Shown here: piece by piece, positions 1 through 64,000 of the stretch | How the letters are laid out: the number at the start of each line of letters is the position of its first letter | How positions within the stretch are numbered: the stretch's first letter is position 1 | DNA from: Escherichia coli | Lineage (GTDB): Bacteria > Pseudomonadota > Gammaproteobacteria > Enterobacterales > Enterobacteriaceae | Length of the DNA stretch: 64,000 bases | NCBI RefSeq assembly: GCF_036507355.1 | Contig: NZ_AP027877.1 | Direction: 5' to 3' (one strand) | Program-made: the position numbers and the translations under genes | The notes under the pieces: generated by a model | What the model was told of the DNA's origin: nothing | Databases searched by the model: none | The model's input: only the letters and a program-made list of their open reading frames with translations

Positions 1-732
1 GTTGGAACGTCGCACATTAGCGCTGATTTACCTTGTCAGGATGCCTGCCAGATGCAGGTTGCCTGGCTAAATGACCAGCAGCCATTACTGGTGATGTTCC
101 TTGCTGATGGCGCAGGTAGCGTTTCGCAGGGAGGAGAAGGCGCGAAGCTCGCCGTCAATGAAGCGATGGCGTTTATGGTGCAAAAAGTACAGGACGGTGA
201 ATTGGGGCTTAATGATGTCCTCGCCACAAATATGGTACTGACCATTCGTCAACGACTTTTTGCCGAGGCAGAAGCCAAAGCATTAGCAGTTCGCGATTTT
301 GCCTGCACGTTTCTGGGATTGATTTCATCGGCTAACGGCACATTGATTATGCAAATTGGCGACGGCGGTGTAGTGGTGGATTTTGGTCACGGTCTGCAAT
401 TACCGCTTACGCCGATGGTGGGTGAATATGCCAATATGACGCATTTCATTACCGATGAAGATGCCGTTTCCAGACTGGAAACTTTCACCAGCACTGAGCG
501 TGTGCATAAAGTTGCAGCATTTACGGATGGTATCCAGCGACTGGCGTTAAATATGTTGGATAATTCTCCGCATGTGCCTTTCTTTACCCCTTTTTTCAAT
601 GGACTGGCGGCAGCAACGCAGGAACAGCTCGATTTATTACCTGAATTGTTAAAGCAGTTTTTGTCCAGCCCGGCGGTAAACGAGCGTACCGATGATGATA
701 AAACGTTGGCACTGGCGCTGTGGTTACCATGA
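1..732 (+). CDS. yegK: PP2C-family Ser/Thr protein phosphatase, 5' end truncated by window edge (frame is open back to position 1)
   Basis: Translation carries PP2C-like motifs (LADGAGS...GGEGA, IGDGG, FTDG); stop overlaps the start of the downstream kinase gene by 13 bp. Confidence 0.75.
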   Translation, partial: VGTSHISADLPCQDACQMQVAWLNDQQPLLVMFLADGAGSVSQGGEGAKLAVNEAMAFMVQKVQDGELGLNDVLATNMVLTIRQRLFAEAEAKALAVRDFACTFLGLISSANGTLIMQIGDGGVVVDFGHGLQLPLTPMVGEYANMTHFITDEDAVSRLETFTSTERVHKVAAFTDGIQRLALNMLDNSPHVPFFTPFFNGLAAATQEQLDLLPELLKQFLSSPAVNERTDDDKTLALALWLP

Positions 733-2669
733 AACCCACTTTATATACTGCTACTGGTGAGTGCGTTACGCCAGGCCGTGAACTGGGCAAAGGTGGCGAA
801 GGCGCGGTTTATGATATCAATGAGTTTGTCGATAGCGTCGCCAAGATTTATCACACGCCGCCACCCGCCTTAAAACAGGACAAACTTGCCTTTATGGCTG
901 CGACAGCTGACGCGCAGTTGTTGAATTATGTCGCCTGGCCGCAGGCAACGCTTCACGGTGGACGAGACGGAAAAGTTATCGGTTTTATGATGCCAAAAGT
1001 TTCTGGTAAAGAACCGATTCATATGATCTATAGCCCGGCACATCGTCGCCAGAGTTACCCTCATTGTGCGTGGGATTTTCTACTCTATGTTGCGCGCAAT
1101 ATTGCTTCATCTTTTGCTACGGTTCACGAGCACGGGCACGTCGTGGGGGACGTAAACCAGAACAGCTTTATGGTAGGTCGCGACAGCAAAGTGGTGTTGA
1201 TCGATAGTGACTCTTTTCAGATTAACGCCAATGGCACACTGCATTTATGCGAAGTCGGCGTGTCGCATTTTACGCCGCCAGAGCTACAAACCTTGCCATC
1301 ATTTGTCGGTTTTGAACGTACCGCGAATCACGATAATTTTGGCCTTGCGTTGCTGATTTTTCACGTCTTGTTTGGTGGGCGGCATCCTTATTCTGGTGTG
1401 CCGCTTATCTCTGATGCGGGTAATGCGCTGGAGACGGATATTGCCCATTTCCGTTATGCCTACGCGTCAGATAATCAGCGACGTGGTTTAAAACCGCCGC
1501 CACGATCTATTCCGCTGTCGATGTTACCGGGCGATGTTGAAGCCATGTTTCAGCAGGCATTCACGGAAAGTGGCGTGGCAACGGGGCGTCCGACGGCTAA
1601 AGCGTGGGTAGCGGCACTGGACTCTCTACGCCAACAGTTAAAGAAATGTACCGTTTCAGCAATGCATGTTTACCCCGCTCATTTGACTGACTGCCCGTGG
1701 TGTACGCTGGATAATCAAGGCGTTATCTATTTTATTGATCTCGGCGAAGAGGTCATTACCACCGGCGGTGATTTTGTGCTGGCGAAAGTCTGGGCGATGG
1801 TGATGGCGTCAGTAGCGCCGCCAGCATTGCAACTGCCATTACCCGATCATTTCCAACCGACTGGCAGGCCGCTTCCTTTAGGCCTGTTACGGCGCGAATA
1901 CATCATTCTGATTGAGATCGCACTGTCAGCGTTATCGCTGTTGCTTTGCGGCCTTCAGGCAGAACCGAGTTATATTATTTTGGTTCCTGTGCTGGCGGCT
2001 ATCTGGATTATTGGCAGTCTGACAAGCAAAGCGTACAAAGCAGAAGTTCAGCAACGCCGTGAGGCATTTAATCGCGCGAAAATGGACTATGACCATTTAG
2101 TCAGCCAGAGCCAACAGTTGGGCGGGCTGGAAGGTTTTATCGCCAAACGGACGATGCTCGAAAAAATGAAGGACGAAATTCTCGGGTTACCGGAAGAAGA
2201 AAAACGTGCTCTGGCAGCACTTCACGACACTGCAAGGGAACGGCAGAAGCAGAAGTTTCTGGAGGGATTTTTTATTGATGTTGCCTCTATTCCCGGCGTT
2301 GGCCCTGCGCGTAAAGCGGCGTTACGATCTTTTGGTATTGAAACAGCCGCGGATGTTACCCGTCGTGGGGTTAAGCAAGTTAAAGGGTTTGGTGATCATC
2401 TGACCCAGGCGGTTATCGACTGGAAAGCGAGCTGTGAACGCCGTTTTGTGTTCAGGCCGAACGAAGCGGTAACGCCTGCAGACAGACAAGCGGTAATGAC
2501 TAAAATGGCCGCCAAACGACATCGGCTGGAATCGACGTTGACTGTCGGCGCGACAGAGTTGCAGCGATTCCGCCTTCATGCTCCAGCACGGACCATGCCG
2601 TTGATGGAACCGTTACGTCAGGCGGCAGAAAAACTGGCTCAGGCGCAGGCTGATTTAAGCCGTTGCTGA
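720..2669 (+). CDS. yegI: Protein-kinase-like protein with central hydrophobic segments and C-terminal helix-hairpin-helix motif
   Basis: 649-aa ORF; N-terminal glycine-rich loop ELGKGGEGAVY; HhH-like IPGVGPARKAALRSFGIETAADV near C-terminus; recognised as E. coli YegI. Confidence 0.9.
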   Translation: MVTMKPTLYTATGECVTPGRELGKGGEGAVYDINEFVDSVAKIYHTPPPALKQDKLAFMAATADAQLLNYVAWPQATLHGGRDGKVIGFMMPKVSGKEPIHMIYSPAHRRQSYPHCAWDFLLYVARNIASSFATVHEHGHVVGDVNQNSFMVGRDSKVVLIDSDSFQINANGTLHLCEVGVSHFTPPELQTLPSFVGFERTANHDNFGLALLIFHVLFGGRHPYSGVPLISDAGNALETDIAHFRYAYASDNQRRGLKPPPRSIPLSMLPGDVEAMFQQAFTESGVATGRPTAKAWVAALDSLRQQLKKCTVSAMHVYPAHLTDCPWCTLDNQGVIYFIDLGEEVITTGGDFVLAKVWAMVMASVAPPALQLPLPDHFQPTGRPLPLGLLRREYIILIEIALSALSLLLCGLQAEPSYIILVPVLAAIWIIGSLTSKAYKAEVQQRREAFNRAKMDYDHLVSQSQQLGGLEGFIAKRTMLEKMKDEILGLPEEEKRALAALHDTARERQKQKFLEGFFIDVASIPGVGPARKAALRSFGIETAADVTRRGVKQVKGFGDHLTQAVIDWKASCERRFVFRPNEAVTPADRQAVMTKMAAKRHRLESTLTVGATELQRFRLHAPARTMPLMEPLRQAAEKLAQAQADLSRC

Positions 2670-2681
2670 GCCAGTTTTCAA

Positions 2682-4034
2682 TTAACGAAACACCACTTCC
2701 GCCCAGCGTGCTAGCCCGGCGGTGACGGAGCCAAAGTCATCGCCACCTGCAATCGGAATGCCCGGCAACTGTTCTGTCAGCGCTTTTTTAATCAGCGGAG
2801 AACGGGCGCTTCCGCCGGTCAGGTAGATAACGTCCGGTTTTTCCTGGGCGTTATCCAGGGCCAGTTGCACCTGTTCCAGAATCCGCGTCAGTGGCTGGCT
2901 GAGGGCGCTTTCCAGCCCTTGCTGGCTAATCAGCGTAGCCAGTTCATCGCTGATAAACGGCAGTGAGGCGCGGGTTTCCGCTACGCTTGAAAGCGCAATT
3001 TTGCTCTCTTCTGCGCTACGCACCAGGCGATAACTTAAACGCTGACGCCAGACTTTCTGTAACAGGGCCACTTTTTCCGGTTCGCGGGCATCGCGTACCA
3101 GATCGTTAAGCAGACGACCGTTGGCACTACTGTAGAAATCACTCTGCGCAGGAACGTCGTTGATGGCAACCGCATTCCACCACGGCAGAATCGGCAGGGC
3201 GATGCCTTTTTCGGTTTCGCCACCCATACCCAGTAACGGCATCAGGTTTTTAAACGCCAGCGCGATATCCAGATCGTTACCGCCAATACGGCAACCACTG
3301 TGACCCAGCAGGCTGGCTTCACGATCGAGACGCGAACGCCACTGCGGCCCCATCAGCAGCAATGAACAGTCAGTCGTACCACCGCCGATATCCACCACCA
3401 GCACCCGTTTTTCTTCCTGCAAGGAGGCTTCGTAATCCAGCCCAGCCGCGACCGGCTCGTACTGGAATACCACGTCCCTGAATCCGGCACGCTTCGCCGC
3501 GCGTTCCAGAATCCCTTGCGCCTGGGCGTTTGCTTCATCGCCGCCCAGCCCCTGGAAGTTGATCGGGCGACCAATCACCGCCTGAGTAATCGCTTCTGGC
3601 AGCTGCGCCTGCGCCTGCTGGCGAATGTGCAACATCATTGCGCAGACCAGATCCTCAAACAGCGCTACCTGCTGCGGTTTTAAGCCGCTGGCACCGAGGA
3701 ACGATTTTGGTGATTTCACAAACCACACTTCTTCTGGATCATCAATGTACTGTGCCAGTGAGGAAAGACCGAACTGCACGCTTTTCGCCGTAACATCGAT
3801 ATCTTCTTCGCGGTTATAACGAATCGCCCGACGCAACAGCGCCTGCGTTTCATCGTCGTCTGCCGGAACATCATGATGGCGGTACAGCCATTCGCTTACC
3901 GCTTCACGCGTTGGCGCGCAAAGCATTGAAGGCAGCAGCGTGCTGTCGTTTTCCATTTTTAGCAAGTGTGGTTTACCGTCACGCATGACCGCCACTGAAC
4001 AGTTTGCTGTACCGTAATCAAAACCAATAAACAC
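2682..4034 (-). CDS. yegD: Hsp70/actin-like ATPase family protein
   Basis: FIGFDYGTANCSVAV phosphate-1 motif and DIGGGTTD motif; start placed at in-frame GTG (4032-4034) preceded by GGGGA RBS to give about 450 aa; the ATG at 4097 gives a 471-aa alternative. Confidence 0.85.
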   Translation of the reverse strand: MFIGFDYGTANCSVAVMRDGKPHLLKMENDSTLLPSMLCAPTREAVSEWLYRHHDVPADDDETQALLRRAIRYNREEDIDVTAKSVQFGLSSLAQYIDDPEEVWFVKSPKSFLGASGLKPQQVALFEDLVCAMMLHIRQQAQAQLPEAITQAVIGRPINFQGLGGDEANAQAQGILERAAKRAGFRDVVFQYEPVAAGLDYEASLQEEKRVLVVDIGGGTTDCSLLLMGPQWRSRLDREASLLGHSGCRIGGNDLDIALAFKNLMPLLGMGGETEKGIALPILPWWNAVAINDVPAQSDFYSSANGRLLNDLVRDAREPEKVALLQKVWRQRLSYRLVRSAEESKIALSSVAETRASLPFISDELATLISQQGLESALSQPLTRILEQVQLALDNAQEKPDVIYLTGGSARSPLIKKALTEQLPGIPIAGGDDFGSVTAGLARWAEVVFR

Positions 4035-4167
4035 GAAATAATCCCCATGCCGGTGAAGAAGGGGCGTGACTTTAGCGAAATGTTGCCGTCGCGACAACCG
4101 GAATATGAAAGCAAAGCGCAGCGTCTGAATAACGTTTATGCTGAAAGCGGATGAATAAGGAGATGCG

Positions 4168-5016
4168 ATGTATACCCTGAACTGGCAGCCGCCGTATGAC
4201 TGGTCGTGGATGTTGGGATTTCTCGCCGCCCGTGCAGTGAGTGGTGTGGAAACGGTCGCTGACGATTATTATGCCCGTAGTCTGGCGGTGGGCGAATATC
4301 GCGGCGTGGTGACTGCTATTCCGGATATAGCCCGCCATACTCTGCACATAAATTTAAGTGCAGATTTAGAACCCGTTGCCGCTGAGTGTCTGGCGAAAAT
4401 GAGCCGCCTGCTTGATCTGCAATGTAACCCGCAGATTGTTAACGGTGCGTTGGGCAAGTTAGGCGCGGCGCGGCCCGGATTGCGTTTACCCGGCAGTGTT
4501 GATGCTTTTGAGCAGGGCGTGCGGGCGATTTTAGGCCAACTGGTGAGCGTGGCGATGGCGGCAAAATTGACTGCCAAAGTGGTACAGCTTTATGGCGAAC
4601 GGCTGGATGATTTTCCGGAGTATATCTGCTTCCCCACGCCTCAGCGGCTGGCAGCAGCAGACCCGCAGGCATTAAAAGCGTTAGGTATGCCGTTGAAACG
4701 GGCAGAGGCGCTGATTCATCTGGCAAATGCGGCGCTGGAGGGCACCTTACCAATGACAATACCGGGCGATGTGGAGCAGGCGATGAAAACGCTGCAAACT
4801 TTTCCGGGTATCGGGCGCTGGACGGCGAATTATTTTGCTTTGCGTGGCTGGCAGGCGAAAGATGTTTTCCTGCCGGATGATTATCTGATTAAACAGCGAT
4901 TTCCGGGAATGACACCGGCGCAAATCCGCCGTTATGCCGAGCGCTGGAAGCCCTGGCGTTCTTATGCGCTGTTGCATATCTGGTATACGGAAGGCTGGCA
5001 ACCAGACGAAGCATGA
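4168..5016 (+). CDS. alkA: 3-methyladenine DNA glycosylase II
   Basis: 282-aa ORF, N-terminus MYTLNWQPPYDWSWMLGFLAARAVSGVE recognised as AlkA. Confidence 0.9.
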   Translation: MYTLNWQPPYDWSWMLGFLAARAVSGVETVADDYYARSLAVGEYRGVVTAIPDIARHTLHINLSADLEPVAAECLAKMSRLLDLQCNPQIVNGALGKLGAARPGLRLPGSVDAFEQGVRAILGQLVSVAMAAKLTAKVVQLYGERLDDFPEYICFPTPQRLAAADPQALKALGMPLKRAEALIHLANAALEGTLPMTIPGDVEQAMKTLQTFPGIGRWTANYFALRGWQAKDVFLPDDYLIKQRFPGMTPAQIRRYAERWKPWRSYALLHIWYTEGWQPDEA

Positions 5017-5023
5017 CGTTGGT

Positions 5024-5109
5024 CGCCGGATGCGGTGCGAGCGCCTTATCCGGCCTGGGGAATGAGCGATTTGTAGGCATGATAAGACGCGTTAGCGTCG
5101 CATCAGACG
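5024..5109. repeat. REP/BIME element (two REP units) between convergent alkA and dgcE
   Basis: gccggatgcggtgcgagcgccttatccggcc and gtaggcatgataagacgcgttagcgtcgcatcagacg match the E. coli REP consensus. Confidence 0.8.
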
Positions 5110-5124
5110 ATGGGGAAGCACGCC

Positions 5125-8100
5125 TCAGTTAATCGCGAAATAACTACTATTCACCAGCAAATCCAGCGGTTGGGCATCGGCAATCACCTCACCATAAATC
5201 AGATCGACGCCGATGCCAGAAAGCGTATCCATCACTAAGGGTAAAACGACTGGCCCGGCGATGGTTTTCATCCCGAGTCGCTGAGCGTGCCCCTGAATAA
5301 TCGTAATCAGCATCTCATCCATCAAATTACCCTGCACGTTGGCGCATAACTCATCATCGAGTAGCAGGTAATCTGCCATATTCGCTTTCAGCGAGTTGAA
5401 GATTTGTAGATCGCGGCCCACCTGACTGAATATGATCCGACATCCCCCCAGCCGCAGTTTTTGCACGCTTTCTGCGTGATCTAAAATCGCTTCAGCCGGA
5501 ATAATCAGATGTAATAACCGTGGTGGTAGAGGGCTATTTTCCAGCTGCTCAAGCAGGTCATTCACCAGCATGGCGCTACTCAAACCGGCAACGGAAAGGG
5601 GGAGGGCGATGCTTATGCCTTTACTGGCAACCGCTTTTGCGGCCTGCTGGAAAAATTCGTGGAATACCCGGCGGTCAAGAGCATGGCTAAGCGCCGGATC
5701 GCTGAAGCTACGACGAAATGTTTGTTCATCAATAATCTCGCCTTCGCAACTCCAGAGCTTAAGTGAAATCAGCCACAAATTACGCGCTTCCGGGATCCGT
5801 GGCGAAGCGACACCGTGGGCGAGCATCATCAACTGATTCTCTTTAATCATCCGCCACTGTTCATCAAGCGACATCGCCGCCCGTTCGCTATGTGCGGCAG
5901 CTTGCTGCGGTTCGTAAACCGTCACCCGGCCCCGGCCACCATTTTTGGAGGCATAACAGGCGATATCAGCCTGCGACATCACTTCTGCCGCCTGATGATT
6001 GTTGTCATCGATCAAGGTAATCCCGGCGCTGGCACCTACCCGATGTACCCGGCCTTCCCATATAAAGTGATAGTCATTCACAGCACTGATAATACGTGTA
6101 GCGATAAAACGAGCGCTTTCAACATTGCAGTCTGGCAGCAGCAGACCAAATTCATCACCGCCGAGCCGCGCCAGCACGTCACTGGAGCGCAGCATACTCA
6201 GCATCAACGACGCCAGTTCGTGCAGCAAAGCGTCGCCCGCCGCATGCCCGGCGCTGTCATTCACCGCTTTAAAGCGATCAAGATCGATAAACACCAGTGC
6301 ATGTCGCTGATGCGTACTGTTTACCGTTTGCAGCAGGATACGCAGTTGTTTCTCAAAACTGGCGCGGTTGGCGAGATGCGTCAGTGCATCATGGGAGGCG
6401 CTGTAGCTCAGCTGGCGCAGCATTTTGCGTGATTCGGTGACGTCCTGAATCACCAGAACCGAGCCTATATTGCTGCCGTCCAGAGTACTTAACGGCGTAA
6501 TACTGTAATGCACGTCGTAGCTGCCGCCGCTCCGGCAGTGCAATACCACATCTTGTTCAATCGCGGAACGTGAGGTGTCGGCACTGTAAATGTTCTCCAT
6601 TAATGGTCCGTTGTCGCCAAAAGTAATATGCAACACCGTCAGGAGCGGAACACCTAATGCTTCTTCCTGCGTCCAGCCGCTCATCTTCTCCGCCACTGGA
6701 TTCATAAAGGTAATTTTCATCGCCATATCAATACAGACCACGGCTTCACCGATGGAATCAAGCGTAATGTGCAGGCGCTCTTTTTCCTGAAACAATGCCT
6801 CGTTAAGCTGTTTAACCTCGGTCATATCCATATTAATGCCGAGCAGACGTTCGACTTCGCCTTCTTTATTCAGTACCCGGTTGGCGAGGGCGCGGATATG
6901 GCGGATGCCATCTTTCACAGCAATGCGAAATTCCAGCTTAAAGGGCGAGCGTGATTGCAACGAATCACGAATCACTTTTTCGGCGTGTTGGCGATCTTCC
7001 GGCAATACACACTCGTACCACACCTGCCAGTTCGGTTTGATATGCGGAGGAATTTCATATAGCTCGAACATCCGCTTATCCCAGCTAAAAATATTCGGCT
7101 TCAGCTCCCACTCCCAGATGCCAATCCCGCCCGCTTCGTTAGCCAGCGTGATGCGCTCCATCAGTTGCTGATTGACCTGTTCGGTGCGTTTTAGCTCGTT
7201 AATGTCTTCAATCTGAGCGATAAAATAGAGCGGCGTGCCATCCGTGTGGCGCACCAGAGAGACGGCAAGCAACGCCCAGACAACATCGCCATTGCGGTTG
7301 TAGTAACGTTTTTCCATTGAATAAGTGTTTATTTCACCGCTTATCAGCTTTTCAACCTGTTGGAGATCTTTATTGAGATCCTCCGGCCAGGTCAGTTGCT
7401 GAAAGGTGAGTCCGCGCAGCTCTTCCTGACTGTAACCGAGAAACTGGCAGAGTGCTTTGTTGGATTGCAGCCATTGTCCCTCGGTGCCCACTAACGCCAT
7501 GCCGATAGCGGAATATTCCATCGCGTTTCGAAAGCGGGTTTCGCTTTCGGAAATGTGTTTGCGTTCCGCACGAAAGGCATACATCACCATGGTCATGATG
7601 TTGGCGGGCAGCAGGATCAGCAAAAACGGTAGCCACGGCATATGGCTCATCAGGTATGTACGCGGCGTAGCAAGCAGGGAGGGATCCGCGGCCATCATCA
7701 GCGACACCATCATCACCGTGGTAAGGAAGATCAAAAAGGCTTCCATTCGTGGCAGGCGCACGGCGCTCCACATCAACAGCACAATAATGAAAGTAAAAGG
7801 CCACGGCAGATACAGCATCGAAAGCCAGCTTAACGTCAGTGTGATGGCTAACGTGAGCAGCGACTCAAAAAGCAACCGTGGGTTGCGATGGCGCAGCAGA
7901 TAGTGTGGTTTAAATAACAATCCCAGCGGCACCAGTGCCAGAGCGCCGATGGATTCTGACAGTACCCATATCAAAAATGCCCTGAGAGGATCGTCTCCGG
8001 GCGTCAGCAGGACAACCAGAACACCCCCCAACAGAGGTGGAACAATGGCGCTGCCGAGTGCCAGACGCAGCCAGTCAGCCAGATTTTGCAAGGGGTTATA

Positions 8101-8442
8101 CCACGGCAGCAATTTACGTAGCAGCACTGCCCCGACCACGGCTTCAACAATATTGATGGTCGTCCAGGTCATGTTCAGCGAGCTGGTGGAAAAAAGCAGG
8201 ATGGATGCGGCGATATTTCCCAGCGAACAACTCAGCGCAATTCCCGGCCACATGCGCCCGGCATGGCGATAAAACGCCACCATCATGATGGACGTCGGGA
8301 ACCACAGTGGGGCGAGTTGGGTGCCAAACTGCGAAAGCTCAAGCGAGAAAAGGGTAAAGATAAACGAGACTAAACCTAAACTGACCAGGTGAAGCAGCGG
8401 GTGGGGCAGGGCAATTAATACATGCTGTGATTGTTTGCTCAT
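5125..8442 (-). CDS. dgcE: Membrane-anchored diguanylate cyclase (MASE1-PAS-GGDEF-degenerate EAL)
   Basis: 1105-aa ORF; hydrophobic N-terminal third; RLGGDEFGLLL GGDEF motif; C-terminal EAL-like domain lacking a canonical EAL motif. Confidence 0.9.
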   Translation of the reverse strand: MSKQSQHVLIALPHPLLHLVSLGLVSFIFTLFSLELSQFGTQLAPLWFPTSIMMVAFYRHAGRMWPGIALSCSLGNIAASILLFSTSSLNMTWTTINIVEAVVGAVLLRKLLPWYNPLQNLADWLRLALGSAIVPPLLGGVLVVLLTPGDDPLRAFLIWVLSESIGALALVPLGLLFKPHYLLRHRNPRLLFESLLTLAITLTLSWLSMLYLPWPFTFIIVLLMWSAVRLPRMEAFLIFLTTVMMVSLMMAADPSLLATPRTYLMSHMPWLPFLLILLPANIMTMVMYAFRAERKHISESETRFRNAMEYSAIGMALVGTEGQWLQSNKALCQFLGYSQEELRGLTFQQLTWPEDLNKDLQQVEKLISGEINTYSMEKRYYNRNGDVVWALLAVSLVRHTDGTPLYFIAQIEDINELKRTEQVNQQLMERITLANEAGGIGIWEWELKPNIFSWDKRMFELYEIPPHIKPNWQVWYECVLPEDRQHAEKVIRDSLQSRSPFKLEFRIAVKDGIRHIRALANRVLNKEGEVERLLGINMDMTEVKQLNEALFQEKERLHITLDSIGEAVVCIDMAMKITFMNPVAEKMSGWTQEEALGVPLLTVLHITFGDNGPLMENIYSADTSRSAIEQDVVLHCRSGGSYDVHYSITPLSTLDGSNIGSVLVIQDVTESRKMLRQLSYSASHDALTHLANRASFEKQLRILLQTVNSTHQRHALVFIDLDRFKAVNDSAGHAAGDALLHELASLMLSMLRSSDVLARLGGDEFGLLLPDCNVESARFIATRIISAVNDYHFIWEGRVHRVGASAGITLIDDNNHQAAEVMSQADIACYASKNGGRGRVTVYEPQQAAAHSERAAMSLDEQWRMIKENQLMMLAHGVASPRIPEARNLWLISLKLWSCEGEIIDEQTFRRSFSDPALSHALDRRVFHEFFQQAAKAVASKGISIALPLSVAGLSSAMLVNDLLEQLENSPLPPRLLHLIIPAEAILDHAESVQKLRLGGCRIIFSQVGRDLQIFNSLKANMADYLLLDDELCANVQGNLMDEMLITIIQGHAQRLGMKTIAGPVVLPLVMDTLSGIGVDLIYGEVIADAQPLDLLVNSSYFAIN

Positions 8443-8759
8443 TACCGCTTTATCCGCAAGGCCAGGTCGCCAGTATTCGTTTCTGTGTTTATGCTAGTAC
8501 AAAAGTTTTACATTTTATATGCGAATTGCTCATAAAGTGACGTAAAGGCGGATAATTTGCGCAACTGCGTATAACATTTTTTACCTTGTATAAAACTGAT
8601 CAACGTAATTTGCCACCGGGAATTCTTCGTCAACAATTAACTCTGAGCGCGCGGCAACGCTATTCGACTGGTATCAGGCGGATGAAATCCCTATAATTGC
8701 CGCGTTTGGCGCTTCGTCGCCCCCTTCCTAACATCCAGGTTAATCAGGTCGCTAAATAT

Positions 8760-9401
8760 ATGACTGATCAGTCTCATCAGTGCGTCATTATCGGTATCGC
8801 TGGCGCATCGGCTTCCGGCAAGAGTCTTATTGCCAGTACCCTTTATCGTGAATTACGTGAGCAAGTCGGTGATGAACACATCGGCGTAATTCCCGAAGAC
8901 TGCTATTACAAAGATCAAAGCCATCTGTCGATGGAAGAACGCGTTAAGACCAACTACGACCATCCCAGTGCGATGGATCACAGCCTGCTGCTTGAGCATT
9001 TACAAGCGTTGAAACGCGGCTCGGCAATTGACCTGCCGGTTTACAGCTATGTTGAACATACGCGTATGAAAGAAACGGTGACGGTTGAGCCGAAGAAGGT
9101 CATCATTCTCGAAGGCATTTTGTTGCTGACGGATGCACGTTTGCGTGACGAACTTAACTTCTCCATTTTCGTTGATACCCCGCTGGATATCTGCCTGATG
9201 CGCCGCATCAAGCGTGACGTTAACGAGCGTGGGCGTTCAATGGATTCCGTGATGGCGCAATATCAAAAAACCGTGCGCCCGATGTTCCTGCAATTCATTG
9301 AGCCTTCTAAACAATATGCGGACATTATCGTGCCGCGCGGCGGGAAAAACCGCATCGCGATCGATATATTGAAAGCGAAAATAAGTCAGTTCTTTGAATA
9401 A
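8760..9401 (+). CDS. udk: Uridine/cytidine kinase
   Basis: P-loop [11 protein letters not shown]; start chosen at MTDQSHQ (213 aa) rather than the longer ORF start at 8697. Confidence 0.9.
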
Positions 9402-9492
9402 GCTTGATAAATTGTGTACCGTTCAGTGATAACCTGGTATGCCCTTGACGTAATTGGCGTTAAGGGAGTGATGCGCGAAAGGAGAAAATGCC

Positions 9493-10074
9493 ATGCGTCT
9501 GTGTGACCGAGATATTGAAGCTTGGCTTGATGAAGGCCGTTTGTCGATCAACCCACGTCCGCCAGTGGAGCGTATTAACGGCGCGACGGTGGATGTACGC
9601 CTGGGCAATAAATTTCGTACCTTCCGTGGTCACACGGCAGCGTTTATCGATCTGAGCGGTCCCAAAGATGAAGTGAGCGCCGCGCTTGACCGCGTGATGA
9701 GCGATGAGATCGTTCTCGACGAGGGCGAGGCGTTCTATCTTCACCCAGGAGAGCTGGCGCTGGCGGTGACGCTGGAGTCGGTGACGCTGCCAGCCGATCT
9801 GGTGGGCTGGCTGGACGGGCGTTCCTCTTTGGCGCGTCTGGGGCTGATGGTGCACGTCACCGCGCACCGCATCGATCCGGGCTGGTCTGGCTGCATTGTG
9901 CTGGAGTTCTACAACTCCGGTAAGCTGCCGCTGGCGCTGCGTCCGGGCATGTTAATTGGTGCGCTGAGCTTTGAGCCGCTTTCCGGCCCGGCGGCGCGAC
10001 CTTACAACCGCCGTGAAGATGCGAAATATCGCAACCAGCAGGGCGCGGTAGCCAGCCGAATCGATAAAGACTAA
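9493..10074 (+). CDS. dcd: dCTP deaminase
   Basis: 193-aa [22 protein letters not shown] recognised as Dcd. Confidence 0.95.
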
Positions 10075-10095
10075 TTCAGGCCCATTGAGGATACC

Positions 10096-19842: not shown

Positions 19843-19876
19843 AAGCAAACCAGCTCATAAGCCGGGAGAACAACCT

Positions 19877-20716
19877 ATGAAAGACAATCCGCTGATCTCA
19901 ATCTATATGCCGACCTGGAACCGCCAACAACTGGCGATTCGGGCGATAAAATCGGTCCTGCGCCAGGACTACAGCAACTGGGAGATGATCATCGTGGATG
20001 ATTGCTCCACCTCCTGGGAACAACTGCAACAGTACGTCACCGCCCTCAACGATCCGCGTATTACCTACATTCACAACGACATTAACAGCGGGGCGTGCGC
20101 GGTACGTAACCAGGCGATTATGCTGGCGCAAGGGGAATACATCACCGGGATCGATGATGATGATGAATGGACACCCAACCGTCTGAGCGTCTTCCTCGCC
20201 CATAAACAGCAACTGGTCACTCACGCCTTTTTGTACGCTAACGACTACGTTTGCCAGGGCGAAGTCTATTCCCAACCAGCAAGTTTGCCGCTGTATCCCA
20301 AATCGCCGTACTCACGCCGCCTGTTCTATAAACGCAATATCATTGGCAATCAGGTCTTTACCTGGGCATGGCGTTTCAAAGAGTGTTTGTTCGATACCGA
20401 ACTGAAAGCGGCACAGGATTACGACATCTTCCTGCGGATGGTGGTGGAGTATGGCGAACCGTGGAAAGTGGAAGAAGCGACGCAGATCCTGCATATCAAT
20501 CACGGTGAAATGCAGATCACCTCGTCACCGAAAAAATTCTCCGGATACTTCCACTTTTACCGCAAGCACAAAGACAAATTTGACCGCGCCAGCAAAAAAT
20601 ATCAGCTGTTTACCCTCTACCAGATCCGCAATAAACGCATGACCTGGCGCACTTTGCTGACGCTGCTGTCGGTGCGTAACGGCAAACGTCTGGCTGATGG
20701 TATTCGGGGGCGCTAA
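19877..20716 (+). CDS. wcaA: Colanic acid glycosyltransferase (GT2)
   Basis: 279 aa; position and sequence match WcaA; DDCS and DDDDE motifs. Confidence 0.9.
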   Translation: MKDNPLISIYMPTWNRQQLAIRAIKSVLRQDYSNWEMIIVDDCSTSWEQLQQYVTALNDPRITYIHNDINSGACAVRNQAIMLAQGEYITGIDDDDEWTPNRLSVFLAHKQQLVTHAFLYANDYVCQGEVYSQPASLPLYPKSPYSRRLFYKRNIIGNQVFTWAWRFKECLFDTELKAAQDYDIFLRMVVEYGEPWKVEEATQILHINHGEMQITSSPKKFSGYFHFYRKHKDKFDRASKKYQLFTLYQIRNKRMTWRTLLTLLSVRNGKRLADGIRGR

Positions 20717-20718
20717 AG

Positions 20719-21207
20719 ATGCTGGAAGATCTGCGCGCCAACAGCTGGAGTTTACGCCCGTGCTGCATGGTTCTTGCCTATCGTGTTGCTCATTTTTGTT
20801 CGGTGTGGCGCAAAAAGAACGTCCTCAACAATCTGTGGGCGGACCCGCTGCTGGTGCTGTATCGCATTATCACCGAATGCTTTTTCGGTTATGAAATCCA
20901 GGCAGCCGCAACCATTGGCCGCCGCTTTACTATCCATCACGGTTACGCCGTAGTGATCAATAAAAACGTGGTAGCGGGGGATGATTTTACCATTCGCCAC
21001 GGCGTCACTATCGGCAATCGTGGTGCCGATAACATGGCATGTCCACACATTGGCAACGGCGTCGAACTCGGTGCCAACGTCATTATTCTTGGTGATATCA
21101 CGCTTGGTAACAACGTCACCGTGGGTGCGGGCAGCGTGGTGCTCGACTCTGTCCCGGACAACGCGCTGGTGGTGGGAGAAAAAGCGAGAGTGAAGGTAAT
21201 TAAATGA
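20719..21207 (+). CDS. wcaB: Colanic acid acetyltransferase (hexapeptide repeat)
   Basis: 162 aa; left-handed beta-helix repeats. Confidence 0.9.
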   Translation: MLEDLRANSWSLRPCCMVLAYRVAHFCSVWRKKNVLNNLWADPLLVLYRIITECFFGYEIQAAATIGRRFTIHHGYAVVINKNVVAGDDFTIRHGVTIGNRGADNMACPHIGNGVELGANVIILGDITLGNNVTVGAGSVVLDSVPDNALVVGEKARVKVIK

Positions 21208-22421
21208 ATATTCTGCAATTTAATGTGCGACTGGCGGAAGGCGGGGCGGCAGGTGTGGCGTTAGATCTCCACCAGCGTGCGCTGCAACAGGGGCTAGCGT
21301 CACATTTTGTCTACGGTTACGGCAAAGGCGGCAAAGAGAGCGTCAGCCATCAGAACTATCCGCAGGTCATCAAACATACGCCGCGGATGACCGCGATGGC
21401 GAACATTGCCCTGTTTCGTCTGTTTAATCGCGATCTGTTTGGCAATTTCAATGAGTTATATCGCACCATTACTCGCACACCGGGTCCGGTGGTCCTGCAT
21501 TTTCATGTGCTGCACAGCTACTGGCTAAATCTTAAGAGCGTGGTGCGCTTTTGCGAAAAGGTGAAAAACCATAAACCGGACGTCACTCTGGTCTGGACGC
21601 TGCACGACCACTGGAGCGTTACCGGGCGCTGCGCCTTTACCGACGGTTGTGAAGGCTGGAAAACGGGCTGCCAGAAATGCCCGACCTTAAATAATTATCC
21701 GCCGGTGAAGATTGATCGCGCACACCAACTGGTGGCGGGCAAACGCCAGTTATTCCGTGAGATGCTGGCGCTGGGCTGTCAGTTTATTTCCCCCAGCCAG
21801 CATGTGGCTGATGCTTTCAATAGCCTGTACGGTCCAGGGCGTTGCCGGATTATCAATAACGGTATTGATATGGCAACCGAAGCGATTCTGGCGGACTTGC
21901 CTCCGGTGCGCGAAACCCAGGGCAAGCCGAAAATCGCGGTGGTGGCGCATGACCTGCGTTACGACGGCAAAACTAACCAGCAACTGGTGCGCGAGATGAT
22001 GGCGCTGGGCGACAAAATCGAACTGCATACCTTCGGTAAGTTCTCGCCGTTCACCGCTGGCAACGTGGTCAATCACGGCTTTGAAACCGACAAACGTAAG
22101 CTGATGAGCGCGCTCAATCAGATGGATGCGCTGGTGTTCAGTTCTCGTGTCGATAACTACCCACTGATTTTGTGTGAGGCGTTATCAATTGGCGTGCCGG
22201 TGATTGCCACCCATAGCGACGCGGCGCGTGAAGTGTTGCAAAAATCCGGCGGTAAAACCGTCAGCGAAGAAGAGGTGCTTCAACTGGTGCAGTTAAGCAA
22301 ACCGGAAATCGCGCAGGCGATATTGGGTACCACGCTGGCTGAGTTCAGCCAACGCAGCCGCGCGGCCTACAGTGGACAACAGATGCTGGAGGAGTATGTC
22401 AACTTCTATCAGAATCTGTAG
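21204..22421 (+). CDS. wcaC: Colanic acid glycosyltransferase (GT4)
   Basis: 405 aa; position in cluster. Confidence 0.9.
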   Translation: MNILQFNVRLAEGGAAGVALDLHQRALQQGLASHFVYGYGKGGKESVSHQNYPQVIKHTPRMTAMANIALFRLFNRDLFGNFNELYRTITRTPGPVVLHFHVLHSYWLNLKSVVRFCEKVKNHKPDVTLVWTLHDHWSVTGRCAFTDGCEGWKTGCQKCPTLNNYPPVKIDRAHQLVAGKRQLFREMLALGCQFISPSQHVADAFNSLYGPGRCRIINNGIDMATEAILADLPPVRETQGKPKIAVVAHDLRYDGKTNQQLVREMMALGDKIELHTFGKFSPFTAGNVVNHGFETDKRKLMSALNQMDALVFSSRVDNYPLILCEALSIGVPVIATHSDAAREVLQKSGGKTVSEEEVLQLVQLSKPEIAQAILGTTLAEFSQRSRAAYSGQQMLEEYVNFYQNL

Positions 22422-23613
22422 CTACCTGTTGCTGCCGCTGATTTACCTGCTGGTTAACGTCAAAATCGCCCAGCTTGGCGAAAGTTTTCCCATAACCATC
22501 GTCACTTTTTTACCTGTCTTGTTACTGCTGTTTTTAGAGCGCATCAGCGTTAAAAAATTGATGATTGCCCTGGGGATTGGTGCGGGACTCACGGCGTTTA
22601 ACTATCTGTTTGGTCAGTCGCTGGATGCCAGTAAATACGTCACTTCAACCATGCTGTTTGTCTATATTGTGATCATTATTGGCATGGTGTGGAGTATTCG
22701 TTTTAAAACAATTTCGCCACACAACCATCGCAAGATTTTACGTTTCTTTTATCTGGTGGTCGGGCTGGTGGTGGCGCTGGCGGCGATGGAGATGGCGCAA
22801 ATTATCCTCACCGGTGGCAGCAGTATTATGGAGTCGATTTCGAAATATCTGATTTACAGCAACAGCTATGTGCTGAATTTCATCAAATTCGGCGGCAAGC
22901 GCACGACAGCACTTTATTTCGAACCGGCATTTTTCGCTCTGGCATTAATCTCAATTTGGCTCAGCATCAAACAGTTTGGTATCAAAACGCCTAAAACCGA
23001 TGCTATGATTCTCGCAGGGATAATATTATCCGGATCGTTTTCAGGGGTTATGACCTTTATCCTGTTTTATTTGCTGGAGTGGGCATTTCAATATCTGAAT
23101 AAAGAGGCGATTAAGAAAAAGTTACCGTTAGCATTGATTTCTCTGGCTGTATTCCTGGTTGGTGTGGTAATTGCATTTCCTTATATTTCCACCCGTCTGG
23201 GCGATTTAGGTACGGAAGGATCGTCATCGTATTATCGTATTGTCGGTCCGCTGGTGATGGTCGGTTATTCTTTGACCCATATTGACGGTGTAGTCAGATT
23301 TGGCTCACTTTATGAATATGTCGCATCATTCGGAATATTTAACGGTGCGGATGTCGGAAAAACCATAGACAATGGTTTGTATCTGCTGATTATTTATTTT
23401 TCCTGGTTCGCGGTGTTTTTATCGCTGTGGTACATGGGGAAAGTGATAAAAATGATGATCAACGCTTTTGGTGATAACCGCAATTTTCGCGTGCAATTAT
23501 ATCTTTTTACTCCGGTGTCGCTGTTTTTTACCGGTTCGATATTTAGCCCAGAATATGCATTTTTAATCGTCTGTCCGTTTATTTTGCGAAAAGCGTTAAA
23601 TATTACGAGGTAA
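22396..23613 (+). CDS. wcaD: Colanic acid polymerase, multi-pass membrane protein
   Basis: Highly hydrophobic; start chosen at [10 protein letters not shown] (405 aa), overlapping wcaC 3' end; start uncertain. Confidence 0.85.
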
Positions 23614-23623
23614 GAATAAGAAC

Positions 23624-24370
23624 ATGTTGCTTAGCATAATCACTGTCGCGTTTCGTAACCTCGAAGGGATAGTCAAAACACACGCCTCGCTGGCGCATCT
23701 GGCGCAGGCGGACGATATCAGCTTCGAATGGATTGTTGTCGATGGCGGTTCCAATGACGGCACCCGTGAGTACCTGGAAAATCTCAATGGTATCTATAAC
23801 CTACGCTTTATCAGCGAGCCAGATAACGGTATCTACGACGCCATGAACAAAGGCATTGCGATGGCACAAGGCAAGTTCGCGTTGTTTCTTAACTCGGGCG
23901 ATATTTTTCATCAGGATGCCGCAAATTTTGTCCGTAAGTTAAAAATGCAAAAAGATAACGTGATGATCACCGGCGATGCGCTGCTGGATTTTGGCGACGG
24001 GCATAAAATTAAGCGTAGTGCTAAACCGGGTTGGTATATTTATCACAGCCTGCCCGCCAGTCATCAGGCGATATTTTTCCCGGTATCCGGTTTGAAAAAA
24101 TGGCGTTATGACCTGGAATATAAAGTTTCTTCTGATTACGCGCTGGCAGCCAAAATGTATAAAGCCGGTTATGCATTTAAAAAACTCAATGGTCTGGTGT
24201 CTGAATTTTCTATGGGTGGGGTATCAACCACCAATAATATGGAATTGTGTGCTGACGCGAAAAAAGTCCAACGGCAAATATTACATGTGCCTGGCTTTTG
24301 GGCTGAATTATCCTGGCATTTACGCCAACGTACTACCTCAAAGACGAAAGCCTTATATAACAAAAGCTGA
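23624..24370 (+). CDS. wcaE: Colanic acid glycosyltransferase (GT2)
   Basis: 248 aa; position in cluster. Confidence 0.9.
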
Positions 24371-24385
24371 ATATAAGGGAAAACG

Positions 24386-24934
24386 ATGCAAGATTTAAGC
24401 GGTTTCTCGGTGCCGAAAGGGTTCCGGGGCAGCAATGCTATTAAAGTGCAATTGTGGTGGGCGGTACAGGCAACAATATTTGCCTGGTCGCCACAAGTAT
24501 TGTATCGCTGGCGGGCATTTTTATTACGTTTATTCGGCGCAAAAATAGGAAAAAATGTAGTTATTCGTCCGTCAGTAAAAATTACCTATCCGTGGAAATT
24601 AACCTTAGGTGATTACGCGTGGGTCGGCGATGACGTCAATTTATATACCCTCGGTGAAATAACCATTGGCGCACATTCGGTGATATCGCAAAAAAGTTAT
24701 TTATGCACCGGGAGCCACGACCATGCAAGTCAACATTTCACCATTAACGCCACGCCTATTGTGATTGGCGAGAAATGCTGGCTGGCAACCGATGTTTTTG
24801 TTGCCCCAGGCGTCACGATTGGCGACGGCACCGTCGTGGGTGCGCGAAGCAGTGTTTTTAAATCGCTTCCGGCAAATGTGGTTTGCCGGGGGAATCCCGC
24901 AGTGGTGATACGCAAACGCGTTGAAACTGAATAA
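24386..24934 (+). CDS. wcaF: Colanic acid acetyltransferase (hexapeptide repeat)
   Basis: 182 aa; position in cluster. Confidence 0.9.
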   Translation: MQDLSGFSVPKGFRGSNAIKVQLWWAVQATIFAWSPQVLYRWRAFLLRLFGAKIGKNVVIRPSVKITYPWKLTLGDYAWVGDDVNLYTLGEITIGAHSVISQKSYLCTGSHDHASQHFTINATPIVIGEKCWLATDVFVAPGVTIGDGTVVGARSSVFKSLPANVVCRGNPAVVIRKRVETE

Positions 24935-24961
24935 ATTCAAAAAAATACAGAGGAATAAGAC

Positions 24962-26083
24962 ATGTCAAAAGTCGCTCTCATCACCGGTGTAACCGGACAA
25001 GACGGTTCTTATCTGGCAGAGTTTCTGCTGGAAAAAGGTTACGAGGTGCATGGTATTAAGCGTCGCGCATCGTCATTCAACACCGAGCGCGTGGATCACA
25101 TTTATCAGGATCCGCACACCTGCAACCCGAAATTCCATCTGCATTATGGCGACCTGAGTGATACCTCCAACCTGACGCGCATTTTGCGTGAAGTGCAGCC
25201 GGATGAAGTGTACAACCTGGGCGCAATGAGCCACGTTGCGGTTTCTTTTGAGTCACCGGAATATACCGCTGACGTCGACGCGATGGGTACGCTGCGCCTG
25301 CTCGAGGCGATCCGCTTCCTCGGTCTGGAAAAGAAAACCCGTTTTTATCAGGCTTCCACCTCTGAACTGTATGGTCTGGTGCAGGAAATTCCGCAGAAAG
25401 AAACCACGCCGTTCTACCCGCGATCTCCGTATGCGGTCGCCAAACTGTACGCCTACTGGATCACCGTTAACTACCGCGAATCCTACGGCATGTACGCCTG
25501 TAACGGTATTCTCTTCAACCATGAATCCCCGCGCCGCGGCGAAACCTTCGTTACCCGCAAAATCACCCGCGCAATCGCCAACATCGCCCAGGGGCTGGAG
25601 TCGTGCCTGTACCTCGGCAATATGGATTCCCTGCGTGACTGGGGCCATGCCAAAGACTACGTAAAAATGCAGTGGATGATGCTGCAACAGGAACAGCCGG
25701 AAGATTTCGTTATCGCGACCGGCGTTCAGTACTCCGTGCGTCAGTTCGTGGAAATGGCGGCAGCACAGCTGGGCATCAAACTGCGCTTTGAAGGCACGGG
25801 CGTTGAAGAGAAGGGCATTGTGGTTTCCGTCACCGGGCATGACGCGCCGGGCGTTAAACCGGGCGATGTAATTATCGCCGTTGACCCGCGTTACTTCCGT
25901 CCGGCTGAAGTTGAAACGCTGCTCGGCGACCCGACCAAAGCGCACGAAAAACTGGGCTGGAAACCGGAAATCACCCTCAGAGAGATGGTGTCTGAAATGG
26001 TGGCTAATGACCTCGAAGCGGCGAAAAAACACTCTCTGCTGAAATCTCACGGCTACGACGTGGCGATCGCGCTGGAGTCATAA
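24962..26083 (+). CDS. gmd: GDP-mannose 4,6-dehydratase
   Basis: 373 aa; [15 protein letters not shown] Rossmann motif. Confidence 0.95.
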
Positions 26084-26085
26084 GT

Positions 26086-27051
26086 ATGAGTAGACAACGC
26101 ATTTTTATTGCTGGCCATCGCGGGATGGTCGGTTCCGCCATCAGGCGGCAGCTCGAACAGCGCGGTGATGTGGAACTGGTATTACGCACCCGCGACGAGC
26201 TGAACCTGCTGGACAGCCGCGCCGTGCATGATTTCTTTGCCAGCGAACGTATTGACCAGGTCTATCTGGCGGCCGCGAAAGTGGGCGGCATTGTTGCCAA
26301 CAACACGTATCCGGCGGATTTCATCTATCAGAACATGATGATTGAGAGCAACATCATTCACGCCGCGCATCAGAACGACGTGAACAAACTGCTGTTTCTC
26401 GGATCGTCCTGTATCTACCCGAAACTGGCAAAACAGCCGATGGCAGAAAGCGAATTATTGCAGGGCACGCTGGAGCCGACCAACGAGCCTTACGCCATTG
26501 CCAAAATCGCCGGGATCAAACTGTGCGAATCTTACAACCGCCAGTATGGACGCGATTACCGCTCACTCATGCCGACCAACCTGTACGGGCCGCATGACAA
26601 CTTCCACCCGAGTAATTCGCATGTGATCCCTGCATTGCTGCGTCGCTTCCACGAGGCGACGGCACAGAATGCACCGGACGTGGTGGTATGGGGCAGCGGT
26701 ACACCGATGCGTGAGTTCCTGCACGTCGATGATATGGCGGCGGCGAGCATTCATGTCATGGAGCTGGCGCATGAAGTCTGGCTGGAGAACACCCAGCCGA
26801 TGCTGTCGCACATTAACGTCGGCACGGGCGTTGACTGCACTATCCGCGAGCTGGCGCAAACCATCGCCAAAGTGGTGGGTTACAAAGGTCGGGTGGTTTT
26901 TGATGCCAGTAAACCGGATGGTACGCCGCGCAAACTGCTGGATGTGACGCGCCTGCATCAGCTTGGCTGGTATCACGAAATCTCACTGGAAGCGGGGCTT
27001 GCCAGCACTTACCAGTGGTTCCTTGAGAATCAAGACCGCTTTCGGGGGTAA
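26086..27051 (+). CDS. fcl: GDP-L-fucose synthase
   Basis: 321 aa; [14 protein letters not shown]; follows gmd. Confidence 0.95.
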
Positions 27052-27533
27052 TGATGTTTTTACGTCAGGAAGACTTTGCCACGGTAGTGCGCTCCACACC
27101 GCTTGTCTCTCTCGACTTTATTGTCGAGAACAGTCGCGGCGAGTTTCTGCTTGGCAAAAGAACCAACCGCCCGGCGCAGGGTTACTGGTTTGTGCCGGGA
27201 GGGCGCGTGCAGAAAGACGAAACGCTGGAAGCCGCATTTGAGCGGCTGACGATGGCGGAACTGGGGCTGCGTCTGCCGATAACAGCAGGCCAGTTTTACG
27301 GTGTCTGGCAGCACTTTTATGACGATAACTTCTCCGGCACGGATTTCACCACTCACTATGTGGTGCTCGGTTTTCGCTTCAGAGTAGCGGAAGAAGAACT
27401 GTTACTGCCGGATGAGCAGCATGACGATTACCGCTGGCTGACGCTGGACGCACTGCTCACCAGTGACAATGTTCACGCTAACAGCCGCGCCTATTTTCTC
27501 GCTGAGAAGCGTGCCGGAGTACCCGGATTATGA
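27051..27533 (+). CDS. gmm: GDP-mannose mannosyl hydrolase (Nudix)
   Basis: 160 aa from overlapping taATG (alternative start 27054); Nudix-like GKR...[14 protein letters not shown]. Confidence 0.9.
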
Positions 27534-28753
27534 AAATACTGGTCTACGGCATTAACTACTCGCCGGAGTTAACCGGCATCGGCAAATACACCGGAGAGAT
27601 GGTGGAATGGCTGGCGGCACAAGGTCATGAGGTGCGGGTTATTACCGCACCGCCTTACTACCCGCAGTGGCAGGTGGGCGAGAACTATTCCGCCTGGCGG
27701 TACAAACGAGAAGAGGGGGCCGCCACGGTGTGGCGCTGCCCGCTGTACGTGCCAAAACAGCCGAGCACCCTGAAACGCCTGTTGCATCTCGGCAGTTTTG
27801 CCGTCAGCAGTTTCTTTCCGCTGATGGCGCAACGTCGCTGGAAGCCGGATCGCATTATTGGTGTGGTGCCAACGCTGTTTTGCACGCCGGGAATGCGCCT
27901 GCTGGCGAAACTCTCTGGCGCGCGTACCGTGCTGCATATTCAGGATTACGAAGTGGATGCCATGCTGGGGCTGGGCCTTGCCGGAAAAGGTAAAGGCGGC
28001 AAAGTGGCACAGCTGGCAACGGCGTTCGAACGTAGCGGACTGCATAACGTCGATAACGTCTCTACGATTTCGCGCTCGATGATGAATAAAGCTATCGAAA
28101 AAGGCGTGGCGGCGGAAAACGTCATTTTCTTCCCAAACTGGTCGGAAATCGCCCGTTTTCAGCATGTTGCAGACGCCGATGTTGACGCCCTTCGTAACCA
28201 GCTTGGCCTGCCGGATAACAAAAAAATCATTCTTTACTCCGGCAATATTGGTGAAAAGCAGGGGCTGGAAAACGTTATTGAAGCCGCCGATCGTCTGCGC
28301 GATGAACCGCTGATTTTTGCCATTGTCGGGCAGGGCGGCGGCAAAGCGCGGCTGGAAAAAATGGCGCAGCAGCGTGGTCTGCGCAACATGCAACTTTTTC
28401 CGCTGCAATCGTATGACGCTTTACCCGCACTGCTGAAGATGGGCGATTGCCATCTGGTGGTGCAAAAACGCGGCGCGGCAGATGCCGTATTGCCGTCGAA
28501 ACTGACCAATATTCTGGCGGTAGGCGGTAACGCGGTGATTACCGCAGAGGCCCACACAGAACTGGGGCAGCTTTGCGAAACCTTTCGGGGCATTGCGGTT
28601 TGCGTAGAACCGGAATCGGTCGAGGCGCTGGTGGCGGGGATCCGTCAGGCGCTTCTGCTACCCAAACACAACACGGTGGCACGTGAATATGCCGAACGCA
28701 CGCTCGATAAAGAGAACGTGTTACGTCAATTTATAAATGATATTCGGGGATAA
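27530..28753 (+). CDS. wcaI: Colanic acid glycosyltransferase (GT4)
   Basis: 407 aa; position in cluster. Confidence 0.9.
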
Positions 28754-28755
28754 TT

Positions 28756-30192
28756 ATGGCGCAGTCGAAACTCTATCCAGTTGTGATGGCAGGTGGCTCC
28801 GGTAGCCGCTTATGGCCGCTTTCCCGCGTACTTTACCCCAAGCAGTTTTTATGCCTGAAAGGCGATCTCACCATGCTGCAAACCACCATCTGTCGCCTGA
28901 ACGGCGTGGAGTGCGAAAGCCCGGTGGTGATTTGCAATGAGCAGCACCGCTTTATTGTCGCGGAACAGCTGCGTCAACTGAACAAACTCACCGAGAACAT
29001 TATTCTCGAACCGGCAGGGCGTAACACTGCACCTGCCATTGCACTGGCGGCGCTGGCGGCAAAACGTCATAGCCCGGAGAGCGACCTGTTAATGCTGGTG
29101 CTGGCGGCGGATCATGTGATTGCCGATGAAGACGCGTTCCGTGCCGCCGTGCGTAATGCCATGCCGTATGCCGAAGCGGGCAAGCTGGTGACCTTCGGCA
29201 TTGTGCCGGATCTACCTGAAACCGGATATGGCTATATTCGTCGCGGTGAAGTGTCGGCGGGTGAGCAGGATACGGTGGCCTTTGAAGTGGCGCAGTTTGT
29301 CGAAAAACCGAATCTGGAAACCGCCCAGGCCTATGTGGCAAGCGGCGAATATTACTGGAACAGCGGTATGTTCCTGTTCCGCGCCGGACGCTATCTCGAA
29401 GAACTGAAAAAATATCGCCCGGATATCCTCGATGCCTGTGAAAAAGCGATGAGCGCCGTCGATCCGGATCTCGATTTTATTCGCGTGGATGAAGAAGCGT
29501 TTCTCGCCTGCCCGGAAGAGTCGGTGGATTACGCGGTCATGGAACGTACGGCAGATGCCGTTGTGGTGCCGATGGATGCGGGCTGGAGCGATGTCGGTTC
29601 CTGGTCTTCATTATGGGAGATCAGCGCCCACACCGCCGAGGGCAACGTTTGCCACGGCGATGTGATTAATCACAAAACTGAAAACAGCTATGTGTACGCC
29701 GAATCTGGCCTGGTCACCACCGTCGGGGTGAAAGATCTGGTGGTGGTGCAGACCAAAGATGCGGTGCTGATTGCCGACCGCAATGCGGTGCAGGATGTGA
29801 AAAAAGTGGTCGAGCAGATCAAAGCCGATGGTCGCCATGAGCATCGGGTACATCGCGAAGTCTATCGCCCGTGGGGCAAATATGACTCTATCGACGCGGG
29901 CGACCGCTACCAGGTGAAACGCATCACCGTGAAACCGGGCGAAGGCTTGTCGGTACAGATGCACCATCACCGCGCGGAACACTGGGTAGTGGTCGCGGGA
30001 ACGGCAAAAGTCACTATTGACGGTGATATCAAACTGCTTGGTGAAAACGAGTCCATTTATATTCCGCTGGGGGCGACGCACTGCCTGGAAAACCCGGGGA
30101 AAATTCCGCTCGATTTAATTGAAGTGCGCTCCGGCTCTTATCTCGAAGAGGATGATGTGGTGCGCTTCGCGGATCGCTACGGACGGGTGTAA
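28756..30192 (+). CDS. cpsB: Mannose-1-phosphate guanylyltransferase (colanic acid copy)
   Basis: 478 aa; [16 protein letters not shown] nucleotidyltransferase motif; C-terminal cupin domain. Confidence 0.95.
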
Positions 30193-30293
<101 letters not shown>

Positions 30294-30384
30294 CAATGAA
30301 TGCGAAACCGCGGTGTAAATAACGACAAAAATAAAATTGGCCGCTTCGGTCAGGGCCAACTATTGCCTGAAAAAGGGTAACGAT

Positions 30385-31755
30385 ATGAAAAAATTAACCT
30401 GCTTTAAAGCCTATGATATTCGCGGGAAATTAGGCGAAGAACTGAATGAAGATATTGCCTGGCGCATTGGTCGCGCCTATGGCGAATTTCTCAAACCGAA
30501 AACCATTGTGTTAGGCGGTGATGTCCGCCTCACCAGCGAAACCTTAAAACTGGCGCTAGCGAAAGGTTTACAGGATGCGGGCGTCGATGTGCTGGATATT
30601 GGCATGTCCGGCACCGAAGAGATCTATTTCGCCACGTTCCATCTCGGCGTGGATGGCGGCATCGAAGTTACCGCCAGCCATAACCCGATGGATTACAACG
30701 GCATGAAGCTGGTGCGCGAAGGGGCTCGCCCGATCAGCGGTGATACCGGACTGCGCGACGTCCAGCGCCTGGCAGAAGCCAACGACTTCCCTCCCGTTGA
30801 TGAAACCAAACGCGGTCGCTATCAGAAAATCAACCTGCGTGACGCTTACGTTGATCACCTGTTCGGTTATATCAATGTCAAAAACCTCACGCCGCTCAAG
30901 CTGGTGATTAACTCCGGGAATGGCGCAGCGGGTCCGGTGGTGGACGCCATCGAAGCCCGCTTTAAAGCCCTCGGCGCACCAGTGGAATTCATCAAAGTGC
31001 ACAACACGCCGGACGGCAATTTCCCCAACGGTATTCCTAACCCGCTACTGCCAGAATGCCGCGACGACACCCGCAATGCGGTCATTAAACACGGCGCGGA
31101 TATGGGCATTGCTTTTGATGGCGATTTTGACCGCTGTTTCCTGTTTGACGAAAAAGGGCAGTTTATCGAGGGCTACTACATTGTCGGCCTGTTGGCAGAA
31201 ACATTCCTCGAAAAAAATCCCGGCGCGAAGATCATCCACGATCCACGTCTCTCCTGGAACACCGTTGATGTGGTGACGGCCGCAGGCGGCACCCCGGTAA
31301 TGTCGAAAACCGGACACGCCTTTATTAAAGAACGTATGCGCAAGGAAGACGCCATCTACGGTGGCGAAATGAGCGCCCACCATTACTTCCGTGATTTTGC
31401 TTACTGCGACAGCGGCATGATCCCGTGGCTGCTGGTCGCCGAACTTGTGTGCCTGAAAGAGAAAACGCTGGGCGAACTGGTGCGCGACCGGATGGCAGCA
31501 TTTCCGGCAAGCGGTGAGATCAACAGCAAACTGGCGCACCCCGTTGAGGCGATTAATCGCGTCGAACAGCACTTTAGCCGCGAGGCGCTGGCGGTGGATC
31601 GCACCGATGGCATCAGCATGACCTTTGCCGACTGGCGCTTTAACCTGCGCTCCTCCAACACCGAACCGGTGGTGCGGTTGAATGTGGAATCGCGCGGTGA
31701 TGTGCCGCTGATGGAAGCGCGAACGCGAACTCTGCTGACGTTGCTGAACGAGTAA
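30385..31755 (+). CDS. cpsG: Phosphomannomutase (colanic acid copy)
   Basis: Start at [15 protein letters not shown] (456 aa); TASHNP active-site motif. Confidence 0.95.
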
Positions 31756-31809
31756 TGTCGGATCTTCCCTTACCCCATTGCGGGTAAGGGGCTAATAACA
31801 GGAACAACG

Positions 31810-33204
31810 ATGACAAATCTAAAAAAGCGCGAGCGAGCGAAAACCAATGCATCGTTAATCTCTATGGTGCAACGCTTTTCAGATATCACCATCATGTTTG
31901 CCGGACTATGGCTGGTTTGCGAAGTCAGCGGACTGTCATTCCTCTACATGCAACTGTTGGTGGCGCTGATTACGCTGGTGGTGTTCCAGATGTTGGGCGG
32001 CATCACCGATTTTTATCGCTCATGGCGCGGTGTTCGGGCAGCGACAGAATTTGCCCTGTTGTTACAAAACTGGACCTTAAGCGTGATTTTCAGCGCCGGA
32101 CTGGTGGCGTTCAACAATGATTTCGACACGCAACTGAAAATCTGGCTGGCGTGGTATGGGCTGACCAGTATCGGACTGGTGGTTTGCCGTTCATGTATTC
32201 GTATTGGGGCGGGCTGGCTGCGTAATCATGGCTATAACAAGCGCATGGTCGCCGTAGCGGGGGATTTAGCCGCCGGACAAATGCTGATGGAGAGCTTCCG
32301 TAATCAGCCGTGGTTAGGGTTTGAAGTTGTGGGCGTTTACCACGACCCGAAACCGGGCGGCGTTTCTAACGACTGGGCGGGTAACTTGCAACAGCTGGTC
32401 GAGGATGCAAAAGCGGGCAAGATTCATAACGTCTATATCGCGATGCAAATGTGCGACGGCGCGCGAGTGAAAAAACTGGTCCATCAATTGGCGGACACCA
32501 CCTGTTCGGTGCTGCTGATCCCCGATGTCTTTACCTTCAACATTCTCCATTCACGTCTCGAAGAGATGAACGGCGTTCCGGTGGTGCCGCTGTATGACAC
32601 GCCGCTTTCCGGGGTTAACCGCCTGCTAAAACGTGCGGAAGACATTGTGCTGGCGACGCTGATCTTGCTGCTGATCTCCCCGGTGCTGTGCTGTATTGCG
32701 CTGGCGGTGAAACTCAGTTCACCTGGGCCGGTTATTTTCCGCCAGACTCGCTACGGCATGGATGGCAAGCCGATCAAAGTGTGGAAGTTCCGTTCCATGA
32801 AAGTGATGGAGAACGACAAAGTGGTGACCCAGGCGACGCAGAACGATCCGCGCGTCACCAAAGTGGGGAACTTTCTGCGCCGCACCTCGCTGGACGAATT
32901 GCCGCAGTTTATCAATGTGCTGACTGGCGGGATGTCGATTGTCGGTCCGCGTCCGCATGCGGTGGCGCATAACGAACAGTATCGACAGCTCATTGAAGGC
33001 TACATGCTGCGCCATAAGGTGAAACCGGGCATTACCGGCTGGGCGCAGATTAACGGCTGGCGCGGCGAAACCGACACACTGGAGAAAATGGAAAAACGCG
33101 TCGAGTTCGACCTTGAATACATCCGCGAATGGAGCGTCTGGTTCGATATCAAAATCGTTTTCCTGACGGTATTCAAAGGCTTCGTTAACAAAGCGGCATA
33201 TTGA
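31810..33204 (+). CDS. wcaJ: Undecaprenyl-phosphate glucose-1-phosphate transferase
   Basis: 464 aa; N-terminal TM helices plus C-terminal sugar-transferase domain (PGITGWAQINGWRGET). Confidence 0.95.
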   Translation: MTNLKKRERAKTNASLISMVQRFSDITIMFAGLWLVCEVSGLSFLYMQLLVALITLVVFQMLGGITDFYRSWRGVRAATEFALLLQNWTLSVIFSAGLVAFNNDFDTQLKIWLAWYGLTSIGLVVCRSCIRIGAGWLRNHGYNKRMVAVAGDLAAGQMLMESFRNQPWLGFEVVGVYHDPKPGGVSNDWAGNLQQLVEDAKAGKIHNVYIAMQMCDGARVKKLVHQLADTTCSVLLIPDVFTFNILHSRLEEMNGVPVVPLYDTPLSGVNRLLKRAEDIVLATLILLLISPVLCCIALAVKLSSPGPVIFRQTRYGMDGKPIKVWKFRSMKVMENDKVVTQATQNDPRVTKVGNFLRRTSLDELPQFINVLTGGMSIVGPRPHAVAHNEQYRQLIEGYMLRHKVKPGITGWAQINGWRGETDTLEKMEKRVEFDLEYIREWSVWFDIKIVFLTVFKGFVNKAAY

Positions 33205-33205
33205 T

Positions 33206-34684
33206 ATGAGCTTACGTGAAAAAACCATCAGCGGCGCGAAGTGGTCGGCGATTGCCACGGTGATCATCATCGGCCTCGGGCTGGTGCAGATGACCGTGCT
33301 GGCGCGGATTATCGACAACCACCAGTTCGGTTTGCTTACCGTGTCGCTGGTGATCATCGCGCTGGCAGATACGCTTTCTGACTTCGGTATTGCTAACTCG
33401 ATTATTCAGCGAAAAGAAATCAGCCACCTTGAACTCACCACGCTGTACTGGCTGAACGTTGGGCTGGGGCTTGTGGTGTGTGTGGCGGTGTTTTTGTTGA
33501 GCGATCTCATCGGCGACGTGCTGAATAACCCGGACCTGGCACCGTTGATTAAAACATTGTCGCTGGCGTTTGTGGTGATCCCCCACGGGCAACAATTTCG
33601 TGCGTTGATGCAGAAGGAGCTGGAGTTCAACAAAATCGGCATGATCGAAACCAGCGCGGTGCTGGCGGGCTTCACTTTTACAGTGGTTAGCGCCCATTTC
33701 TGGCCGCTGGCGATGACCGCGATCCTCGGTTATCTGGTCAATAGTGCGGTGAGAACGCTGCTATTTGGCTACTTTGGCCGGAAAATTTATCGCCCCGGTC
33801 TGCATTTCTCGCTGGCGTCTGTTGCGCCGAACTTACGCTTTGGTGCCTGGCTGACGGCGGACAGCATCATCAACTATCTCAATACCAACCTTTCAACGCT
33901 GGTGCTGGCGCGTATTCTCGGCGCGGGCGTGGCAGGGGGATACAACCTGGCGTACAACGTGGCCGTTGTGCCGCCGATGAAGCTGAACCCGATCATCACC
34001 CGTGTGTTGTTTCCGGCATTCGCCAAAATTCAGGACGATACCGAAAAGCTGCGCGTCAACTTCTACAAGCTGCTGTCGGTGGTGGGGATTATCAACTTTC
34101 CGGCGCTGCTCGGGCTGATGGTGGTGTCAAATAACTTTGTACCGCTGGTATTTGGCGAAAAGTGGAACAGCATTATTCCGGTGCTGCAATTGCTGTGTGT
34201 GGTGGGTCTGCTGCGCTCCGTAGGTAACCCGATTGGCTCGCTGCTGATGGCGAAAGCGCGGGTCGATATCAGCTTTAAATTCAACGTATTCAAAACATTT
34301 CTGTTTATTCCGGCGATTGTTATTGGTGGGCAGATGGCGGGCGCAATCGGCGTCACGCTTGGCTTCCTGCTGGTGCAGATTATCAACACCATTCTGAGTT
34401 ACTTCGTGATGATTAAACCGGTTCTTGGTTCCAGTTATCGCCAGTACATCCTGAGTTTGTGGCTGCCGTTTTATCTCTCGCTGCCGACGCTGGTGGTCAG
34501 TTATGCACTGGGCATTGTACTGAAAGGGCAACTGGCGCTGGGGATGCTGCTGGTGGTGCAAATAGCCGCAGGCGTGCTGGCGTTTGTGGTGATGATTGTG
34601 CTGTCGCGCCATCCGCTGGTGGTGGAAGTGAAGCGTCAGTTTTGTCGCAGCGAAAAAATGAAAATGCTTTTACGGGCGGGGTGA
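33206..34684 (+). CDS. wzxC: Colanic acid repeat-unit flippase
   Basis: 492 aa polytopic membrane protein; position in cluster. Confidence 0.9.
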   Translation: MSLREKTISGAKWSAIATVIIIGLGLVQMTVLARIIDNHQFGLLTVSLVIIALADTLSDFGIANSIIQRKEISHLELTTLYWLNVGLGLVVCVAVFLLSDLIGDVLNNPDLAPLIKTLSLAFVVIPHGQQFRALMQKELEFNKIGMIETSAVLAGFTFTVVSAHFWPLAMTAILGYLVNSAVRTLLFGYFGRKIYRPGLHFSLASVAPNLRFGAWLTADSIINYLNTNLSTLVLARILGAGVAGGYNLAYNVAVVPPMKLNPIITRVLFPAFAKIQDDTEKLRVNFYKLLSVVGIINFPALLGLMVVSNNFVPLVFGEKWNSIIPVLQLLCVVGLLRSVGNPIGSLLMAKARVDISFKFNVFKTFLFIPAIVIGGQMAGAIGVTLGFLLVQIINTILSYFVMIKPVLGSSYRQYILSLWLPFYLSLPTLVVSYALGIVLKGQLALGMLLVVQIAAGVLAFVVMIVLSRHPLVVEVKRQFCRSEKMKMLLRAG

Positions 34685-34714
34685 ATGGTTGTTTTAGGCT
34701 CCGACAACGGTTGC

Positions 34715-34900
34715 CGGGTGCAGCGTAAAACGCCTTATCCATCCTACGGTTCTGTGCTCGGGACCTGTAGGCCTGATAAGACGCGTCAGCGTCGCATCAG
34801 GCACTGAATGCCGGATGCGGCGTGAACGCCTTATCCGGCCTACGGTTCTGTGCTCGGGTCTTGTAGGCCTGATAAGACGCGCCAGCGTCGCATCAGGCAA
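34715..34900. repeat. REP/BIME cluster (about four REP units) between wzxC and wcaK
   Basis: Alternating gccggatgcggcgtgaacgccttatccggcctac and gtaggcctgataagacgcg(t/c)cagcgtcgcatcaggc units. Confidence 0.85.
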
Positions 34901-34959
34901 AAAACGGCAACGAACACAACAAACACAGCCTCACCTGGCATCAAATTTATGAGGAAAAA

Positions 34960-36240
34960 ATGAAATTACTTATTCTGGGCAACCACACTTGCGGCAATCG
35001 TGGCGACAGCGCCATCCTGCGCGGCTTACTTGATGCCATCAACATCCTCAATCCACACGCCGAAGTGGACGTGATAAGCCGCTATCCGGTCAGTTCTTCC
35101 TGGCTGCTCAACCGCCCGGTAATGGGTGATCCGCTGTTCCTTCAAATGAAACAACACAACAGCGCAGCGGGCGTTGTCGGGCGCGTTAAAAAAGTCCTCC
35201 GTCGCCGCTACCAGCATCAGGTATTGCTCTCACGCGTCACCGACACTGGCAAGCTGCGTAATATCGCCATCGCCCAGGGATTCACCGACTTCGTGCGCCT
35301 GCTGTCAGGTTACGACGCCATTATCCAGGTCGGCGGATCGTTTTTTGTCGATCTCTATGGTGTGCCGCAGTTTGAACACGCGCTATGCACGTTTATGGCG
35401 AAAAAGCCGCTGTTTATGATTGGTCACAGCGTCGGTCCGTTCCAGGATGAGCAATTTAACCAACTGGCGAACTACGTTTTTGGTCACTGCGACGCGCTGA
35501 TCCTGCGCGAATCGGTCAGCCTTGAACTGATGAAACGCAGCAATATCACCACTGCAAAAGTTGAACATGGCGTCGATACCGCGTGGCTGGTCGATCACCA
35601 CACCGAAGATTTCACCGCCAGCTATGCCGTCCAACACTGGCTGGACGTTGCCGCACACCAGAAAACGGTGGCAATTACCCTGCGCGAACTGGCACCGTTC
35701 GACAAACGTCTCGGCACCACTCAGCAAGCGTATGAAAAAGCCTTTGCCGGGGTGGTCAATCACATTCTCGATGAAGGGTATCAGGTGATTGCGCTCTCCA
35801 CCTGTACGGGCATCGACAGCTATAACAAAGACGACCGCATGGTGGCGCTCAACCTGCGCCAGCATATCAGCGATCCTGCCCGTTATCACGTAGTGATGGA
35901 TGAACTCAACGATCTGGAAATGGGCAAAATTCTCGGTGCCTGTGAACTCACCGTCGGTACGCGCCTGCACTCCGCCATTATCTCAATGAACTTTGCTACT
36001 CCGGCGATTGCCATCAACTATGAACATAAATCCGCCGGGATTATGCAGCAGCTGGGACTACCGGAGATGGCAATTGATATCCGTCATTTATTAGACGGCA
36101 GCCTGCAAGCGATGGTTGCGGATACCTTAGGCCAGCTTCCGGCGCTGAACGCACGACTTAGCGAAGCCGTCAGTCGTGAGCGTCAGACGGGAATGCAGAT
36201 GGTGCAGTCCGTACTGGAACGCATCGGGGAGGTGAAATGA
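34960..36240 (+). CDS. wcaK: Colanic acid pyruvyl transferase
   Basis: 426 aa; position in cluster. Confidence 0.9.
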   Translation: MKLLILGNHTCGNRGDSAILRGLLDAINILNPHAEVDVISRYPVSSSWLLNRPVMGDPLFLQMKQHNSAAGVVGRVKKVLRRRYQHQVLLSRVTDTGKLRNIAIAQGFTDFVRLLSGYDAIIQVGGSFFVDLYGVPQFEHALCTFMAKKPLFMIGHSVGPFQDEQFNQLANYVFGHCDALILRESVSLELMKRSNITTAKVEHGVDTAWLVDHHTEDFTASYAVQHWLDVAAHQKTVAITLRELAPFDKRLGTTQQAYEKAFAGVVNHILDEGYQVIALSTCTGIDSYNKDDRMVALNLRQHISDPARYHVVMDELNDLEMGKILGACELTVGTRLHSAIISMNFATPAIAINYEHKSAGIMQQLGLPEMAIDIRHLLDGSLQAMVADTLGQLPALNARLSEAVSRERQTGMQMVQSVLERIGEVK

Positions 36241-37457
36241 AGGTCGGCTTCTTCTTATTGAAATTTCCGCTGTCGTCAGAAACCTTCGTTCTTAACCAAA
36301 TCACTGCGTTTATTGATATGGGCTTTGAAGTGGAGATTGTCGCGCTGCAAAAAGGCGACACACAAAACACCCACGCGGCATGGACGAAATACAACCTTGC
36401 CGCCAGAACCCGCTGGTTACAGGACGAACCTACGGGCAAAGTGGCGAAACTGCGCCACCGAGCCAGTCAGACCTTGCGCGGCATTCATCGTAAAAATACC
36501 TGGCAGGCGCTCAACCTCAAACGCTATGGTGCCGAGTCGCGGAACCTGATTTTGTCTGCCATTTGCGGCCAGGTCGCAACACCGTTTCGCGCCGATGTGT
36601 TCATCGCTCATTTTGGCCCGGCGGGGGTAACCGCAGCAAAACTACGGGAACTGGGTGTCATTCGCGGCAAAATTGCCACTATTTTCCACGGCATTGATAT
36701 TTCCAGTCGGGAAGTGCTCAACCATTACACTCCCGAATATCAGCAACTGTTTCGACGTGGCGACCTGATGTTACCGATAAGTAATCTGTGGGCCGGAAGG
36801 CTGCAAAAAATGGGCTGCCCGAGGGAAAAAATTGCCGTATCGCGTATGGGCGTGGACATGACGCGTTTTAGCCCGCGTCCGGTGAAAGCGCCAGCAACGC
36901 CGCTGGAAATCATTTCCGTCGCACGCTTAACCGAGAAAAAAGGCCTGCATGTGGCGATCGAAGCCTGCCGGCAGTTGAAAGAGCAGGGCGTGGCATTTCG
37001 CTATCGCATCCTCGGCATTGGCCCGTGGGAACGACGCCTGCGCACCCTCATCGAACAATATCAACTGGAAGATGTGGTAGAGATGCCGGGCTTTAAACCG
37101 AGCCACGAAGTGAAAGCGATGCTCGACGACGCGGATGTCTTCCTGTTGCCATCGGTAACGGGCGCGGATGGCGATATGGAAGGCATTCCGGTAGCGCTGA
37201 TGGAAGCGATGGCGGTCGGCATTCCAGTGGTTTCTACTCTGCATAGCGGAATACCGGAATTGGTGGAGGCCGATAAATCCGGCTGGCTGGTGCCTGAGAA
37301 CGATGCTCGCGCACTGGCGCAACGCCTGGCGGCATTTAGCCAACTGGACACCGACGAACTGGCTCCGGTTATCAAACGTGCGCGCGAAAAAGTCGAACAC
37401 GATTTTAACCAGCAGATGATCAATCGAGAACTCGCCAGCTTGCTGCAAGCTTTATAG
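36237..37457 (+). CDS. wcaL: Colanic acid glycosyltransferase (GT4)
   Basis: 406 aa; position in cluster. Confidence 0.9.
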
Positions 37458-37467
37458 AGGAGAACGC

Positions 37468-38862
37468 ATGCCATTTAAAACACTCTCCCGACGCACCTTC
37501 CTGACGGCAAGCTCGGCGCTTGCCTTCCTCCATACCCCTTTCGCTCGCGCACTTCCCGCCCGACAAAGCGTTAACATTAACGACTACAACCCTCACGACT
37601 GGATCGCCTCATTTAAACAAGCCTTCAGCGAAGGGCAAACGGTCGTCGTGCCTGCTGGATTCGTTTGTGACAATATCAACACCGGCATCTTCATCCCTCC
37701 CGGCAAAACGTTACACATCCTTGGAAGCCTGCGCGGCAACGGCAGAGGGCGATTTGTCTTACAGGACGGCAGCCAGGTGACAGGGGAGGAGGGCGGCAGT
37801 ATGCATAACATCACCCTGGATGTGCGTGGTTCTGACTGCACCATCAAAGGGCTGGCGATGAGCGGCTTTGGCCCGGTAACGCAGATTTATATCGGCGGCA
37901 AAAACAAACGGGTCATGCGCAACCTGACCATCGATAACCTGACCATTAGCCACGCTAATTACGCCATCTTACGGCAGGGATTTCATAACCAGATTATCGG
38001 TGCCAACATCACCAATTGTAAGTTCAGCGACTTACAGGGGGACGCTATTGAATGGAACGTGGCGATTAACGACAGTGATATTTTGATCTCCGACCATGTC
38101 ATCGAGCGCATCAACTGTACCAACGGCAAAATCAACTGGGGCATCGGTATAGGCTTTGCGGGAAGCACTTACGATAATAATTACCCGGAAGACCAGGCAG
38201 TGAAAAACTTTGTCGTGGCGAATATCACGGGATCGGATTGTCGGCAGTTGATCCATGTTGAAAATGGTAAACATTTTGTTATTCGTAATATCAAAGCCCG
38301 CAATATCACGCCGGATTTCAGTAAGAAAGCAGGCATTGATAACGCGACAGTTGCTATTTACGGTTGTGACAATTTCGTGATTGATAATATTGAAATGATT
38401 AATAGCGCCGGGATGTTAATCGGCTATGGGGTAATTAAAGGCAAATATCTCTCGATACCGCAAAATTTCCGAGTGAATAATATTCAACTGGATAACACCC
38501 ACCTTGCTTACAAATTGCGCGGCATCCAAATCTCCGCCGGGAATGCTGTCTCCTTTGTGGCGCTGACTAACATTGAGATGAAGCGTGCCTCGCTGGAGTT
38601 ACACAACAAGCCGCAACATCTTTTTATGCGTAATATCAAGGTGATGCAGGAATCCTCTGTTGGACCCGCATTGATCATGAACTTCGACATGCGCAAAGAC
38701 GTTCGAGGCGTCTTTATGGCGAAAGAAGAAACACTGCTGTCTCTTGCAAATGTTCATGCGGTGAATGAAAGAGGGCAAAGCTCCATCGATATCGACAGGA
38801 TTAATCACCATATTGTTAATGTGGAAAAGATTAACTTTAGATTGCCGGAACGGAGAGAGTAG
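37468..38862 (+). CDS. wcaM: Colanic acid biosynthesis protein WcaM (Tat-type signal, beta-helix-like)
   Basis: 464 aa; N-terminal [15 protein letters not shown]; last gene of cluster. Confidence 0.9.
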
Positions 38863-39036
38863 ATTTGCGACCATTCCTGGAAAAATGGAGCCATACTTAA
38901 GAACAATGCTACTGCAATCCACAACGAAGCGGCGTAACATCACAAGTAATTCAGTAATCAATTCAGGGTAATTGATGCTGGCGAAGAAAATCGAACAAGC
39001 TATAATTCAGCAACCATTTTACAGGTGGATGAAATA

Positions 39037-39930
39037 ATGACGAATTTAAAAGCAGTTATTCCTGTAGCGGGTCTTGGGATGCATATGTTGCCTGCCACTA
39101 AGGCGATTCCCAAAGAGATGCTACCGATCGTCGACAAGCCAATGATTCAGTACATTGTTGACGAGATTGTGGCTGCAGGGATCAAAGAAATCCTCCTGGT
39201 AACTCACGCGTCCAAGAACGCGGTCGAAAACCACTTCGACACCTCTTATGAATTAGAATCTCTCCTTGAACTGCGCGTGAAGCGTCAACTGCTGGCGGAA
39301 GTACAGTCCATTTGCCCGCCGGGCGTGACAATTATGAACGTGCGTCAGGGTGAACCTTTAGGTTTGGGCCACTCCATTTTATGTGCACGACCTGCCATTG
39401 GTGACAATCCATTTGTCGTGGTGCTGCCAGACGTTGTGATCGACGACGCCAGCGCCGACCCGCTGCGCTACAACCTTGCTGCCATGATTGCGCGCTTCAA
39501 CGAAACGGGCCGCAGCCAGGTGCTGGCAAAACGTATGCCAGGTGACCTCTCTGAATACTCTGTCATCCAGACCAAAGAGCCGCTGGACCGCGAAGGTAAA
39601 GTCAGCCGCATTGTTGAATTCATCGAAAAACCGGATCAGCCGCAGACGCTGGAATCAGACATCATGGCCGTTGGTCGCTATGTGCTTTCTGCCGATATTT
39701 GGCCGGAACTTGAACGCACTCAGCCAGGTGCATGGGGGCGTATTCAGCTGACTGATGCCATCGCCGAACTGGCAAAAAAACAGTCCGTTGATGCCATGCT
39801 GATGACAGGTGACAGCTACGACTGCGGTAAAAAAATGGGCTATATGCAGGCATTCGTTAAGTACGGACTGCGCAACCTGAAGGAAGGGCCAAAGTTCCGT
39901 AAGAGCATTGAGAAGTTGCTCGGGGAATAG
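39037..39930 (+). CDS. galF: UTP-glucose-1-phosphate uridylyltransferase subunit GalF
   Basis: Start at [14 protein letters not shown] (297 aa). Confidence 0.95.
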
Positions 39931-40185
39931 ATCCAAGCCAATGTAACAATAATTTAGATAAATAGCGGCAGCTAACATTCCGGCGTCTATGCTTTAAACA
40001 AAGGAATGTTACTGTCGTTTTTCTTTTTAAAACAAAGAATAACAACGAGTTAACCTACTAAGTTTAATCTATTTTTTGTTGGATTTATCCTTGTTTCTGA
40101 CAGCATTTGGTAAGACAATTGGCGTTTGAATTTAAGATAGCTTTGCGATAGCTAGCGGGGCGGGGTACATCTTTGGCATTTTGCT

Positions 40186-40223
40186 AGTGCACTGGTAGCT
40201 GTTAAGCCAGGGGCGGTAGCGTG
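40186..40223 (+). promoter_or_regulatory. JUMPstart element with ops (GGCGGTAGCGTG at 40212-40223) in the O-antigen operon leader
   Basis: agtgcactggtagctgttaagccaggggcggtagcgtg; second exact ops copy in the window. Confidence 0.85.
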
Positions 40224-40322
40224 GTAAGATTGTGTTTATATGATGCGTTCTCAAAATAAGAAATAATAATCCTGACTATTTTTATACTATTGATAATATC
40301 TGAAATAAACTTAAGAGCAAAC

Positions 40323-41327
40323 ATGAAAGTAATTGTAAATAATTTTTTTGATGGTATTTTGAAAAGAGGAATACCGATCTATACTTCTGAACTTGTGCAA
40401 AAGTTAAGAGACAATAATGTTCAGGTTATTTATGTTGCATGTCCAAAAGCATTCCATAAGCTGCCTTCATGGTTTCTGAATGTTCTTTTTATAATAGTAG
40501 AGCAGCTTTTAATACCAATTATGGGTATATTTTATAGAACTAAGTATAATATATATCCCTATAATAGTAGTTCCATCATTGACTTGTTATTAGGTAAGGC
40601 AATTGTTATAATTCATGACTTCATTAGTCTTAAGAAAAATAAACGAAATCTTGCTGCCATTTATGTGAAAGTCTGTATTTATTTTTCATCTTTTTTAGCA
40701 AAGAAAGTAATATTTATTTCTCAAAGCACTCAGCGAGTATCTAAGAGAATATCGCTATTTAAGTGTATAGAATCTATCCTGCTCCCAAATCCATTTTTCT
40801 CATTTGAGAAAATTGCTAATGTTACCGAAATAAAAGATCTTGGATATTTACTTCTAGTTTCAGGTTTAGGGGATAATAAGGATCTAGGCACAGCTCTGGA
40901 CTATTATTTTTCAATCCCAAGGGAAGAAAGAATACCATTAAAAATATTAGGTTGTGGGAATGGTATTAGCAAGGTTAACGACTTAATTGATGGGCGGGAT
41001 ACAGATAAAGAAATTGAAATTATTGGTTTTGTTTCTTTAGAGGAAGTCGTCAAACTATATTGTAATTCTAAAATTGTTTGGGCTCATTCGCTTGCCGAGG
41101 GGTATGGGAGGACTTTAGCTGAAGCAAAACTCACATGCAAAAATGTTATATGCACACGGATCTCTGCTTTCCGCGAACAAAAGGATTCGAATATTTTCTT
41201 TTATACTTACTATTCTGAGTATTATGAAGTCTATTCATACTTGGTAGATAATTCACCCAGTGTCGAAAGGAAAGCTCTGCATGAACATATTTTATTTGAA
41301 AATGAATTGAGAAAGATTTATGAGTAA
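40323..41327 (+). CDS. O-antigen glycosyltransferase (GT1/GT4-like)
   Basis: AT-rich ORF; C-terminal EGYGRTLAEA resembles the GT4 E-x7-E motif; start could also be 40290. Confidence 0.7.
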   Translation: MKVIVNNFFDGILKRGIPIYTSELVQKLRDNNVQVIYVACPKAFHKLPSWFLNVLFIIVEQLLIPIMGIFYRTKYNIYPYNSSSIIDLLLGKAIVIIHDFISLKKNKRNLAAIYVKVCIYFSSFLAKKVIFISQSTQRVSKRISLFKCIESILLPNPFFSFEKIANVTEIKDLGYLLLVSGLGDNKDLGTALDYYFSIPREERIPLKILGCGNGISKVNDLIDGRDTDKEIEIIGFVSLEEVVKLYCNSKIVWAHSLAEGYGRTLAEAKLTCKNVICTRISAFREQKDSNIFFYTYYSEYYEVYSYLVDNSPSVERKALHEHILFENELRKIYE

Positions 41328-42522
41328 TATTGATATAAATAAGAAACAGATCTTAGTTTTGACTCCACGGTTCCCGTTTCCTGTCATTGGTGGGGATCGA
41401 TTACGTATCTATAAGATCTGTAAAGAACTGTCTAAGCATTATGATCTTACGTTGCTGAGTCTGTGTGATAAACGCGAAGAGCTCAACTATGAATATGATC
41501 GTGAAGTTTTTAGTAGTGTTCACAGAGTATATCTTTCAAAGAAAAAATCTATTTTAAATGTCATATTCTCTTTGTTTTCAAATACTCCCCTACAGATTGG
41601 GTATTATAAATCTAAAGAATTTGAAGATAAACTTAAGCAGTTATTACCTGAACATTCTGCAACTCTTTCACATTTGATAAGGGTTGGTGATTATGTGAAA
41701 GAGAATAAAGATATAAATTTTTTAGAGATGACCGATGCCATTTCACTTAATTATAAACGAGTAAAGGAAAAAGCATCTTTATTGAGTTTAAAAACATTTG
41801 TATATTCTTTTGAACAAAAAAGACTCGAACGATATGAGCGAACTATAAATAACAAGTTCAGCTTGACTACTTTAGTATCACAGGTTGACTCCGATTATTT
41901 ATATCCAGACCGTCCGAATAATGTATTAGTCTGTGGAAATGGTGTTGATGCCGTTAGCTTACCTTTTTCAGAACGAAAAATAGCTAAAGATAAAAAGATA
42001 ACCCTTGTATTTATAGGTAATTTATATTCTTTGCAAAATATGGATGGTGTGAGATGGTTCACCAAGGAAGTTTTACCATTTCTTAACAAGCATGGTAATT
42101 TTGAATTTAAGGTCATCGGACGTATTACAGATAAAGATAAGAGTTGGTTAGAAAGCCAGCCTGGCGTTGTTGTCACAGGTGAAGTTGATAGCATAACTTA
42201 TGCAGCAGCTGATGGGCATATTGGTGTATGTCCTATTAGATTAGGGGCAGGTATCCAAAATAAGGTACTTGAATATATGGCGTTGGGATTACCTTGTATC
42301 TCTTCTACTGTAGGCTTTGAAGGCTTGGGAGCAGAGGAGGGTAAGGAGATTTATGTTGCCAATACAAAAGAAGAATATTTACGTGTATTAAATTATTTTA
42401 TAACAAATCTGGATAAATATACCGAAACAGCATTAGTTGCGAAAAAGTTCATCGGTGAGAATTTTTCATGGGAAGCTAAATTGAGCCCATATATCCAGAA
42501 AATTAAGGAGTCTGTTAAATAA
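41320..42522 (+). CDS. O-antigen glycosyltransferase (GT4 family)
   Basis: 400 aa; GT4-like C-terminal domain ([22 protein letters not shown]). Confidence 0.75.
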
Positions 42523-42523
42523 A

Positions 42524-43939
42524 ATGATTATCCCAATTATTATGGCCGGTGGTTCTGGTACTCGCTTATGGCCTCTTTCGCGTTCGTTATACCCGAAACA
42601 ATTTTTATCATTGATTAATGAAAATAGTTTGCTCCAGGAAACGTTGAAGAGACTTGATGGATTAAATTGTTTGCCTCCTGTCATTGTTAGCAATAATGAG
42701 CATAGATTTATTGTTGCTGAACAATTGCGCCAGTTCGGTGTGGATGACTTCCAGATTATTCTAGAACCTGTAGGTAGAAATACTGCGCCCGCCGTTGCGC
42801 TGGCTGCTCTAAAGTCTCTAGAACTCCATGGCGATCATCATATGCTGGTTCTTGCTGCTGACCATGCTATTCAGGATATTGAAGCCTTCCATGCAGCTGT
42901 TTTAGCTGCAGAACAAGAGTCCGTTGACAATAAGTTAGTGACTTTTGGCATCGTCCCGACCAAACCTGAAACTGGGTATGGCTATATTAAAAAGGGCGAA
43001 CAAGTTAAAAACTCTGTATTTAAAGTAAATTCTTTCGTCGAAAAACCTGATTTAGAAACGGCTAAAAATTATCTCGAACAAAAATGCTATTTGTGGAATA
43101 GTGGTATGTTCATGTTCAAGGCGAGCGTATATTTAGATGAATTGAAAAAATTTCGCCCTGATATTTTAGCAGCGTGTAAAGAGTCGCTTTCCAGTGCTAG
43201 TACTGATCTAGATTTTATCAGATTAAATTCTGATGTCTTTGCAGAATGTCCCGATGAGTCAATTGATTATGCGGTAATGGAAAAAACTCAGGATTGTGTA
43301 GTTATTCCACTTGATGCTGACTGGAGTGACATCGGTTCATGGACATCACTTTGGGAAATATCAGAGAAAGATGAACATGAAAACGTATCGCATGGCGATG
43401 TAATTAACTATAACAGCAGGAACAACTACATTTACTCTGAAGGTTCACTGATCAGCACTGTAGGAGTTAATAACCTTATTATAGTTCAAACTAAAGATGC
43501 GCTCCTGGTAGCACAGCAAGACAACGTACAAGACATAAAGAAGATTGTCGAAATTCTTAAAAAGCAAAAACGTAGCGAACATGTATCCCATCGCGAAGTC
43601 TATCGTCCTTGGGGACGTTATGATTCTGTAGAACGTGGCGACCGTTATCAGGTAAAACGTATTACCGTTAAGCCTGGTGAATGTCTCTCAACACAAATGC
43701 ATCATCATCGAGCTGAGCATTGGGTGGTTGTCGCTGGTACTGCAAAGGTGACTTGCGGCGAACGCACTTTTTTCGTCACTGAAAATGAGTCAACTTTCAT
43801 ACCAATTGGCACAGTTCATACCTTGGAAAATCCAGGAAAGATACCATTAGAAGTAATTGAGATTCAGTCGGGTGTATATCTAGGTGATGATGATATTGTG
43901 CGCCTAAGTGATAAATATGGTCGTGTTGAGGATAAATAA
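42524..43939 (+). CDS. manC: Mannose-1-phosphate guanylyltransferase (O-antigen copy)
   Basis: 471 aa; [16 protein letters not shown]; collinear with cpsB but AT-rich. Confidence 0.9.
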
Positions 43940-43943
43940 TTAT

Positions 43944-45365
43944 ATGAATATTACCAATGATGTAATTAAAAATAGCGGAATTGCATTTGGTACAAGTGGT
44001 GCTCGTGGATTAGTGAAAGATTTTACACCCAACGTGTGTGCTGCATTCACTTATGCTTTTATCGATGTAATGATGAAGGATTTTTCTTTTAAAGAGGTTG
44101 CGCTCGCAATAGATAATCGGCCAAGCAGCTATGCTATGGCACAAGCTTGCGCAGCAGCATTGTTGGAATGTAGTATTAAACCTATTTACTACGGTGTAAT
44201 TCCAACTCCAGCTTTGGCAAATCAAGCGATTGCCGATGGGATTCCTGCAATAATGGTTACTGGAAGTCATATTCCATTTGATAGAAATGGTTTGAAATTC
44301 TATCGTCCAGACGGGGAAATTTCAAAAGAAAATGAGAACAGCATTATACATGCTGAAAAAGAGTATCCTGATGTAACTGTATTGCCAGAATTACAATGTT
44401 CAAAGCGTGCCGCTGATACTTATATCGAGAGAAACACTTCAATTTTTTCAAATATATTTAAAGGTAAACGTATCGGGATTTATGAACATTCAAGTGCGGG
44501 ACGGGATCTTTATTCAGAAATATTCAGTAAACTTGGTGCTGAAGTTGTAAGTATTGGTAGAAGTGATAAGTTTGTGCCTATTGATACTGAAGCAGTATCA
44601 AAAGAAGATGAAGAAAAAGCTTTACACTGGTCATCTGAGTATGACCTCGATATGATTTTTTCTACCGATGGTGATGGCGATCGTCCTTTGGTTGCTGACG
44701 AAAATGGCGTTTGGTTACGGGGTGATATATTAGGACTATTTTGCTCAAAGGCAATGAATATTGAAGCGGTAGCTGTACCTGTAAGTTGTAATACGGTTAT
44801 TCAGACTTGCGGGTGGTTTAATCATGTAACGCTGACTAAAATTGGTTCACCATACGTCATTTCAGCGTTTGATTCTCTGAATAATAGTTTTGATAGGGTT
44901 GCAGGGTTTGAGGCTAACGGTGGGTATCTTTTAGGTAGCGATGTAAATTATAACAGCGGTATGATTAAAGCGCTTCCAACAAGAGATGCTGTTTTGCCTG
45001 CTTTAATGGTACTGGCACTGGCTATAAAAAATAATGTGACTATTTCAAAACTCTTGGCGGAGTTGCCACCACGATTTACCTACTCAAATAGAGTTCAAAA
45101 TTTTGCAACAAGCAAAAGCAAAAGCATTATCGCGTCAGCTCAAGAAAATCCTCAAGAATTTATCGAAAGAATAGGCTTTGTCGATCTTCATGTACAATCG
45201 GTGGATACAATTGACGGGTTAAGATTGACACTAAGTGATGGTTCAATAATCCATTTGCGACCGTCAGGCAACGCACCTGAATTGCGATGCTATGCAGAAG
45301 CAGATAACATAATAAAAGCTGAAAAATTAGTGTTAGAAGTTTTGCATAAAGTTACTCTTTTGTAA
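43944..45365 (+). CDS. manB: Phosphomannomutase (O-antigen copy)
   Basis: Start at [22 protein letters not shown] (473 aa); AT-rich. Confidence 0.85.
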
Positions 45366-45547
45366 AAAATATAAACTTTTTTCTACTCTTGAGCGGTTTG
45401 TCATTTAACCGCTCAGTAATAGATTGTTTATAAATTGTTTATATTTAGCATTGGTGTTTTTATTTGCGTTCATCCCGAATAAGAGATTGTAAAATTAACT
45501 GTTTCTTATTTTTCAAATGAGTTACTTCACTAGTAAAGCTAATTACT

Positions 45548-46879
45548 ATGCATAAGCAATATTATTTATTATTGTGCAATAAAATACAGTTTAAACATCT
45601 GGCTATATATTTTTCTGTATTTCTTTCACTATCCTCATGTTTCTTGTGGGGAGGGGCGGATACATTTGTATCGCAAGTGTATATTGATATTTTAGCCACT
45701 ATATCTACAGCGCTATTAGTTATTTTGATGTTCTATTATTATATTAATAGAGTTCGCTATTTATCACTAACCTTACTTTTTGCATTCGTTTTTTCTTTGA
45801 TTATTGGTTTGCCATCGATTTATCTTTACTATTTTAAAAACGCAAATCATGGGTTTGAAATAATTTGTATCTGGGGGATGTTGATCAATTCCATCCTTTA
45901 CTTGCAAACAACAGAGACTGTCATAAAAGAAGAAAAAAGATATTTAACTAGTTTATTTTATATTTTGTTTTCTATTGTTGCACTGTGTCAATTATACAAA
46001 ATATTAATTTATCTTATGTTTATATTGAATTCAGGAGAAGGGCATTTAGCAATTTATACTGAAAGCGAAGAATTGCTATCCCAAGTTCCATTTTTTATTC
46101 GTGCTATTAGTGGTTTTGCAGTTGTAATGTCATTGTCCACTTTTTATTTTAAAACACCGACCTACATTAAAGTTATTGCATTTGTTTTACTTGCATCTGA
46201 TTTAGCTATTGGAATACGTAATAAGTTTTTCTTTTCAGTGATTTGTATTTTTATACTATATATGTACTCTAATGAGTATAGAGTAAGAAATTTATTTAAG
46301 CAGCTCTCAAAACCAATATTTCTCATCGCCGGTTTTTTATGCTTCTCGATGGTATCGTATTTCCGTGAAGGGTACCAAATCGATTTTATGATTTATATTG
46401 GCATTGTTTTAGATTCGCTATCCTCTACTCTTGGGGGGATGCAGAATTTGTTTGATATGCAATCATCAGGATGGGATCAACTTCATCCCGCTGTGGTATT
46501 CACACAAGTATTACCGCTAAGCGGTCTTGGTTTTCTTGATGATCAACAAATCGCAAAAGATTTTTCAATAATTGTTTTAGGTGATGTATCCTCTGGTATT
46601 GCGTTGTCATCTTCAGGATTGTTAGAGTCATCGTTGCTGAGTCTAAACTTGGGAGTGATTATTTATTTACTGTATTTATCAGGGGTGATGCTATTTATTA
46701 AATGGGGACTAAATAATCAACGGATAATAATAAACTTTGTTGCCATCTCCATGATATCTGGATTTTTTTATGCTGTTCGTGGTGAACTGATTTTGCCATT
46801 GGCTTTTCTTCTAAAATCATTGCCGATTGTTCTTATATCTCCATTACTTGTTAAAAATAAAATTTATCATGGTCAGTAA
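45548..46879 (+). CDS. wzy: O-antigen polymerase
   Basis: 443-aa extremely hydrophobic, very AT-rich ORF with multiple predicted TM segments; start uncertain. Confidence 0.7.
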   Translation: MHKQYYLLLCNKIQFKHLAIYFSVFLSLSSCFLWGGADTFVSQVYIDILATISTALLVILMFYYYINRVRYLSLTLLFAFVFSLIIGLPSIYLYYFKNANHGFEIICIWGMLINSILYLQTTETVIKEEKRYLTSLFYILFSIVALCQLYKILIYLMFILNSGEGHLAIYTESEELLSQVPFFIRAISGFAVVMSLSTFYFKTPTYIKVIAFVLLASDLAIGIRNKFFFSVICIFILYMYSNEYRVRNLFKQLSKPIFLIAGFLCFSMVSYFREGYQIDFMIYIGIVLDSLSSTLGGMQNLFDMQSSGWDQLHPAVVFTQVLPLSGLGFLDDQQIAKDFSIIVLGDVSSGIALSSSGLLESSLLSLNLGVIIYLLYLSGVMLFIKWGLNNQRIIINFVAISMISGFFYAVRGELILPLAFLLKSLPIVLISPLLVKNKIYHGQ

Positions 46880-46920
46880 GTGGTTTATTTTTCGACCAGG
46901 ATCTCACCAGTAGGCATGAC

Positions 46921-48156
46921 ATGATCAAAGAAATTTTCTCCGATGGCATTTTTTCGCTATTTAATAAAATATGTTACTTCGGTTTTAAAACACTTGCAAT
47001 AATTCTGATTACTCGTTCCTTAGGAGAAGATGTAGGCGGAGAGTTCATTTTTTTAGTTGGTTTTCTCGAAGTCCTTCGGGTGGTTACTGATTTTGGTGTG
47101 GATCTGTTTGTTATAAAAAAATATAATGATTCTACAGATAAAATAAAACTATTAAATGTAACGTTTGCACAAAAAATTCTTTCTGGAGTAATTGTTTTAC
47201 TACTGTTTTGTTTGTATTCTTTTGTTCAGGGTTATCAATATAATGTCTATATTCCTATTGTGTTAGCCTTACCTGTTGCTTTATTTTTTAATTTCTCAAA
47301 TAGCTATTTTCAATCTCTAAATTCCAATAAATCTCTCACGTTTCCGATCGCAATTGCATCTATTGCAACGTGTACGATCTTCGCTATTCAGTATTTTTTC
47401 AACGTTAAATTTAACGCATGGGATTACCTGTGTGTTGAACTATTATTCGTATCGCTGGTTACACTAAAACTATTCGTTAGTGTCAAGTTTAGGTTTATTA
47501 GAACGTCAGCTTTTGATGTGCTAATGTCAATTCTTTCTTTATATAAATATACATTAAGTATAGGTCTTACAGCTGTTGTTGTAATTATTTATAGCCGTAT
47601 AGATAATTTTTATCTCAAGACATTTGCCCCAGGGGATCTTGCAGCATATGGCCAGATATTTAGGATGGTTGATCCACTGGTTATGGTTTCTTCTGTATTT
47701 TCTACAGTTGCCTATGCAAGATTTTGCCGAATTAACTTACAAGAAAAAAATACTTTTACTAAGGTGTTTCAGTTCCTGTTATGTATTGTGGCATATGGCG
47801 TGCTGAGTTCATTAGTTTATTTCTTTATAATAAAATACCTGGGTCATTTTGTATTGATTTCTAATGTTAATAATGATTTCTTGATAATGATGTTCTTGAT
47901 TGTTGCATGTGTGAAATGTATCAATGGTGGTACAACTGCAATAATTCAGTCACAGGGGTTTTATAAAGTGGGTTTGTATGTTTCGTATGTTTGCATTTTG
48001 ACATCGATACCAACTATGTATTTCTTAATAATGAAGTACGGTGTTAAAGGTGCTGCTATGACGATTCTGCTTGTAGAGTGTATTAGTTTCATATTACTTC
48101 TCTGCAGCTTTTTTATGATAAAAAAGATGCGTCCTAAAAAAACATTCGAAATGTAA
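46921..48156 (+). CDS. wzx: O-antigen flippase
   Basis: 411-aa polytopic membrane protein with Wzx-like N-terminus (RSLGEDVGGEF...DFGVD). Confidence 0.75.
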   Translation: MIKEIFSDGIFSLFNKICYFGFKTLAIILITRSLGEDVGGEFIFLVGFLEVLRVVTDFGVDLFVIKKYNDSTDKIKLLNVTFAQKILSGVIVLLLFCLYSFVQGYQYNVYIPIVLALPVALFFNFSNSYFQSLNSNKSLTFPIAIASIATCTIFAIQYFFNVKFNAWDYLCVELLFVSLVTLKLFVSVKFRFIRTSAFDVLMSILSLYKYTLSIGLTAVVVIIYSRIDNFYLKTFAPGDLAAYGQIFRMVDPLVMVSSVFSTVAYARFCRINLQEKNTFTKVFQFLLCIVAYGVLSSLVYFFIIKYLGHFVLISNVNNDFLIMMFLIVACVKCINGGTTAIIQSQGFYKVGLYVSYVCILTSIPTMYFLIMKYGVKGAAMTILLVECISFILLLCSFFMIKKMRPKKTFEM

Positions 48157-48308
48157 TCAATGAGTCCTCTTTGAATAGAATTAGTTTGTTCTATTTATGA
48201 ACACTTAGCTTGAGTAAGTTCTAACATAGATTACTAATTGTTTGATACTATCTGCTTTACAAGCATAACCGCGTATGTCGCGGTGACCACACCTGACAGG
48301 AGTATGTA

Positions 48309-49715
48309 ATGTCCAAGCAACAGATCGGCGTCGTCGGTATGGCAGTGATGGGGCGCAACCTGGCGCTCAACATCGAAAGCCGTGGTTATACCGTCTCCGT
48401 CTTCAACCGCTCCCGCGAAAAAACTGAAGAAGTTGTTGCCGAGAACCCGGGTAAGAAACTGGTTCCTTATTACACGGTGAAAGAGTTTGTCGAGTCTCTT
48501 GAAACCCCTCGTCGCATCCTGTTAATGGTGAAAGCAGGTGCAGGCACGGATGCTGCTATTGATTCCCTCAAACCATATCTCGATAAAGGTGACATCATCA
48601 TTGATGGTGGTAACACCTTCTTCCAGGACACTATTCGTCGTAATCGTGAGCTTTCAGCAGAGGGCTTTAACTTCATCGGTACCGGTGTTTCCGGCGGTGA
48701 AGAGGGGGCGTTGAAAGGGCCTTCCATCATGCCTGGTGGGCAGAAAGAAGCCTATGAACTGGTTGCACCAATTCTGACCAAAATCGCCGCAGTAGCTGAA
48801 GACGGTGAGCCATGCGTTACCTATATTGGTGCCGATGGCGCAGGTCACTATGTGAAGATGGTTCACAACGGTATTGAATACGGCGATATGCAACTGATTG
48901 CTGAAGCCTATTCTCTGCTTAAAGGTGGTCTGAACCTCACCAACGAAGAACTGGCGCAGACCTTTACCGAGTGGAATAACGGTGAACTGAGCAGCTACCT
49001 GATCGACATCACCAAAGATATCTTCACTAAAAAAGATGAAGACGGTAACTACCTGGTTGATGTGATTCTGGATGAAGCAGCAAACAAAGGTACCGGTAAA
49101 TGGACCAGCCAGAGCGCGCTGGATCTCGGAGAACCGCTGTCGCTGATTACAGAGTCTGTGTTTGCACGTTATATCTCTTCTCTGAAAGATCAGCGCGTTG
49201 CCGCTTCTAAAGTTCTCTCTGGCCCGCAAGCGCAGCCAGCAGGCGACAAGGCTGAGTTCATCGAAAAAGTTCGTCGTGCGCTGTATCTGGGCAAAATCGT
49301 TTCTTACGCTCAGGGTTTCTCTCAGCTGCGCGCAGCGTCTGAAGAGTACAACTGGGATCTGAACTACGGCGAAATCGCGAAGATTTTCCGTGCTGGCTGC
49401 ATCATCCGTGCGCAGTTCTTGCAGAAAATCACCGATGCTTATGCCGAAAATCCACAGATCGCTAACCTGCTGCTGGCTCCGTACTTCAAGCAAATTGCCG
49501 ATGACTACCAGCAGGCGCTGCGTGATGTCGTTGCTTATGCAGTACAGAACGGTATCCCGGTTCCGACCTTCGCTGCTGCGGTTGCCTATTACGATAGCTA
49601 CCGTGCCGCTGTTCTGCCTGCGAACCTGATCCAGGCACAGCGTGACTATTTCGGTGCGCATACTTATAAGCGCATTGATAAAGAAGGTGTGTTCCATACT
49701 GAATGGCTGGATTAA
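48309..49715 (+). CDS. gnd: 6-phosphogluconate dehydrogenase (decarboxylating)
   Basis: 468 aa; [16 protein letters not shown]. Confidence 0.97.
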
Positions 49716-49742
49716 TCCGATTTAACCAACAATAAAATTGAG

Positions 49743-49774
49743 GCCCGGCGTATATTGCACCGGGCTTTTTTTTT
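49743..49774 (+). terminator. Rho-independent terminator after gnd
   Basis: gcccggcgtatattgcaccgggc hairpin followed by T9. Confidence 0.8.
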
Positions 49775-49955
49775 GCCAATTATCTTATAGACTAAATGTC
49801 ACTGCTTAATATTAACTTAATAAATATCAGCTATTCTTATAAAGAAAATCTGAATTGTTTTTCGTTGCGTTGACCATCGAACAACGTAGCGTTAAAACTT
49901 TTAGCTCTTATCAGGATGCTAAAAACATCATGATTCACAGTTAAGTTAATTCTGA

Positions 49956-51131
<1,176 letters not shown>

Positions 51132-51140
51132 CATCTTGTT

Positions 51141-51174
51141 ATCAGGGCTATTTACGCCCTGATTGTCTTTTGTT
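51141..51174 (+). terminator. Probable terminator after ugd
   Basis: atcagggc...gccctgat 8-bp stem followed by a T-rich tract. Confidence 0.5.
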
Positions 51175-51273
51175 ACTTACGCAACAATTCATTATTTTTA
51201 TCACTTATCCTATAGCATTCGCGAGGATTATCGCTAAACTATGCGGACTTGGAAATTTCCGTCAGTTAGGGTA

Positions 51274-52254
51274 ATGATGAGAGTAGAAAATAATAATGTT
51301 TCTGGGCAAAACCATGACCCGGAACAGATTGATTTGATTGATTTACTAGTGCAGTTGTGGCGTGGCAAGATGACAATCATCATTTCCGTCATTGTGGCTA
51401 TTGCCCTGGCTATTGGATATTTGGCAGTAGCGAAGGAGAAATGGACGTCAACAGCAATTATCACTCAGCCCGACGTGGGGCAAATTGCTGGCTATAACAA
51501 TGCCATGAATGTTATCTATGGTCAGGCTGCGCCGAAAGTATCGGATTTACAGGAAACGTTGATTGGTCGCTTCAGTTCTGCCTTCTCTGCATTAGCAGAA
51601 ACGTTGGATAATCAGGAAGAGCCAGAAAAACTTACCATCGAACCTTCTGTTAAGAACCAGCAATTACCATTGACTGTTTCTTATGTTGGGCAAACTGCAG
51701 AGGGCGCACAAATGAAGTTGGCCCAATACATTCAGCAAGTTGACGATAAAGTGAATCAAGAGCTAGAAAAGGATCTCAAGGACAACATTGCTCTGGGACG
51801 GAAAAACTTGCAGGACTCTTTAAGAACGCAGGAAGTAGTCGCGCAGGGGCAGAAAGATCTGCGTATCCGTCAGATTCAGGAAGTGTTGCAGTATGCGAAT
51901 CAGGCGCAGGTGGCAAAGCCACAGGTTCAGCAGACTGAAGATGTGACGCAAGATACGTTGTTCCTTTTGGGTAGCGAAGCGCTGGAGTCGATGATTAAGC
52001 ATGAGGCGACCCGTCCGTTGGTGTTCTCATCAAACTACTATCAGACACGTCAAAACCTGCTGGATATCGAAAGCTTAAAGGTTGATGATCTTGATATTCA
52101 TGCTTACCGCTATGTGATGAAACCGACGTTACCTATTCGTCGCGATAGCCCGAAAAAGGCAATTACCTTGATTCTGGCGGTGCTGCTGGGTGGCATGGTT
52201 GGCGCGGGGATTGTCTTGGGGCGTAACGCTCTGCGTAATTACAACGCGAAGTAA
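51274..52254 (+). CDS. wzzB: O-antigen chain-length determinant
   Basis: Start at MMRVENNNVSGQ (about 326 aa); TM helices near both termini. Confidence 0.9.
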   Translation: MMRVENNNVSGQNHDPEQIDLIDLLVQLWRGKMTIIISVIVAIALAIGYLAVAKEKWTSTAIITQPDVGQIAGYNNAMNVIYGQAAPKVSDLQETLIGRFSSAFSALAETLDNQEEPEKLTIEPSVKNQQLPLTVSYVGQTAEGAQMKLAQYIQQVDDKVNQELEKDLKDNIALGRKNLQDSLRTQEVVAQGQKDLRIRQIQEVLQYANQAQVAKPQVQQTEDVTQDTLFLLGSEALESMIKHEATRPLVFSSNYYQTRQNLLDIESLKVDDLDIHAYRYVMKPTLPIRRDSPKKAITLILAVLLGGMVGAGIVLGRNALRNYNAK

Positions 52255-52274
52255 TCTTTTCGGTTTTAAAGAAA

Positions 52275-52308
52275 ATGGGCAGTGTGGTGACACCTTGCCC
52301 ATTTTTTT
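52275..52308 (+). terminator. Rho-independent terminator between convergent wzzB and hisI
   Basis: atgggca...tgcccat stem followed by T7. Confidence 0.8.
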
Positions 52309-52350
52309 GGCCGGATGCGACAACAATATCGCATCCGCTTACCCCGCAAC

Positions 52351-52955
52351 TCACTGATGCCGTTTACGCAGGTTTTCAATTACCGTCGTTAAATCCAGAT
52401 CCTGATCCTGCAACAGCACCAGCAGGTGATACATCAAATCAGACGCCTCGTTGGTCAGCTCAAAGCGGTCATGTACAGTCGCGGCCAGTGCGGTTTCCAC
52501 GCCTTCTTCGCCCACTTTCTGCGCAATGCGTTTGGTGCCGCTGGCATACAGTTTGGCAGTGTAAGAGGTTTCCGGGTCGGCAGATTTGCGTTCGGCGAGC
52601 AGTTGTTCCAGTTGATACAGGAACAGCCACTGGTGAGCGGTGTCGCCGAAGCAGCTGCTGGTGCCTTTGTGGCAGGTCGGGCCGATGGGATTCGCCAGCA
52701 CCAGTAAAGTGTCGTTGTCGCAGTCCGGCGCAATATTTACTACGTTGAGGAAATTGCCCGACGTTTCGCCTTTGGTCCACAGCCGTTGTTTAGTGCGCGA
52801 GAAGAAGGTGACTTTGCCGCTTTCGATGGTTTTGTCTAAAGCTTCCGGGTTCATATAGCCCAGCATTAGCACTTCGCCGGATACCGCGTGTTGCACAATC
52901 ACCGGCATAAGTCCGTCGATTTTTTCCCAGTCCAGTTCGCGACGTTGTTGTTCTG

Positions 52956-52962
<7 letters not shown>
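52351..52962 (-). CDS. hisI: Bifunctional phosphoribosyl-AMP cyclohydrolase / phosphoribosyl-ATP pyrophosphatase
   Basis: 203 aa; recognised as HisIE. Confidence 0.95.
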
Positions 52963-55040
<2,078 letters not shown>

Positions 55041-55041
<1 letters not shown>

Positions 55042-56107
55042 TACAGCACTCCTTTCGACGAGGGCAGGGTGTCGCCTTCCACGCGGATGGCCTGGCGCAG
55101 AGTGCGACCAAAGGCTTTGAACAGGCTCTCTACACGGTGATGATCGTTTTTACCTTTAGTTTTCAGGTGTAGCGTCACGCCCATGGTGTAAGAGAGCGAA
55201 CGGAAGAAGTGCTCGATCATCTCGGTGCTGAGATCGCCCACGCGCTGGTAGGTAAACTCGGCTTTATATTCCAGGTGCGGGCGACCAGAGATATCCAGTG
55301 CACAGCGGGCAAGGCATTCGTCCATCGGCAGCACAAAACCAAAGCGGCAAATACCGCGTTTGTCGCCGAGGGCGATTTTTAATGCTTCGCCCAGCGCCAG
55401 GCCGGTATCTTCGACGGTGTGGTGATCGTCGATATAGAGGTCGCCTTTGACGTTGATTTCCATGCGGAAACCGCCGTGGGTGGCGATCTGATCCAGCATG
55501 TGATCAAAGAAGCCAACGCCGGTATTAATCTTGCTGCCACCTTCACGATCCAGCCACACCTGGACGTCAATTTGCGTCTCTTTGGTGTTGCGCACTACAT
55601 GGGCGTAACGGTCTCGTTTAGTGAGTTGCTCACCAATCATCGGCCAGTTCAGGGTTTCGCGGTCGTAGCGTAAACCAGTAATGCCCATGTTTTCAGCGAG
55701 TTGAATATCGGTCGCGCGATCGCCAATCACATAACTGTTGGCACGATCCATCGCTTGCTCAGCAAGGTAACGCTCCACCAGTTTTACTTTCGGCTTACGG
55801 CAGTCGCACTCATCGGCGGGCAGGTGCGGACAAATCAGCACTTCATCAAACTGCACGCCTTGCGAGGTGAAGATCTGCATCATCAGGTTGTGCGGGCCAT
55901 CAAAATCCGCCTGCGGGAAACTTTGTGTTCCCAGACCATCCTGATTAGTGATCATCACCAGCTTGTAGCCCGCTTTTTGCAGCTTCAGCAGCTCCGGGAT
56001 CACGCCCGGTTCAAAGGCGAGTTTGTCAAAACGATCCACCTGAAAATCACTCGGCGGTTCGCTAATCAGGGTTCCATCGCGATCGATAAAAAGATACTTC
56101 TGACTCA

Positions 56108-56108
<1 letters not shown>
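55041..56108 (-). CDS. hisB: Bifunctional histidinol-phosphatase / imidazoleglycerol-phosphate dehydratase
   Basis: 355 aa. Confidence 0.95.
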
Positions 56109-58479
<2,371 letters not shown>

Positions 58480-58484
58480 GGCGA

Positions 58485-59384
58485 TCACTCCATCATCTTC
58501 TCAATCGGCAGGACCAGAATCGAACTGGCACCCAGCGCTTTCAGTTTTTCCATCGTTTCCCAGAACAGGGTTTCGCTACTGACCATGTGCATCGCTACGC
58601 GCTGTTGATCACCCGCCAGCGGTAGAATAGTTGGGCGTTCGGCACCTGGCAGCAGGGCGATGACTTCATCCAGACGTTCGGTCGGTGCGTGCATCATGAT
58701 GTATTTTGATTCGCGCGCCTGGATCACACCCTGAATACGGGTCAGCAGTTTGTCGATCAGTTGCTGTTTGGATTCTTCCATTTCGCCATCGCGTTGTATC
58801 AGGCAGGCTTTCGAGCGATAGATAACTTCGACTTCGCGCAGGCCGTTTGCTTCCAGCGTGGCACCGGTGGAAACCAGATCGCAAATCGCATCCGCCAGTC
58901 CGGCACGCGGGGCGACTTCAACAGAACCGTTCAGTAAGCAGGATTTAAAAGAGATGCCTTTCTGGTCGAGATAACGCTTGAGCAGGTGAGGATAAGAGGT
59001 GGCGATACGTTTACCGTTTAAGGAGAGCGGGCCATCCCAGGCTTCATCAACCGGCGTTGCCAGTGAAAGTCGGCAGCCGCCGAAATCCAGACGACGCAGG
59101 GTAAAGTAGCGCGGATCTTCACCTTGGGCGCGGCGATTAAGCAACTCTTCTTCCAGCACGTTTTCGCCGATAATCCCAAGGTCTACCACGCCATCCATTA
59201 CCAGACCGGGAATGTCGTCGTCACGCACGCGCAGAATATCAATCGGCATGTTTTCTGCCATCGCGATCAGGCGCTGGGTGTGAAGATTGATTTTAATGCC
59301 ACAGCGCGCCAGCAATTCGCGTGAGTCATCACTTAAACGGCCGGATTTCTGCATAGCTATGCGTAAACGAGTGTTGTCTGTCAT
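58485..59384 (-). CDS. hisG: ATP phosphoribosyltransferase
   Basis: Start at [17 protein letters not shown] (299 aa). Confidence 0.95.
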
Positions 59385-59430
59385 TTTCTTATTCCTCTTT
59401 AAACCTGTCTGAACCGTTATCAACCGCGCA

Positions 59431-59466
59431 ATAAAAAAGCCCCCGGAAGGTGATCTTCCGGGGGCT
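59431..59466 (-). terminator. his attenuator terminator hairpin
   Basis: Minus-strand agcccccggaag...cttccgggggct followed by a U-run. Confidence 0.9.
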
Positions 59467-59529
59467 TTCTCATGCGTTCATGAACCACTGGAAGATCTGA
59501 ATGTCTTCCAGCACACATCGCCTGAAAGA

Positions 59530-59580
59530 CTAGTCAGGATGATGGTGATGATGGTGGTGTTTAAATTGAACGCGTGTCAT
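59530..59580 (-). CDS. hisL: his operon leader peptide
   Basis: Minus strand encodes MTRVQFKHHHHHHHPD with seven consecutive His codons. Confidence 0.95.
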   Translation of the reverse strand: MTRVQFKHHHHHHHPD

Positions 59581-59584
59581 AAAA

Positions 59585-59650
59585 GTCTCTGTGAATGTTT
59601 ATTCAACTGATGTCTTTTAACCTAAACCACTTTCACGTTAGAAAGCAAGG
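59585..59650 (-). promoter_or_regulatory. his operon promoter region (approximate)
   Basis: Minus strand ...cttgctttctaacgtgaaagtggtttaggttaaaagacatcagttgaataaacattcacagag immediately upstream of hisL; exact -35/-10 not delimited. Confidence 0.6.
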
Positions 59651-59799
59651 GCTTTTTTATATATTTTATGGCGATGGATTTGTTTAATGAATGAGCGGGG
59701 AAAGGAGGGGGCTAAGAGTGACTAGGTTAAAAAAGTAATCGTGAAAATATGTCATTAAACCCTCAAGAACATTGTGTTCTGTAACTAAAGTGGGCTTTG

Positions 59800-59905
59800 T
59801 TCCTGCCGGATGCGGCGTGAATGCCTTATCAGGTCTACAAATGTTGCCTAAATTCAATATATTGATGTTTTTGTAGGACTGATAAGCGGAGCGCATCAGG
59901 CAATG
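59800..59905. repeat. REP/BIME-like pair between hisL and yeeZ
   Basis: cctgccggatgcggcgtgaatgccttatcaggtctac ... gtaggactgataagcggagcgcatcaggc. Confidence 0.7.
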
Positions 59906-60005
59906 GTATATTTGCTAACAGTTTCGATTTCATTCATAGAATGAATTGTCAGTTTTGATACGCTAGCGTAGCCTTATAGATCTAAGGTGTATCAGGAGAT
60001 AACGG

Positions 60006-60830
60006 ATGAAAAAGGTCGCAATTGTCGGGTTAGGGTGGTTAGGCATGCCGCTGGCGATGTCACTTTCAGCGCGAGGCTGGCAAGTCACCGGGAGTAAAAC
60101 CACACAAGATGGTGTCGAAGCGGCCCGAATGAGTGGCATTGATAGCTATCTGCTTCGCATGGAGCCTGAGTTAGTTTGCGATTCTGACGATCTGGATGCC
60201 CTGATGGATGCCGATGCGCTGGTCATTACGCTTCCGGCACGTCGTAGCGGCCCCGGCGATGAGTTCTATTTACAAGCGGTACAAGAGTTAGTGGATAGCG
60301 CGCTGGCCCATCGTATTCCCCGAATTATTTTTACCAGCTCAACATCTGTCTATGGCGACGCGCAAGGCACGGTGAAAGAAACCACCTCGCGTAATCCGGT
60401 AACCAACAGTGGACGAGTATTAGAAGAACTCGAAGACTGGCTGCACAATTTACCCGGTACTTCGGTCGATATTCTGCGTCTTGCGGGCCTGGTCGGACCG
60501 GGACGTCATCCCGGACGCTTCTTTGCCGGAAAAACCGCGCCTGATGGTGAACATGGTGTTAATTTAGTCCATTTAGAAGATGTTATTGGCGCTATCACTC
60601 TGTTGTTACAGGCACCTAAAGGCGGACACATCTATAATATATGTGCGCCATCTCACCCTGCGCGTAATGTTTTCTATCCGCAGATGGCCCGTTTACTGGG
60701 GCTGGAACCTCCGCAGTTCAGAAATAGTCTGGACAGCGGCAAAGGTAAGATTATTGATGGCAGTCGGATTTGTAATGAACTGGGATTTGAATACCAGTAT
60801 CCCGATCCGCTGGTAATGCCGCTGGAGTAA
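60006..60830 (+). CDS. yeeZ: NAD(P)-binding epimerase/dehydratase-family protein
   Basis: 274 aa; MKKVAIVGLGWLGMPLA Rossmann N-terminus. Confidence 0.9.
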   Translation: MKKVAIVGLGWLGMPLAMSLSARGWQVTGSKTTQDGVEAARMSGIDSYLLRMEPELVCDSDDLDALMDADALVITLPARRSGPGDEFYLQAVQELVDSALAHRIPRIIFTSSTSVYGDAQGTVKETTSRNPVTNSGRVLEELEDWLHNLPGTSVDILRLAGLVGPGRHPGRFFAGKTAPDGEHGVNLVHLEDVIGAITLLLQAPKGGHIYNICAPSHPARNVFYPQMARLLGLEPPQFRNSLDSGKGKIIDGSRICNELGFEYQYPDPLVMPLE

Positions 60831-60875
60831 ACGATCACGCCAGCAGGACGCCGCATGCACTGCAAGGGGGCGTGT

Positions 60876-61805
60876 ATGAAACCACTGCTGGATGTGTTGA
60901 TGATCCTCGATGCCTTAGAAAAAGAAGGCAGTTTTGCGGCGGCGTCGGCCAAACTCTACAAGACGCCGTCCGCTCTGAGTTACACCGTTCACAAGCTGGA
61001 AAGCGACCTTAATATTCAATTACTTGATCGTAGCGGTCACCGCGCTAAATTCACCCGTACCGGAAAAATGTTATTAGAGAAGGGGCGGGAAGTTCTGCAT
61101 ACCGTGCGAGAACTGGAAAAGCAGGCGATCAAACTGCATGAAGGCTGGGAAAACGAGCTGGTGATTGGCGTGGACGACACGTTTCCTTTTTCTCTGCTTG
61201 CGCCACTGATTGAAGCTTTTTATCAACATCATAGCGTGACGCGCCTGAAGTTTATCAATGGCGTACTCGGTGGTTCCTGGGATGCCCTGACTCAGGGGCG
61301 AGCGGATATTATTGTTGGCGCGATGCATGAGCCACCATCTTCCAGTGAGTTTGGTTTCTCGCGGTTGGGCGATCTGGAACAAGTCTTTGCGGTCGCGCCT
61401 CATCATCCGTTAGCCCAGGAAGAAGAACCGTTAAACCGTCGTATCATTAAACGATATCGGGCGATTGTGGTGGGGGACACTGCGCAGGCCGGCGCTTCTA
61501 CGGCCTCACAACTTCTCGACGAACAAGAAGCCATTACCGTTTTCGATTTTAAAACCAAGCTGGAGCTGCAAATTAGCGGCCTCGGCTGCGGCTATTTACC
61601 CCGTTATCTGGCGCAACGTTTTCTCGATAGTGGCGCGTTAATCGAGAAGAAAGTGGTCGCCCAAACTCTCTTTGAACCCGTCTGGATTGGCTGGAATGAA
61701 CAGACCGCAGGGCTTGCCAGCGGCTGGTGGCGGGATGAAATTTTAGCAAATAGTGCGATCGCCGGTGTTTATGCAAAATCTGATGACGGAAAATCAGCCA
61801 TTTAA
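60876..61805 (+). CDS. yeeY: LysR-family transcriptional regulator
   Basis: Start at MKPLLDVLMILDALEKEGSFAAAS (309 aa); N-terminal HTH. Confidence 0.9.
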   Translation: MKPLLDVLMILDALEKEGSFAAASAKLYKTPSALSYTVHKLESDLNIQLLDRSGHRAKFTRTGKMLLEKGREVLHTVRELEKQAIKLHEGWENELVIGVDDTFPFSLLAPLIEAFYQHHSVTRLKFINGVLGGSWDALTQGRADIIVGAMHEPPSSSEFGFSRLGDLEQVFAVAPHHPLAQEEEPLNRRIIKRYRAIVVGDTAQAGASTASQLLDEQEAITVFDFKTKLELQISGLGCGYLPRYLAQRFLDSGALIEKKVVAQTLFEPVWIGWNEQTAGLASGWWRDEILANSAIAGVYAKSDDGKSAI

Positions 61806-61891
61806 AGAAAAATTATTATGACAAGCCTCTCATTCTCTTGTCATTCCCCCCCCATTTAGGCACAATGCGCCGCTGTCAAAAAATGACTAAA

Positions 61892-61924
61892 AACCGACGT
61901 TTCATCAGCGTCGGTTATTTTTTG
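61892..61924 (+). terminator. Probable rho-independent terminator
   Basis: aaccgacg...cgtcggtt stem followed by T-run. Confidence 0.55.
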
Positions 61925-62071
61925 CTTCAAACCAATCATTCATACCAAGAGGCCGGGCTTCGTACCGGATAGATATTTACTAAAAATCGACAGTTGTTGT
62001 CGCTGAGGAATCCAAAAAAATGGGGCAATTTTTTGCTTACGCGACGGTTATCACCGTAAAGGAGAATGACC

Positions 62072-63430
62072 ATGTCGCATAACGTTACTCCAAACACCTC
62101 TCGCGTGGAATTGCGTAAAACGCTTACGTTAGTTCCGGTTGTAATGATGGGTCTTGCCTATATGCAGCCGATGACGCTGTTTGATACTTTTGGTATCGTT
62201 TCAGGCCTCACGGATGGTCATGTGCCGACAGCCTATGCGTTCGCATTGATTGCGATCCTGTTTACGGCTCTGAGCTACGGGAAGCTGGTTCGCCGCTATC
62301 CTTCTGCTGGCTCTGCATACACTTACGCCCAGAAATCCATTAGCCCGACTGTCGGCTTTATGGTGGGTTGGTCTTCTCTGCTCGACTATCTGTTCGCGCC
62401 GATGATCAACATTCTGCTGGCGAAAATCTATTTTGAAGCTCTGGTGCCTTCCATCCCATCGTGGATGTTTGTGGTGGCGCTGGTGGCCTTTATGACCGCC
62501 TTTAACCTGCGTAGTCTGAAATCCGTAGCGAACTTCAACACTGTAATCGTCGTGTTGCAGGTAGTGCTGATCGCGGTGATTCTGGGCATGGTTGTTTATG
62601 GCGTATTTGAAGGTGAAGGCGCTGGTACGCTGGCGAGCACTCGTCCATTCTGGTCTGGCGATGCGCATGTTATCCCGATGATTACCGGGGCGACAATCCT
62701 GTGCTTCTCCTTTACCGGCTTTGACGGCATCAGCAATCTGTCGGAAGAAACCAAAGATGCAGAGCGCGTGATCCCGCGTGCGATTTTCCTGACCGCGCTG
62801 ATCGGCGGCATGATCTTCATCTTTGCAACTTACTTCCTGCAGCTGTACTTCCCGGATATCTCTCGCTTTAAAGATCCGGATGCGTCACAGCCTGAAATCA
62901 TGCTGTACGTTGCGGGTAAAGCGTTCCAGGTTGGCGCGCTGATCTTCTCCACCATTACCGTACTGGCGTCCGGTATGGCGGCGCATGCAGGCGTAGCGCG
63001 TCTGATGTACGTAATGGGTCGTGACGGCGTATTCCCGAAAAGCTTCTTCGGTTATGTACACCCGAAATGGCGTACTCCGGCGATGAACATCATCCTGGTT
63101 GGCGCGATTGCCCTGCTGGCAATCAACTTCGACCTGGTAATGGCTACGGCGCTGATCAACTTTGGTGCGTTGGTGGCGTTCACCTTCGTTAACCTGTCGG
63201 TCATCTCGCAGTTCTGGATCCGTGAGAAGCGTAATAAGACGCTGAAAGATCACTTCCAGTATCTGTTCCTGCCGATGTGTGGTGCGCTGACCGTTGGTGC
63301 GCTGTGGGTTAACCTGGAAGAAAGCTCAATGGTTCTGGGTCTGATCTGGGCTGCTATCGGTCTGATTTACCTGGCTTGCGTCACCAAGAGCTTCCGTAAC
63401 CCGGTTCCGCAGTACGAAGACGTAGCATAA
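62072..63430 (+). CDS. plaP: Putrescine importer (APC family)
   Basis: Start at [16 protein letters not shown] (452 aa); polytopic. Confidence 0.9.
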
Positions 63431-63448
63431 TCATCTTTTCTAATAATC

Positions 63449-63487
63449 AACCGGAGTCGAATGAATATTTGGCTCCGGTTTTTTTAT
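63449..63487 (+). terminator. Rho-independent terminator after plaP
   Basis: aaccggag...ctccggtt stem followed by T-run. Confidence 0.7.
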
Positions 63488-63608
63488 TCTTTTTTATCGA
63501 AATCCTCATTAAGAACCATTTGTTCTAATTTAGAGAATTTGGTTATTGGTCTGCATTCCACCAGTCATGAATAATTTCCTCATTAACATTCATCTGGTTA
63601 ATTAATTT

Positions 63609-64000
63609 ATGTTTTCAATGATATTAAGCGGGCTAATTTGTGGTGCTCTGCTGGGATTTGTCATGCAGCGTGGGCGTTTTTGCCTGACTGGTGGTTTTCG
63701 CGATATGTATATCGCGAAAAATAATCGCATGTTTTACGCCTTGCTGATTGCAATTTCGGTACAAAGTGTGGGGGTTTTTGCGTTAATTCAGGCGGGCCTA
63801 CTGACTTACGAAGCCGGGGCGTTCCCGTGGCTTGGTACTGTTATAGGTGGGTATATCTTCGGGCTGGGAATTGTTCTGGCGGGTGGATGTGCCACCGGGA
63901 CCTGGTATCGCGCGGGTGAGGGATTGATCGGCAGTTGGATCGCGCTTTTCACTTATATGGTGATGAGTGCGGTGATGCGTTCTCCACATGCCAGTAGTTT
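63609..64000 (+). CDS. yeeE: Thiosulfate transporter YeeE/TsuA family, 3' end truncated by window edge
   Basis: MFSMILSGLICGALLGFVMQRGRFCLTGGFRD... open to the end of the window; not in the ORF track because it has no stop. Confidence 0.85.
   Translation, partial: MFSMILSGLICGALLGFVMQRGRFCLTGGFRDMYIAKNNRMFYALLIAISVQSVGVFALIQAGLLTYEAGAFPWLGTVIGGYIFGLGIVLAGGCATGTWYRAGEGLIGSWIALFTYMVMSAVMRSPHASS

Follow-up and report, generated by a model that had tools for sequence, protein, structure and literature searches.

What the C-terminal part of DgcE is, and what it does for the enzyme, is the question raised by the dgcE locus of the window (the whole stretch of 64,000 nucleotides analysed here, contig NZ_AP027877.1 of the Escherichia coli assembly GCF_036507355.1). 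DgcE is a biofilm-signalling enzyme of E. coli, and EAL is a c-di-GMP-degrading domain type. Sequence comparison, a structure model and analogy with published work on K-12 make it highly probable that the C-terminal 240 or so residues are a catalytically dead class-3 EAL-fold domain, referred to below as EALdeg, which is kept as a self-associating regulatory module restraining DgcE.

The gene and the parts of its product preceding this domain are located as follows.

5125 to 8442, minus strand: dgcE (yegE) coding sequence, 1105 amino acids plus stop (open reading frame list and NCBIfam NF007298)
7561 to 8388, minus strand: MASE1 membrane domain, residues 19 to 294 (Pfam PF05231, 124 bits)
6427 to 7536, minus strand: PAS region with three PAS domains, residues 303 to 672 (Pfam PAS, PAS_3, PAS_4 and PAS_9; NCBIfam TIGR00229 in three stretches)
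5929 to 6399, minus strand: GGDEF diguanylate cyclase domain, residues 682 to 838 (Pfam PF00990, 155 bits, profile positions 1 to 160 of 161)
6178 to 6189, minus strand: I-site RSSD (RxxD), residues 752 to 755, five residues upstream of GGDEF (direct reading)
6148 to 6168, minus strand: intact RLGGDEF active-site motif, residues 759 to 765 (direct reading)

The open reading frame matches the NCBIfam equivalog NF007298 over its complete profile (positions 1 to 1111 of 1111; 2061 bits against a cut-off of 1135) and is flanked by yegD, alkA and udk as in K-12, where the corresponding gene is annotated dgcE in RefSeq. The full-length equivalog match and the conserved synteny identify it as the dgcE ortholog; the gene order alkA-dgcE-udk-dcd, the length of 1105 amino acids and the domain order are the same in both strains. 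Identity to K-12 is 99.1% for the protein, with 10 amino acid differences, and 97.8% for the gene at the nucleotide level. Of 5426 E. coli genomes, 5416 have a gene annotated dgcE, and the window allele is an uncommon one, with no more than 15 of 5418 E. coli records reaching at least 99% DNA identity to it. The preliminary description had called the RLGGDEF motif intact, which is what direct reading gives, and the dgcE entry in Table 1 of PMC11327459 (RSSD/VLARL/GGDEF) is identical to the window allele. Judged by its sequence, DgcE has what an active GGDEF diguanylate cyclase should have: an intact site, a full domain and an RxxD I-site.

Two intervals describe the C-terminal domain, the second being the part matched by the Pfam profile.

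5149 to 5868, minus strand: whole degenerate EAL-fold domain, residues 859 to 1098 approximately (AlphaFold2 secondary structure, Foldseek, hhalign)
5179 to 5751, minus strand: part matched by Pfam EAL (PF00563), residues 898 to 1088, profile positions 39 to 234 of 236

Pfam EAL is found on DgcE with 66.4 bits (E = 3.1e-18, cut-off 31.3) and on the isolated domain with 71.1 bits. These 66 to 71 bits are the lowest among the proteins compared, with 130 for CsrD, 167 for BluF and 112 to 235 for active phosphodiesterases (PDEs). When aligned by hhalign to the active E. coli EAL domains the probability is 97.7% across 248 columns, and phmmer matches to EAL chains of the PDB reach E values down to 3e-6. 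The AlphaFold2 model has a pLDDT of 90.3 and a pTM of 0.87, with alternating strand and helix elements from residue 859 to 1098; its input alignment included canonical EAL domains, so that the predicted fold depends in part on the assumption of homology. The best 50 Foldseek matches of the model in the PDB are all EAL domains (TM 0.69 to 0.83), including those of FimX, RbdA, LapD, RocR and TBD1265. Strong matches from a PDB search with a mixed profile were discounted as independent evidence, as this profile (A2) contains canonical EAL domains. Sequence and model together indicate that the DgcE C-terminus is a true EAL homolog with a predicted EAL barrel fold.

The residues at which canonical EAL domains carry their signatures are the following in DgcE.

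5752 to 5778, minus strand: strand beta2, LWLISLKLW, residues 889 to 897, the site of canonical E-A-L-x-R (MAFFT, hhalign, AlphaFold2)
5758 to 5772, minus strand: LISLK, residues 891 to 895, positional equivalent of E-A-L-x-R (alignment)
5731 to 5748, minus strand: CEGEII, residues 899 to 904, loop and short strand after beta2 (hhalign, MAFFT, AlphaFold2)
5599 to 5601, minus strand: P948, replacing the metal-binding Asn (PdeL N200), identical in 8 of 8 E. coli alleles (alignment)
5494 to 5505, minus strand: IIPA, residues 980 to 983, replacing E-x-x-E (PdeL E232/E235) by I980 and A983 (alignment)
5410 to 5427, minus strand: SQVGRD, residues 1006 to 1011, replacing DDFGTG, the two Asp being S1006 and Q1007 (alignment)
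5356 to 5364, minus strand: LLD, residues 1027 to 1029, replacing K-x-D, the catalytic Lys (PdeL K283) being L1027
5245 to 5262, minus strand: IAGPVV, residues 1061 to 1066, replacing A-E-G-V-E, the Glu (PdeL E319) being G1063
5191 to 5196, minus strand: YG, residues 1083 and 1084, replacing Q-G, the Gln (PdeL Q339) being Y1083

In a MAFFT alignment of 145 sequences DgcE keeps none of nine catalytic or metal-binding residues, whereas all six E. coli PDEs score 8 or 9 and almost every EAL homolog at greater distance scores 9. The roles given to these residues rest on the alignment to the six PDEs, on general knowledge and, for the DDFGTG aspartates, on PA3825, in which they are metal ligands (PMC5301497). 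At the EAL motif itself the changes in the same alignment are E to L891, L to S893 and R to K895. The last is a conservative change, yet not to the defining Arg; the lysine is found in 8 of 8 E. coli alleles, and most other genera have R at this position. Window allele and K-12 DgcE are identical at all catalytic-equivalent positions. A regular-expression search after residue 840 found no E-x-L-x-R, D-[DE]-F-[GA]-x-G, E-[GA]-x-E or K-[LIV]-D, in agreement with the earlier reading that canonical E-A-L-x-R and DDFGTG are missing from the C-terminus. That reading had also named CEGEII as the nearest approach to an EAL motif, which does not hold: CEGEII lies in the loop after beta2, and the true equivalent is L891 to K895. 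Its interval of 5125 to 5700 covers residues 915 to 1105, approximately 78% of the domain, and leaves both the EAL-motif site and CEGEII outside. The alignment to the Pfam profile, which had been proposed as a check, spans profile positions 39 to 234 only, omitting the motif region, and does not show a full set of catalytic residues.

Registration of the first part of the domain deserves comment, as the per-column confidence of hhalign is low over the first 50 residues or so. By hhalign the EAL Glu position is W890, which places the motif within residues 890 to 895, and the strand 889 to 897 has no acidic residue. The 145-sequence MAFFT alignment, hhalign and the predicted strand pattern concur in putting non-catalytic residues at every catalytic position, which argues that the preliminary description was right in suggesting a degenerate, non-catalytic domain. 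A MAFFT alignment of 10 sequences placed QTFRR (907 to 911) under E-x-L-x-R with a deletion of about 24 columns; it hinted at a retained Arg, and a shift by one residue would add a retained Glu (E906). This registration was rejected because hhalign and the 145-sequence alignment do without a deletion and set F909 against the Phe of canonical P-x-x-F, because in the AlphaFold2 model residues 906 to 911 are helical and the strands 871 to 880 and 889 to 897 pair as a beta-hairpin, and because residue 898, the first one in the Pfam match, falls on profile position 39. Across the registrations tried, at most the Glu and the Arg of the nine catalytic residues were restored.

Compared with the active PDEs PdeL/YahA, PdeH, PdeR, DosP, RocR and TBD1265, DgcE has other residues at every metal ligand, at the catalytic Lys and in the DDFGTG loop. 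It shares with them a homologous fold and scaffold residues, those common to EALdeg and active EAL PDEs being F909, D923, G1000, C1001, G1009, D1024, D1042, A1062, G1078 and G1084. The barrel scaffold is predicted to persist, but the substrate-contact residues are gone together with the catalytic lysine and each of the metal ligands, and this loss would leave EALdeg unable to hydrolyse c-di-GMP. As a homolog which by its sequence is without signature residues, it fits class 3 (catalytically inactive) of the EAL scheme of PMC3229569. CsrD and BluF of E. coli also have class-3 EAL domains, regulatory rather than catalytic, but they keep 5 and 6 of the nine catalytic residues, respectively, and much higher Pfam scores.

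FimX and LapD, whose EAL domains are likewise without PDE activity, bind c-di-GMP. They are among the best sequence and structure matches in the PDB (TM approximately 0.75 to 0.8), so that EALdeg might be a dead but binding receptor giving DgcE C-terminal product feedback; the inhibition by EALdeg seen in vivo (PMC6510439) could be explained by such product sensing, and the EALxR Arg position still has a basic residue, K895 in this allele and R in most of the other genera. We consider this improbable. RbdA, RocR and TBD1265, which are active, match the model about as well, and because active enzymes score equally the ranking of FimX and LapD is uninformative on binding and was rejected as a sign of receptor identity; sequence identity to the two is only 18 to 21%. 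The canonical contact residues are absent: measured against nucleotide contacts known in general from EAL structures, not derived from FimX or LapD themselves, the Q of QP is H876, the L of EAL is S893, N is P948, the first D of DDFG is S1006, EGVE is GPVV and the Q of QG is Y1083. The binding positions are also described as degenerate in PMC6510439, and the intact RxxD I-site already offers DgcE product inhibition. Binding of c-di-GMP by EALdeg in the canonical mode would, from these replacements, very probably be impossible.

The degenerate state extends far beyond this allele. All relatives scoring at least 85 bits carry between 0 and 2 of the nine catalytic residues in the 145-sequence alignment. 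Orthologs at 39 to 65% identity keep SQVGRD, AGP and YG, the first as S-[QHR]-[VI]-G-[RH]-[DE] in the enterobacterial ones. The Salmonella ortholog has approximately 65% identity in the domain, and a C-terminal fragment from Salmonella (P0013) has the same degenerate residues; other genera differ from E. coli by the Arg already mentioned and by an insertion of four residues following the ILDHAE position. Complete copies of the domain persist in different genera down to about 28% identity. One homolog search gave mostly gene fragments, and full-length relatives came from a representative search only. The degenerate clade has its own signature, consisting of NLMDEM, IIxGHAQR, IAGP and a C-terminal SYFAIN, and part of it is a predicted helix.

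5278 to 5328, minus strand: clade-specific conserved helix NLMDEM...IIQGHAQR, residues 1039 to 1055 (positional match to the helix after the K-x-D strand)

AlphaFold2 predicts a helix here at 1040 to 1056. Across 24 sequences of the degenerate clade, conservation reaches at least 90% at M1041, D1042, E1043, G1051 and A1053, and in this clade it does so at A, G and P of IAGP as well; canonical EAL domains are without NLMDEM...IIxGHAQR and SYFAIN.

Within E. coli the domain is the most variable part of the protein. Among eight alleles dN/dS is 0.163 in EALdeg and 0.024 to 0.057 elsewhere in DgcE, and of the 36 polymorphic residues 19 fall in the domain, which makes up 24% of the length. It also has six of the 10 differences between the window allele and K-12 (S946A, T958M, A999G, V1004I, L1005F and G1030D; Fisher p about 1e-4 to 8e-4), and given these six its quantitative behaviour could differ from that in K-12. 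A protein-level evolution 3 to 7 times faster than in the rest of DgcE, together with this concentration of polymorphisms and K-12 differences, is what would be expected of a functionless remnant drifting towards loss, but to this we give hardly any credence. The dN/dS ratio is far below 1, neither stops nor frameshifts in dgcE were found among the eight alleles, different genera have kept the complete domain with invariant clade-specific blocks, the AlphaFold2 model is confidently folded, and deleting the domain affects the phenotype strongly (PMC6510439). By these sequence measures constraint on EALdeg is relaxed but still purifying, and the degenerate state is old, conserved and not decaying.

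The clade-conserved surface helix and the C-terminal SYFAIN, with no counterpart in canonical EAL domains, may also be read as contact surfaces. The degenerate EAL proteins BluF and CsrD of E. coli act through macromolecular partners. With this precedent, and DgcE being an interaction hub contacting several PDEs and diguanylate cyclases (PMC5635695), EALdeg might serve chiefly to dock proteins of the c-di-GMP 'supermodule' such as PdeR, DgcM or other PDEs, instead of a self-dimerising brake. This too seems very unlikely to us, in that the published data (PMC6510439) point to a domain that associates with itself and influences the oligomers of DgcE, and docking is in any case compatible with a self-dimerising brake and not exclusive of it. 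Somewhat less doubtful, though still improbable, is that the face which once held the active site was rebuilt, with the helix next to it, as a new conserved binding surface (NLMDEM, IIxGHAQR, IAGP and SYFAIN) for a specific partner or small ligand, which would set the threshold of the curli/cellulose switch. If so, the high turnover in EALdeg (dN/dS 0.16 against approximately 0.03, and six of 10 changes) would represent lineage-specific tuning of the threshold and not mere relaxation.

For the self-associating regulatory module that we favour, homology, predicted fold, residue loss, conservation and selection were computed here, and inhibition, dimerisation and the effect on oligomers are taken from the literature. 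Pfiffer et al. 2019 (PMC6510439) described the EALdeg of K-12 DgcE as degenerate, dimerising and inhibiting DgcE by opposing oligomer formation: its deletion hyperactivates the DgcE pathway, the domain gives a two-hybrid dimerisation signal, and DgcE without it forms larger complexes and is more abundant. By analogy, EALdeg of the window allele would self-associate and keep DgcE in check by counteracting higher-order oligomers, the form in which its GGDEF domains produce c-di-GMP; in that work, too, the steric-dimer mechanism is no more than a hypothesis.

The preliminary description called a degenerate domain consistent with what is known of DgcE, and degeneracy has indeed been published for K-12 (PMC6510439). 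The Salmonella Typhimurium ortholog of YegE, STM2123, is likewise a diguanylate cyclase whose EAL domain is without the active signature (PMC3229569). The non-catalytic EAL-like domain is here confirmed for a slightly divergent allele, and what is added is modest detail, namely the exact positional equivalents of the catalytic residues, how deep the degenerate clade reaches, and selection on the domain that is relaxed but still purifying. A comparison with chance has no meaning for an absent motif; the remarkable point is that a domain recognised by Pfam EAL with E = 3e-18 has nevertheless every catalytic residue gone. That this domain should be unable to degrade c-di-GMP matters for how DgcE is read: as purely a cyclase ending in a regulatory tail, instead of a bifunctional protein.

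The interval 5125-5700 lies inside a single long minus-strand ORF (window 5125-8442, 1105 amino acids), matched end to end by the NCBIfam equivalog NF007298 for a diguanylate cyclase (2061 bits, cut-off 1135). As in K-12, this dgcE gene has yegD, alkA and udk as neighbours. The copy is intact, shares 97.8% DNA identity with K-12 dgcE and encodes a protein with 10 replacements in 1105 residues relative to K-12 DgcE; the DNA of the gene matches a dgcE-annotated gene in 5416 of 5426 complete E. coli genomes. The features of the protein are as follows.

Residues 19-294, minus strand: MASE1 (Pfam)
Residues about 303-672, minus strand: three PAS domains (Pfam)
Residues 682-838, minus strand: GGDEF (Pfam, 155 bits)
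Residues 752-755, minus strand: I-site RSSD (RxxD), five residues upstream of RLGGDEF
Residues 759-765, minus strand: RLGGDEF motif, intact as the preliminary description had it
Residues 898-1088, minus strand: EAL (Pfam, 66.4 bits, cut-off 31.3)
Residues ~859-1098, window 5149-5868, minus strand: folded degenerate EAL domain (EALdeg; AF2 model)

The RSSD I-site and GGDEF of dgcE have likewise been tabulated elsewhere (PMC11327459).

The allele is uncommon: just 15 of 5418 E. coli records reach 99% DNA identity or more, most lying at 95-99%, and the closest match is strain GDSC2227PM (vegetable, Guangzhou, 99.5%). The probable origin of the window is an E. coli lineage that has been sampled less. 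Deposited dgcE products are often fragments, such as a 296-amino acid "putative sensor protein" of Shigella sonnei (747 member sequences) and 150-amino acid entries named "EAL domain-containing protein, partial", and in one E. coli strain the match spans only 34% of dgcE. Such entries are in keeping with a published account of dgcE having become a pseudogene in Shigella and in certain pathogenic E. coli (PMC11327459).

Genes alkA (ending at 5016) and dgcE (ending at 5125) are convergent, with a gap of 108 bp. Imperfect palindromes of the type GCCGGATGCGG...CGCCTTATCCGGCC in this gap (window 5023-5110) resemble REP (repetitive extragenic palindrome) units and may be such elements. Upstream of yegD, ORFs 52-732 (226 amino acids) and 720-2669 (649 amino acids, the counterpart of K-12 protein kinase YegI) share a strand and overlap by 13 nt. 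An 88-amino acid plus-strand ORF (window 5570-5836), antisense within the EALdeg coding region and supported by its openness alone, is probably spurious.

The C-terminal domain of DgcE is a genuine EAL domain. The significant Pfam EAL match begins at profile position 39, skipping the motif region, and phmmer against PDB sequences returned EAL chains (best E = 3e-6), the sole exception being a marginal CurA hit (E = 0.21). An AF2 model of residues 845-1105 reached a mean pLDDT of 90.3 and a pTM of 0.87; it depends in part on the homology call, because its 35-sequence input alignment included canonical EAL domains. With this model, the best 50 Foldseek matches in the PDB were all EAL domains (TM 0.69-0.83), including FimX, RbdA, LapD, Bd1971, TBD1265, RocR, MorA and PA3825. 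The 5125-5700 bounds first proposed for the domain were too narrow, covering only residues 915-1105.

As had been claimed, canonical signatures are missing: a pattern search of DgcE after residue 840 found no E-x-L-x-R, D-[DE]-F-[GA]-x-G, E-[GA]-x-E or K-[LIV]-D. The string CEGEII, cited as the closest approach, does occur (residues 899-904), at window 5731-5748 and so outside the interval assigned to it; the EAL-motif site itself (residues 889-897, window 5752-5778) also falls outside. A 10-sequence MAFFT alignment placed QTFRR (907-911) under E-x-L-x-R across a 24-column gap. It was overruled by a gapless N-terminal registration common to profile-profile alignment, a 145-sequence MAFFT alignment and the AF2 secondary structure, in which 871-880 and 889-897 form the beta-hairpin bearing QP and EALxR, with EQTFRR forming the helix of the canonical P-x-x-F. 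This puts L891 (W890 by hhalign) at the EAL glutamate position and K895 at that of the arginine, where most other genera do have Arg; strand 889-897 holds no acidic residue. From the N-site column (PdeL N200) onward all alignment methods agree.

PdeL N200: DgcE P948
PdeL E232 and E235: DgcE I980 and A983
PdeL D262 and D263 (DDFGTG): DgcE S1006 and Q1007 (SQVGRD)
PdeL K283: DgcE L1027
PdeL E319 and E322: DgcE G1063 and V1066
PdeL Q339: DgcE Y1083

In the 145-sequence alignment DgcE thus retains 0/9 catalytic residues. By the same count six EAL phosphodiesterases from the K-12 genome (PdeL, PdeH, PdeK, DosP, PdeR and PdeG, the last only putatively annotated) retain 8-9/9. The known degenerate K-12 proteins CsrD and BluF retain 5/9 and 6/9. 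Pfam EAL scores agree with this picture (66-71 bits for DgcE, against 130 for CsrD, 167 for BluF and 112-235 for active enzymes). The window allele is unchanged from K-12 at all these positions. EALdeg is a folded EAL homolog without metal ligands, catalytic lysine or canonical nucleotide contacts, so that no phosphodiesterase activity would be expected, supporting the initial reading of a non-catalytic domain. A c-di-GMP receptor of the FimX/LapD type is unlikely, since the c-di-GMP contact residues are lost and active enzymes match the model as well as FimX and LapD do.

Scanning all 1.84 billion representative proteins with the DgcE C-terminus gave 1873 matches. Every relative at 85 bits or more, including full-length proteins of ~1000-1118 amino acids with 28-42% identity, retains 0-2/9 catalytic residues, whereas nearly every sequence under 78 bits keeps 9/9; the DgcE-type domain is thus a distinct, old degenerate lineage rather than a product of recent decay. 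The DgcE-type clade shares barrel scaffold residues with active EAL domains and has invariant blocks of its own.

Residues 1039-1044: N-L-M-D-E-M
Residues 1048-1055: I-I-x-G-H-A-Q-R
Residues 1061-1064: I-A-G-P
C-terminal: S-Y-F-A-I-N

Four residues that follow ILDHAE in orthologs of other genera (alignment A1, columns 332-335) are missing from E. coli and its closest relatives, around residue 990 (~5470-5480) in a predicted EALdeg helix.

Across eight E. coli alleles (that of the window, that of K-12 and six more), mean pairwise dN/dS was 0.163 for EALdeg, 0.057 for MASE1, 0.025 for PAS and 0.024 for GGDEF, in a small sample with non-independent pairs and a recombination-blind estimate. Of the 36 polymorphic residues, 19 lie in EALdeg, and so do 6 of the 10 window-to-K-12 replacements (Fisher p about 1e-4 to 8e-4); the catalytic-equivalent positions are all fixed. 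Judged from these alleles, EALdeg is under purifying selection, yet with clearly weaker constraint than the remaining DgcE. Synonymous divergence among the eight alleles was very uneven along dgcE (dS 0.03 in MASE1, 0.13 in PAS, 0.16 in GGDEF, 0.08 in EALdeg), suggesting either that the gene is a recombination mosaic or that its synonymous sites are constrained differently from region to region.

In K-12, deletion of EALdeg makes the DgcE-to-CsgD pathway hyperactive (PMC6510439). This phenotype, the dN/dS of 0.16 and the deep conservation across the clade make a functionless remnant unlikely. The domain on its own yields a dimerisation signal, DgcE without it assembles into larger complexes and is more abundant, and EALdeg dimerisation was proposed to perturb productive oligomerisation sterically (Pfiffer et al. 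2019, PMC6510439). Active EAL domains dimerise via the helix after the DDFGTG loop (PMC5301497). By position, the conserved helix 1040-1056 may correspond to the dimer-side helix of canonical EAL domains, a placement that would suit a role in dimerisation. A docking site for heterologous partners is possible and compatible with dimerisation. The degeneracy accords, as the preliminary description stated, with what is known for DgcE: according to Pfiffer et al. 2019 (PMC6510439), "essentially all" residues for c-di-GMP binding, metal binding and catalysis are absent from EALdeg. It was already known for K-12 DgcE and its Salmonella ortholog.

Follow-up and report, generated by a model that had tools for sequence, protein, structure and literature searches.

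The O-antigen block of the window, the 64,000-nucleotide stretch of Escherichia coli DNA analyzed here, is with a probability of about 0.96, as judged from sequence comparison, an intact copy of the cluster common to the serogroups O17, O44, O73, O77, and O106. All 8301 bases of the block are 99.8% identical to 92 complete E. coli genomes, among them that of K12a, the O17:H18 reference strain (PMC13248637). The segment carrying wzy and wzx has at least 99% identity to 92 complete genomes annotated with the O17/O44/O73/O77/O106 family, K12a included, and the DNA identity of the two genes to the O77-group cluster is 99.7%. The gene content and order, galF-GT-GT-manC-manB-wzy-wzx-gnd (GT, glycosyltransferase), are those of the OgGp9 (O77g, O77 group) reference. 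A preliminary description of the locus had left the serogroup unassigned. This turned out to be too cautious, since the near-identical wzx and wzy genes allow a call at the level of the group O17/O44/O73/O77/O106. The same description held that a match to a well-characterised serogroup would make the locus routine, and by that measure it is.

The cluster is indeed already known, its sequence, structure, and typing status having been published since 2007. Wang et al. 2007 (Microbiology 153:2159) reportedly described the O77-group cluster. Further descriptions of OgGp9, or the O77 group, are those of Iguchi et al. 2015 and DebRoy et al. 2016.

The locus consists of six ORFs on the + strand between positions 40323 and 48156, in the order GT1, GT2, manC, manB, wzy, wzx and with no internal stops (Table 1). 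The first gene begins 100 bases downstream of a JUMPstart element with an ops motif (RF01707), located in the 5' untranslated region as in RfaH/ops-controlled operons. This element probably acts as the RfaH-dependent antitermination signal preceding the operon. Position 40186, at which the preliminary description began, falls on this element and marks no gene. Scans of the block for promoter and terminator consensus sequences revealed no enrichment (38 promoter hits versus 35.5 expected from shuffled sequence, and 6 terminator hits versus 4.3) and are uninformative about internal signals. Wzx and Wzy are both polytopic, with around 11 and 10 hydrophobic segments, respectively, and wzzB is nearby, as in Wzx/Wzy-dependent pathways; there is no wzm/wzt ABC transporter among the six genes of the cluster.

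Table 1. Position of the O-antigen locus features in the window, with the evidence for each.
Feature	Position	Strand	Evidence
galF, conserved left flank	39037..39930	+	annotation of matching records
JUMPstart element with ops motif GGCGGTAGCGTG (40212-40223)	40185..40223	+	Rfam RF01707 59.2 bits, gathering score 35; exact motif search
GT1, 334-aa glycosyltransferase, GT-B type Glycos_transf_1 C-terminal domain	40323..41327	+	Pfam PF00534 E=1.2e-10
GT2, 400-aa glycosyltransferase, PGAP name family 4	41320..42522	+	Pfam PF13692 E=5e-19
manC, mannose-1-phosphate guanylyltransferase / mannose-6-phosphate isomerase	42524..43939	+	TIGR01479 754.6 bits, cut-off 373; Pfam NTP_transferase, MannoseP_isomer
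manB, phosphomannomutase	43944..45365	+	all four PGM_PMM Pfam domains; RefSeq phosphomannomutase
wzy, O-antigen polymerase, O17/O44/O73/O77/O106 family	45548..46879	+	RefSeq name of 99.7% match
wzx, O-unit flippase, O17/O44/O73/O77/O106 family	46921..48156	+	RefSeq name; Pfam Polysacc_synt 29.3 bits, cut-off 28.2
gnd, conserved right flank	48309..49715	+	annotation of matching records
wzzB, O-antigen chain-length regulator	51277..52254	+	collinear G4/9 annotation; ORF 51241-52254

The two glycosyltransferases have 100% amino acid identity with WP_000864846.1 of K12a (GT1) and WP_000065081.1 (GT2). Full identity to K12a agrees with published data, in which these proteins are 100% identical across O17, O44, O73, and O77 (Iguchi et al. 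2015; PMC4379981). For GT1, we took the annotated ATG at 40323 as the start, the ORF list having a TTG at 40290. The end of this gene shares 8 bases with the start of GT2, whose product resembles TIGR03087 at 209 bits, under the cut-off of the model. GT1 and GT2 are the predicted two mannosyltransferases of the cluster. The window also encodes CpsB and CpsG. ManC shares 60% identity with CpsB, its paralogue for colanic acid, whereas ManB is only 24% identical to CpsG and belongs to a PGM/PMM subfamily distant from it. In NCBIfam, none of GT1, Wzy, and Wzx had an equivalog. As Wzy matched no Pfam family and its best NCBIfam hit was weak (TIGR04370, 30.8 bits for a cut-off of 40), its identity comes from near-identical named proteins and not from a domain model.

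The closest complete genome is that of E. coli G4/9 (CP060073), a component of Symbioflor 2, which carries the same allele of the cluster with 0-6 substitutions. Its manC holds an IS3-family element of around 1.2 kb, at the position equivalent to 43537-43540 of the window, many 1-bp indels are found in its cluster, and most of the cluster genes are annotated as frameshifted. A review gives Symbioflor 2 a variable serotype, including rough (PMC5063008), and this product-level statement is the only one we found on the published serotype of G4/9. It could thus be argued that the cluster of the window is also a decayed, non-expressed copy, as apparently in G4/9, and that the strain is rough. We regard this as very unlikely and rejected it, because the window has no IS, its manC is uninterrupted, and none of the six ORFs is truncated or broken by a stop. 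Furthermore, the 'frameshifts' of G4/9 correspond to 56 gap openings (59 gapped bases), accompanied by very few substitutions and placed mostly in the AT-rich block, a pattern more suggestive of errors in the assembly than of a biological origin.

Compared with K12a, the block has 18 differences, of which 17 are substitutions and one is a 1-bp indel between genes. They result in one amino acid change in each of ManC and ManB and two in each of Wzy and Wzx, six in total. Among the complete RefSeq genomes, there is no 100% identical copy, and none is closer than 99.8% except the error-laden G4/9. The nearest public relatives stand 3-5 differences from the window, and the public genomes L005-L008 are at least 99.92% identical to it over 16-21 kb with flanks. 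The suggestion that these six substitutions define a functionally different, unrecognised form of the O antigen is even less plausible than that of a decayed cluster, and it was rejected: the glycosyltransferases, which set the linkages, are both identical to the reference, and the variant alleles are widespread. Exact matches to the Wzy, Wzx, ManB, and ManC of the window occur on 155-222 public contigs (155 for Wzy, 181 for Wzx) under the same family names. The exact Wzy, for example, is named O17/O44/O73/O77/O106 family, and also 'Wzy' in UniRef (Q1L824). In addition, the published clusters of the five serogroups, while >99% identical, themselves differ by up to around 1% (PMC7685785).

From the positions of the differences to the O17 strain, we placed the junctions of the exchanged block at around 39932-39980, just past galF (left), and around 410 bases inside gnd (right), with the first flank-type difference at 48719. 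Downstream of gnd lie ugd, wzzB, and the his operon; wzzB belongs to the pathway but lies outside the exchanged block. Over the flanks, identity is 95-96% with the O17 strain and 99.9-100% with G4/9, and the flanks were matched in 5425 (left) and 5424 (right) of the 5426 E. coli genomes. Identity of 99.8% in the block versus 95-96% in the flanks is a signature of horizontal exchange, and this contrast is the usual pattern of exchange at O loci. The least probable origin of all, that the block is a related cluster of another species, e.g., Salmonella enterica O:6,14, for which the same backbone was reported (PMC4732683), or Citrobacter, since a GT1 homologue with at least 90% identity is named from Citrobacter portucalensis, is refuted by the identities of these E. 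coli flanks, and copies of the block in E. coli match it at 99.8%.

The GC content of the block is 34.6% (31.5-40.1% for single genes), compared with 52.1% for galF, 50.7% for gnd, and 49.6% for the whole window. The preliminary description had proposed an AT-rich, horizontally exchanged, Wzx/Wzy-dependent O-antigen locus of six genes between JUMPstart/ops and gnd, with two glycosyltransferases, manC, manB, wzy, and wzx in that order. Every element of it was found in its place, the gene set is backed by domain and RefSeq evidence, and a GT-B pair, manC/manB, wzy, and wzx between JUMPstart and gnd bear out the type of locus, as do the GC content and the identity contrast for base composition and exchange.

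The backbone of the O77 group is a tetrasaccharide with three mannoses, ->6)aMan(1->2)aMan(1->2)bMan(1->3)aGlcNAc(1->, and one of the two glycosyltransferases was proposed to transfer two of them (PMC7685785). This Man3GlcNAc backbone is common to O17, O44, O73, O77, and O106 (PMC7685785, PMC4379981, PMC4732683, PMC13188871, PMC10304059). Hence, the short, mannose-containing unit that had been predicted from the presence of two glycosyltransferases is rightly mannose-rich, but 'short' understates a tetrasaccharide in which one enzyme is proposed to act twice (PMC7685785).

These data suggest the following route. Transcription starting upstream of JUMPstart/ops would be made processive by RfaH, as the element implies, and ManB and ManC, given their strong family matches, would supply GDP-mannose. 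Priming by WecA is established for O units beginning with GlcNAc. Encoded elsewhere, WecA would load GlcNAc-1-P onto undecaprenyl phosphate, as had already been presumed, and the published unit starts with GlcNAc, which fits (PMC7685785, PMC10304059). The two cytoplasmic GT-B enzymes would then add three mannoses to give Man(a1-2)Man(a1-2)Man(b1-3)GlcNAc-PP-Und, with both a1-2 bonds made by a single enzyme if the literature proposal holds. Wzx would flip the unit, Wzy would polymerise it via a GlcNAc(a1-6)Man bond, WzzB would set the chain length, and WaaL would join the chain to lipid A-core. As candidate roles, GT2, with its family 4 name, might be the double-acting a1,2-mannosyltransferase and GT1 the b1,3-mannosyltransferase. 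This division of roles is a guess, as a sequence search of all PDB chains gave no matches for either protein at E<=0.01, and relaxing the limit to E<=10 added only noise, namely SarA and a fragment of WbaZ-1 with E=0.39.

Glucose side branches are the sole difference between the five serogroups, and they are added by gtr genes located elsewhere (PMC7685785, PMC10304059). The final serogroup among the five would thus be set by periplasmic glucosylation via prophage gtrABC genes outside the cluster. As there are no gtr genes in the 64,000 nucleotides of the window, the call that can be made from it stops at the group level. Near-identical relatives carry gtrABC in a prophage at argW, where the specific gene encodes a 485-aa GtrC (WP_021570898.1) without family assignment. 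This GtrC is full-length in 14 of the 5426 complete genomes, at least 10 of which also have OgGp9, and is strongly tied to the O77-group cluster; it is not full-length in the O17 reference K12a or in the O44 strain 042, whose own gtr module occupies the lambda att site between ybhB and ybhC. It is conceivable, although we consider it rather unlikely, that the final O antigen of the strain has genetics beyond those understood, in which case the argW GtrC could be the enzyme that adds the glucose branch in O73 or O106, or could define a sixth, unrecognised form of the O77 group.

In practice, sequence-based serotyping of the strain can go no further than the group, O17/O44/O73/O77/O106 (O77g). 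ExPEC ST69 belongs to this group, as does the O77g:H18 lineage of STEC responsible for the 2025 cluster of HUS in France (PMC13188871, PMC13094856). As a discovery, this textbook O-antigen locus has little weight. Among prophage glucosyltransferases that would convert the common backbone to O17, O73, and O106, the argW GtrC is a candidate.

Relative to known systems, the window departs from the O77-group cluster of K12a only by allelic changes. Its chromosomal background is different, since the flanks are G4/9-like, unlike those of phylogroup D strains, which predominate among the matches. The O antigen of Salmonella enterica O:6,14 (group H) is reported to have the same four-sugar backbone (PMC4732683), a likeness known from the literature only, and, unlike that system, the window has the flanks of E. 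coli. A parallel in logic is serotype conversion in Shigella flexneri, where, as in the O77 group, a common backbone from the rfb region receives glucose branches from gtrA-gtrB-gtrC modules elsewhere (PMC7685785, PMC10304059); the counterpart of such a module lies not within the window but at argW in its relatives.

The preliminary description had reported an AT-rich block after a JUMPstart/ops element and before gnd, and both parts of this hold. A JUMPstart match is followed by six plus-strand ORFs with small or absent gaps between them (see table), and position 40186, noted as the start of the block, belongs to this element and not to a gene. Upstream lie galF and the colanic acid cluster, and downstream gnd (start 48309), ugd, wzzB, and the his operon. 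The GC profile gives 34.6% for the whole block against 49.6% for the window, and 31.5-40.1% for the six genes, with galF at 52.1% and gnd at 50.7%. A second JUMPstart/ops (15814-15852, RF01707, 57.3 bits) sits ahead of wza, at the start of the colanic acid cluster, where this operon is expected to have one. The other RNA features in the table are ordinary for this chromosomal region.

Features of the O-antigen block and RNA elements in the window
Feature	Position	Strand	Evidence or remark
JUMPstart	40185-40223		Rfam RF01707, 59.2 bits vs gathering score 35
ops motif GGCGGTAGCGTG	40212-40223		inside JUMPstart match
ORF1 (GT1)	40323-41327	+	ORF
ORF2 (GT2)	41320-42522	+	ORF
ORF3 (manC)	42524-43939	+	ORF
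ORF4 (manB)	43944-45365	+	ORF
ORF5 (wzy)	45548-46879	+	ORF
ORF6 (wzx)	46921-48156	+	ORF
algC RNA motif	30331-30380		Rfam above gathering score; ahead of cpsG
naRNA4 (REP-derived RNA)	34770-34840		Rfam above gathering score; between wzxC and wcaK
His leader	59431-59554		Rfam above gathering score
STnc240	61851-61925		Rfam above gathering score

The functions first proposed by eye, i.e., two glycosyltransferases, manC, manB, wzy, and wzx, agree with the family matches and with the RefSeq names of near-identical genes. In ORF1 and ORF2, the C-terminal domain is of the GT-B glycosyltransferase type (Pfam Glycos_transf_1, E=1e-10, and Glyco_trans_1_4, E=5e-19, respectively). ORF3 is a full ManC (TIGR01479, 755 bits vs cut-off 373), and the four PGM/PMM domains are all present in ORF4. 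ORF6 is narrowly above the cut-off for Polysacc_synt (29.3 vs 28.2 bits). The Pfam search with ORF5 returned no match, and the repeat-unit polymerase model TIGR04370 matched it below threshold only. ORF5 and ORF6 have around 10 and 11 hydrophobic segments, the two glycosyltransferases none or few. Compared with the colanic-acid counterparts in the window, identity is 60% for the cluster ManC (with CpsB) but only 24% for ManB (with CpsG, 30385-31755). Hence, ManB is not a gene duplicated locally but a member of another PMM subfamily, and the two GDP-mannose gene pairs differ in origin. The best NCBIfam match of ManB is an archaeal GlmM-type model, below its cut-off.

The serogroup had been left unassigned in the preliminary description, and this can now be amended. 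Searching with megablast, we found that 92 of 5426 complete E. coli genomes cover the whole query (40000-48300) at 99.8% identity. With wzy and wzx alone, 93 genomes matched, 92 of them at >=99% identity, all with O17/O44/O73/O77/O106 family names. In K12a, the O17:H18 reference strain (PMC13248637), the equivalents of ORF1-ORF4 are annotated as glycosyltransferase, glycosyltransferase family 4 protein, manC, and phosphomannomutase, and wzy and wzx as O17/O44/O73/O77/O106 family O-antigen polymerase and flippase. The GT1 and GT2 proteins are identical between the window and K12a; there is a single residue of difference in ManC and in ManB and two in Wzy and in Wzx, and all six proteins are full length. 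The sole indel is one A in the intergenic A-run directly past the manB stop. The exact Wzy, Wzx, ManB, and ManC of the window occur on 155-222 public contigs, and UniRef lists its Wzy as Q1L824 'Wzy'. Four public assemblies, chosen because they have the exact Wzy, are at least 99.92% identical to the window over 16-21 kb including flanks, with 3-5 differences within the cluster. Given this near-identity to K12a and to public alleles, the block is, judged by its sequence, a common allele of the O77 group cluster (also Gp9, OgGp9, or O77g). The observation is thus confirmed and its interpretation supported, but the cluster is already known and, since the group is well characterised, the finding is routine on the preliminary description's own reckoning. 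A 334-aa glycosyltransferase named from Citrobacter portucalensis shares a 90%-identity cluster with GT1; this relative suggests that the O77-group cluster, or part of it, is also present outside Escherichia.

The proposed horizontal exchange is borne out by comparison with the phylogroup D O17 strain: 18 positions differ in 39979-47752, against around 4-5% of positions on both sides of the block. The dense differences end at 39932 and restart at 48719, so the shared block runs from just past galF to around 410 bases into gnd. These alignments are typical of an O-locus that has moved between lineages through recombination within flanking genes. The O77-group cluster is present in several phylogroups (Iguchi et al., PMC4379981). 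The closest complete genome, the probiotic Symbioflor 2 strain G4/9, is collinear with the window from yegI through tsuA, and its flanks are 100.0% (30000-40000) and 99.9% (48300-56000) identical, against around 97% for the next-best genomes. Positions 1-773 gave no G4/9 alignment, although the same megablast search aligned the remainder of the left 38 kb, and 774-38193 has 120 substitutions, whereas 30000-40000 is 100% identical. Hence, the window does not come from G4/9 itself but from a related strain whose left region is mosaic. Between asmA and yegH, a 341-aa ORF (12498-13523, minus strand) corresponds in position to a G4/9 gene annotated as an IS110-family transposase.

The G4/9 copy of the cluster is damaged. 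An IS3-family element of around 1.2 kb lies within manC (L002, a G4/9 stretch, 6357-7540; window-equivalent 43537-43540), and the majority of the cluster genes are annotated as frameshifted. Aligned to the window, this copy shows 0-6 substitutions and 56 gap openings (59 gapped bases), and its 1-bp indels, dozens in number, are restricted to AT-rich block sequence. The insertion is probably real, and the frameshifts are probably homopolymer assembly errors in AT-rich DNA. Neither the element nor these indels are present in the window cluster.

The clusters of O17, O44, O73, O77, and O106 are >99% identical and share the backbone ->6)-a-D-Manp-(1->2)-a-D-Manp-(1->2)-b-D-Manp-(1->3)-a-D-GlcpNAc-(1->, which is bare in O77 and carries D-Glc side branches in the other four (PMC7685785; PMC4732683). 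The parts of a matching pathway seen in the window are JUMPstart/ops, an intact six-gene operon, strong ManC and PMM family membership, GT-B domains in both glycosyltransferases, polytopic Wzx and Wzy, and wzzB downstream. Following established pathway knowledge and cited structural work, the operon would be read through in an RfaH-dependent manner, WecA would prime with GlcNAc-1-P, and one b1-3 and two a1-2 mannoses would be added from GDP-Man in the cytoplasm. Wzx would then flip the unit, Wzy polymerise it through a1-6 linkages under chain-length control by WzzB, and WaaL ligate it, with optional periplasmic glucosylation via Gtr proteins. One glycosyltransferase of the O77 group is stated to transfer two Man residues (PMC7685785), which accounts for three mannosyl bonds from two genes; these proteins are 100% identical among O17, O44, O73, and O77 (Iguchi et al., PMC4379981). 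We guess that the double-acting a1,2-mannosyltransferase is GT2 and the b1,3 enzyme GT1; PDB sequence searches with both returned nothing bearing on this division of roles.

The five serogroups are not separable by genoserotyping (PMC13188871). Their D-Glc branches, one each at different positions in O17 and O44 and two in O73 and O106 (PMC10304059), are ascribed to gtr genes at other genomic loci, confirmed for O44 only, in a prophage gtr module (PMC7685785; PMC4732683); the O73 enzymes are stated as unidentified (PMC10304059). The 64-kb window has no gtr genes and thus does not decide among the five. In G4/9, the argW prophage (L009, around 31900-34650) carries intS, yfdG (gtrA), and a GT2 gene (gtrB), followed by AT-rich DNA that bears no annotation. 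In T-HYM1 (L011, 2724-5457), this DNA encodes a 485-aa 'hypothetical protein' with an intact reading frame, WP_021570898.1. This membrane protein, with around 9 hydrophobic segments and a coding sequence of 30.8% GC, gave no match in Pfam and is encoded directly 3' of gtrB, where a serotype-specific GtrC would be located. We regard it as a candidate glucosyltransferase for serotype conversion of the O77-group backbone, and this off-window thread is the only one meriting specialist attention. Among 5426 complete E. coli genomes, only 14 have this GtrC in full length. Of these, at least 10, a count based on 60 of the 93 OgGp9 carriers, also have OgGp9 (hypergeometric P ~1e-15). The contig NBJE01000001.1 has both the exact window Wzy allele and the exact WP_021570898.1. 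K12a (O17) and 042 (O44) lack a full-length GtrC of this kind; hence, the lineage probably makes a glucosylated O antigen different from the types of both.

Follow-up and report, generated by a model that had tools for sequence, protein, structure and literature searches.

The window analysed here, a stretch of 64,000 nucleotides, belongs to the Escherichia coli chromosome (contig NZ_AP027877.1) and covers the his-linked polysaccharide region, with wza…wcaM, galF, a JUMPstart element, a six-gene O-antigen cluster, gnd, ugd, wzzB and his. The his operon lies on the strand opposite to the O-antigen operon. The gene galF (39037-39930, + strand) was identified with NCBIfam TIGR01105 (679.8 bits) and from how RefSeq annotates the homologous locus. 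It is separated from the first O-antigen gene by a 392-bp intergenic region (39931-40322) with the JUMPstart inside, all of them on the + strand. The O-antigen operon (40323-48156, +) encodes, according to NCBIfam matches and the RefSeq annotation of loci 99.6-100% identical to it, a glycosyltransferase (40323-41327, with the ATG at 40323), a GT4 glycosyltransferase (41320-42522), manC (42524-43939), manB (about 43944-45365), wzy (45548-46879) and wzx (46921-48156), all on the + strand. The conserved downstream flank is gnd (48309-49715, +; NCBIfam gnd). The GC profile of the operon shows values of 0.31-0.39 over about 8 kb, compared with about 0.53 in the flanks.

The wzy gene is 99.6-99.7% identical to RefSeq genes named as O17/O44/O73/O77/O106 family polymerase in 91 genomes, and it was found in 93 out of 5426 complete E. 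coli genomes. The wzx of loci with 99.6-99.7% identity carries the same O17/O44/O73/O77/O106 family name in RefSeq, and the whole O-antigen cluster is 99.6-100% identical to two compared loci (L001 and L014). The clusters of O17, O44, O73, O77 and O106 are more than 99% identical to one another and encode a Man3-GlcNAc backbone (PMC4732683, PMC7685785). As judged from the sequence of its genes, the cluster of the window is of the E. coli O17/O44/O73/O77/O106 O-antigen type. A group 1 capsule locus, with the arrangement galF-JUMPstart-wzi, was considered and rejected, given the full colanic-acid cluster including wcaM upstream and the O-antigen wzy and wzx downstream.

The closest genome is that of E. 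coli G4/9 (locus L016, NZ_CP060073.1), whose galF and wcaM are 100% identical to those of the window. In the comparison with window positions 37468-48156, the G4/9 cluster presented an IS3 transposase in manC and many frameshifted O-antigen genes, whereas the cluster of the window is intact. Either G4/9 and the window come from different isolates of the lineage, or the insertion and the errors are peculiar to the G4/9 assembly. Rfam also detected other elements above the gathering score in the window, namely the algC RNA upstream of cpsG (30331-30380, +, 76.6 bits), a naRNA4/REP-type element between wzxC and wcaK (34770-34840, -, 79.7 bits), the His operon leader (59431-59554, -, 131.2 bits) and the sRNA STnc240 (61851-61925, +, 68.2 bits).

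The Rfam covariance-model scan (cmscan) detected exactly two JUMPstart matches (RF01707) in the whole window, both full length, at 40185-40223 and 15814-15852. The 39-nt match at 40185-40223 (+) covers model positions 1-38 of 38 with 59.2 bits, above the gathering score of 35 bits, and has an E-value of 4.6e-11 for the 64 kb and of 2.9e-13 for a stretch of 400 nt. The sequence of 40186-40223 (+) reads AGTGCACTGGTAGCTGTTAAGCCAGGGGCGGTAGCGTG, and its 3′ end is an exact match to the ops (operon polarity suppressor) 12-mer, GGCGGTAGCGTG (G1-G12, 40212-40223, +). The search for this 12-mer with up to one mismatch found only 15841-15852 and 40212-40223 in the window, both of them exact; 0.23 matches were expected by chance, and two or more were present in none of 100 shuffles. 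In the ops numbering, T6 corresponds to 40217, the pause position T11 to 40222 and G12 to 40223. The 12-mer of this copy is the wild-type ops of PMC5995543 and PMC11001881, with the same numbering, and the functionally tested bases C3, G4, G5, T6, A7, G8, T11 and G12 are all as in the wild type of PMC5995543. It is found on the + strand, which is the non-template, coding strand of the O-antigen operon, with the bases required in ops/RfaH operons in place. The position is intergenic, 99 nt upstream of the first ATG of the operon and downstream of a promoter predicted from conservation.

The 5′ part of the element contains a stem-loop (40192-40210, +), formed by the arms CUGGU (40192-40196) and GCCAG (40206-40210) around a 9-nt loop, which is present in the Rfam consensus structure as well as in the minimum-free-energy fold. 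The ops pause position follows the end of the stem by 12 nt, and one unpaired G separates the stem from ops G1. The folding energy of the RNA hairpin is unexceptional (z 0.38), and no significant thermodynamic support was obtained for the fold of the 145-nt leader (z 0.53), so that energy by itself is uninformative here. The free 12-nt ops DNA folds with only -0.9 kcal/mol, a value that is uninformative since the hairpin seen by cryoEM is stabilised by protein. With its RF01707 score, a 5-bp stem located 5′ of ops, a position in the same-strand non-coding leader of a polysaccharide cluster and conservation across unrelated clusters, this copy has the attributes of the JUMPstart family. The stretch 40185-40223 is a bona fide, canonical JUMPstart/ops element in its canonical place, of a kind already known, and nothing in the copy is unusual. 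An earlier note, made from the letters alone, had described here a second JUMPstart/ops element heading the O-antigen cluster, with the exact ops at 40212-40223; the sequence and Rfam bear this out, with coordinates that agree within one base.

The other JUMPstart/ops element of the window, which the earlier note called the cps copy, heads the colanic-acid operon (wza-wcaM), in whose leader it is located (15814-15852, +; Rfam, 57.3 bits); the homologous locus is flanked by yegH and wza. Similar to the O-antigen copy, it possesses the identical ops 12-mer and the identical 3′ stem arm GCCAG. It differs from the O-antigen copy by five substitutions in the 5′ half (CAGTGTATTGGTAGCTAAAAAGCCAGG...), which give the stem arm UUGGU instead of CUGGU, with U-G in place of C-G, and the loop AAAAA. 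In strain CFT073, the operon of this copy is reported to be silenced by H-NS at initiation (PMC9765446). The O-antigen copy had been described as closer to the consensus than the cps copy. This holds marginally by the Rfam score, which is 1.9 bits higher, and more clearly by mismatches to the consensus of 12 O-antigen leaders (none, compared with five in the wza copy), although such a consensus favours the O-antigen copy by construction. Two more GGCGGTAG octamers were found on the + strand, at 15254-15261 (GGCGGTAGTTTT) and 28516-28523 (GGCGGTAGGCGG), both of which lack the T11-G12 pause dinucleotide. Judged by the corresponding positions in homologous annotated loci, they lie inside coding sequence, that of opposite-strand yegH and of wcaI, respectively. 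According to published ChIP-seq, intragenic ops-like sites do not load RfaH.

The remaining part of the galF-O-antigen leader contains further features on the + strand. Directly after galF, RNA folding and the leader alignment identified a hairpin with a T-run, similar to an intrinsic terminator (39964-40028; stem 39964-40019, T-run 40018-40028). The fold of 39950-40040 has an energy of -24.5 kcal/mol (z -4.78), and none of 200 shuffles was as good. The arms of this hairpin vary among the leaders of different serogroups and yet stay complementary, as in CGGCAGTGAAGATTC...GAATATTCCTGCCG compared with CGGCAGCTAACATTCC...GGAATGTTACTGTCG. It is probably the intrinsic terminator of galF, ending galF transcripts ahead of the O-antigen promoter. 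A simple terminator scan of 39800-40450 reported no terminator; the loop of the hairpin exceeds the loop limit of the scan. A match to Rfam mir-283 at 39942-40037 (22.5 bits, with a gathering score of 50) was rejected as spurious, as it reflects the galF terminator hairpin.

In the alignment of the 12 leaders, CTTGTTTC and TTGGTAAGACAATTAGCG (40090-40127) are the only blocks upstream of the JUMPstart conserved in nearly all of them. From this conservation we infer a sigma-70-type promoter at 40091-40119 (+), with the -35 hexamer TTGTTT (40091-40096), a 17-nt spacer and the -10 hexamer GACAAT (40114-40119). TTGTTT-N17-GACAAT may be the weak promoter of the O-antigen operon, with a predicted start at about 40126, about 60 nt upstream of the JUMPstart. 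In the galF-JUMPstart spacer, no promoter on the + strand was detected by a strict consensus scan of 39800-40450. The same scan gave two promoter-like matches, one within galF and one on the minus strand across the JUMPstart, which is the chance level (2 found, 2.1 expected). Marolda and Valvano reportedly mapped the O7 rfb promoter and leader in 1998. Between ops and the first start codon there is an AT-rich leader of 99 nt (40224-40322, +; GC 0.19-0.32), with a weak Shine-Dalgarno-like AAGAG at 40313-40317. This part has no similarity to the leaders of other serogroups and is specific to the O-antigen type.

The conservation of the element was examined across E. coli and among O-antigen leaders. 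The blastn search with a 71-nt query centred on the element revealed matches in 5425 out of the 5426 complete genomes of E. coli, with a median of 3 matching places in each. Nearly all of these matches span query positions 17-54, corresponding to window positions 40186-40223, the shared core. In addition, 12 galF-O-antigen leaders were compared, the one of the window and 11 others with differing first downstream genes, such as rfbB (K-12-like, O25b, SJ7), GT2 (O157), GT4 (O111), wzx (O6) and others. The element is present in all 12 leaders, with GGCGGTAG, C(G/T)TG and ops invariant, and the similarity stops exactly after ops G12. The copy of the window has no mismatch to the majority consensus of the 12 leaders over 40186-40223, and the O6-type leader (L013) differs from the window JUMPstart at two of the 38 positions, with an identical ops. 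The earlier note had made its reading depend on the conservation of the JUMPstart context in related O-antigen leaders, and this context is kept in those of K-12/O16, O157, O111, O25b and O6.

JUMPstart-like variants were also observed in other genera. Seven Pseudomonas, Stutzerimonas and Marinobacterium loci (L024, L054, L057, L125 and L128-L130) possess a variant with the stem CAGGA/UCCUG or CAAGA/UCUUG, a loop of about 13 nt and the same ops and register, often followed by CCTG and present in several copies per genome. Genomes of Halomonas and Nitrincola harbour three ops copies each, with upstream stems of their own. In a Lachnospiraceae MAG (L127, minus-strand orientation, about 480-540), an ops-like 13-mer recurs 30 nt apart in a direct repeat (GGGCGGTAGCGTGAATTGTAATTGCG...); the arrangement resembles a repeat array, tandem or spaced, without relation to the JUMPstart.

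Mismatch maps were drawn against the loci L001 and L014, and the result obtained with L001 was replicated with L014. The galF and colanic-acid genes of the window are only 94-98% identical to those of the O17-family strains SW070910 and CFSAN061770, and the mismatches are dense as far as 39864. Between 39865 and about 48700 the window is about 99.8% identical to other O17-family strains, roughly one difference per 400 bp, compared with only 94-97% in the flanks, so that the last 66 bp or so of galF (39865-39930) are already part of the block shared by the O17 family. The 3′ end of the block is located at about 48450-48720, inside gnd, where divergence resumes. These sharp switches of identity between about 95% and about 99.8% (about 39865-39931 and about 48450-48720) mark recombination junctions, delimiting an exchanged block of about 8.8 kb which includes the whole leader. 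By these maps, the 5′ junction in this lineage is placed in the last 66 bp or so of galF, about 320 bp upstream of the JUMPstart. In agreement with this, the 93 genomes with this wzy and the genomes with at least 80% of the galF-JUMPstart spacer are the same 93, a perfect co-segregation. The galF allele of the window is at least 99% identical in only two genomes. Because the spacer co-segregates with wzy and the block starts at about 39865, the JUMPstart, the putative promoter and the probable galF terminator travel inside the exchanged block.

The literature defines the O-antigen gene cluster as located between JUMPstart and gnd (PMC4732683), and the earlier note had taken the element as marking the 5′ boundary of the horizontally acquired block. 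This is correct only in the sense that similarity between serogroups ends at 40223/40224. However, both the low-GC tract and the shared block begin upstream. Near 39950, just past the galF stop, the GC content drops from about 0.5 to 0.27-0.33, and the JUMPstart is a GC-rich island (0.46-0.51) in this AT-rich tract. The JUMPstart is the start of the serogroup-specific DNA, and not the recombination junction.

It is highly probable that 40185-40223 acts as the JUMPstart of the O-antigen (rfb) operon leader, with ops as its 3′ third and with the textbook function in RfaH antitermination. For this copy, the analysis establishes the identity of the sequence, its strand and place in the leader, its conservation throughout the species and the genes around it; pausing, RfaH loading and anti-polarity are taken from the literature on the identical ops and on homologous leaders. 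Transcription would most likely start from the promoter predicted in the galF-JUMPstart spacer (40091-40119), and the RNA polymerase transcribing ops would pause at U11 (40222). The non-template strand G1-G12 would then fold into a small hairpin with T6 (40217) exposed, and autoinhibited RfaH would bind this hairpin, open, and remain with the polymerase to the end of the operon. There it would exclude NusG, suppress pausing and Rho-dependent termination, and counteract H-NS/StpA roadblocks. The refolded KOW domain of RfaH would recruit the ribosome to the leader, in which the start codon is 99 nt downstream and the ribosome-binding site is weak. The net effect would be the full-length expression, through to wzx, of an 8-kb, horizontally exchanged operon with 31-39% GC.

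Zuber et al. described G4, G5, A7 and G8 as essential for RfaH recruitment, with contributions of C3 and T6, and T11-G12 as inducing the U11 pause (PMC5995543). By cryoEM, the non-template ops hairpin (G2:C9, C3:G8, G4:A7) stabilises a swivelled, pre-translocated pause and is grasped by autoinhibited RfaH, which then opens, remains bound and offers its refolded KOW domain to the ribosome, with a start codon within about 100 nt downstream of ops (PMC11001881). In CFT073 (O6), ChIP-seq located RfaH loading at ops in the O-antigen wzx leader, in an rfaH deletion RNA polymerase occupied the DNA 5.4 kb downstream at only 0.1-0.34 of the wild-type level, and H-NS/StpA filaments cover all RfaH targets (PMC9765446). 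The AT-rich operon of the window, of about 8 kb, would be exactly the expected type of H-NS- and Rho-sensitive xenogeneic target served by RfaH. The sequence offers nothing against the textbook RfaH reading; the rfaH gene itself is located outside the window.

The element also resembles described systems closely. The JUMPstart upstream of E. coli and Salmonella rfb clusters (Hobbs & Reeves 1994; RF01707) has the same 39-nt sequence, the same position after galF and the same architecture of stem-loop plus ops. Compared with the Rfam consensus, the copy of the window has one extra U in the loop and otherwise no difference of substance, and compared with known rfb JUMPstarts it is the downstream leader and genes that differ, being of the O17/O44/O73/O77/O106 type. 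With the ops/RfaH system (Bailey, Hughes & Koronakis 1997; Artsimovitch & Landick), the window shares the identical 12-mer, the site in the 5′ leader and a long AT-rich cell-envelope operon. The distance from ops to the start codon is 99 nt in the window and 40-67 nt for CFT073 wzx, kps and rfa (PMC9765446), and is within the approximately 100 nt of PMC11001881.

Other explanations of the element were weighed against RfaH antitermination. That the match at 40185-40223 is a chance or decayed copy without function has a negligible probability: only the short length of the element speaks for it, against an E-value of 4.6e-11 and the lack of two 12-mer matches in any of the 100 shuffles, and it is already refuted by conservation, with ops invariant in 12 of 12 leaders and matches in 5425 of 5426 genomes. 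It is very improbable, though somewhat less so, that the JUMPstart is mainly a short homology anchor for the recombinational exchange of O-antigen clusters, and conserved on that account and not for the control of transcription. The abrupt end of leader similarity after ops G12, with unrelated sequence beyond, would fit such an anchor, as it makes the element the last shared sequence before the variable genes. Nevertheless, the junction with O17-family strains is found about 320 bp upstream of the JUMPstart, at the 3′ end of galF, the one on the 3′ side falls within gnd, and the galF-JUMPstart spacer and wzy are found in perfect association (93 and 93 genomes). A tract of 38 bp is also marginal for RecA-mediated exchange, which counts against an anchor. 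Furthermore, the same element heads operons that are not exchanged, including wza (15814-15852), rfa, hly and kps (PMC9765446).

The ops/RfaH model leaves the role of the 5′ two-thirds of the JUMPstart, the stem-loop, unexplained. A further explanation, unlikely on balance but clearly more plausible than the previous two, is that this part acts as a nascent-RNA hairpin, beside or partly instead of the ops DNA, either as an exit-channel hairpin tuning the ops pause or RfaH loading, or as an RNA feature for ribosome capture or transcript stability. The stem-loop would be a functional RNA hairpin at a fixed distance of 12 nt from U11, situated in the RNA exit channel at the pause, and could modulate pause lifetime, RfaH loading or ribosome capture; we regard this, too, as unlikely on balance. 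A stem end 12 nt upstream of U11 is close to the geometry of the his-type exit-channel pause hairpin. The 5-bp stem 40192-40196/40206-40210 is present in the Rfam consensus, and Weinberg et al. 2010 had already pointed out a conserved stem-loop as part of JUMPstart (PMC2864571). Representative genomes were scanned for GGGGCGGTAGCGTG, with at least 121 matches, in which true gammaproteobacterial leaders are mixed with chance matches elsewhere, and each was searched for a perfect 5-bp stem with a loop of 6-14 and the 3′ arm ending at the first G of the pattern, using shifts of 1-5 nt as comparison. Among the matches listed, 42 out of 59 gammaproteobacterial GGGGCGGTAGCGTG records possess a perfect stem at the exact register, compared with 1-9 at shifted registers, and the non-gammaproteobacterial ones present no enrichment (10 out of 62 at the exact register, 4-13 at shifted ones). 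More than 20 arm combinations occur among the matches listed, including CUGGU/GCCAG, CAGGU/GCCUG, UUGGA/UCCAG, CAGGA/UCCUG (Pseudomonas-type leaders) and UGAGG/CCUCG. Since G-U pairs in the arms would be A-C on the opposite strand, they point to RNA of the sense strand. However, the stem test picks the best loop length per sequence, its sole control being the same procedure at other registers, the folding energy is unremarkable (z 0.38), and the minimum-free-energy structure of the wza copy is without this stem. Moreover, the ops pause is described as biochemically distinct from hairpin-stabilised pauses, and ops and RfaH as sufficient in vitro (PMC11001881, PMC5995543); according to the authors of PMC11001881, ops and RfaH alone encode the whole cycle. 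If the hairpin were functional, an RNA component would join a mechanism now described as ops DNA and RfaH alone; the stem-loop itself is known, and only its function would be new.

RfaH antitermination is thus the preferred reading of the element. For the window, the JUMPstart fixes the operon structure, the O-type and how far the exchanged block extends (from about 39865 to 48700). What the present analysis adds is that it assigns the O-type, sets out the anatomy of the leader precisely and places the element within the exchanged block and not at its edge. The O17/O44/O73/O77/O106 family includes recently reported STEC O77g lineages, and JUMPstart routinely serves as upstream PCR anchor in the typing of O-antigen clusters. 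More generally, enterobacterial O-antigen operons have in the JUMPstart a standard landmark and point of control which, read as the RfaH loading site, accounts for how an operon that is long, AT-rich and horizontally exchanged escapes silencing by Rho and H-NS.

Follow-up and report, generated by a model that had tools for sequence, protein, structure and literature searches.

Downstream of manB in the O-antigen operon of this Escherichia coli strain lies an AT-rich spacer with a short, perfect inverted repeat, which raises the question of whether the repeat is a product of chance, a leftover of recombination, a site recognised in the DNA, or a structure that acts in the transcript. The window, i.e., the whole stretch of 64,000 nucleotides that was analysed, carries the colanic-acid cluster followed by an O-antigen cluster of the E. 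coli O17/O44/O73/O77/O106 type ("O77-group"), whose clusters share >99% identity (PMC7685785). In RefSeq, the genes flanking the spacer are named phosphomannomutase and 'O17/O44/O73/O77/O106 family O-antigen polymerase', and both wzy and wzx of matching RefSeq genomes bear the 'O17/O44/O73/O77/O106 family' name. The spacer separates an upstream operon segment, of which manB is the final gene, from a downstream segment that begins with wzy and wzx (Table 1), and the GC content, 0.38 in manB, drops to 0.31 in wzy. No Shine-Dalgarno-like motif was recognisable by eye in the sequence preceding the wzy start codon. In studied clusters, the JUMPstart element carries an ops site through which RfaH is recruited; since such an element stands at the head of the present operon, the latter is presumably RfaH-dependent.

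The arms of the repeat, GAGCGGTT (45391 to 45398) and AACCGCTC (45407 to 45414), are perfect complements. An earlier note on this DNA had described an 8-bp perfect hairpin at 45391 to 45414 between manB and wzy, and both the coordinates and the complementarity proved correct; the loop, which it gave as 9 nt long, has 8 nt (TGTCATTT). At the RNA level, the stem is extended to 10 bp by the pairs T45390-A45415 and T45389·G45416 and contains five G-C pairs, its minimum free energy being −15.1 kcal/mol (z = −5.5; none of 200 shuffles was as good). The structure begins 24 nt past the manB stop codon. As the note had also stated, no U-run follows: the eight bases 3′ of the stem, UAAUAGAU, include only three T, and a terminator scan did not list the hairpin. 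Compared with a canonical intrinsic terminator, the stable, G+C-containing stem-loop is thus present and the U-tract is absent. The spacer is AT-rich, as described earlier, but the length of 183 nt then reported is that of most RefSeq genomes, which have seven A residues after the manB stop codon, and not that of the window, which has six (45366 to 45371). Seven A residues are also found in the best-matching RefSeq genomes and in two of the three that were aligned; the six of the window may represent a homopolymer variant or a sequencing difference, and the open reading frames are unaffected.

Table 1. Features of the colanic-acid and O-antigen clusters in the window that are referred to in the text
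Feature	Position	Strand	Remarks
cpsG-wcaJ hairpin (colanic-acid cluster)	31766-31791	+	10 bp, GC-rich, −17.1 kcal/mol, z = −3.4; 11 nt past the cpsG (manB) stop
galF	39025-39930		
JUMPstart element	40185-40223	+	operon head; Rfam RF01707, 59.2 bits (gathering score 35), E = 7e-12
Glycosyltransferase 1	40290-41327		
Glycosyltransferase 2	41320-42522		
manC	42524-43939		
manB	43944-45365	+	phosphomannomutase, 473-aa 'type A' lineage; start as in the RefSeq CDS; matches PGM/PMM families
manB stop codon (TAA)	45363-45365		
manB-wzy gap	45366-45547		AT-rich untranslated spacer, 182 nt, GC 0.27
Stem-loop	45389-45416	+	5′ arm 45389-45398, loop 45399-45406, 3′ arm 45407-45416
Second, AU-rich hairpin	45477-45511	+	11+2 bp, −9 kcal/mol, z = −3.5; 36 nt ahead of the wzy ATG, 3′ arm continuing into UUUUU
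wzy	45548-46879	+	O-antigen polymerase; first gene of the downstream segment; ATG at 45548
wzx	46921-48156	+	O-antigen flippase; second gene of the downstream segment
gnd, ugd, wzzB			downstream of wzx

Judged from the window alone, the case for a meaningful structure is only moderate. Of 5000 dinucleotide-preserving shuffles of the gap, 294 (5.9%) contained a perfect Watson-Crick inverted repeat of at least 8 bp, for which reason the "perfect 8 bp" property is weak by itself, and the number of such repeats in the whole cluster is about the same as in shuffled sequence, with no excess. The folding energy is more discriminating, being matched by a single one of 1000 gap shuffles; on the plus strand of the 7.9-kb cluster, only three hairpins reach −12 kcal/mol or lower, the manB hairpin among them. 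It is the comparative evidence that is decisive.

Within E. coli, the gap was found in 93 of 5,426 complete genomes, always on the chromosome and in a single copy, and none of the other clusters in these 5,426 genomes has a similar spacer. The stem-loop is identical in 90 of the 93 genomes; two have a change in the loop and one a C-to-T exchange that results in a G·U pair, such that pairing is kept in all three variants. A REP/BIME or another repeated element was rejected on the grounds that a 40-mer occurs exactly once in each of the 93 genomes and nowhere else in the 5,426. The other spacer matches are chance matches of 24 nt on plasmids and concern a part of the spacer outside the hairpin. 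An Rfam scan of positions 39000 to 49000 at E values up to 10 returned only JUMPstart and chance snoRNA or miRNA matches, none of them within the gap, and the JUMPstart/ops sequence GGCGGTAG is likewise absent from the gap, the sole JUMPstart match being the one listed in Table 1. Open reading frames of 22 to 23 amino acids occur on both strands of the gap and were dismissed, as nothing backs them; none of at least 20 amino acids has a convincing signal. In the commensal E. coli strain G4/9 (NZ_CP060073.1), the O77-group cluster has decayed, with an IS3 element in manC and frameshifts in manB, wzy, and wzx; the hairpin there is intact.

Two further features of the spacer were recorded. The second, AU-rich hairpin is kept in the closest related cluster (L004, see below) via four one-sided A/G changes opposite U and is unrecognisable in Salmonella. 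A 12-codon upstream open reading frame, MSYFTSKANYYA (45517 to 45555), overlaps the wzy start codon, with its TAA located 3 to 5 nt past that codon, an arrangement that could permit translational coupling. It was rejected as a functional element, considering that in L004 it is intact but differs exclusively by non-synonymous changes and that in Salmonella it is absent.

Related loci were reached through Wzy homologues, leading to contigs with the order manC-manB-gap-wzy-wzx. These comprise L004 (88% Wzy identity), a Salmonella enterica cluster (L005, 70%), L006/7 (60%), six loci of Ewingella, Enterobacter, Citrobacter, and Salmonella Cerro types (L008 to L013, 50 to 56%), and E. coli O176 (L143, 50%). 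Together with the window's own O-antigen locus and its cpsG-wcaJ gap, 12 enterobacterial loci were available in which manB is followed by wzy or wcaJ. In all 12, which share kinship and hence are not independent, the strongest hairpin of the gap begins 8 to 25 nt past the manB stop codon, with energies from −13 to −18.6 kcal/mol. In each of the ten wzy-anchored gaps that were tested by dinucleotide shuffling, no more than 2 of 1000 shuffles matched the hairpin. The stems belong to at least five unrelated sequence types. As controls served 21 other intergenic gaps from the same loci, including manC-manB, wzy-wzx, and the wzx-gnd operon end, none of which holds a hairpin below −10.4 kcal/mol. 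The background rate was taken from a metagenome scan with a manB C-terminal motif, which recovered mostly unrelated environmental taxa and contributed, from E. coli, only two identical copies. Among the 116 unrelated type-A manB 3′ ends obtained in this way, about 11% show a similar hairpin close to the stop codon. The earlier note had listed a lack of conservation in related clusters among the findings that would speak against its hairpin; each related cluster that was examined has a hairpin in the equivalent position, with compensatory changes.

The cpsG-wcaJ hairpin lies within a gap of just 54 nt (cpsG ends at 31755). Like the manB-wzy hairpin, it follows a manB-type gene, lacks a U-tract or U-run, and precedes genes for polytopic membrane proteins (WcaJ and WzxC), whereas its manB is non-orthologous (CpsG type), its stem is unrelated in sequence, and its gap is far shorter. 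Literature searches yielded no description of a hairpin at the 3′ end of manB or cpsG. In the preceding cpsB (manC)-cpsG gap of the colanic-acid cluster (30193 to 30384, 192 nt), two REP-like palindromes, GTCGGATGCGGCGTGAACGCCTTATCCGACCTAC and GTAGGCCTGATAAGACGCGGCAGCGTCGCATCAGGC, form a BIME, and a further hairpin, TTGGCC...GGCCAA, stands directly before the cpsG start. At the other end of the O-antigen operon, the wzx-gnd region (48157 to 48308 in the window; also L009, L011, and L143) displays no strong hairpin or terminator in the loci checked, the best structure reaching −9.1 kcal/mol, and E. coli, Salmonella, and the L013 locus share a conserved motif, ACCGCG..GCGGTGACCACACCT, shortly before gnd. 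Among the Wzy matches, a predicted protein of 523 amino acids from a Logan assembly (P0021) matches Wzy at 99% identity across 44% of the query and in addition has nucleotidyl-transferase (ManC-like) Pfam domains; it is probably an assembly or gene-calling chimera.

Pairing is preserved when E. coli is compared with Salmonella. The two are saturated for synonymous changes in manB and wzy (0.37 to 0.40 identity), and the stem persists though the rest of the spacer is unalignable, TTGAGCGGTTT/AACCGCTCA corresponding to TTAAGCGGTTT/AAACTGCTTAA. Because of the unalignable flanks, MAFFT misplaced the hairpin of the Salmonella spacer, and a short alignment restricted to the hairpin was used instead. 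In this alignment of five distinct sequences from E. coli, L004, and Salmonella L005, the ten core pairs are paired throughout (100%). Both partners have been replaced in two of these pairs (G-C to A-U; U-A to G·U) and a single partner in three, G-C having become G·U twice and U·G having become U-A once. In a column-shuffle control, the observed covariation was reached in 24 of 500 cases, a result that with five distinct sequences is only suggestive. Matched changes are also seen farther away: the L012 and L013 stems, GCCAAA/TTTGGC and GCCAGG/CCTGGC, have AA/TT swapped for GG/CC around an identical loop, and those of L010 and L011 differ by a matched T/A double deletion, one on each arm. The comparison provides unusually clear support for conservation of structure without conservation of sequence. 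Through G·U pairs, the sense-strand fold is more stable than the antisense fold in seven of 11 loci, equal in three, and lower in one; for the window hairpin the two values are nearly equal (−15.1 and −14.3 kcal/mol), and the strand argument rests on the relatives. This G·U usage would point to an RNA structure, probably on the sense transcript, rather than to a DNA element.

These comparisons bear directly on the alternatives. That the hairpin is a mere accident of AT-rich DNA, as the shuffle frequency of 8-bp repeats and their lack of excess in the cluster could suggest, is effectively refuted by the rarity of its energy, by its recurrence at the same position in 12 of 12 loci as opposed to none of 21 control gaps, and by the covariation. 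A palindrome acting at the DNA level, either as a site for a dimeric regulator or as part of a promoter driving wzy-wzx separately, is very improbable. Such a reading could draw on the near symmetry of the inverted repeat in the window and on a promoter-like sequence overlapping the loop (TTGTCA-16-TAGATT, 45398 to 45425, 9 of 12 positions), but promoter-like matches in the region are no commoner than in shuffled sequence (39 versus 34.9 ± 7.1), on which basis an internal promoter in the gap was rejected. Moreover, stem sequences differ wholly between lineages while pairing is kept, a pattern that fits a structure and not a protein recognition sequence, and the C-to-T changes opposite G preserve RNA pairing but break DNA pairing. 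The main rival, which we regard as fairly unlikely, is a partial intrinsic terminator: some polymerases would halt at the hairpin, RfaH recruited via JUMPstart/ops would suppress this, and wzy and wzx would consequently be more RfaH-dependent than the upstream genes. It is consistent with the JUMPstart element at the operon head and with the relatives, since a U-tract follows the hairpin in five of the 12 loci (L006/7, L008, L009, L012, and partly L013), giving the look of a canonical intrinsic terminator. It also has a precedent in the stem-loop transcriptional attenuator that group 1 capsule and Klebsiella cps clusters under JUMPstart/RfaH control have between wzc and wbaP/wcaA (PMC3438125). 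The manB hairpin resembles that attenuator in being an internal, intergenic stem-loop of a JUMPstart-headed, Wzy-dependent operon that divides two functional gene blocks, and differs from it in following manB instead of wzc, in lacking a Rho-independent U-tract, and in showing no sequence similarity. Experimental work on the K30 wzc-wbaP type attenuator was reportedly performed by Rahn and Whitfield in 2003. Against attenuation stand the T-poor tail UAAUAGAU in the window and the absence of a U-tract in L004 and Salmonella as well; E. coli RNA polymerase terminates poorly at hairpins that lack a proximal U-tract. In all, seven of the 12 hairpins are not followed by one (the window, L004, Salmonella, L010, L011, O176, and cpsG). 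The lineage of the window, L004, and Salmonella has kept the stem since its divergence without a U-tract, and the selected property thus does not need one, making it unlikely that termination itself is what has been selected in this lineage. Given the U-tracts at five of the 12 hairpins, termination or attenuation may nevertheless be the ancestral or the main role.

The gap is at the same time a boundary between modules. One and the same type of wzy-wzx module (50 to 56% identity to that of the window) is joined to two non-orthologous kinds of manB: type A, of 473 to 475 amino acids, in the window and in L004 to L007, the window protein being 90, 75, and 67% identical to those of L004, L005, and L006, respectively, and a CpsG-like form of 456 amino acids in L008 to L013, with 23% identity to type A and 77 to 87% to the colanic-acid CpsG of the window. 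Since one module pairs with two manB types, the gap separates segments with different histories, and the suggestion of the earlier note that it may be a recombination junction holds in this evolutionary sense. Of its two other suggestions, an internal attenuator and a processing site, the former, in its classical form, is weakened because the hairpins of E. coli, L004, and Salmonella have no U-tract; the interpretation offered in the note is thus partly supported. A breakpoint relative to other E. coli serogroups could not be mapped, since DNA identity in manB is only about 66% there and the match breaks off within the gene. In E. coli PK8566, of another serogroup (L149), an IS5 element is found immediately past the manB stop codon, where other loci have hairpins. 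It could be argued from the module boundary, and from the GC drop between manB and wzy, that the hairpin is an evolutionary scar, namely, an old terminator of a manC-manB (or GT-GT-manC-manB) cassette stranded at the wzy-wzx junction and now without function; type-A manB does often end clusters, in other E. coli serogroups as well as in marine bacteria, and is then sometimes followed by a terminator-like hairpin. We consider this unlikely. A neutral remnant is expected to decay, whereas here, despite synonymous saturation and an unalignable spacer, the stem has stayed whole through changes that are compensatory or preserve G·U pairing. In addition, other E. coli serogroups in which gnd directly follows type-A manB present no uniform picture, with one strong hairpin, one moderate one, and two that are weak or absent. 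Mixed results came also from marine relatives and from a manB-profile scan of the genome collection, which yielded only eight distant loci (54 to 64% identity). A hairpin is kept invariably only where manB is internal to the operon, which argues against a passive scar; the junction idea leaves its retention unexplained.

The explanation that we tentatively prefer, while rating its chances somewhat below even, is that the hairpin is a selected stem-loop of the sense transcript which would define a 3′ end, block exonucleases, and thereby lower expression of the downstream membrane-protein genes. We infer, by analogy with known systems, that it would act on RNA ends, RNA stability, and expression ratios in the following manner. 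The hairpin would be placed just out of reach of a ribosome terminating at the manB stop codon; from general knowledge, its distance from that codon is taken as enough to escape such a ribosome. Cleavage would strike the AU-rich spacer, which is long and untranslated, and the poorly translated wzy-wzx segment, or transcription would end early there, and 3′-5′ exonucleases would then trim the RNA back as far as the hairpin. As a result, the upstream segment encoding the two glycosyltransferases, ManC, and ManB would outlive the segment for the polytopic membrane proteins Wzy and Wzx. In relatives with a U-tract, the site may also terminate part of the transcripts, with RfaH-modified polymerase reading through.

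The class of elements to which such a stem-loop would belong is established. Its classic example is the protective 3′ structure formed by the REP hairpin between malE and malF; the manB hairpin differs from it in not being a REP/BIME element and in being single-copy in the 93 genomes. A transcriptome-wide set of protective 3′ structures bounding differentially decaying operon segments was described by Dar & Sorek 2018 (PMC5927463), and in this class cleavage and decay remove the downstream part, which is poorly translated, and the structure protects the upstream part against 3′-5′ exonucleases (PMC5927463). The manB hairpin would fit the class because of its AU-rich, untranslated spacer, the lack of a recognisable Shine-Dalgarno sequence before wzy, and a position clear of the terminating ribosome. 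Like the members of that set, it is stable, stands at the boundary of two segments of the same operon, and does not need a U-tract; both are conserved between E. coli, Salmonella, and Enterobacter, and a low ribosome density downstream would be expected here. Unlike them, it is situated in a true intergenic spacer, theirs being generally encoded inside the downstream open reading frame. With canonical intrinsic terminators it has in common a GC-containing hairpin shortly past a stop codon and equivalents with U-tracts in L006/7, L008, L009, and L012; it is set apart from them, in the window, by its 8-nt loop, the absence of a U-tract, and its location in the middle of an operon, with two cluster genes on the same strand downstream. 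Overall, the manB-wzy hairpin adds a case not described so far to a known kind of element, the intercistronic, operon-dividing stem-loop, and intercistronic protective or attenuating hairpins being already well known, the larger picture is unchanged.

A wider proposal, about which we are more doubtful than about the preferred explanation for the single site, is that a stem-loop fixed in position but free in sequence after manB is a general design rule of Wzy-dependent polysaccharide operons (O77-like, O176, and colanic acid). Splitting the operon would cap the level of the downstream polytopic membrane proteins Wzy, Wzx, and WcaJ; lineages could switch freely between a U-tract terminator and a U-less exonuclease barrier while keeping the site, and the hairpin would be rebuilt or retained at each recombination of a manB module. 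Should the hairpin indeed govern how much sugar-nucleotide and glycosyltransferase message is present relative to that of wzy and wzx, this would explain how a single promoter yields very different amounts of cytoplasmic enzymes and of potentially toxic membrane proteins, and transfers of O-antigen clusters into glycoengineering hosts would have to preserve this site or could adjust it. It would also mean that in these clusters a structure can be conserved across module swaps where sequence is not.

Follow-up and report, generated by a model that had tools for sequence, protein, structure and literature searches.

The minus strand of the window (i.e., the whole 64,000-nt stretch of DNA that was analyzed) carries the leader of a histidine biosynthesis operon. 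Its first element is hisL, a short ORF that reads ATG ACA CGC GTT CAA TTT AAA CAC CAC CAT CAT CAC CAT CAT CCT GAC TAG and that is annotated as WP_001364200.1 at the homologous site of both E. coli G4/9 and E. coli K-12. The run of seven CAY codons within this ORF occurs a single time in the 64-kb window, and it was never produced in 100 dinucleotide-preserving shuffles. Beyond hisL come a GC-rich hairpin and a U-run, and then, 46 nt from the end of the terminator, the ATG of hisG, whose product is the same protein as WP_000131782.1, going by how the nearly identical locus in G4/9 is annotated. The genes hisG, D, C, B, H, A, F and IE lie downstream of the leader on the same strand, from 59384 to about 52351. 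The original prediction, made from the letters of the DNA, had described a leader peptide with seven histidines on the minus strand at 59530-59580, followed by a hairpin and U-run at 59431-59466 ahead of hisG. The translation is exactly the peptide that it gave, and the His run and the placement before hisG are as described; the G+C core and the U-run of the hairpin also stand, but two to four outer A-U/G-U pairs were missed. The features of the locus are collected in Table 1.

Table 1. Features of the his leader and its surroundings in the window (segment letters A-F as in the text).
Feature	Position	Strand	Details and basis
his promoter (putative)	59648-59619	minus	-35 TTGCTT 59648-59643, 18-nt spacer, -10 TAGGTT 59624-59619; sequence reading
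Transcription start, +1 (putative)	59611	minus	position implied by the nucleotide numbers in Yao et al. 2023 (PMC10989985), as opposed to a 5' end mapped in the strain
hisL leader ORF	59580-59530	minus	translation MTRVQFKHHHHHHHPD* (16 codons, ATG start, UAG stop)
rDnaA boxes 1/2 (proposed)	59566-59556	minus	nt 46-56
Seven consecutive His codons	59559-59539	minus	CAC CAC CAU CAU CAC CAU CAU; sensor for charged tRNA-His
Hairpin A:B	59547-59512	minus	59547-59534 with 59525-59512, 12 bp; Rfam structure line, MFE fold
his pause hairpin	59538-59521	minus	CCUGA...UCAGG, inner part of A:B
Antiterminator helix B:C	59530-59522 with 59511-59503	minus	GUCUUUCAG with CUGGAAGAC; 9 bp, -11.8 kcal/mol
Hairpin C:D	59511-59504 with 59495-59488	minus	CUGGAAGA / UCUUCCAG; 8 bp, -11.0 kcal/mol; Rfam
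Antiterminator helix D:E	59497-59490 with 59459-59452	minus	GAUCUUCC with GGAAGAUC; 8 + 4 bp; inner pairs G:C, GGU:GCC
rDnaA box 3 (proposed)	59486-59478	minus	GGUGCAUGA in other strains, GGUUCAUGA in the window
Private substitution	59483	minus	G>U in RNA (A on plus strand); D-E spacer, between hairpins C:D and E:F
Terminator (attenuator) E:F	59470-59430	minus	59470-59455 with 59449-59434, loop AUCAC, U6AUU to 59430; Rfam, MFE fold
hisG (ATP phosphoribosyltransferase)	59384-58485	minus	first structural gene under attenuator control; Shine-Dalgarno AGAGGA 59398-59393

The his promoter was assigned by reading the sequence, and its hexamers are accordingly given as putative. An A/T-rich tract (59672-59653) lies upstream of them, and the promoter region of the window aligns without difference to those of G4/9 and K-12. 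The promoter was not listed in a consensus promoter scan, because TTGCTT fits only 3/6; we see in this the narrowness of the scan's criteria and not a missing promoter. A transcription start at 59611 is suggested by the published numbering, since it is only with this origin that boxes 1/2 (46-56), 3 (126-134) and 4 (187-195) and the residues U49, G127, U128 and G129 all fit. Three small mechanical ORFs that overlap the leader (59420-59518 on the minus strand, 59539-59610 and 59595-59687 on the plus strand) were set aside, there being no evidence that they are genes.

The identity of the locus is supported from several directions. The Rfam His_leader model (RF00514) matched the minus strand at 59554-59431 with 131.2 bits, where the gathering score is 49 (E = 1.8e-22), and the match covers model positions 1-126 of 126 and is not truncated. 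Of 5426 complete E. coli genomes, 5423 matched a 341-nt leader query, and the features lying under these matches are, in essentially all of the genomes, "hisL: his operon leader peptide", "His leader region" and hisG. In fact, every testable defining feature of an enterobacterial his attenuator is present, including the covariance model score, the His-codon ORF, the terminator, the antiterminator and the position of hisG. It is nearly certain, then, that the locus is the leader and attenuator of the E. coli hisLGDCBHAFI operon, a ribosome-mediated transcription attenuator. The original prediction called it a textbook case and a known feature, and rightly so: all of its elements occur in the right order and place, and in RefSeq the homologous site is annotated accordingly in practically all complete E. 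coli genomes. As known biology, its confirmation adds no new knowledge. Nevertheless, the leader provides a useful anchor: with it, both the identity and the strand of the his operon are settled, and hence those of the neighboring gnd, O-antigen and colanic-acid region.

A hairpin followed by a U-run is, of course, the generic form of a terminator, and this one might conceivably be an ordinary intrinsic terminator of the upstream gene that happens to lie near a His-rich mini-ORF. Nothing besides the form of the hairpin speaks for such a reading. The upstream neighbor, yeeZ (60006-60830), is encoded on the opposite strand and points away from the leader; chance would not be expected to yield the His run; the Rfam match is full-length; and the ORF, antiterminator and terminator are kept together across genera. 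The probability of a coincidental terminator is negligible, and we regard the idea as refuted in favor of a his attenuator. An Rfam scan of 57000-64000 yielded no T-box or riboswitch family at gathering score. The sole other Rfam match in that interval was to STnc240 (RF02074) at 61851-61925 on the plus strand (68.2 bits, cut-off 55), an enterobacterial sRNA with a terminator-like hairpin that is situated between yeeY and yoeI/plaP.

The terminator itself has core arms of AAAGCCCCCGGAAG (59468-59455) and CUUCCGGGGGCUUU (59449-59436), which form a 14-bp stem evaluated at -27.6 kcal/mol and which are extended to 16 bp (59470-59434) in the Rfam model. The RNA from 59470 to 59430 reads AGAAAGCCCCCGGAAG-AUCAC-CUUCCGGGGGCUUUUUU-AUU. 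A consensus terminator scan listed no terminator at the his leader, and we judge this to be a limit of the scan's rules and not an absence of the terminator, as all the other evidence points to a strong one; apparently, the hairpin was missed because the extension of its stem through A-U/G-U pairs consumes the T-run that is sought.

RNA polymerase presumably pauses at 59510, a position placed according to the his pause literature. The hisL pause is hairpin-dependent, with a consensus context of G-10 Y-1 G+1 (PMC9291695), and the window fits this consensus with U at -1 (59510), G at +1 (59509) and G at -10 (59519). Both the pause hairpin and its surrounding context have the same sequence as in K-12.

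Folding of the leader predicts the pairings expected of six segments, for which the A-F nomenclature of the Salmonella and E. coli literature is used here (PMC4046918). The 186-nt leader folds at -67.3 kcal/mol as compared to -39.6 +/- 3.6 in shuffles (z = -7.7), and its unmasked MFE fold consists of A:B, C:D and E:F. When nt 1-80 were masked, as by a ribosome stalled at the His codons, and the RNA reached only to E, the MFE structure was B:C plus D:E at -31.7 kcal/mol. When nt 1-96 were masked, as by a ribosome at the stop codon, C:D was predicted once D had been made, and the MFE structure of the full leader was C:D plus E:F. Both of the alternative structures that the original prediction had proposed to look for by folding appear under these ribosome masks. 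With the ribosome at the stop codon and the RNA extending up to E, the MFE structure was D:E and not C:D; since D:E is the optimum at this intermediate length despite the ribosome's position, the switch must be kinetic and set by the order of synthesis. The classical model of his attenuation also assumes a kinetic decision. These alternative folds are, of course, thermodynamic predictions.

One further pairing is predicted in the untranslated fold, where CACCAC of the first two His codons (59559-59554) pairs with GUGGUG (59488-59483) downstream of C:D. This long-range helix encloses A:B and C:D as a three-way junction and is absent from the Rfam model. The same stem is referred to as "rDnaA boxes 2 and 3" by Yao et al. 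(PMC10989985).

Conservation of the leader was followed by scanning a single genome of each species, the pattern being a run of seven CAY codons with CCNGA after it. The scan returned at least 120 loci, and among the matches listed, a short leader ORF was present in 57. Two of the 57 that are not his leaders, three that are cut by locus ends and five duplicates were set aside, which left 47 distinct leaders. The resulting alignment comprises 48 gamma-proteobacterial leaders: the window, 43 other Enterobacteriaceae and four that are more distant. Across these 48 leaders, standard pairs occupy 98.3% of cells for the terminated structure (36 pairs) and 98.6% for the antiterminated structure (21 pairs), as against 40-58% overall, and 45-58% for the antiterminated structure, in a control where the partners were slid by 1-3 columns. 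For the individual helices, the proportion of paired cells is 97.9% in A:B, 100% in B:C, 98.4% in C:D and 97.6% in D:E. The antiterminator of B:C plus D:E is seen both in prediction and in conservation, with the proviso that conservation of pairing is partly forced by the His codons.

Covariation within the same alignment bears on some helices more than on others. Compensatory changes across taxa were found at three E:F pairs (G-C to A-U and C-G to U-A) and, weakly, at two outer D:E pairs, and no double-sided changes were seen in A:B, C:D or B:C in the 48 leaders. Covariation support is weak for A:B, C:D, B:C and D:E because these segments hardly vary, and as far as the alignment goes, it neither proves nor disproves A:B, C:D and B:C. 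The commonest variation in segment C is an A>G change, seen in 13 sequences; it turns one pair of C:D into G-U and one of B:C into U-G, wobble pairs that both conformations tolerate.

Several variants of the leader ORF were encountered along the way. Trabulsiella odontotermitis (L050) has ten consecutive His codons (MSVQFKHHHHHHHHHHPD), and the leader peptide of E. coli E69 (L054) begins with MVRVQFK... as opposed to MTRVQFK.... At several loci of Enterobacter and Lelliottia (L034, L038, L060, L066 and L102), an in-frame upstream ATG would give MNKHSSRIYMTRVQFK..., a mechanical reading from a putative start. A candidate his leader outside the Proteobacteria (L057, MHKHHHHHHHPD...) was rejected: its DNA is a tract of CCA repeats, and none of the ORFs of at least 100 aa listed nearby is a his gene.

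The regulatory behavior of the window's leader is taken from work with E. coli and Salmonella. In those bacteria, transcription terminates in histidine excess, reads through when the ribosome stalls at His4-His6 and is super-attenuated without translation, with read-through of the terminator increasing when charged tRNA-His is limiting (PMC4046918). By analogy, transcription of the window's operon would begin ~30 nt upstream of hisL, and RNA polymerase would make A:B and pause directly after it, allowing a ribosome to load on hisL. With charged tRNA-His in plentiful supply, the ribosome would pass the seven His codons to the UAG and cover B, so that C:D and E:F could form, and E:F with its U-run would stop transcription 46 nt before hisG. 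Under low tRNA-His charging, the ribosome would stall at the His codons and cover only A, leaving B:C and D:E to form; E would then not be free for F, and the polymerase would read into hisG. If translation were absent altogether, A:B, C:D and E:F would form and transcription would terminate.

The trp, phe, leu, thr and ilv attenuators follow the same logic, with a codon-rich ORF, a pause hairpin, mutually exclusive structures and a read-out of ribosome position, but they respond to other amino acids and have other sequences. The terminated form of the his leader has three hairpins built from six segments, in contrast to the four segments of trp, and no repressor is known to act at the his promoter. 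Histidine biosynthesis genes of Gram-positive bacteria are likewise controlled by histidine or tRNA-His status, through the His T-box or HisR (PMC9413887). These systems differ from the window's leader in employing direct tRNA sensing or a DNA-binding protein, with no leader peptide.

Comparison with the published his leader of K-12 and Salmonella enterica, the examples from which the textbook model was derived, bears out the assignment, as the check suggested by the original prediction: the leader peptide, promoter, His run and pause hairpin are identical, and all six pairing segments, the terminator loop, the U-run and the position upstream of hisG are the same. Over the 341 nt compared, three differences from K-12 were found in the aligned part and one from G4/9. 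Two of the differences from K-12 are common to G4/9, namely a T>C at 59673, ~60 nt upstream of the transcription start, and a C>G at 59388, 4 nt before the hisG ATG, in the gap that follows the Shine-Dalgarno sequence. The nearest genome is that of E. coli G4/9 (NZ_CP060073.1), where the same coordinates hold hisL, the His leader region and hisGDCBHAFI. With 8 substitutions in the last 20 kb by BLAST, G4/9 is a close relative and not the same sequence, and the his locus shows the window to be from an E. coli closely related to it.

A single private substitution, which the original prediction did not notice, sets the window's leader apart. The RNA at 59483 reads CAGUGGU[U]CAUGAACG in the window, with G in place of the bracketed U in G4/9 and K-12. 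The context is GGU[G>U]CAUGA, and the change leaves the His codons and all stems of the terminated form untouched; the His-codon run, a disruption of which the original prediction would have found notable, has its seven codons intact, with the substitution lying outside of it. None of 5408 complete E. coli genomes contains a sequence identical to a 61-nt query centered on 59483; 5406 of them matched at 95-99% identity and 0 at 99% or above, and the base is G in at least 5406 of the 5408. The corresponding column of the alignment has G in 43/43 of the other Enterobacteriaceae leaders, and U or C only in the four more distant leaders (L051, L111, L031 and L108, Aeromonas and Tolumonas among them). 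A 33-mer with the U was absent from 241 million metagenome records, as against 87 stretches in the metagenome collection for the 33-mer with the G. G is also the base in K-12, E. coli E69 and E. albertii, which makes the U of the window the derived state.

An allele without a second example among the genomes and metagenome records searched, at a position where even the nearest relative, G4/9, has G, might simply reflect a mistake in sequencing or assembly, or a mutation that arose in the laboratory, with the natural strain having G. However, the change is a substitution and not a homopolymer indel, the window carries other derived SNPs (e.g., at 52919), and where it differs from G4/9 by indels, the window looks the cleaner of the two. 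Considering both sides, an artifact or laboratory origin is unlikely, albeit worth bearing in mind.

If the U is genuine, it could conceivably shift the set-point of an otherwise intact attenuator, leading to somewhat more read-through and a higher basal expression of the his genes. Folding energies lean in this direction, with the antiterminator state at -31.7 kcal/mol with U versus -28.8 with G (2.9 more stable with U) and the full untranslated leader at -67.3 kcal/mol with U versus -70.4 with G (3.1 less stable with U). In these folds, the new U is predicted to pair with the A at 59470, lengthening the CAUG/CAUG helix inside D:E, and the G>U change removes one terminal C:G pair of the CACCAC:GUGGUG helix. 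With no ribosome and RNA up to E, the predicted MFE structure also switches, from the three-way junction with the G allele to A:B plus D:E with the U allele. The prevalence of G in E. coli and other Enterobacteriaceae, the failure to find U in metagenomes and the derived state of U fit with a functional position as well. Weighing against a set-point shift, the more distant leaders have U or C in this column, 59483 falls in a segment that is unpaired in the Rfam model, and 3 kcal/mol is within the error of such structure models. Moreover, the window differs from its nearest relative by ~1 SNP per 2.5 kb, so that the chance of a SNP falling within the 190 nt of the leader is not especially low (~7%), and another substitution at the very same position, G129A, caused no significant change of his-lacZ in wild-type cells (PMC10989985). 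A shifted set-point is thus rather improbable, and any effect of G>U on read-through is probably small. It is slightly less probable still that the change (G129U) is a natural regulatory variant raising basal read-through by way of D:E stabilization or breakage of the CACCAC:GUGGUG helix. Were it both real and functional, it would supply a natural point variant for testing the D-E spacer, and the disputed DnaA-box effect, on the attenuation set-point.

The DnaA-box effect comes into play since the base at 59483 is the one that Yao et al. 2023 count as G129, a residue of "rDnaA box 3" (nt 126-134) (PMC10989985). In that proposal, DnaA binds rDnaA boxes 1/2 and 3, holds back the ribosome, blocks D:E and reinforces attenuation (PMC10989985). 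The leader RNA was enriched with DnaA-Flag by RIP, with an enrichment ~3-fold lower for G129A and for a 128-134 deletion, and his expression was 4-fold higher in dnaA(A345S) (PMC10989985). All four boxes can be located in the window's leader and, as the paper states, each has two consensus mismatches, except that the window's base change takes box 3 from two mismatches to three. When at most two mismatches to TTWTNCACA are allowed (at +46-56, +126-134 and +187-195), boxes 1/2 and 4 are intact, and box 3 falls out through its third mismatch. Should the leader RNA also be a DnaA-responsive switch, the strain might be partly blind to DnaA. On the other hand, DnaA-RNA binding was not found in vitro, the authors themselves call the evidence for direct binding not conclusive, and G129A left expression unchanged in wild-type cells (PMC10989985); the His codons and RNA pairing account just as well for the conservation of the box bases. 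The rDnaA boxes are putative elements, and a DnaA-responsive switch on top of the attenuator, in a strain partly blind to DnaA, is very unlikely.

The spacer upstream of the leader also differs from that of K-12, in which the yefM-yoeB toxin-antitoxin genes lie between yeeZ and hisL. In the window, yefM-yoeB is absent, and a 205-nt segment (59724-59928, within 59581-60005) with no K-12 match takes its place. This arrangement, at 80% coverage or more, is shared by ~22% of complete E. coli genomes (1196 of 5426), including O157:H7 and G4/9, and it has no annotated feature. A mechanical 70-aa ORF (59684-59896, minus strand) lies inside the segment. The possibility of REP-like palindromes in the spacer was considered and found to be unsupported, as an inverted-repeat search of 59600-60020 with a seed of 9 came back empty.

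Farther from the leader, the O-antigen region of G4/9 is set apart from that of the window by many indels, and G4/9 alone has an IS3 copy. In the low-GC O-antigen cluster at 40557-47284, G4/9 has ~55 single-base deletions, with the IS3 at ~43540, and RefSeq lists frameshifted wzy, wzx and phosphomannomutase pseudogenes in the G4/9 cluster. The window probably carries intact O-antigen genes of the O17/O44/O73/O77/O106 family, and the frameshifts of G4/9 may be assembly errors. At the other end, the window extends 1183 nt further left than the part aligned with G4/9. The adjoining interval at 1214-6221, homologous to yegI, yegD, alkA and dgcE of G4/9, has a SNP density of ~2%, with some 105 substitutions and a small cluster of indels near 5048-5122. 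Beyond 6.3 kb, the density is ~1 SNP per 2.5 kb, and judging from the sequences, the drop near 6.3 kb looks like a recombination boundary.

Follow-up and report, generated by a model that had tools for sequence, protein, structure and literature searches.

The window is a stretch of 64,000 nucleotides of E. coli contig NZ_AP027877.1 (assembly GCF_036507355.1). It covers the his, O-antigen, and colanic-acid region of the chromosome in the orientation opposite to that of the K-12 map. The subject of this study is the spacer between hisL and yeeZ. To the left of this interval, on the minus strand, are hisG, the His leader, and hisL, and to the right, on the plus strand, are yeeZ, yeeY, yoeI, and plaP (Table 1). 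The gap is 425 bp long (positions 59581–60005), the size reported in an earlier note made from the sequence alone. In K-12 the toxin-antitoxin (TA) genes yefM and yoeB are located in this gap, on the strand of yeeZ. The earlier note gave this gene order correctly and described the pair as absent from the window, and it is: the best tblastn match within the interval has an E-value of 0.67.

Table 1. Features of the hisL-yeeZ region of the window
Feature	Position	Strand	Remarks
His operon leader/attenuator RNA	59431–59554	−	Rfam RF00514, 131.2 bits, E = 6.5e-23
hisL leader peptide gene, MTRVQFKHHHHHHHPD	59530–59580	−	Read from the sequence; agrees with the G4/9 annotation
his promoter region (assumed)	59612–59667	−	−10 TAGGTT 59619–59624, −35 TTGCTT 59643–59648, A/T-rich upstream tract
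Escherichia-specific DNA common to both alleles, about 51 bp	59668–59718		Boundary approximate
Allele-specific segment, 210 bp	59719–59928		In place of the 652-bp yefM-yoeB segment of K-12
Unique, non-repeated left part	59719–59803		No conserved ORF; conserved in E. albertii and others
Y-type REP, left BIME arm	59804–59838	+	3 mismatches to the Y consensus, 0 expected by chance
L-type linker, 34 bp, with IHF-like site	59839–59872
Short z-type REP, right BIME arm, inverted relative to the Y REP	59873–59902	−	2 mismatches, 0 expected by chance
Region upstream of yeeZ common to all alleles, probably ancestral	59929–60005	+	100% identity to K-12; alignable with other genera
yeeZ, SDR family oxidoreductase	60006–60830	+	ORF; annotated in K-12 and G4/9

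The hexamers at 59612–59667 are visible in the sequence, and we take them to be those of the his promoter. This region is alignable with other genera, and both the core promoter and the attenuator are the same in the two alleles of the spacer that are described below. The variable DNA starts some 100 bp upstream of the point where his transcription probably begins. On the opposite side, the region immediately upstream of yeeZ contains a palindrome, TTCATTC-ATA-GAATGAA (59929–59945), a −10-like TAGAAT (59937–59942), and the yeeZ ribosome-binding site. An Rfam scan of positions 58500–61000 identified the His leader only, with no sRNA in the spacer, and a scan of 59380–60100 for consensus terminators found none.

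The window is 99.6–99.8% identical to strain G4/9 (NZ_CP060073.1), which differs from it by an extra copy of IS3 in the O-antigen cluster and by scattered small indels. That cluster (approximately 39000–48200) belongs to the O17/O44/O73/O77/O106 wzx/wzy family; its G4/9 counterpart has many frameshift annotations besides the extra IS3, and the window has no IS3 there. A gene for an IS110-family transposase is located at 12498–13523, between asmA and yegH, and is 99.9% identical to the G4/9 copy. The hisG gene of K-12 ER3413 (L001 642–1505) is annotated as 864 bp, compared with 900 bp in the window and G4/9, and aligns to that of the window with 36 gap positions and 94.1% identity.

Junctions with the K-12 allele

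Two checks had been proposed in the earlier note, an alignment with K-12 and a tBLASTn search with YefM and YoeB, and both were carried out. In the alignment, the window and K-12 share their sequence up to 59718 (one mismatch) and again from 59929 (no mismatch). Between the exact junctions, 59718/59719 on the left and 59928/59929 on the right, the window has 210 bp and K-12 has a 652-bp segment that carries yefM-yoeB, starting 144 bp upstream of the yefM start codon and ending 5 bp past the yoeB stop codon. The flanks are 99–100% identical to those of K-12 despite the differing alleles, which is consistent with shuffling of the alleles by homologous recombination. No homology was detected between the 210-bp and 652-bp segments, 89 of 300 shuffles scoring as well as their best local alignment. 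Also considered was that the first 80–100 bp of the K-12 segment might be homologous, though diverged, to the unique left part of the window segment, in which case the TA cassette would replace the BIME exactly. This was rejected because neither global nor local alignments were better than those of shuffled sequences.

The tBLASTn search was run over both the interval and the 64-kb window and gave no remnant of the module. The best E-value of K-12 YefM, a PhdYeFM antitoxin (PF02604), was 4.4 in the interval and 2.0 in the window, and that of K-12 YoeB, a YoeB-family toxin (PF06769), was 0.67 and 1.3, respectively. None of the small ORFs of the interval has a match in Pfam, in which the K-12 controls YefM and YoeB score 6e-28 and 3e-43. 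The TGTACA operator cores of the yefM promoter, two of which lie just upstream of yefM in K-12, do not occur in 59581–60005. The interval does not have the marks of a deletion scar or a pseudogenised TA locus: no residual similarity to the cassette or its promoter was detected, and the junctions lie outside the cassette.

The left junction in K-12 (L001 1825–1862, corresponding to 59718/59719 of the window) falls inside a perfect 10-bp inverted repeat, GCTAAGAGGA-CTG-TCCTCTTAGC, with one half in shared DNA and the other in TA-specific DNA. E. whittamii and strain FDAARGOS_1284 have TA haplotypes in which this repeat is imperfect.

The BIME element

Reading from left to right, the 210-bp segment starts with about 85 bp of unique sequence. 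The Y REP follows, then the 34-bp linker and the inverted z REP, and about 26 bp of trailing sequence complete it. The earlier note had called the repeats REP/BIME-like, and they are genuine: both REPs match their consensus, with 0 matches expected by chance, and their REP status is backed by direct alignment with a paralogue in K-12. That paralogue is full-length and lies between yiiF and fdhE; its REPs and linker are arranged as in the window element, and the linker motif TAAATTCAAT(A/G)TATTG occurs in both. Full-length paralogues of the 106-bp BIME number at least 40 in essentially every E. coli genome. The unique left part, on the other hand, is present once per genome and only in genomes with the BIME allele (934 genomes, by megablast). 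The stretches of the K-12 MG1655 RefSeq record that were examined have no annotated repeat features. When the element is folded as single-stranded DNA, the two arms pair (−21.1 kcal/mol, z = −4.45). The short z REP presumably corresponds to the type named z1.

The linker has an IHF-like site, read as ATTCAATATATTG on the plus strand and as CATCAATATATTG on the minus strand; the two overlap (59852–59867), and each agrees with WATCAANNNNTTR at 12 of 13 positions. These are the only 12/13 matches in the interval, although about 0.8 are expected by chance per 425 bp of this composition and the match taken alone is not significant.

BIME-1 elements are defined by a y REP and a z1 REP in inverse orientation, present in a single copy, with a long L linker that often has an IHF site (PMC3333891). 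RIB elements are located at the 3′ ends of transcription units, according to the title of Boccard and Prentki 1993 (cited in PMC3333891). Judged by its sequence, the window element is a single BIME of the BIME-1/RIB (RIP) type. It shares with that type the inverse Y and short z REPs, the single copy at the locus, the 34-bp linker with its putative IHF-like core, and a family of full-length paralogues in every E. coli genome. It differs in its location between the divergent hisL (minus strand) and yeeZ (plus strand), upstream of both. No conserved ORF ends beside it. The 3′-end location is typical of BIME-1/RIB elements and not a strict criterion. The position between divergent 5′ ends would fit a gene that once ended just upstream of the BIME.

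Three other Y-type REPs are present in the window, at 19809–19843, 30213–30247, and 34809–34843, with 0–2 mismatches to the consensus. They lie in the colanic-acid cluster and agree with the REP-bearing spacers given for that region in PMC3158064.

Distribution of the alleles

Among 5426 complete E. coli genomes, the allele of the window (BIME allele) was found in 1193 (22%), counted where at least 80% of a 731-bp query was covered, and the TA allele with yefM-yoeB in 4212 (78%). The locus is therefore strain-variable, as had been suspected from the sequence. The accompanying description of a TA locus "occupied by repeats" is supported as well, with one nuance: repeats do lie at the TA site, but they probably did not fill the hole of a lost TA module, as discussed below. 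Carriers of the BIME allele include O157:H7, BL21, SMS-3-5, and an ST69 strain; the TA allele is carried by K-12, ST131, O103:H2, O145:H28, and an O6:K2:H1 strain. DNA of yefM-yoeB, down to about 70% identity, was detected in only 4218 genomes, of which six at most have no full-length copy. Genomes that lack the his-linked pair therefore almost never have a copy elsewhere. The window copy of the BIME allele differs by a few substitutions and by a 1-bp deletion near 59759, the latter being rare (only two genomes at 99% identity or better). The window BIME is 97–100% identical to that of O157:H7 genomes, and the unique left part is 98.9% identical.

The TA haplotypes within E. coli are deeply diverged, judging from K-12 and FDAARGOS_1284: the 144 bp upstream of yefM have 88.9% identity (L001 1840–1983 and L005 2696–2839), and the two yeeZ genes differ at 6 of 825 nucleotides. 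In the laboratory strain TUM1509 (H31, NZ_CP195093.1, 1795996–1797713) an IS1A is located inside the hisL-yefM-yoeB-yeeZ stretch.

The spacer is much shorter outside the genus. One genome per species was scanned with YeeZ, giving 80 loci, and in all 75 non-Escherichia species of Enterobacteriaceae sampled, including those of Citrobacter, Salmonella, Klebsiella, Enterobacter, and Kluyvera, the distance from hisL to yeeZ is 155–188 bp, with neither the TA genes nor the BIME. Alignment with these genera shows about 260 extra bp in Escherichia (roughly 59668–59928), adjoining the his promoter on its upstream side. Of this DNA, about 51 bp at the left end are common to both alleles, being found in the window, K-12, and E. 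albertii and missing from the Citrobacter, Salmonella, Klebsiella-type, and Kluyvera-type intervals; the rest is allele-specific.

Seven genomes labelled E. coli also have a short spacer. In six of them it is 178 bp long, within a hisG-hisL-yeeZ segment 94.9% identical to that of Kluyvera georgiana, and these look like either imports of a his-region segment or mislabelled genomes. The gene yeeY is missing from these Kluyvera-type genomes, for example MEI4BO-21 (L003, NZ_CM149565.1, 2068–4149). The MEI4BO-21 group was considered as a cryptic-clade outgroup and rejected, since the similarity to K. georgiana points to an imported region and not to basal E. coli. The seventh, LZYWN_4 (L004, NZ_CP046416.1, 1462–3558), has a Klebsiella/Raoultella-type his-yeeZ region with a 176-bp spacer, which is consistent with inter-genus transfer of the his/O-antigen region. 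This region is about 89% identical to Raoultella and Klebsiella representatives, and its proteins have accessions in the Klebsiella range.

Within Escherichia, an orthologous BIME allele of 424–426 bp is present in E. albertii, Escherichia sp. E1V33, Escherichia sp. MOD1-EC7003, and the divergent E. coli strain E69. Their 210-bp segments are 88%, 95%, 93%, and 97% identical to that of the window, and the synonymous divergence of their yeeZ genes is 0.37, 0.24, 0.24, and 0.25, respectively. The two measures track each other in three of the four lineages, E. albertii being the most diverged on both; E69 does not fit, as its segment is less diverged than its yeeZ predicts. Only E. whittamii, among the five divergent Escherichia lineages, has the TA allele. 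Its YefM and YoeB are 100% identical to the K-12 proteins, and synonymous differences from K-12 affect 9 of 112 sites in yefM-yoeB, whereas the neighbouring yeeZ has 48 in 199 (Fisher p = 4e-4). Since yefM-yoeB is far less diverged from K-12 than yeeZ is, the E. whittamii cassette appears to be younger than the species split. The cassette also occurs, from promoter to stop codon, on plasmids of Salmonella, Citrobacter, and E. marmotae with 83–86% identity, and this plasmid-borne part corresponds to positions 81–648 of the 652-bp K-12-specific segment.

The presence/absence polymorphism itself, including its REPs, has been known since 2011. O157 Sakai was reported to be without yoeB and yefM between yeeZ and hisL, and the yeeZ-hisL spacer was listed with its REPs among the regions bearing indels (Iguchi et al. 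2011; PMC3158064). The window agrees with O157 Sakai in the site, the flanking genes, the absence of yoeB and yefM, and the REPs in the spacer, and nothing material differs. What the present analysis adds is the exact junctions, the allele frequencies, the BIME-1/RIB classification, the short spacer of other genera, and an argument for polarity. More generally, TA modules have been reported to be distributed unevenly among phylogroups (Fiedoruk et al. 2015; Ramisetty and Santhosh 2016, as cited in PMC7167474), and for the type II modules of E. coli both an uneven distribution and horizontal transfer are established in work cited by PMC7167474 and PMC5120126.

A similar case is that of ccdO157 (Mine et al. 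2009, listed in PMC7167474), a chromosomal TA module variably present between folA and apaH in E. coli. Like yefM-yoeB, it is a strain-variable type II TA cassette that lies between conserved housekeeping genes and has plasmid relatives. The present locus differs in that its TA-free allele has a 210-bp BIME segment of its own, itself an Escherichia-specific addition. The TA-free state of the ccdO157 site is a short plain spacer.

Probable order of events and possible function

The explanation that best accounts for these data, with a probability of about 0.8, is that the window has the yefM-yoeB-free allele of a known two-allele polymorphism in the divergent promoter region of hisL and yeeZ. 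It is also fairly likely, from sequence comparison, that the BIME allele is the older Escherichia state and not a deletion scar, because orthologues of the allele are present in E. albertii and further Escherichia lineages. The strain would then carry the older allele and would not have lost a TA module at this site. We infer the order short spacer, BIME, TA from four observations: the spacer of other genera, the orthology within Escherichia, the transfer to E. whittamii, and the plasmid relatives of the cassette. The ancestral enterobacterial spacer would have been about 160–180 bp long. Some 260 bp, the BIME among them, would then have been added immediately upstream of the his promoter in an early ancestor of Escherichia. 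In a lineage belonging to E. coli or close to it, the 210-bp BIME part would later have given way, probably through illegitimate recombination, to a plasmid-related yefM-yoeB cassette accompanied by about 80 bp of upstream DNA. Homologous recombination in the conserved his and yeeZ flanks may since have carried both alleles from strain to strain and also into E. whittamii.

This polarity is drawn from a sample of only five non-coli Escherichia lineages, in a scan in which E. fergusonii, E. marmotae, and E. ruysiae do not appear by name. Moreover, the his/O-antigen region recombines across lineages, and shared alleles need not be vertically inherited. Between E. coli and E. albertii the distance is about 0.12 in the BIME segment but 0.37 at the synonymous sites of yeeZ, so that the BIME allele, too, may have been transferred later. 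In both alleles the right junction lies at the very edge of the Escherichia-specific DNA, a feature that a simple replacement does not explain. The unusual location of the BIME and the inverted repeat at the K-12 left junction also speak against this polarity.

The alternative that retains some weight, though we regard it as unlikely, is that the TA allele is the older one in E. coli. In that case a BIME would have taken the place of a deleted yefM-yoeB, whether through the activity of a REP-associated transposase, through illegitimate recombination, or otherwise, and the new allele would have spread to other Escherichia species by recombination. BIMEs are known sources of intergenic polymorphism, going by the titles in the reference list of PMC3158064, and an element of the RIB type is expected at the 3′ end of a transcription unit, which is where yoeB ends. 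The TA allele is that of the majority (78%), and its haplotypes are deeply diverged (89% identity over the 144 bp upstream of yefM, against 6/825 differences in yeeZ). The inverted repeat at the K-12 left junction is easier to explain by a break in TA-type sequence. However, four of the five divergent lineages, including E. albertii, have the BIME allele, with a divergence that tracks the species in three of them, and the sole non-coli TA allele looks introgressed (p = 4e-4). The cassette has relatives on plasmids, and no remnant of it was found in the window interval. Finally, the BIME allele includes about 110 bp of allele-specific non-REP DNA, which a simple BIME insertion would not supply.

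An ancestor with the TA cassette and the BIME segment in tandem, in either order, from which each modern allele lost one, would account for the exact same left and right junctions in both alleles and for a RIB-type element where the 3′ end of yoeB would be. We consider such reciprocal deletions highly improbable. Genomes with yefM-yoeB DNA (4218), with the BIME allele (1193), and with the short spacer (7) add up to 5418 of 5426, so that no overlap is needed. The unique part of the BIME segment is single-copy, and the number of genomes that have it does not exceed that of the BIME-allele carriers. No combined TA and BIME allele was seen, and the counts leave room for a handful at most, not every genome being listed individually. 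Scarcely any credit can be given to the idea that the interval contains a degraded TA pair or that the 70-codon ORF present at 59684–59896 (minus strand) is a real small gene: tblastn E-values are 0.67 or worse, Pfam gives no match where the controls score on the order of 1e-28 and 1e-43, and the ORF overlaps both REPs. The earlier note had likewise seen no resemblance of its 70-aa product to YefM or YoeB. Because the ORF is truncated or absent in the orthologous intervals of four Escherichia lineages (broken in E. albertii, E1V33, and MOD1-EC7003 and shortened in E69), it is not regarded as a gene.

With the BIME allele taken as the probable older state, the locus shows that a TA-free site need not be an empty site, that a chromosomal TA cassette can be an incoming element, and that BIMEs add to the intergenic polymorphism beside the recombination-prone his/O-antigen region. 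Beyond annotation, this has little weight. It does mean that about one-fifth of sequenced E. coli, including BL21 and O157:H7, are without the K-12-type YoeB toxin, which bears on any extrapolation to these strains of results on TA modules, persistence, or Lon-dependent mRNA cleavage in K-12.

Functional differences between the alleles would concern yeeZ in the first place. A promoter-like match, CTAACA-16-TAGAAT (59915–59942), which is a consensus match only, takes its −35 hexamer and the region upstream of it from allele-specific DNA, and expression of yeeZ could therefore differ between the alleles. No terminator separates yoeB from yeeZ in the TA allele, so transcripts from the yefM promoter could conceivably continue into yeeZ. 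IHF may bind the linker of the BIME and might thereby affect expression of his or yeeZ. It is doubtful, all the same, that the spacer is a long-lived and functionally meaningful two-allele switch and not a case of neutral presence/absence. In such a switch, the BIME allele could put a predicted IHF-bent, gyrase-attracting element between the divergent promoters, and in the TA allele transcription from the yefM promoter could run on into yeeZ-yeeY. A recombination hot spot could be marked by the exact right junction that both alleles use, together with weak inverted repeats (59678–59694 and 59930–59946).

These inverted repeats are imperfect, 17 bp long, and 76% complementary; they contain TTTAATGAATGA and TCATTCAT, and in both alleles nearly all of the Escherichia-specific DNA lies between them. 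The Kluyvera-type short spacer also has the motif CATTCATTAAA.
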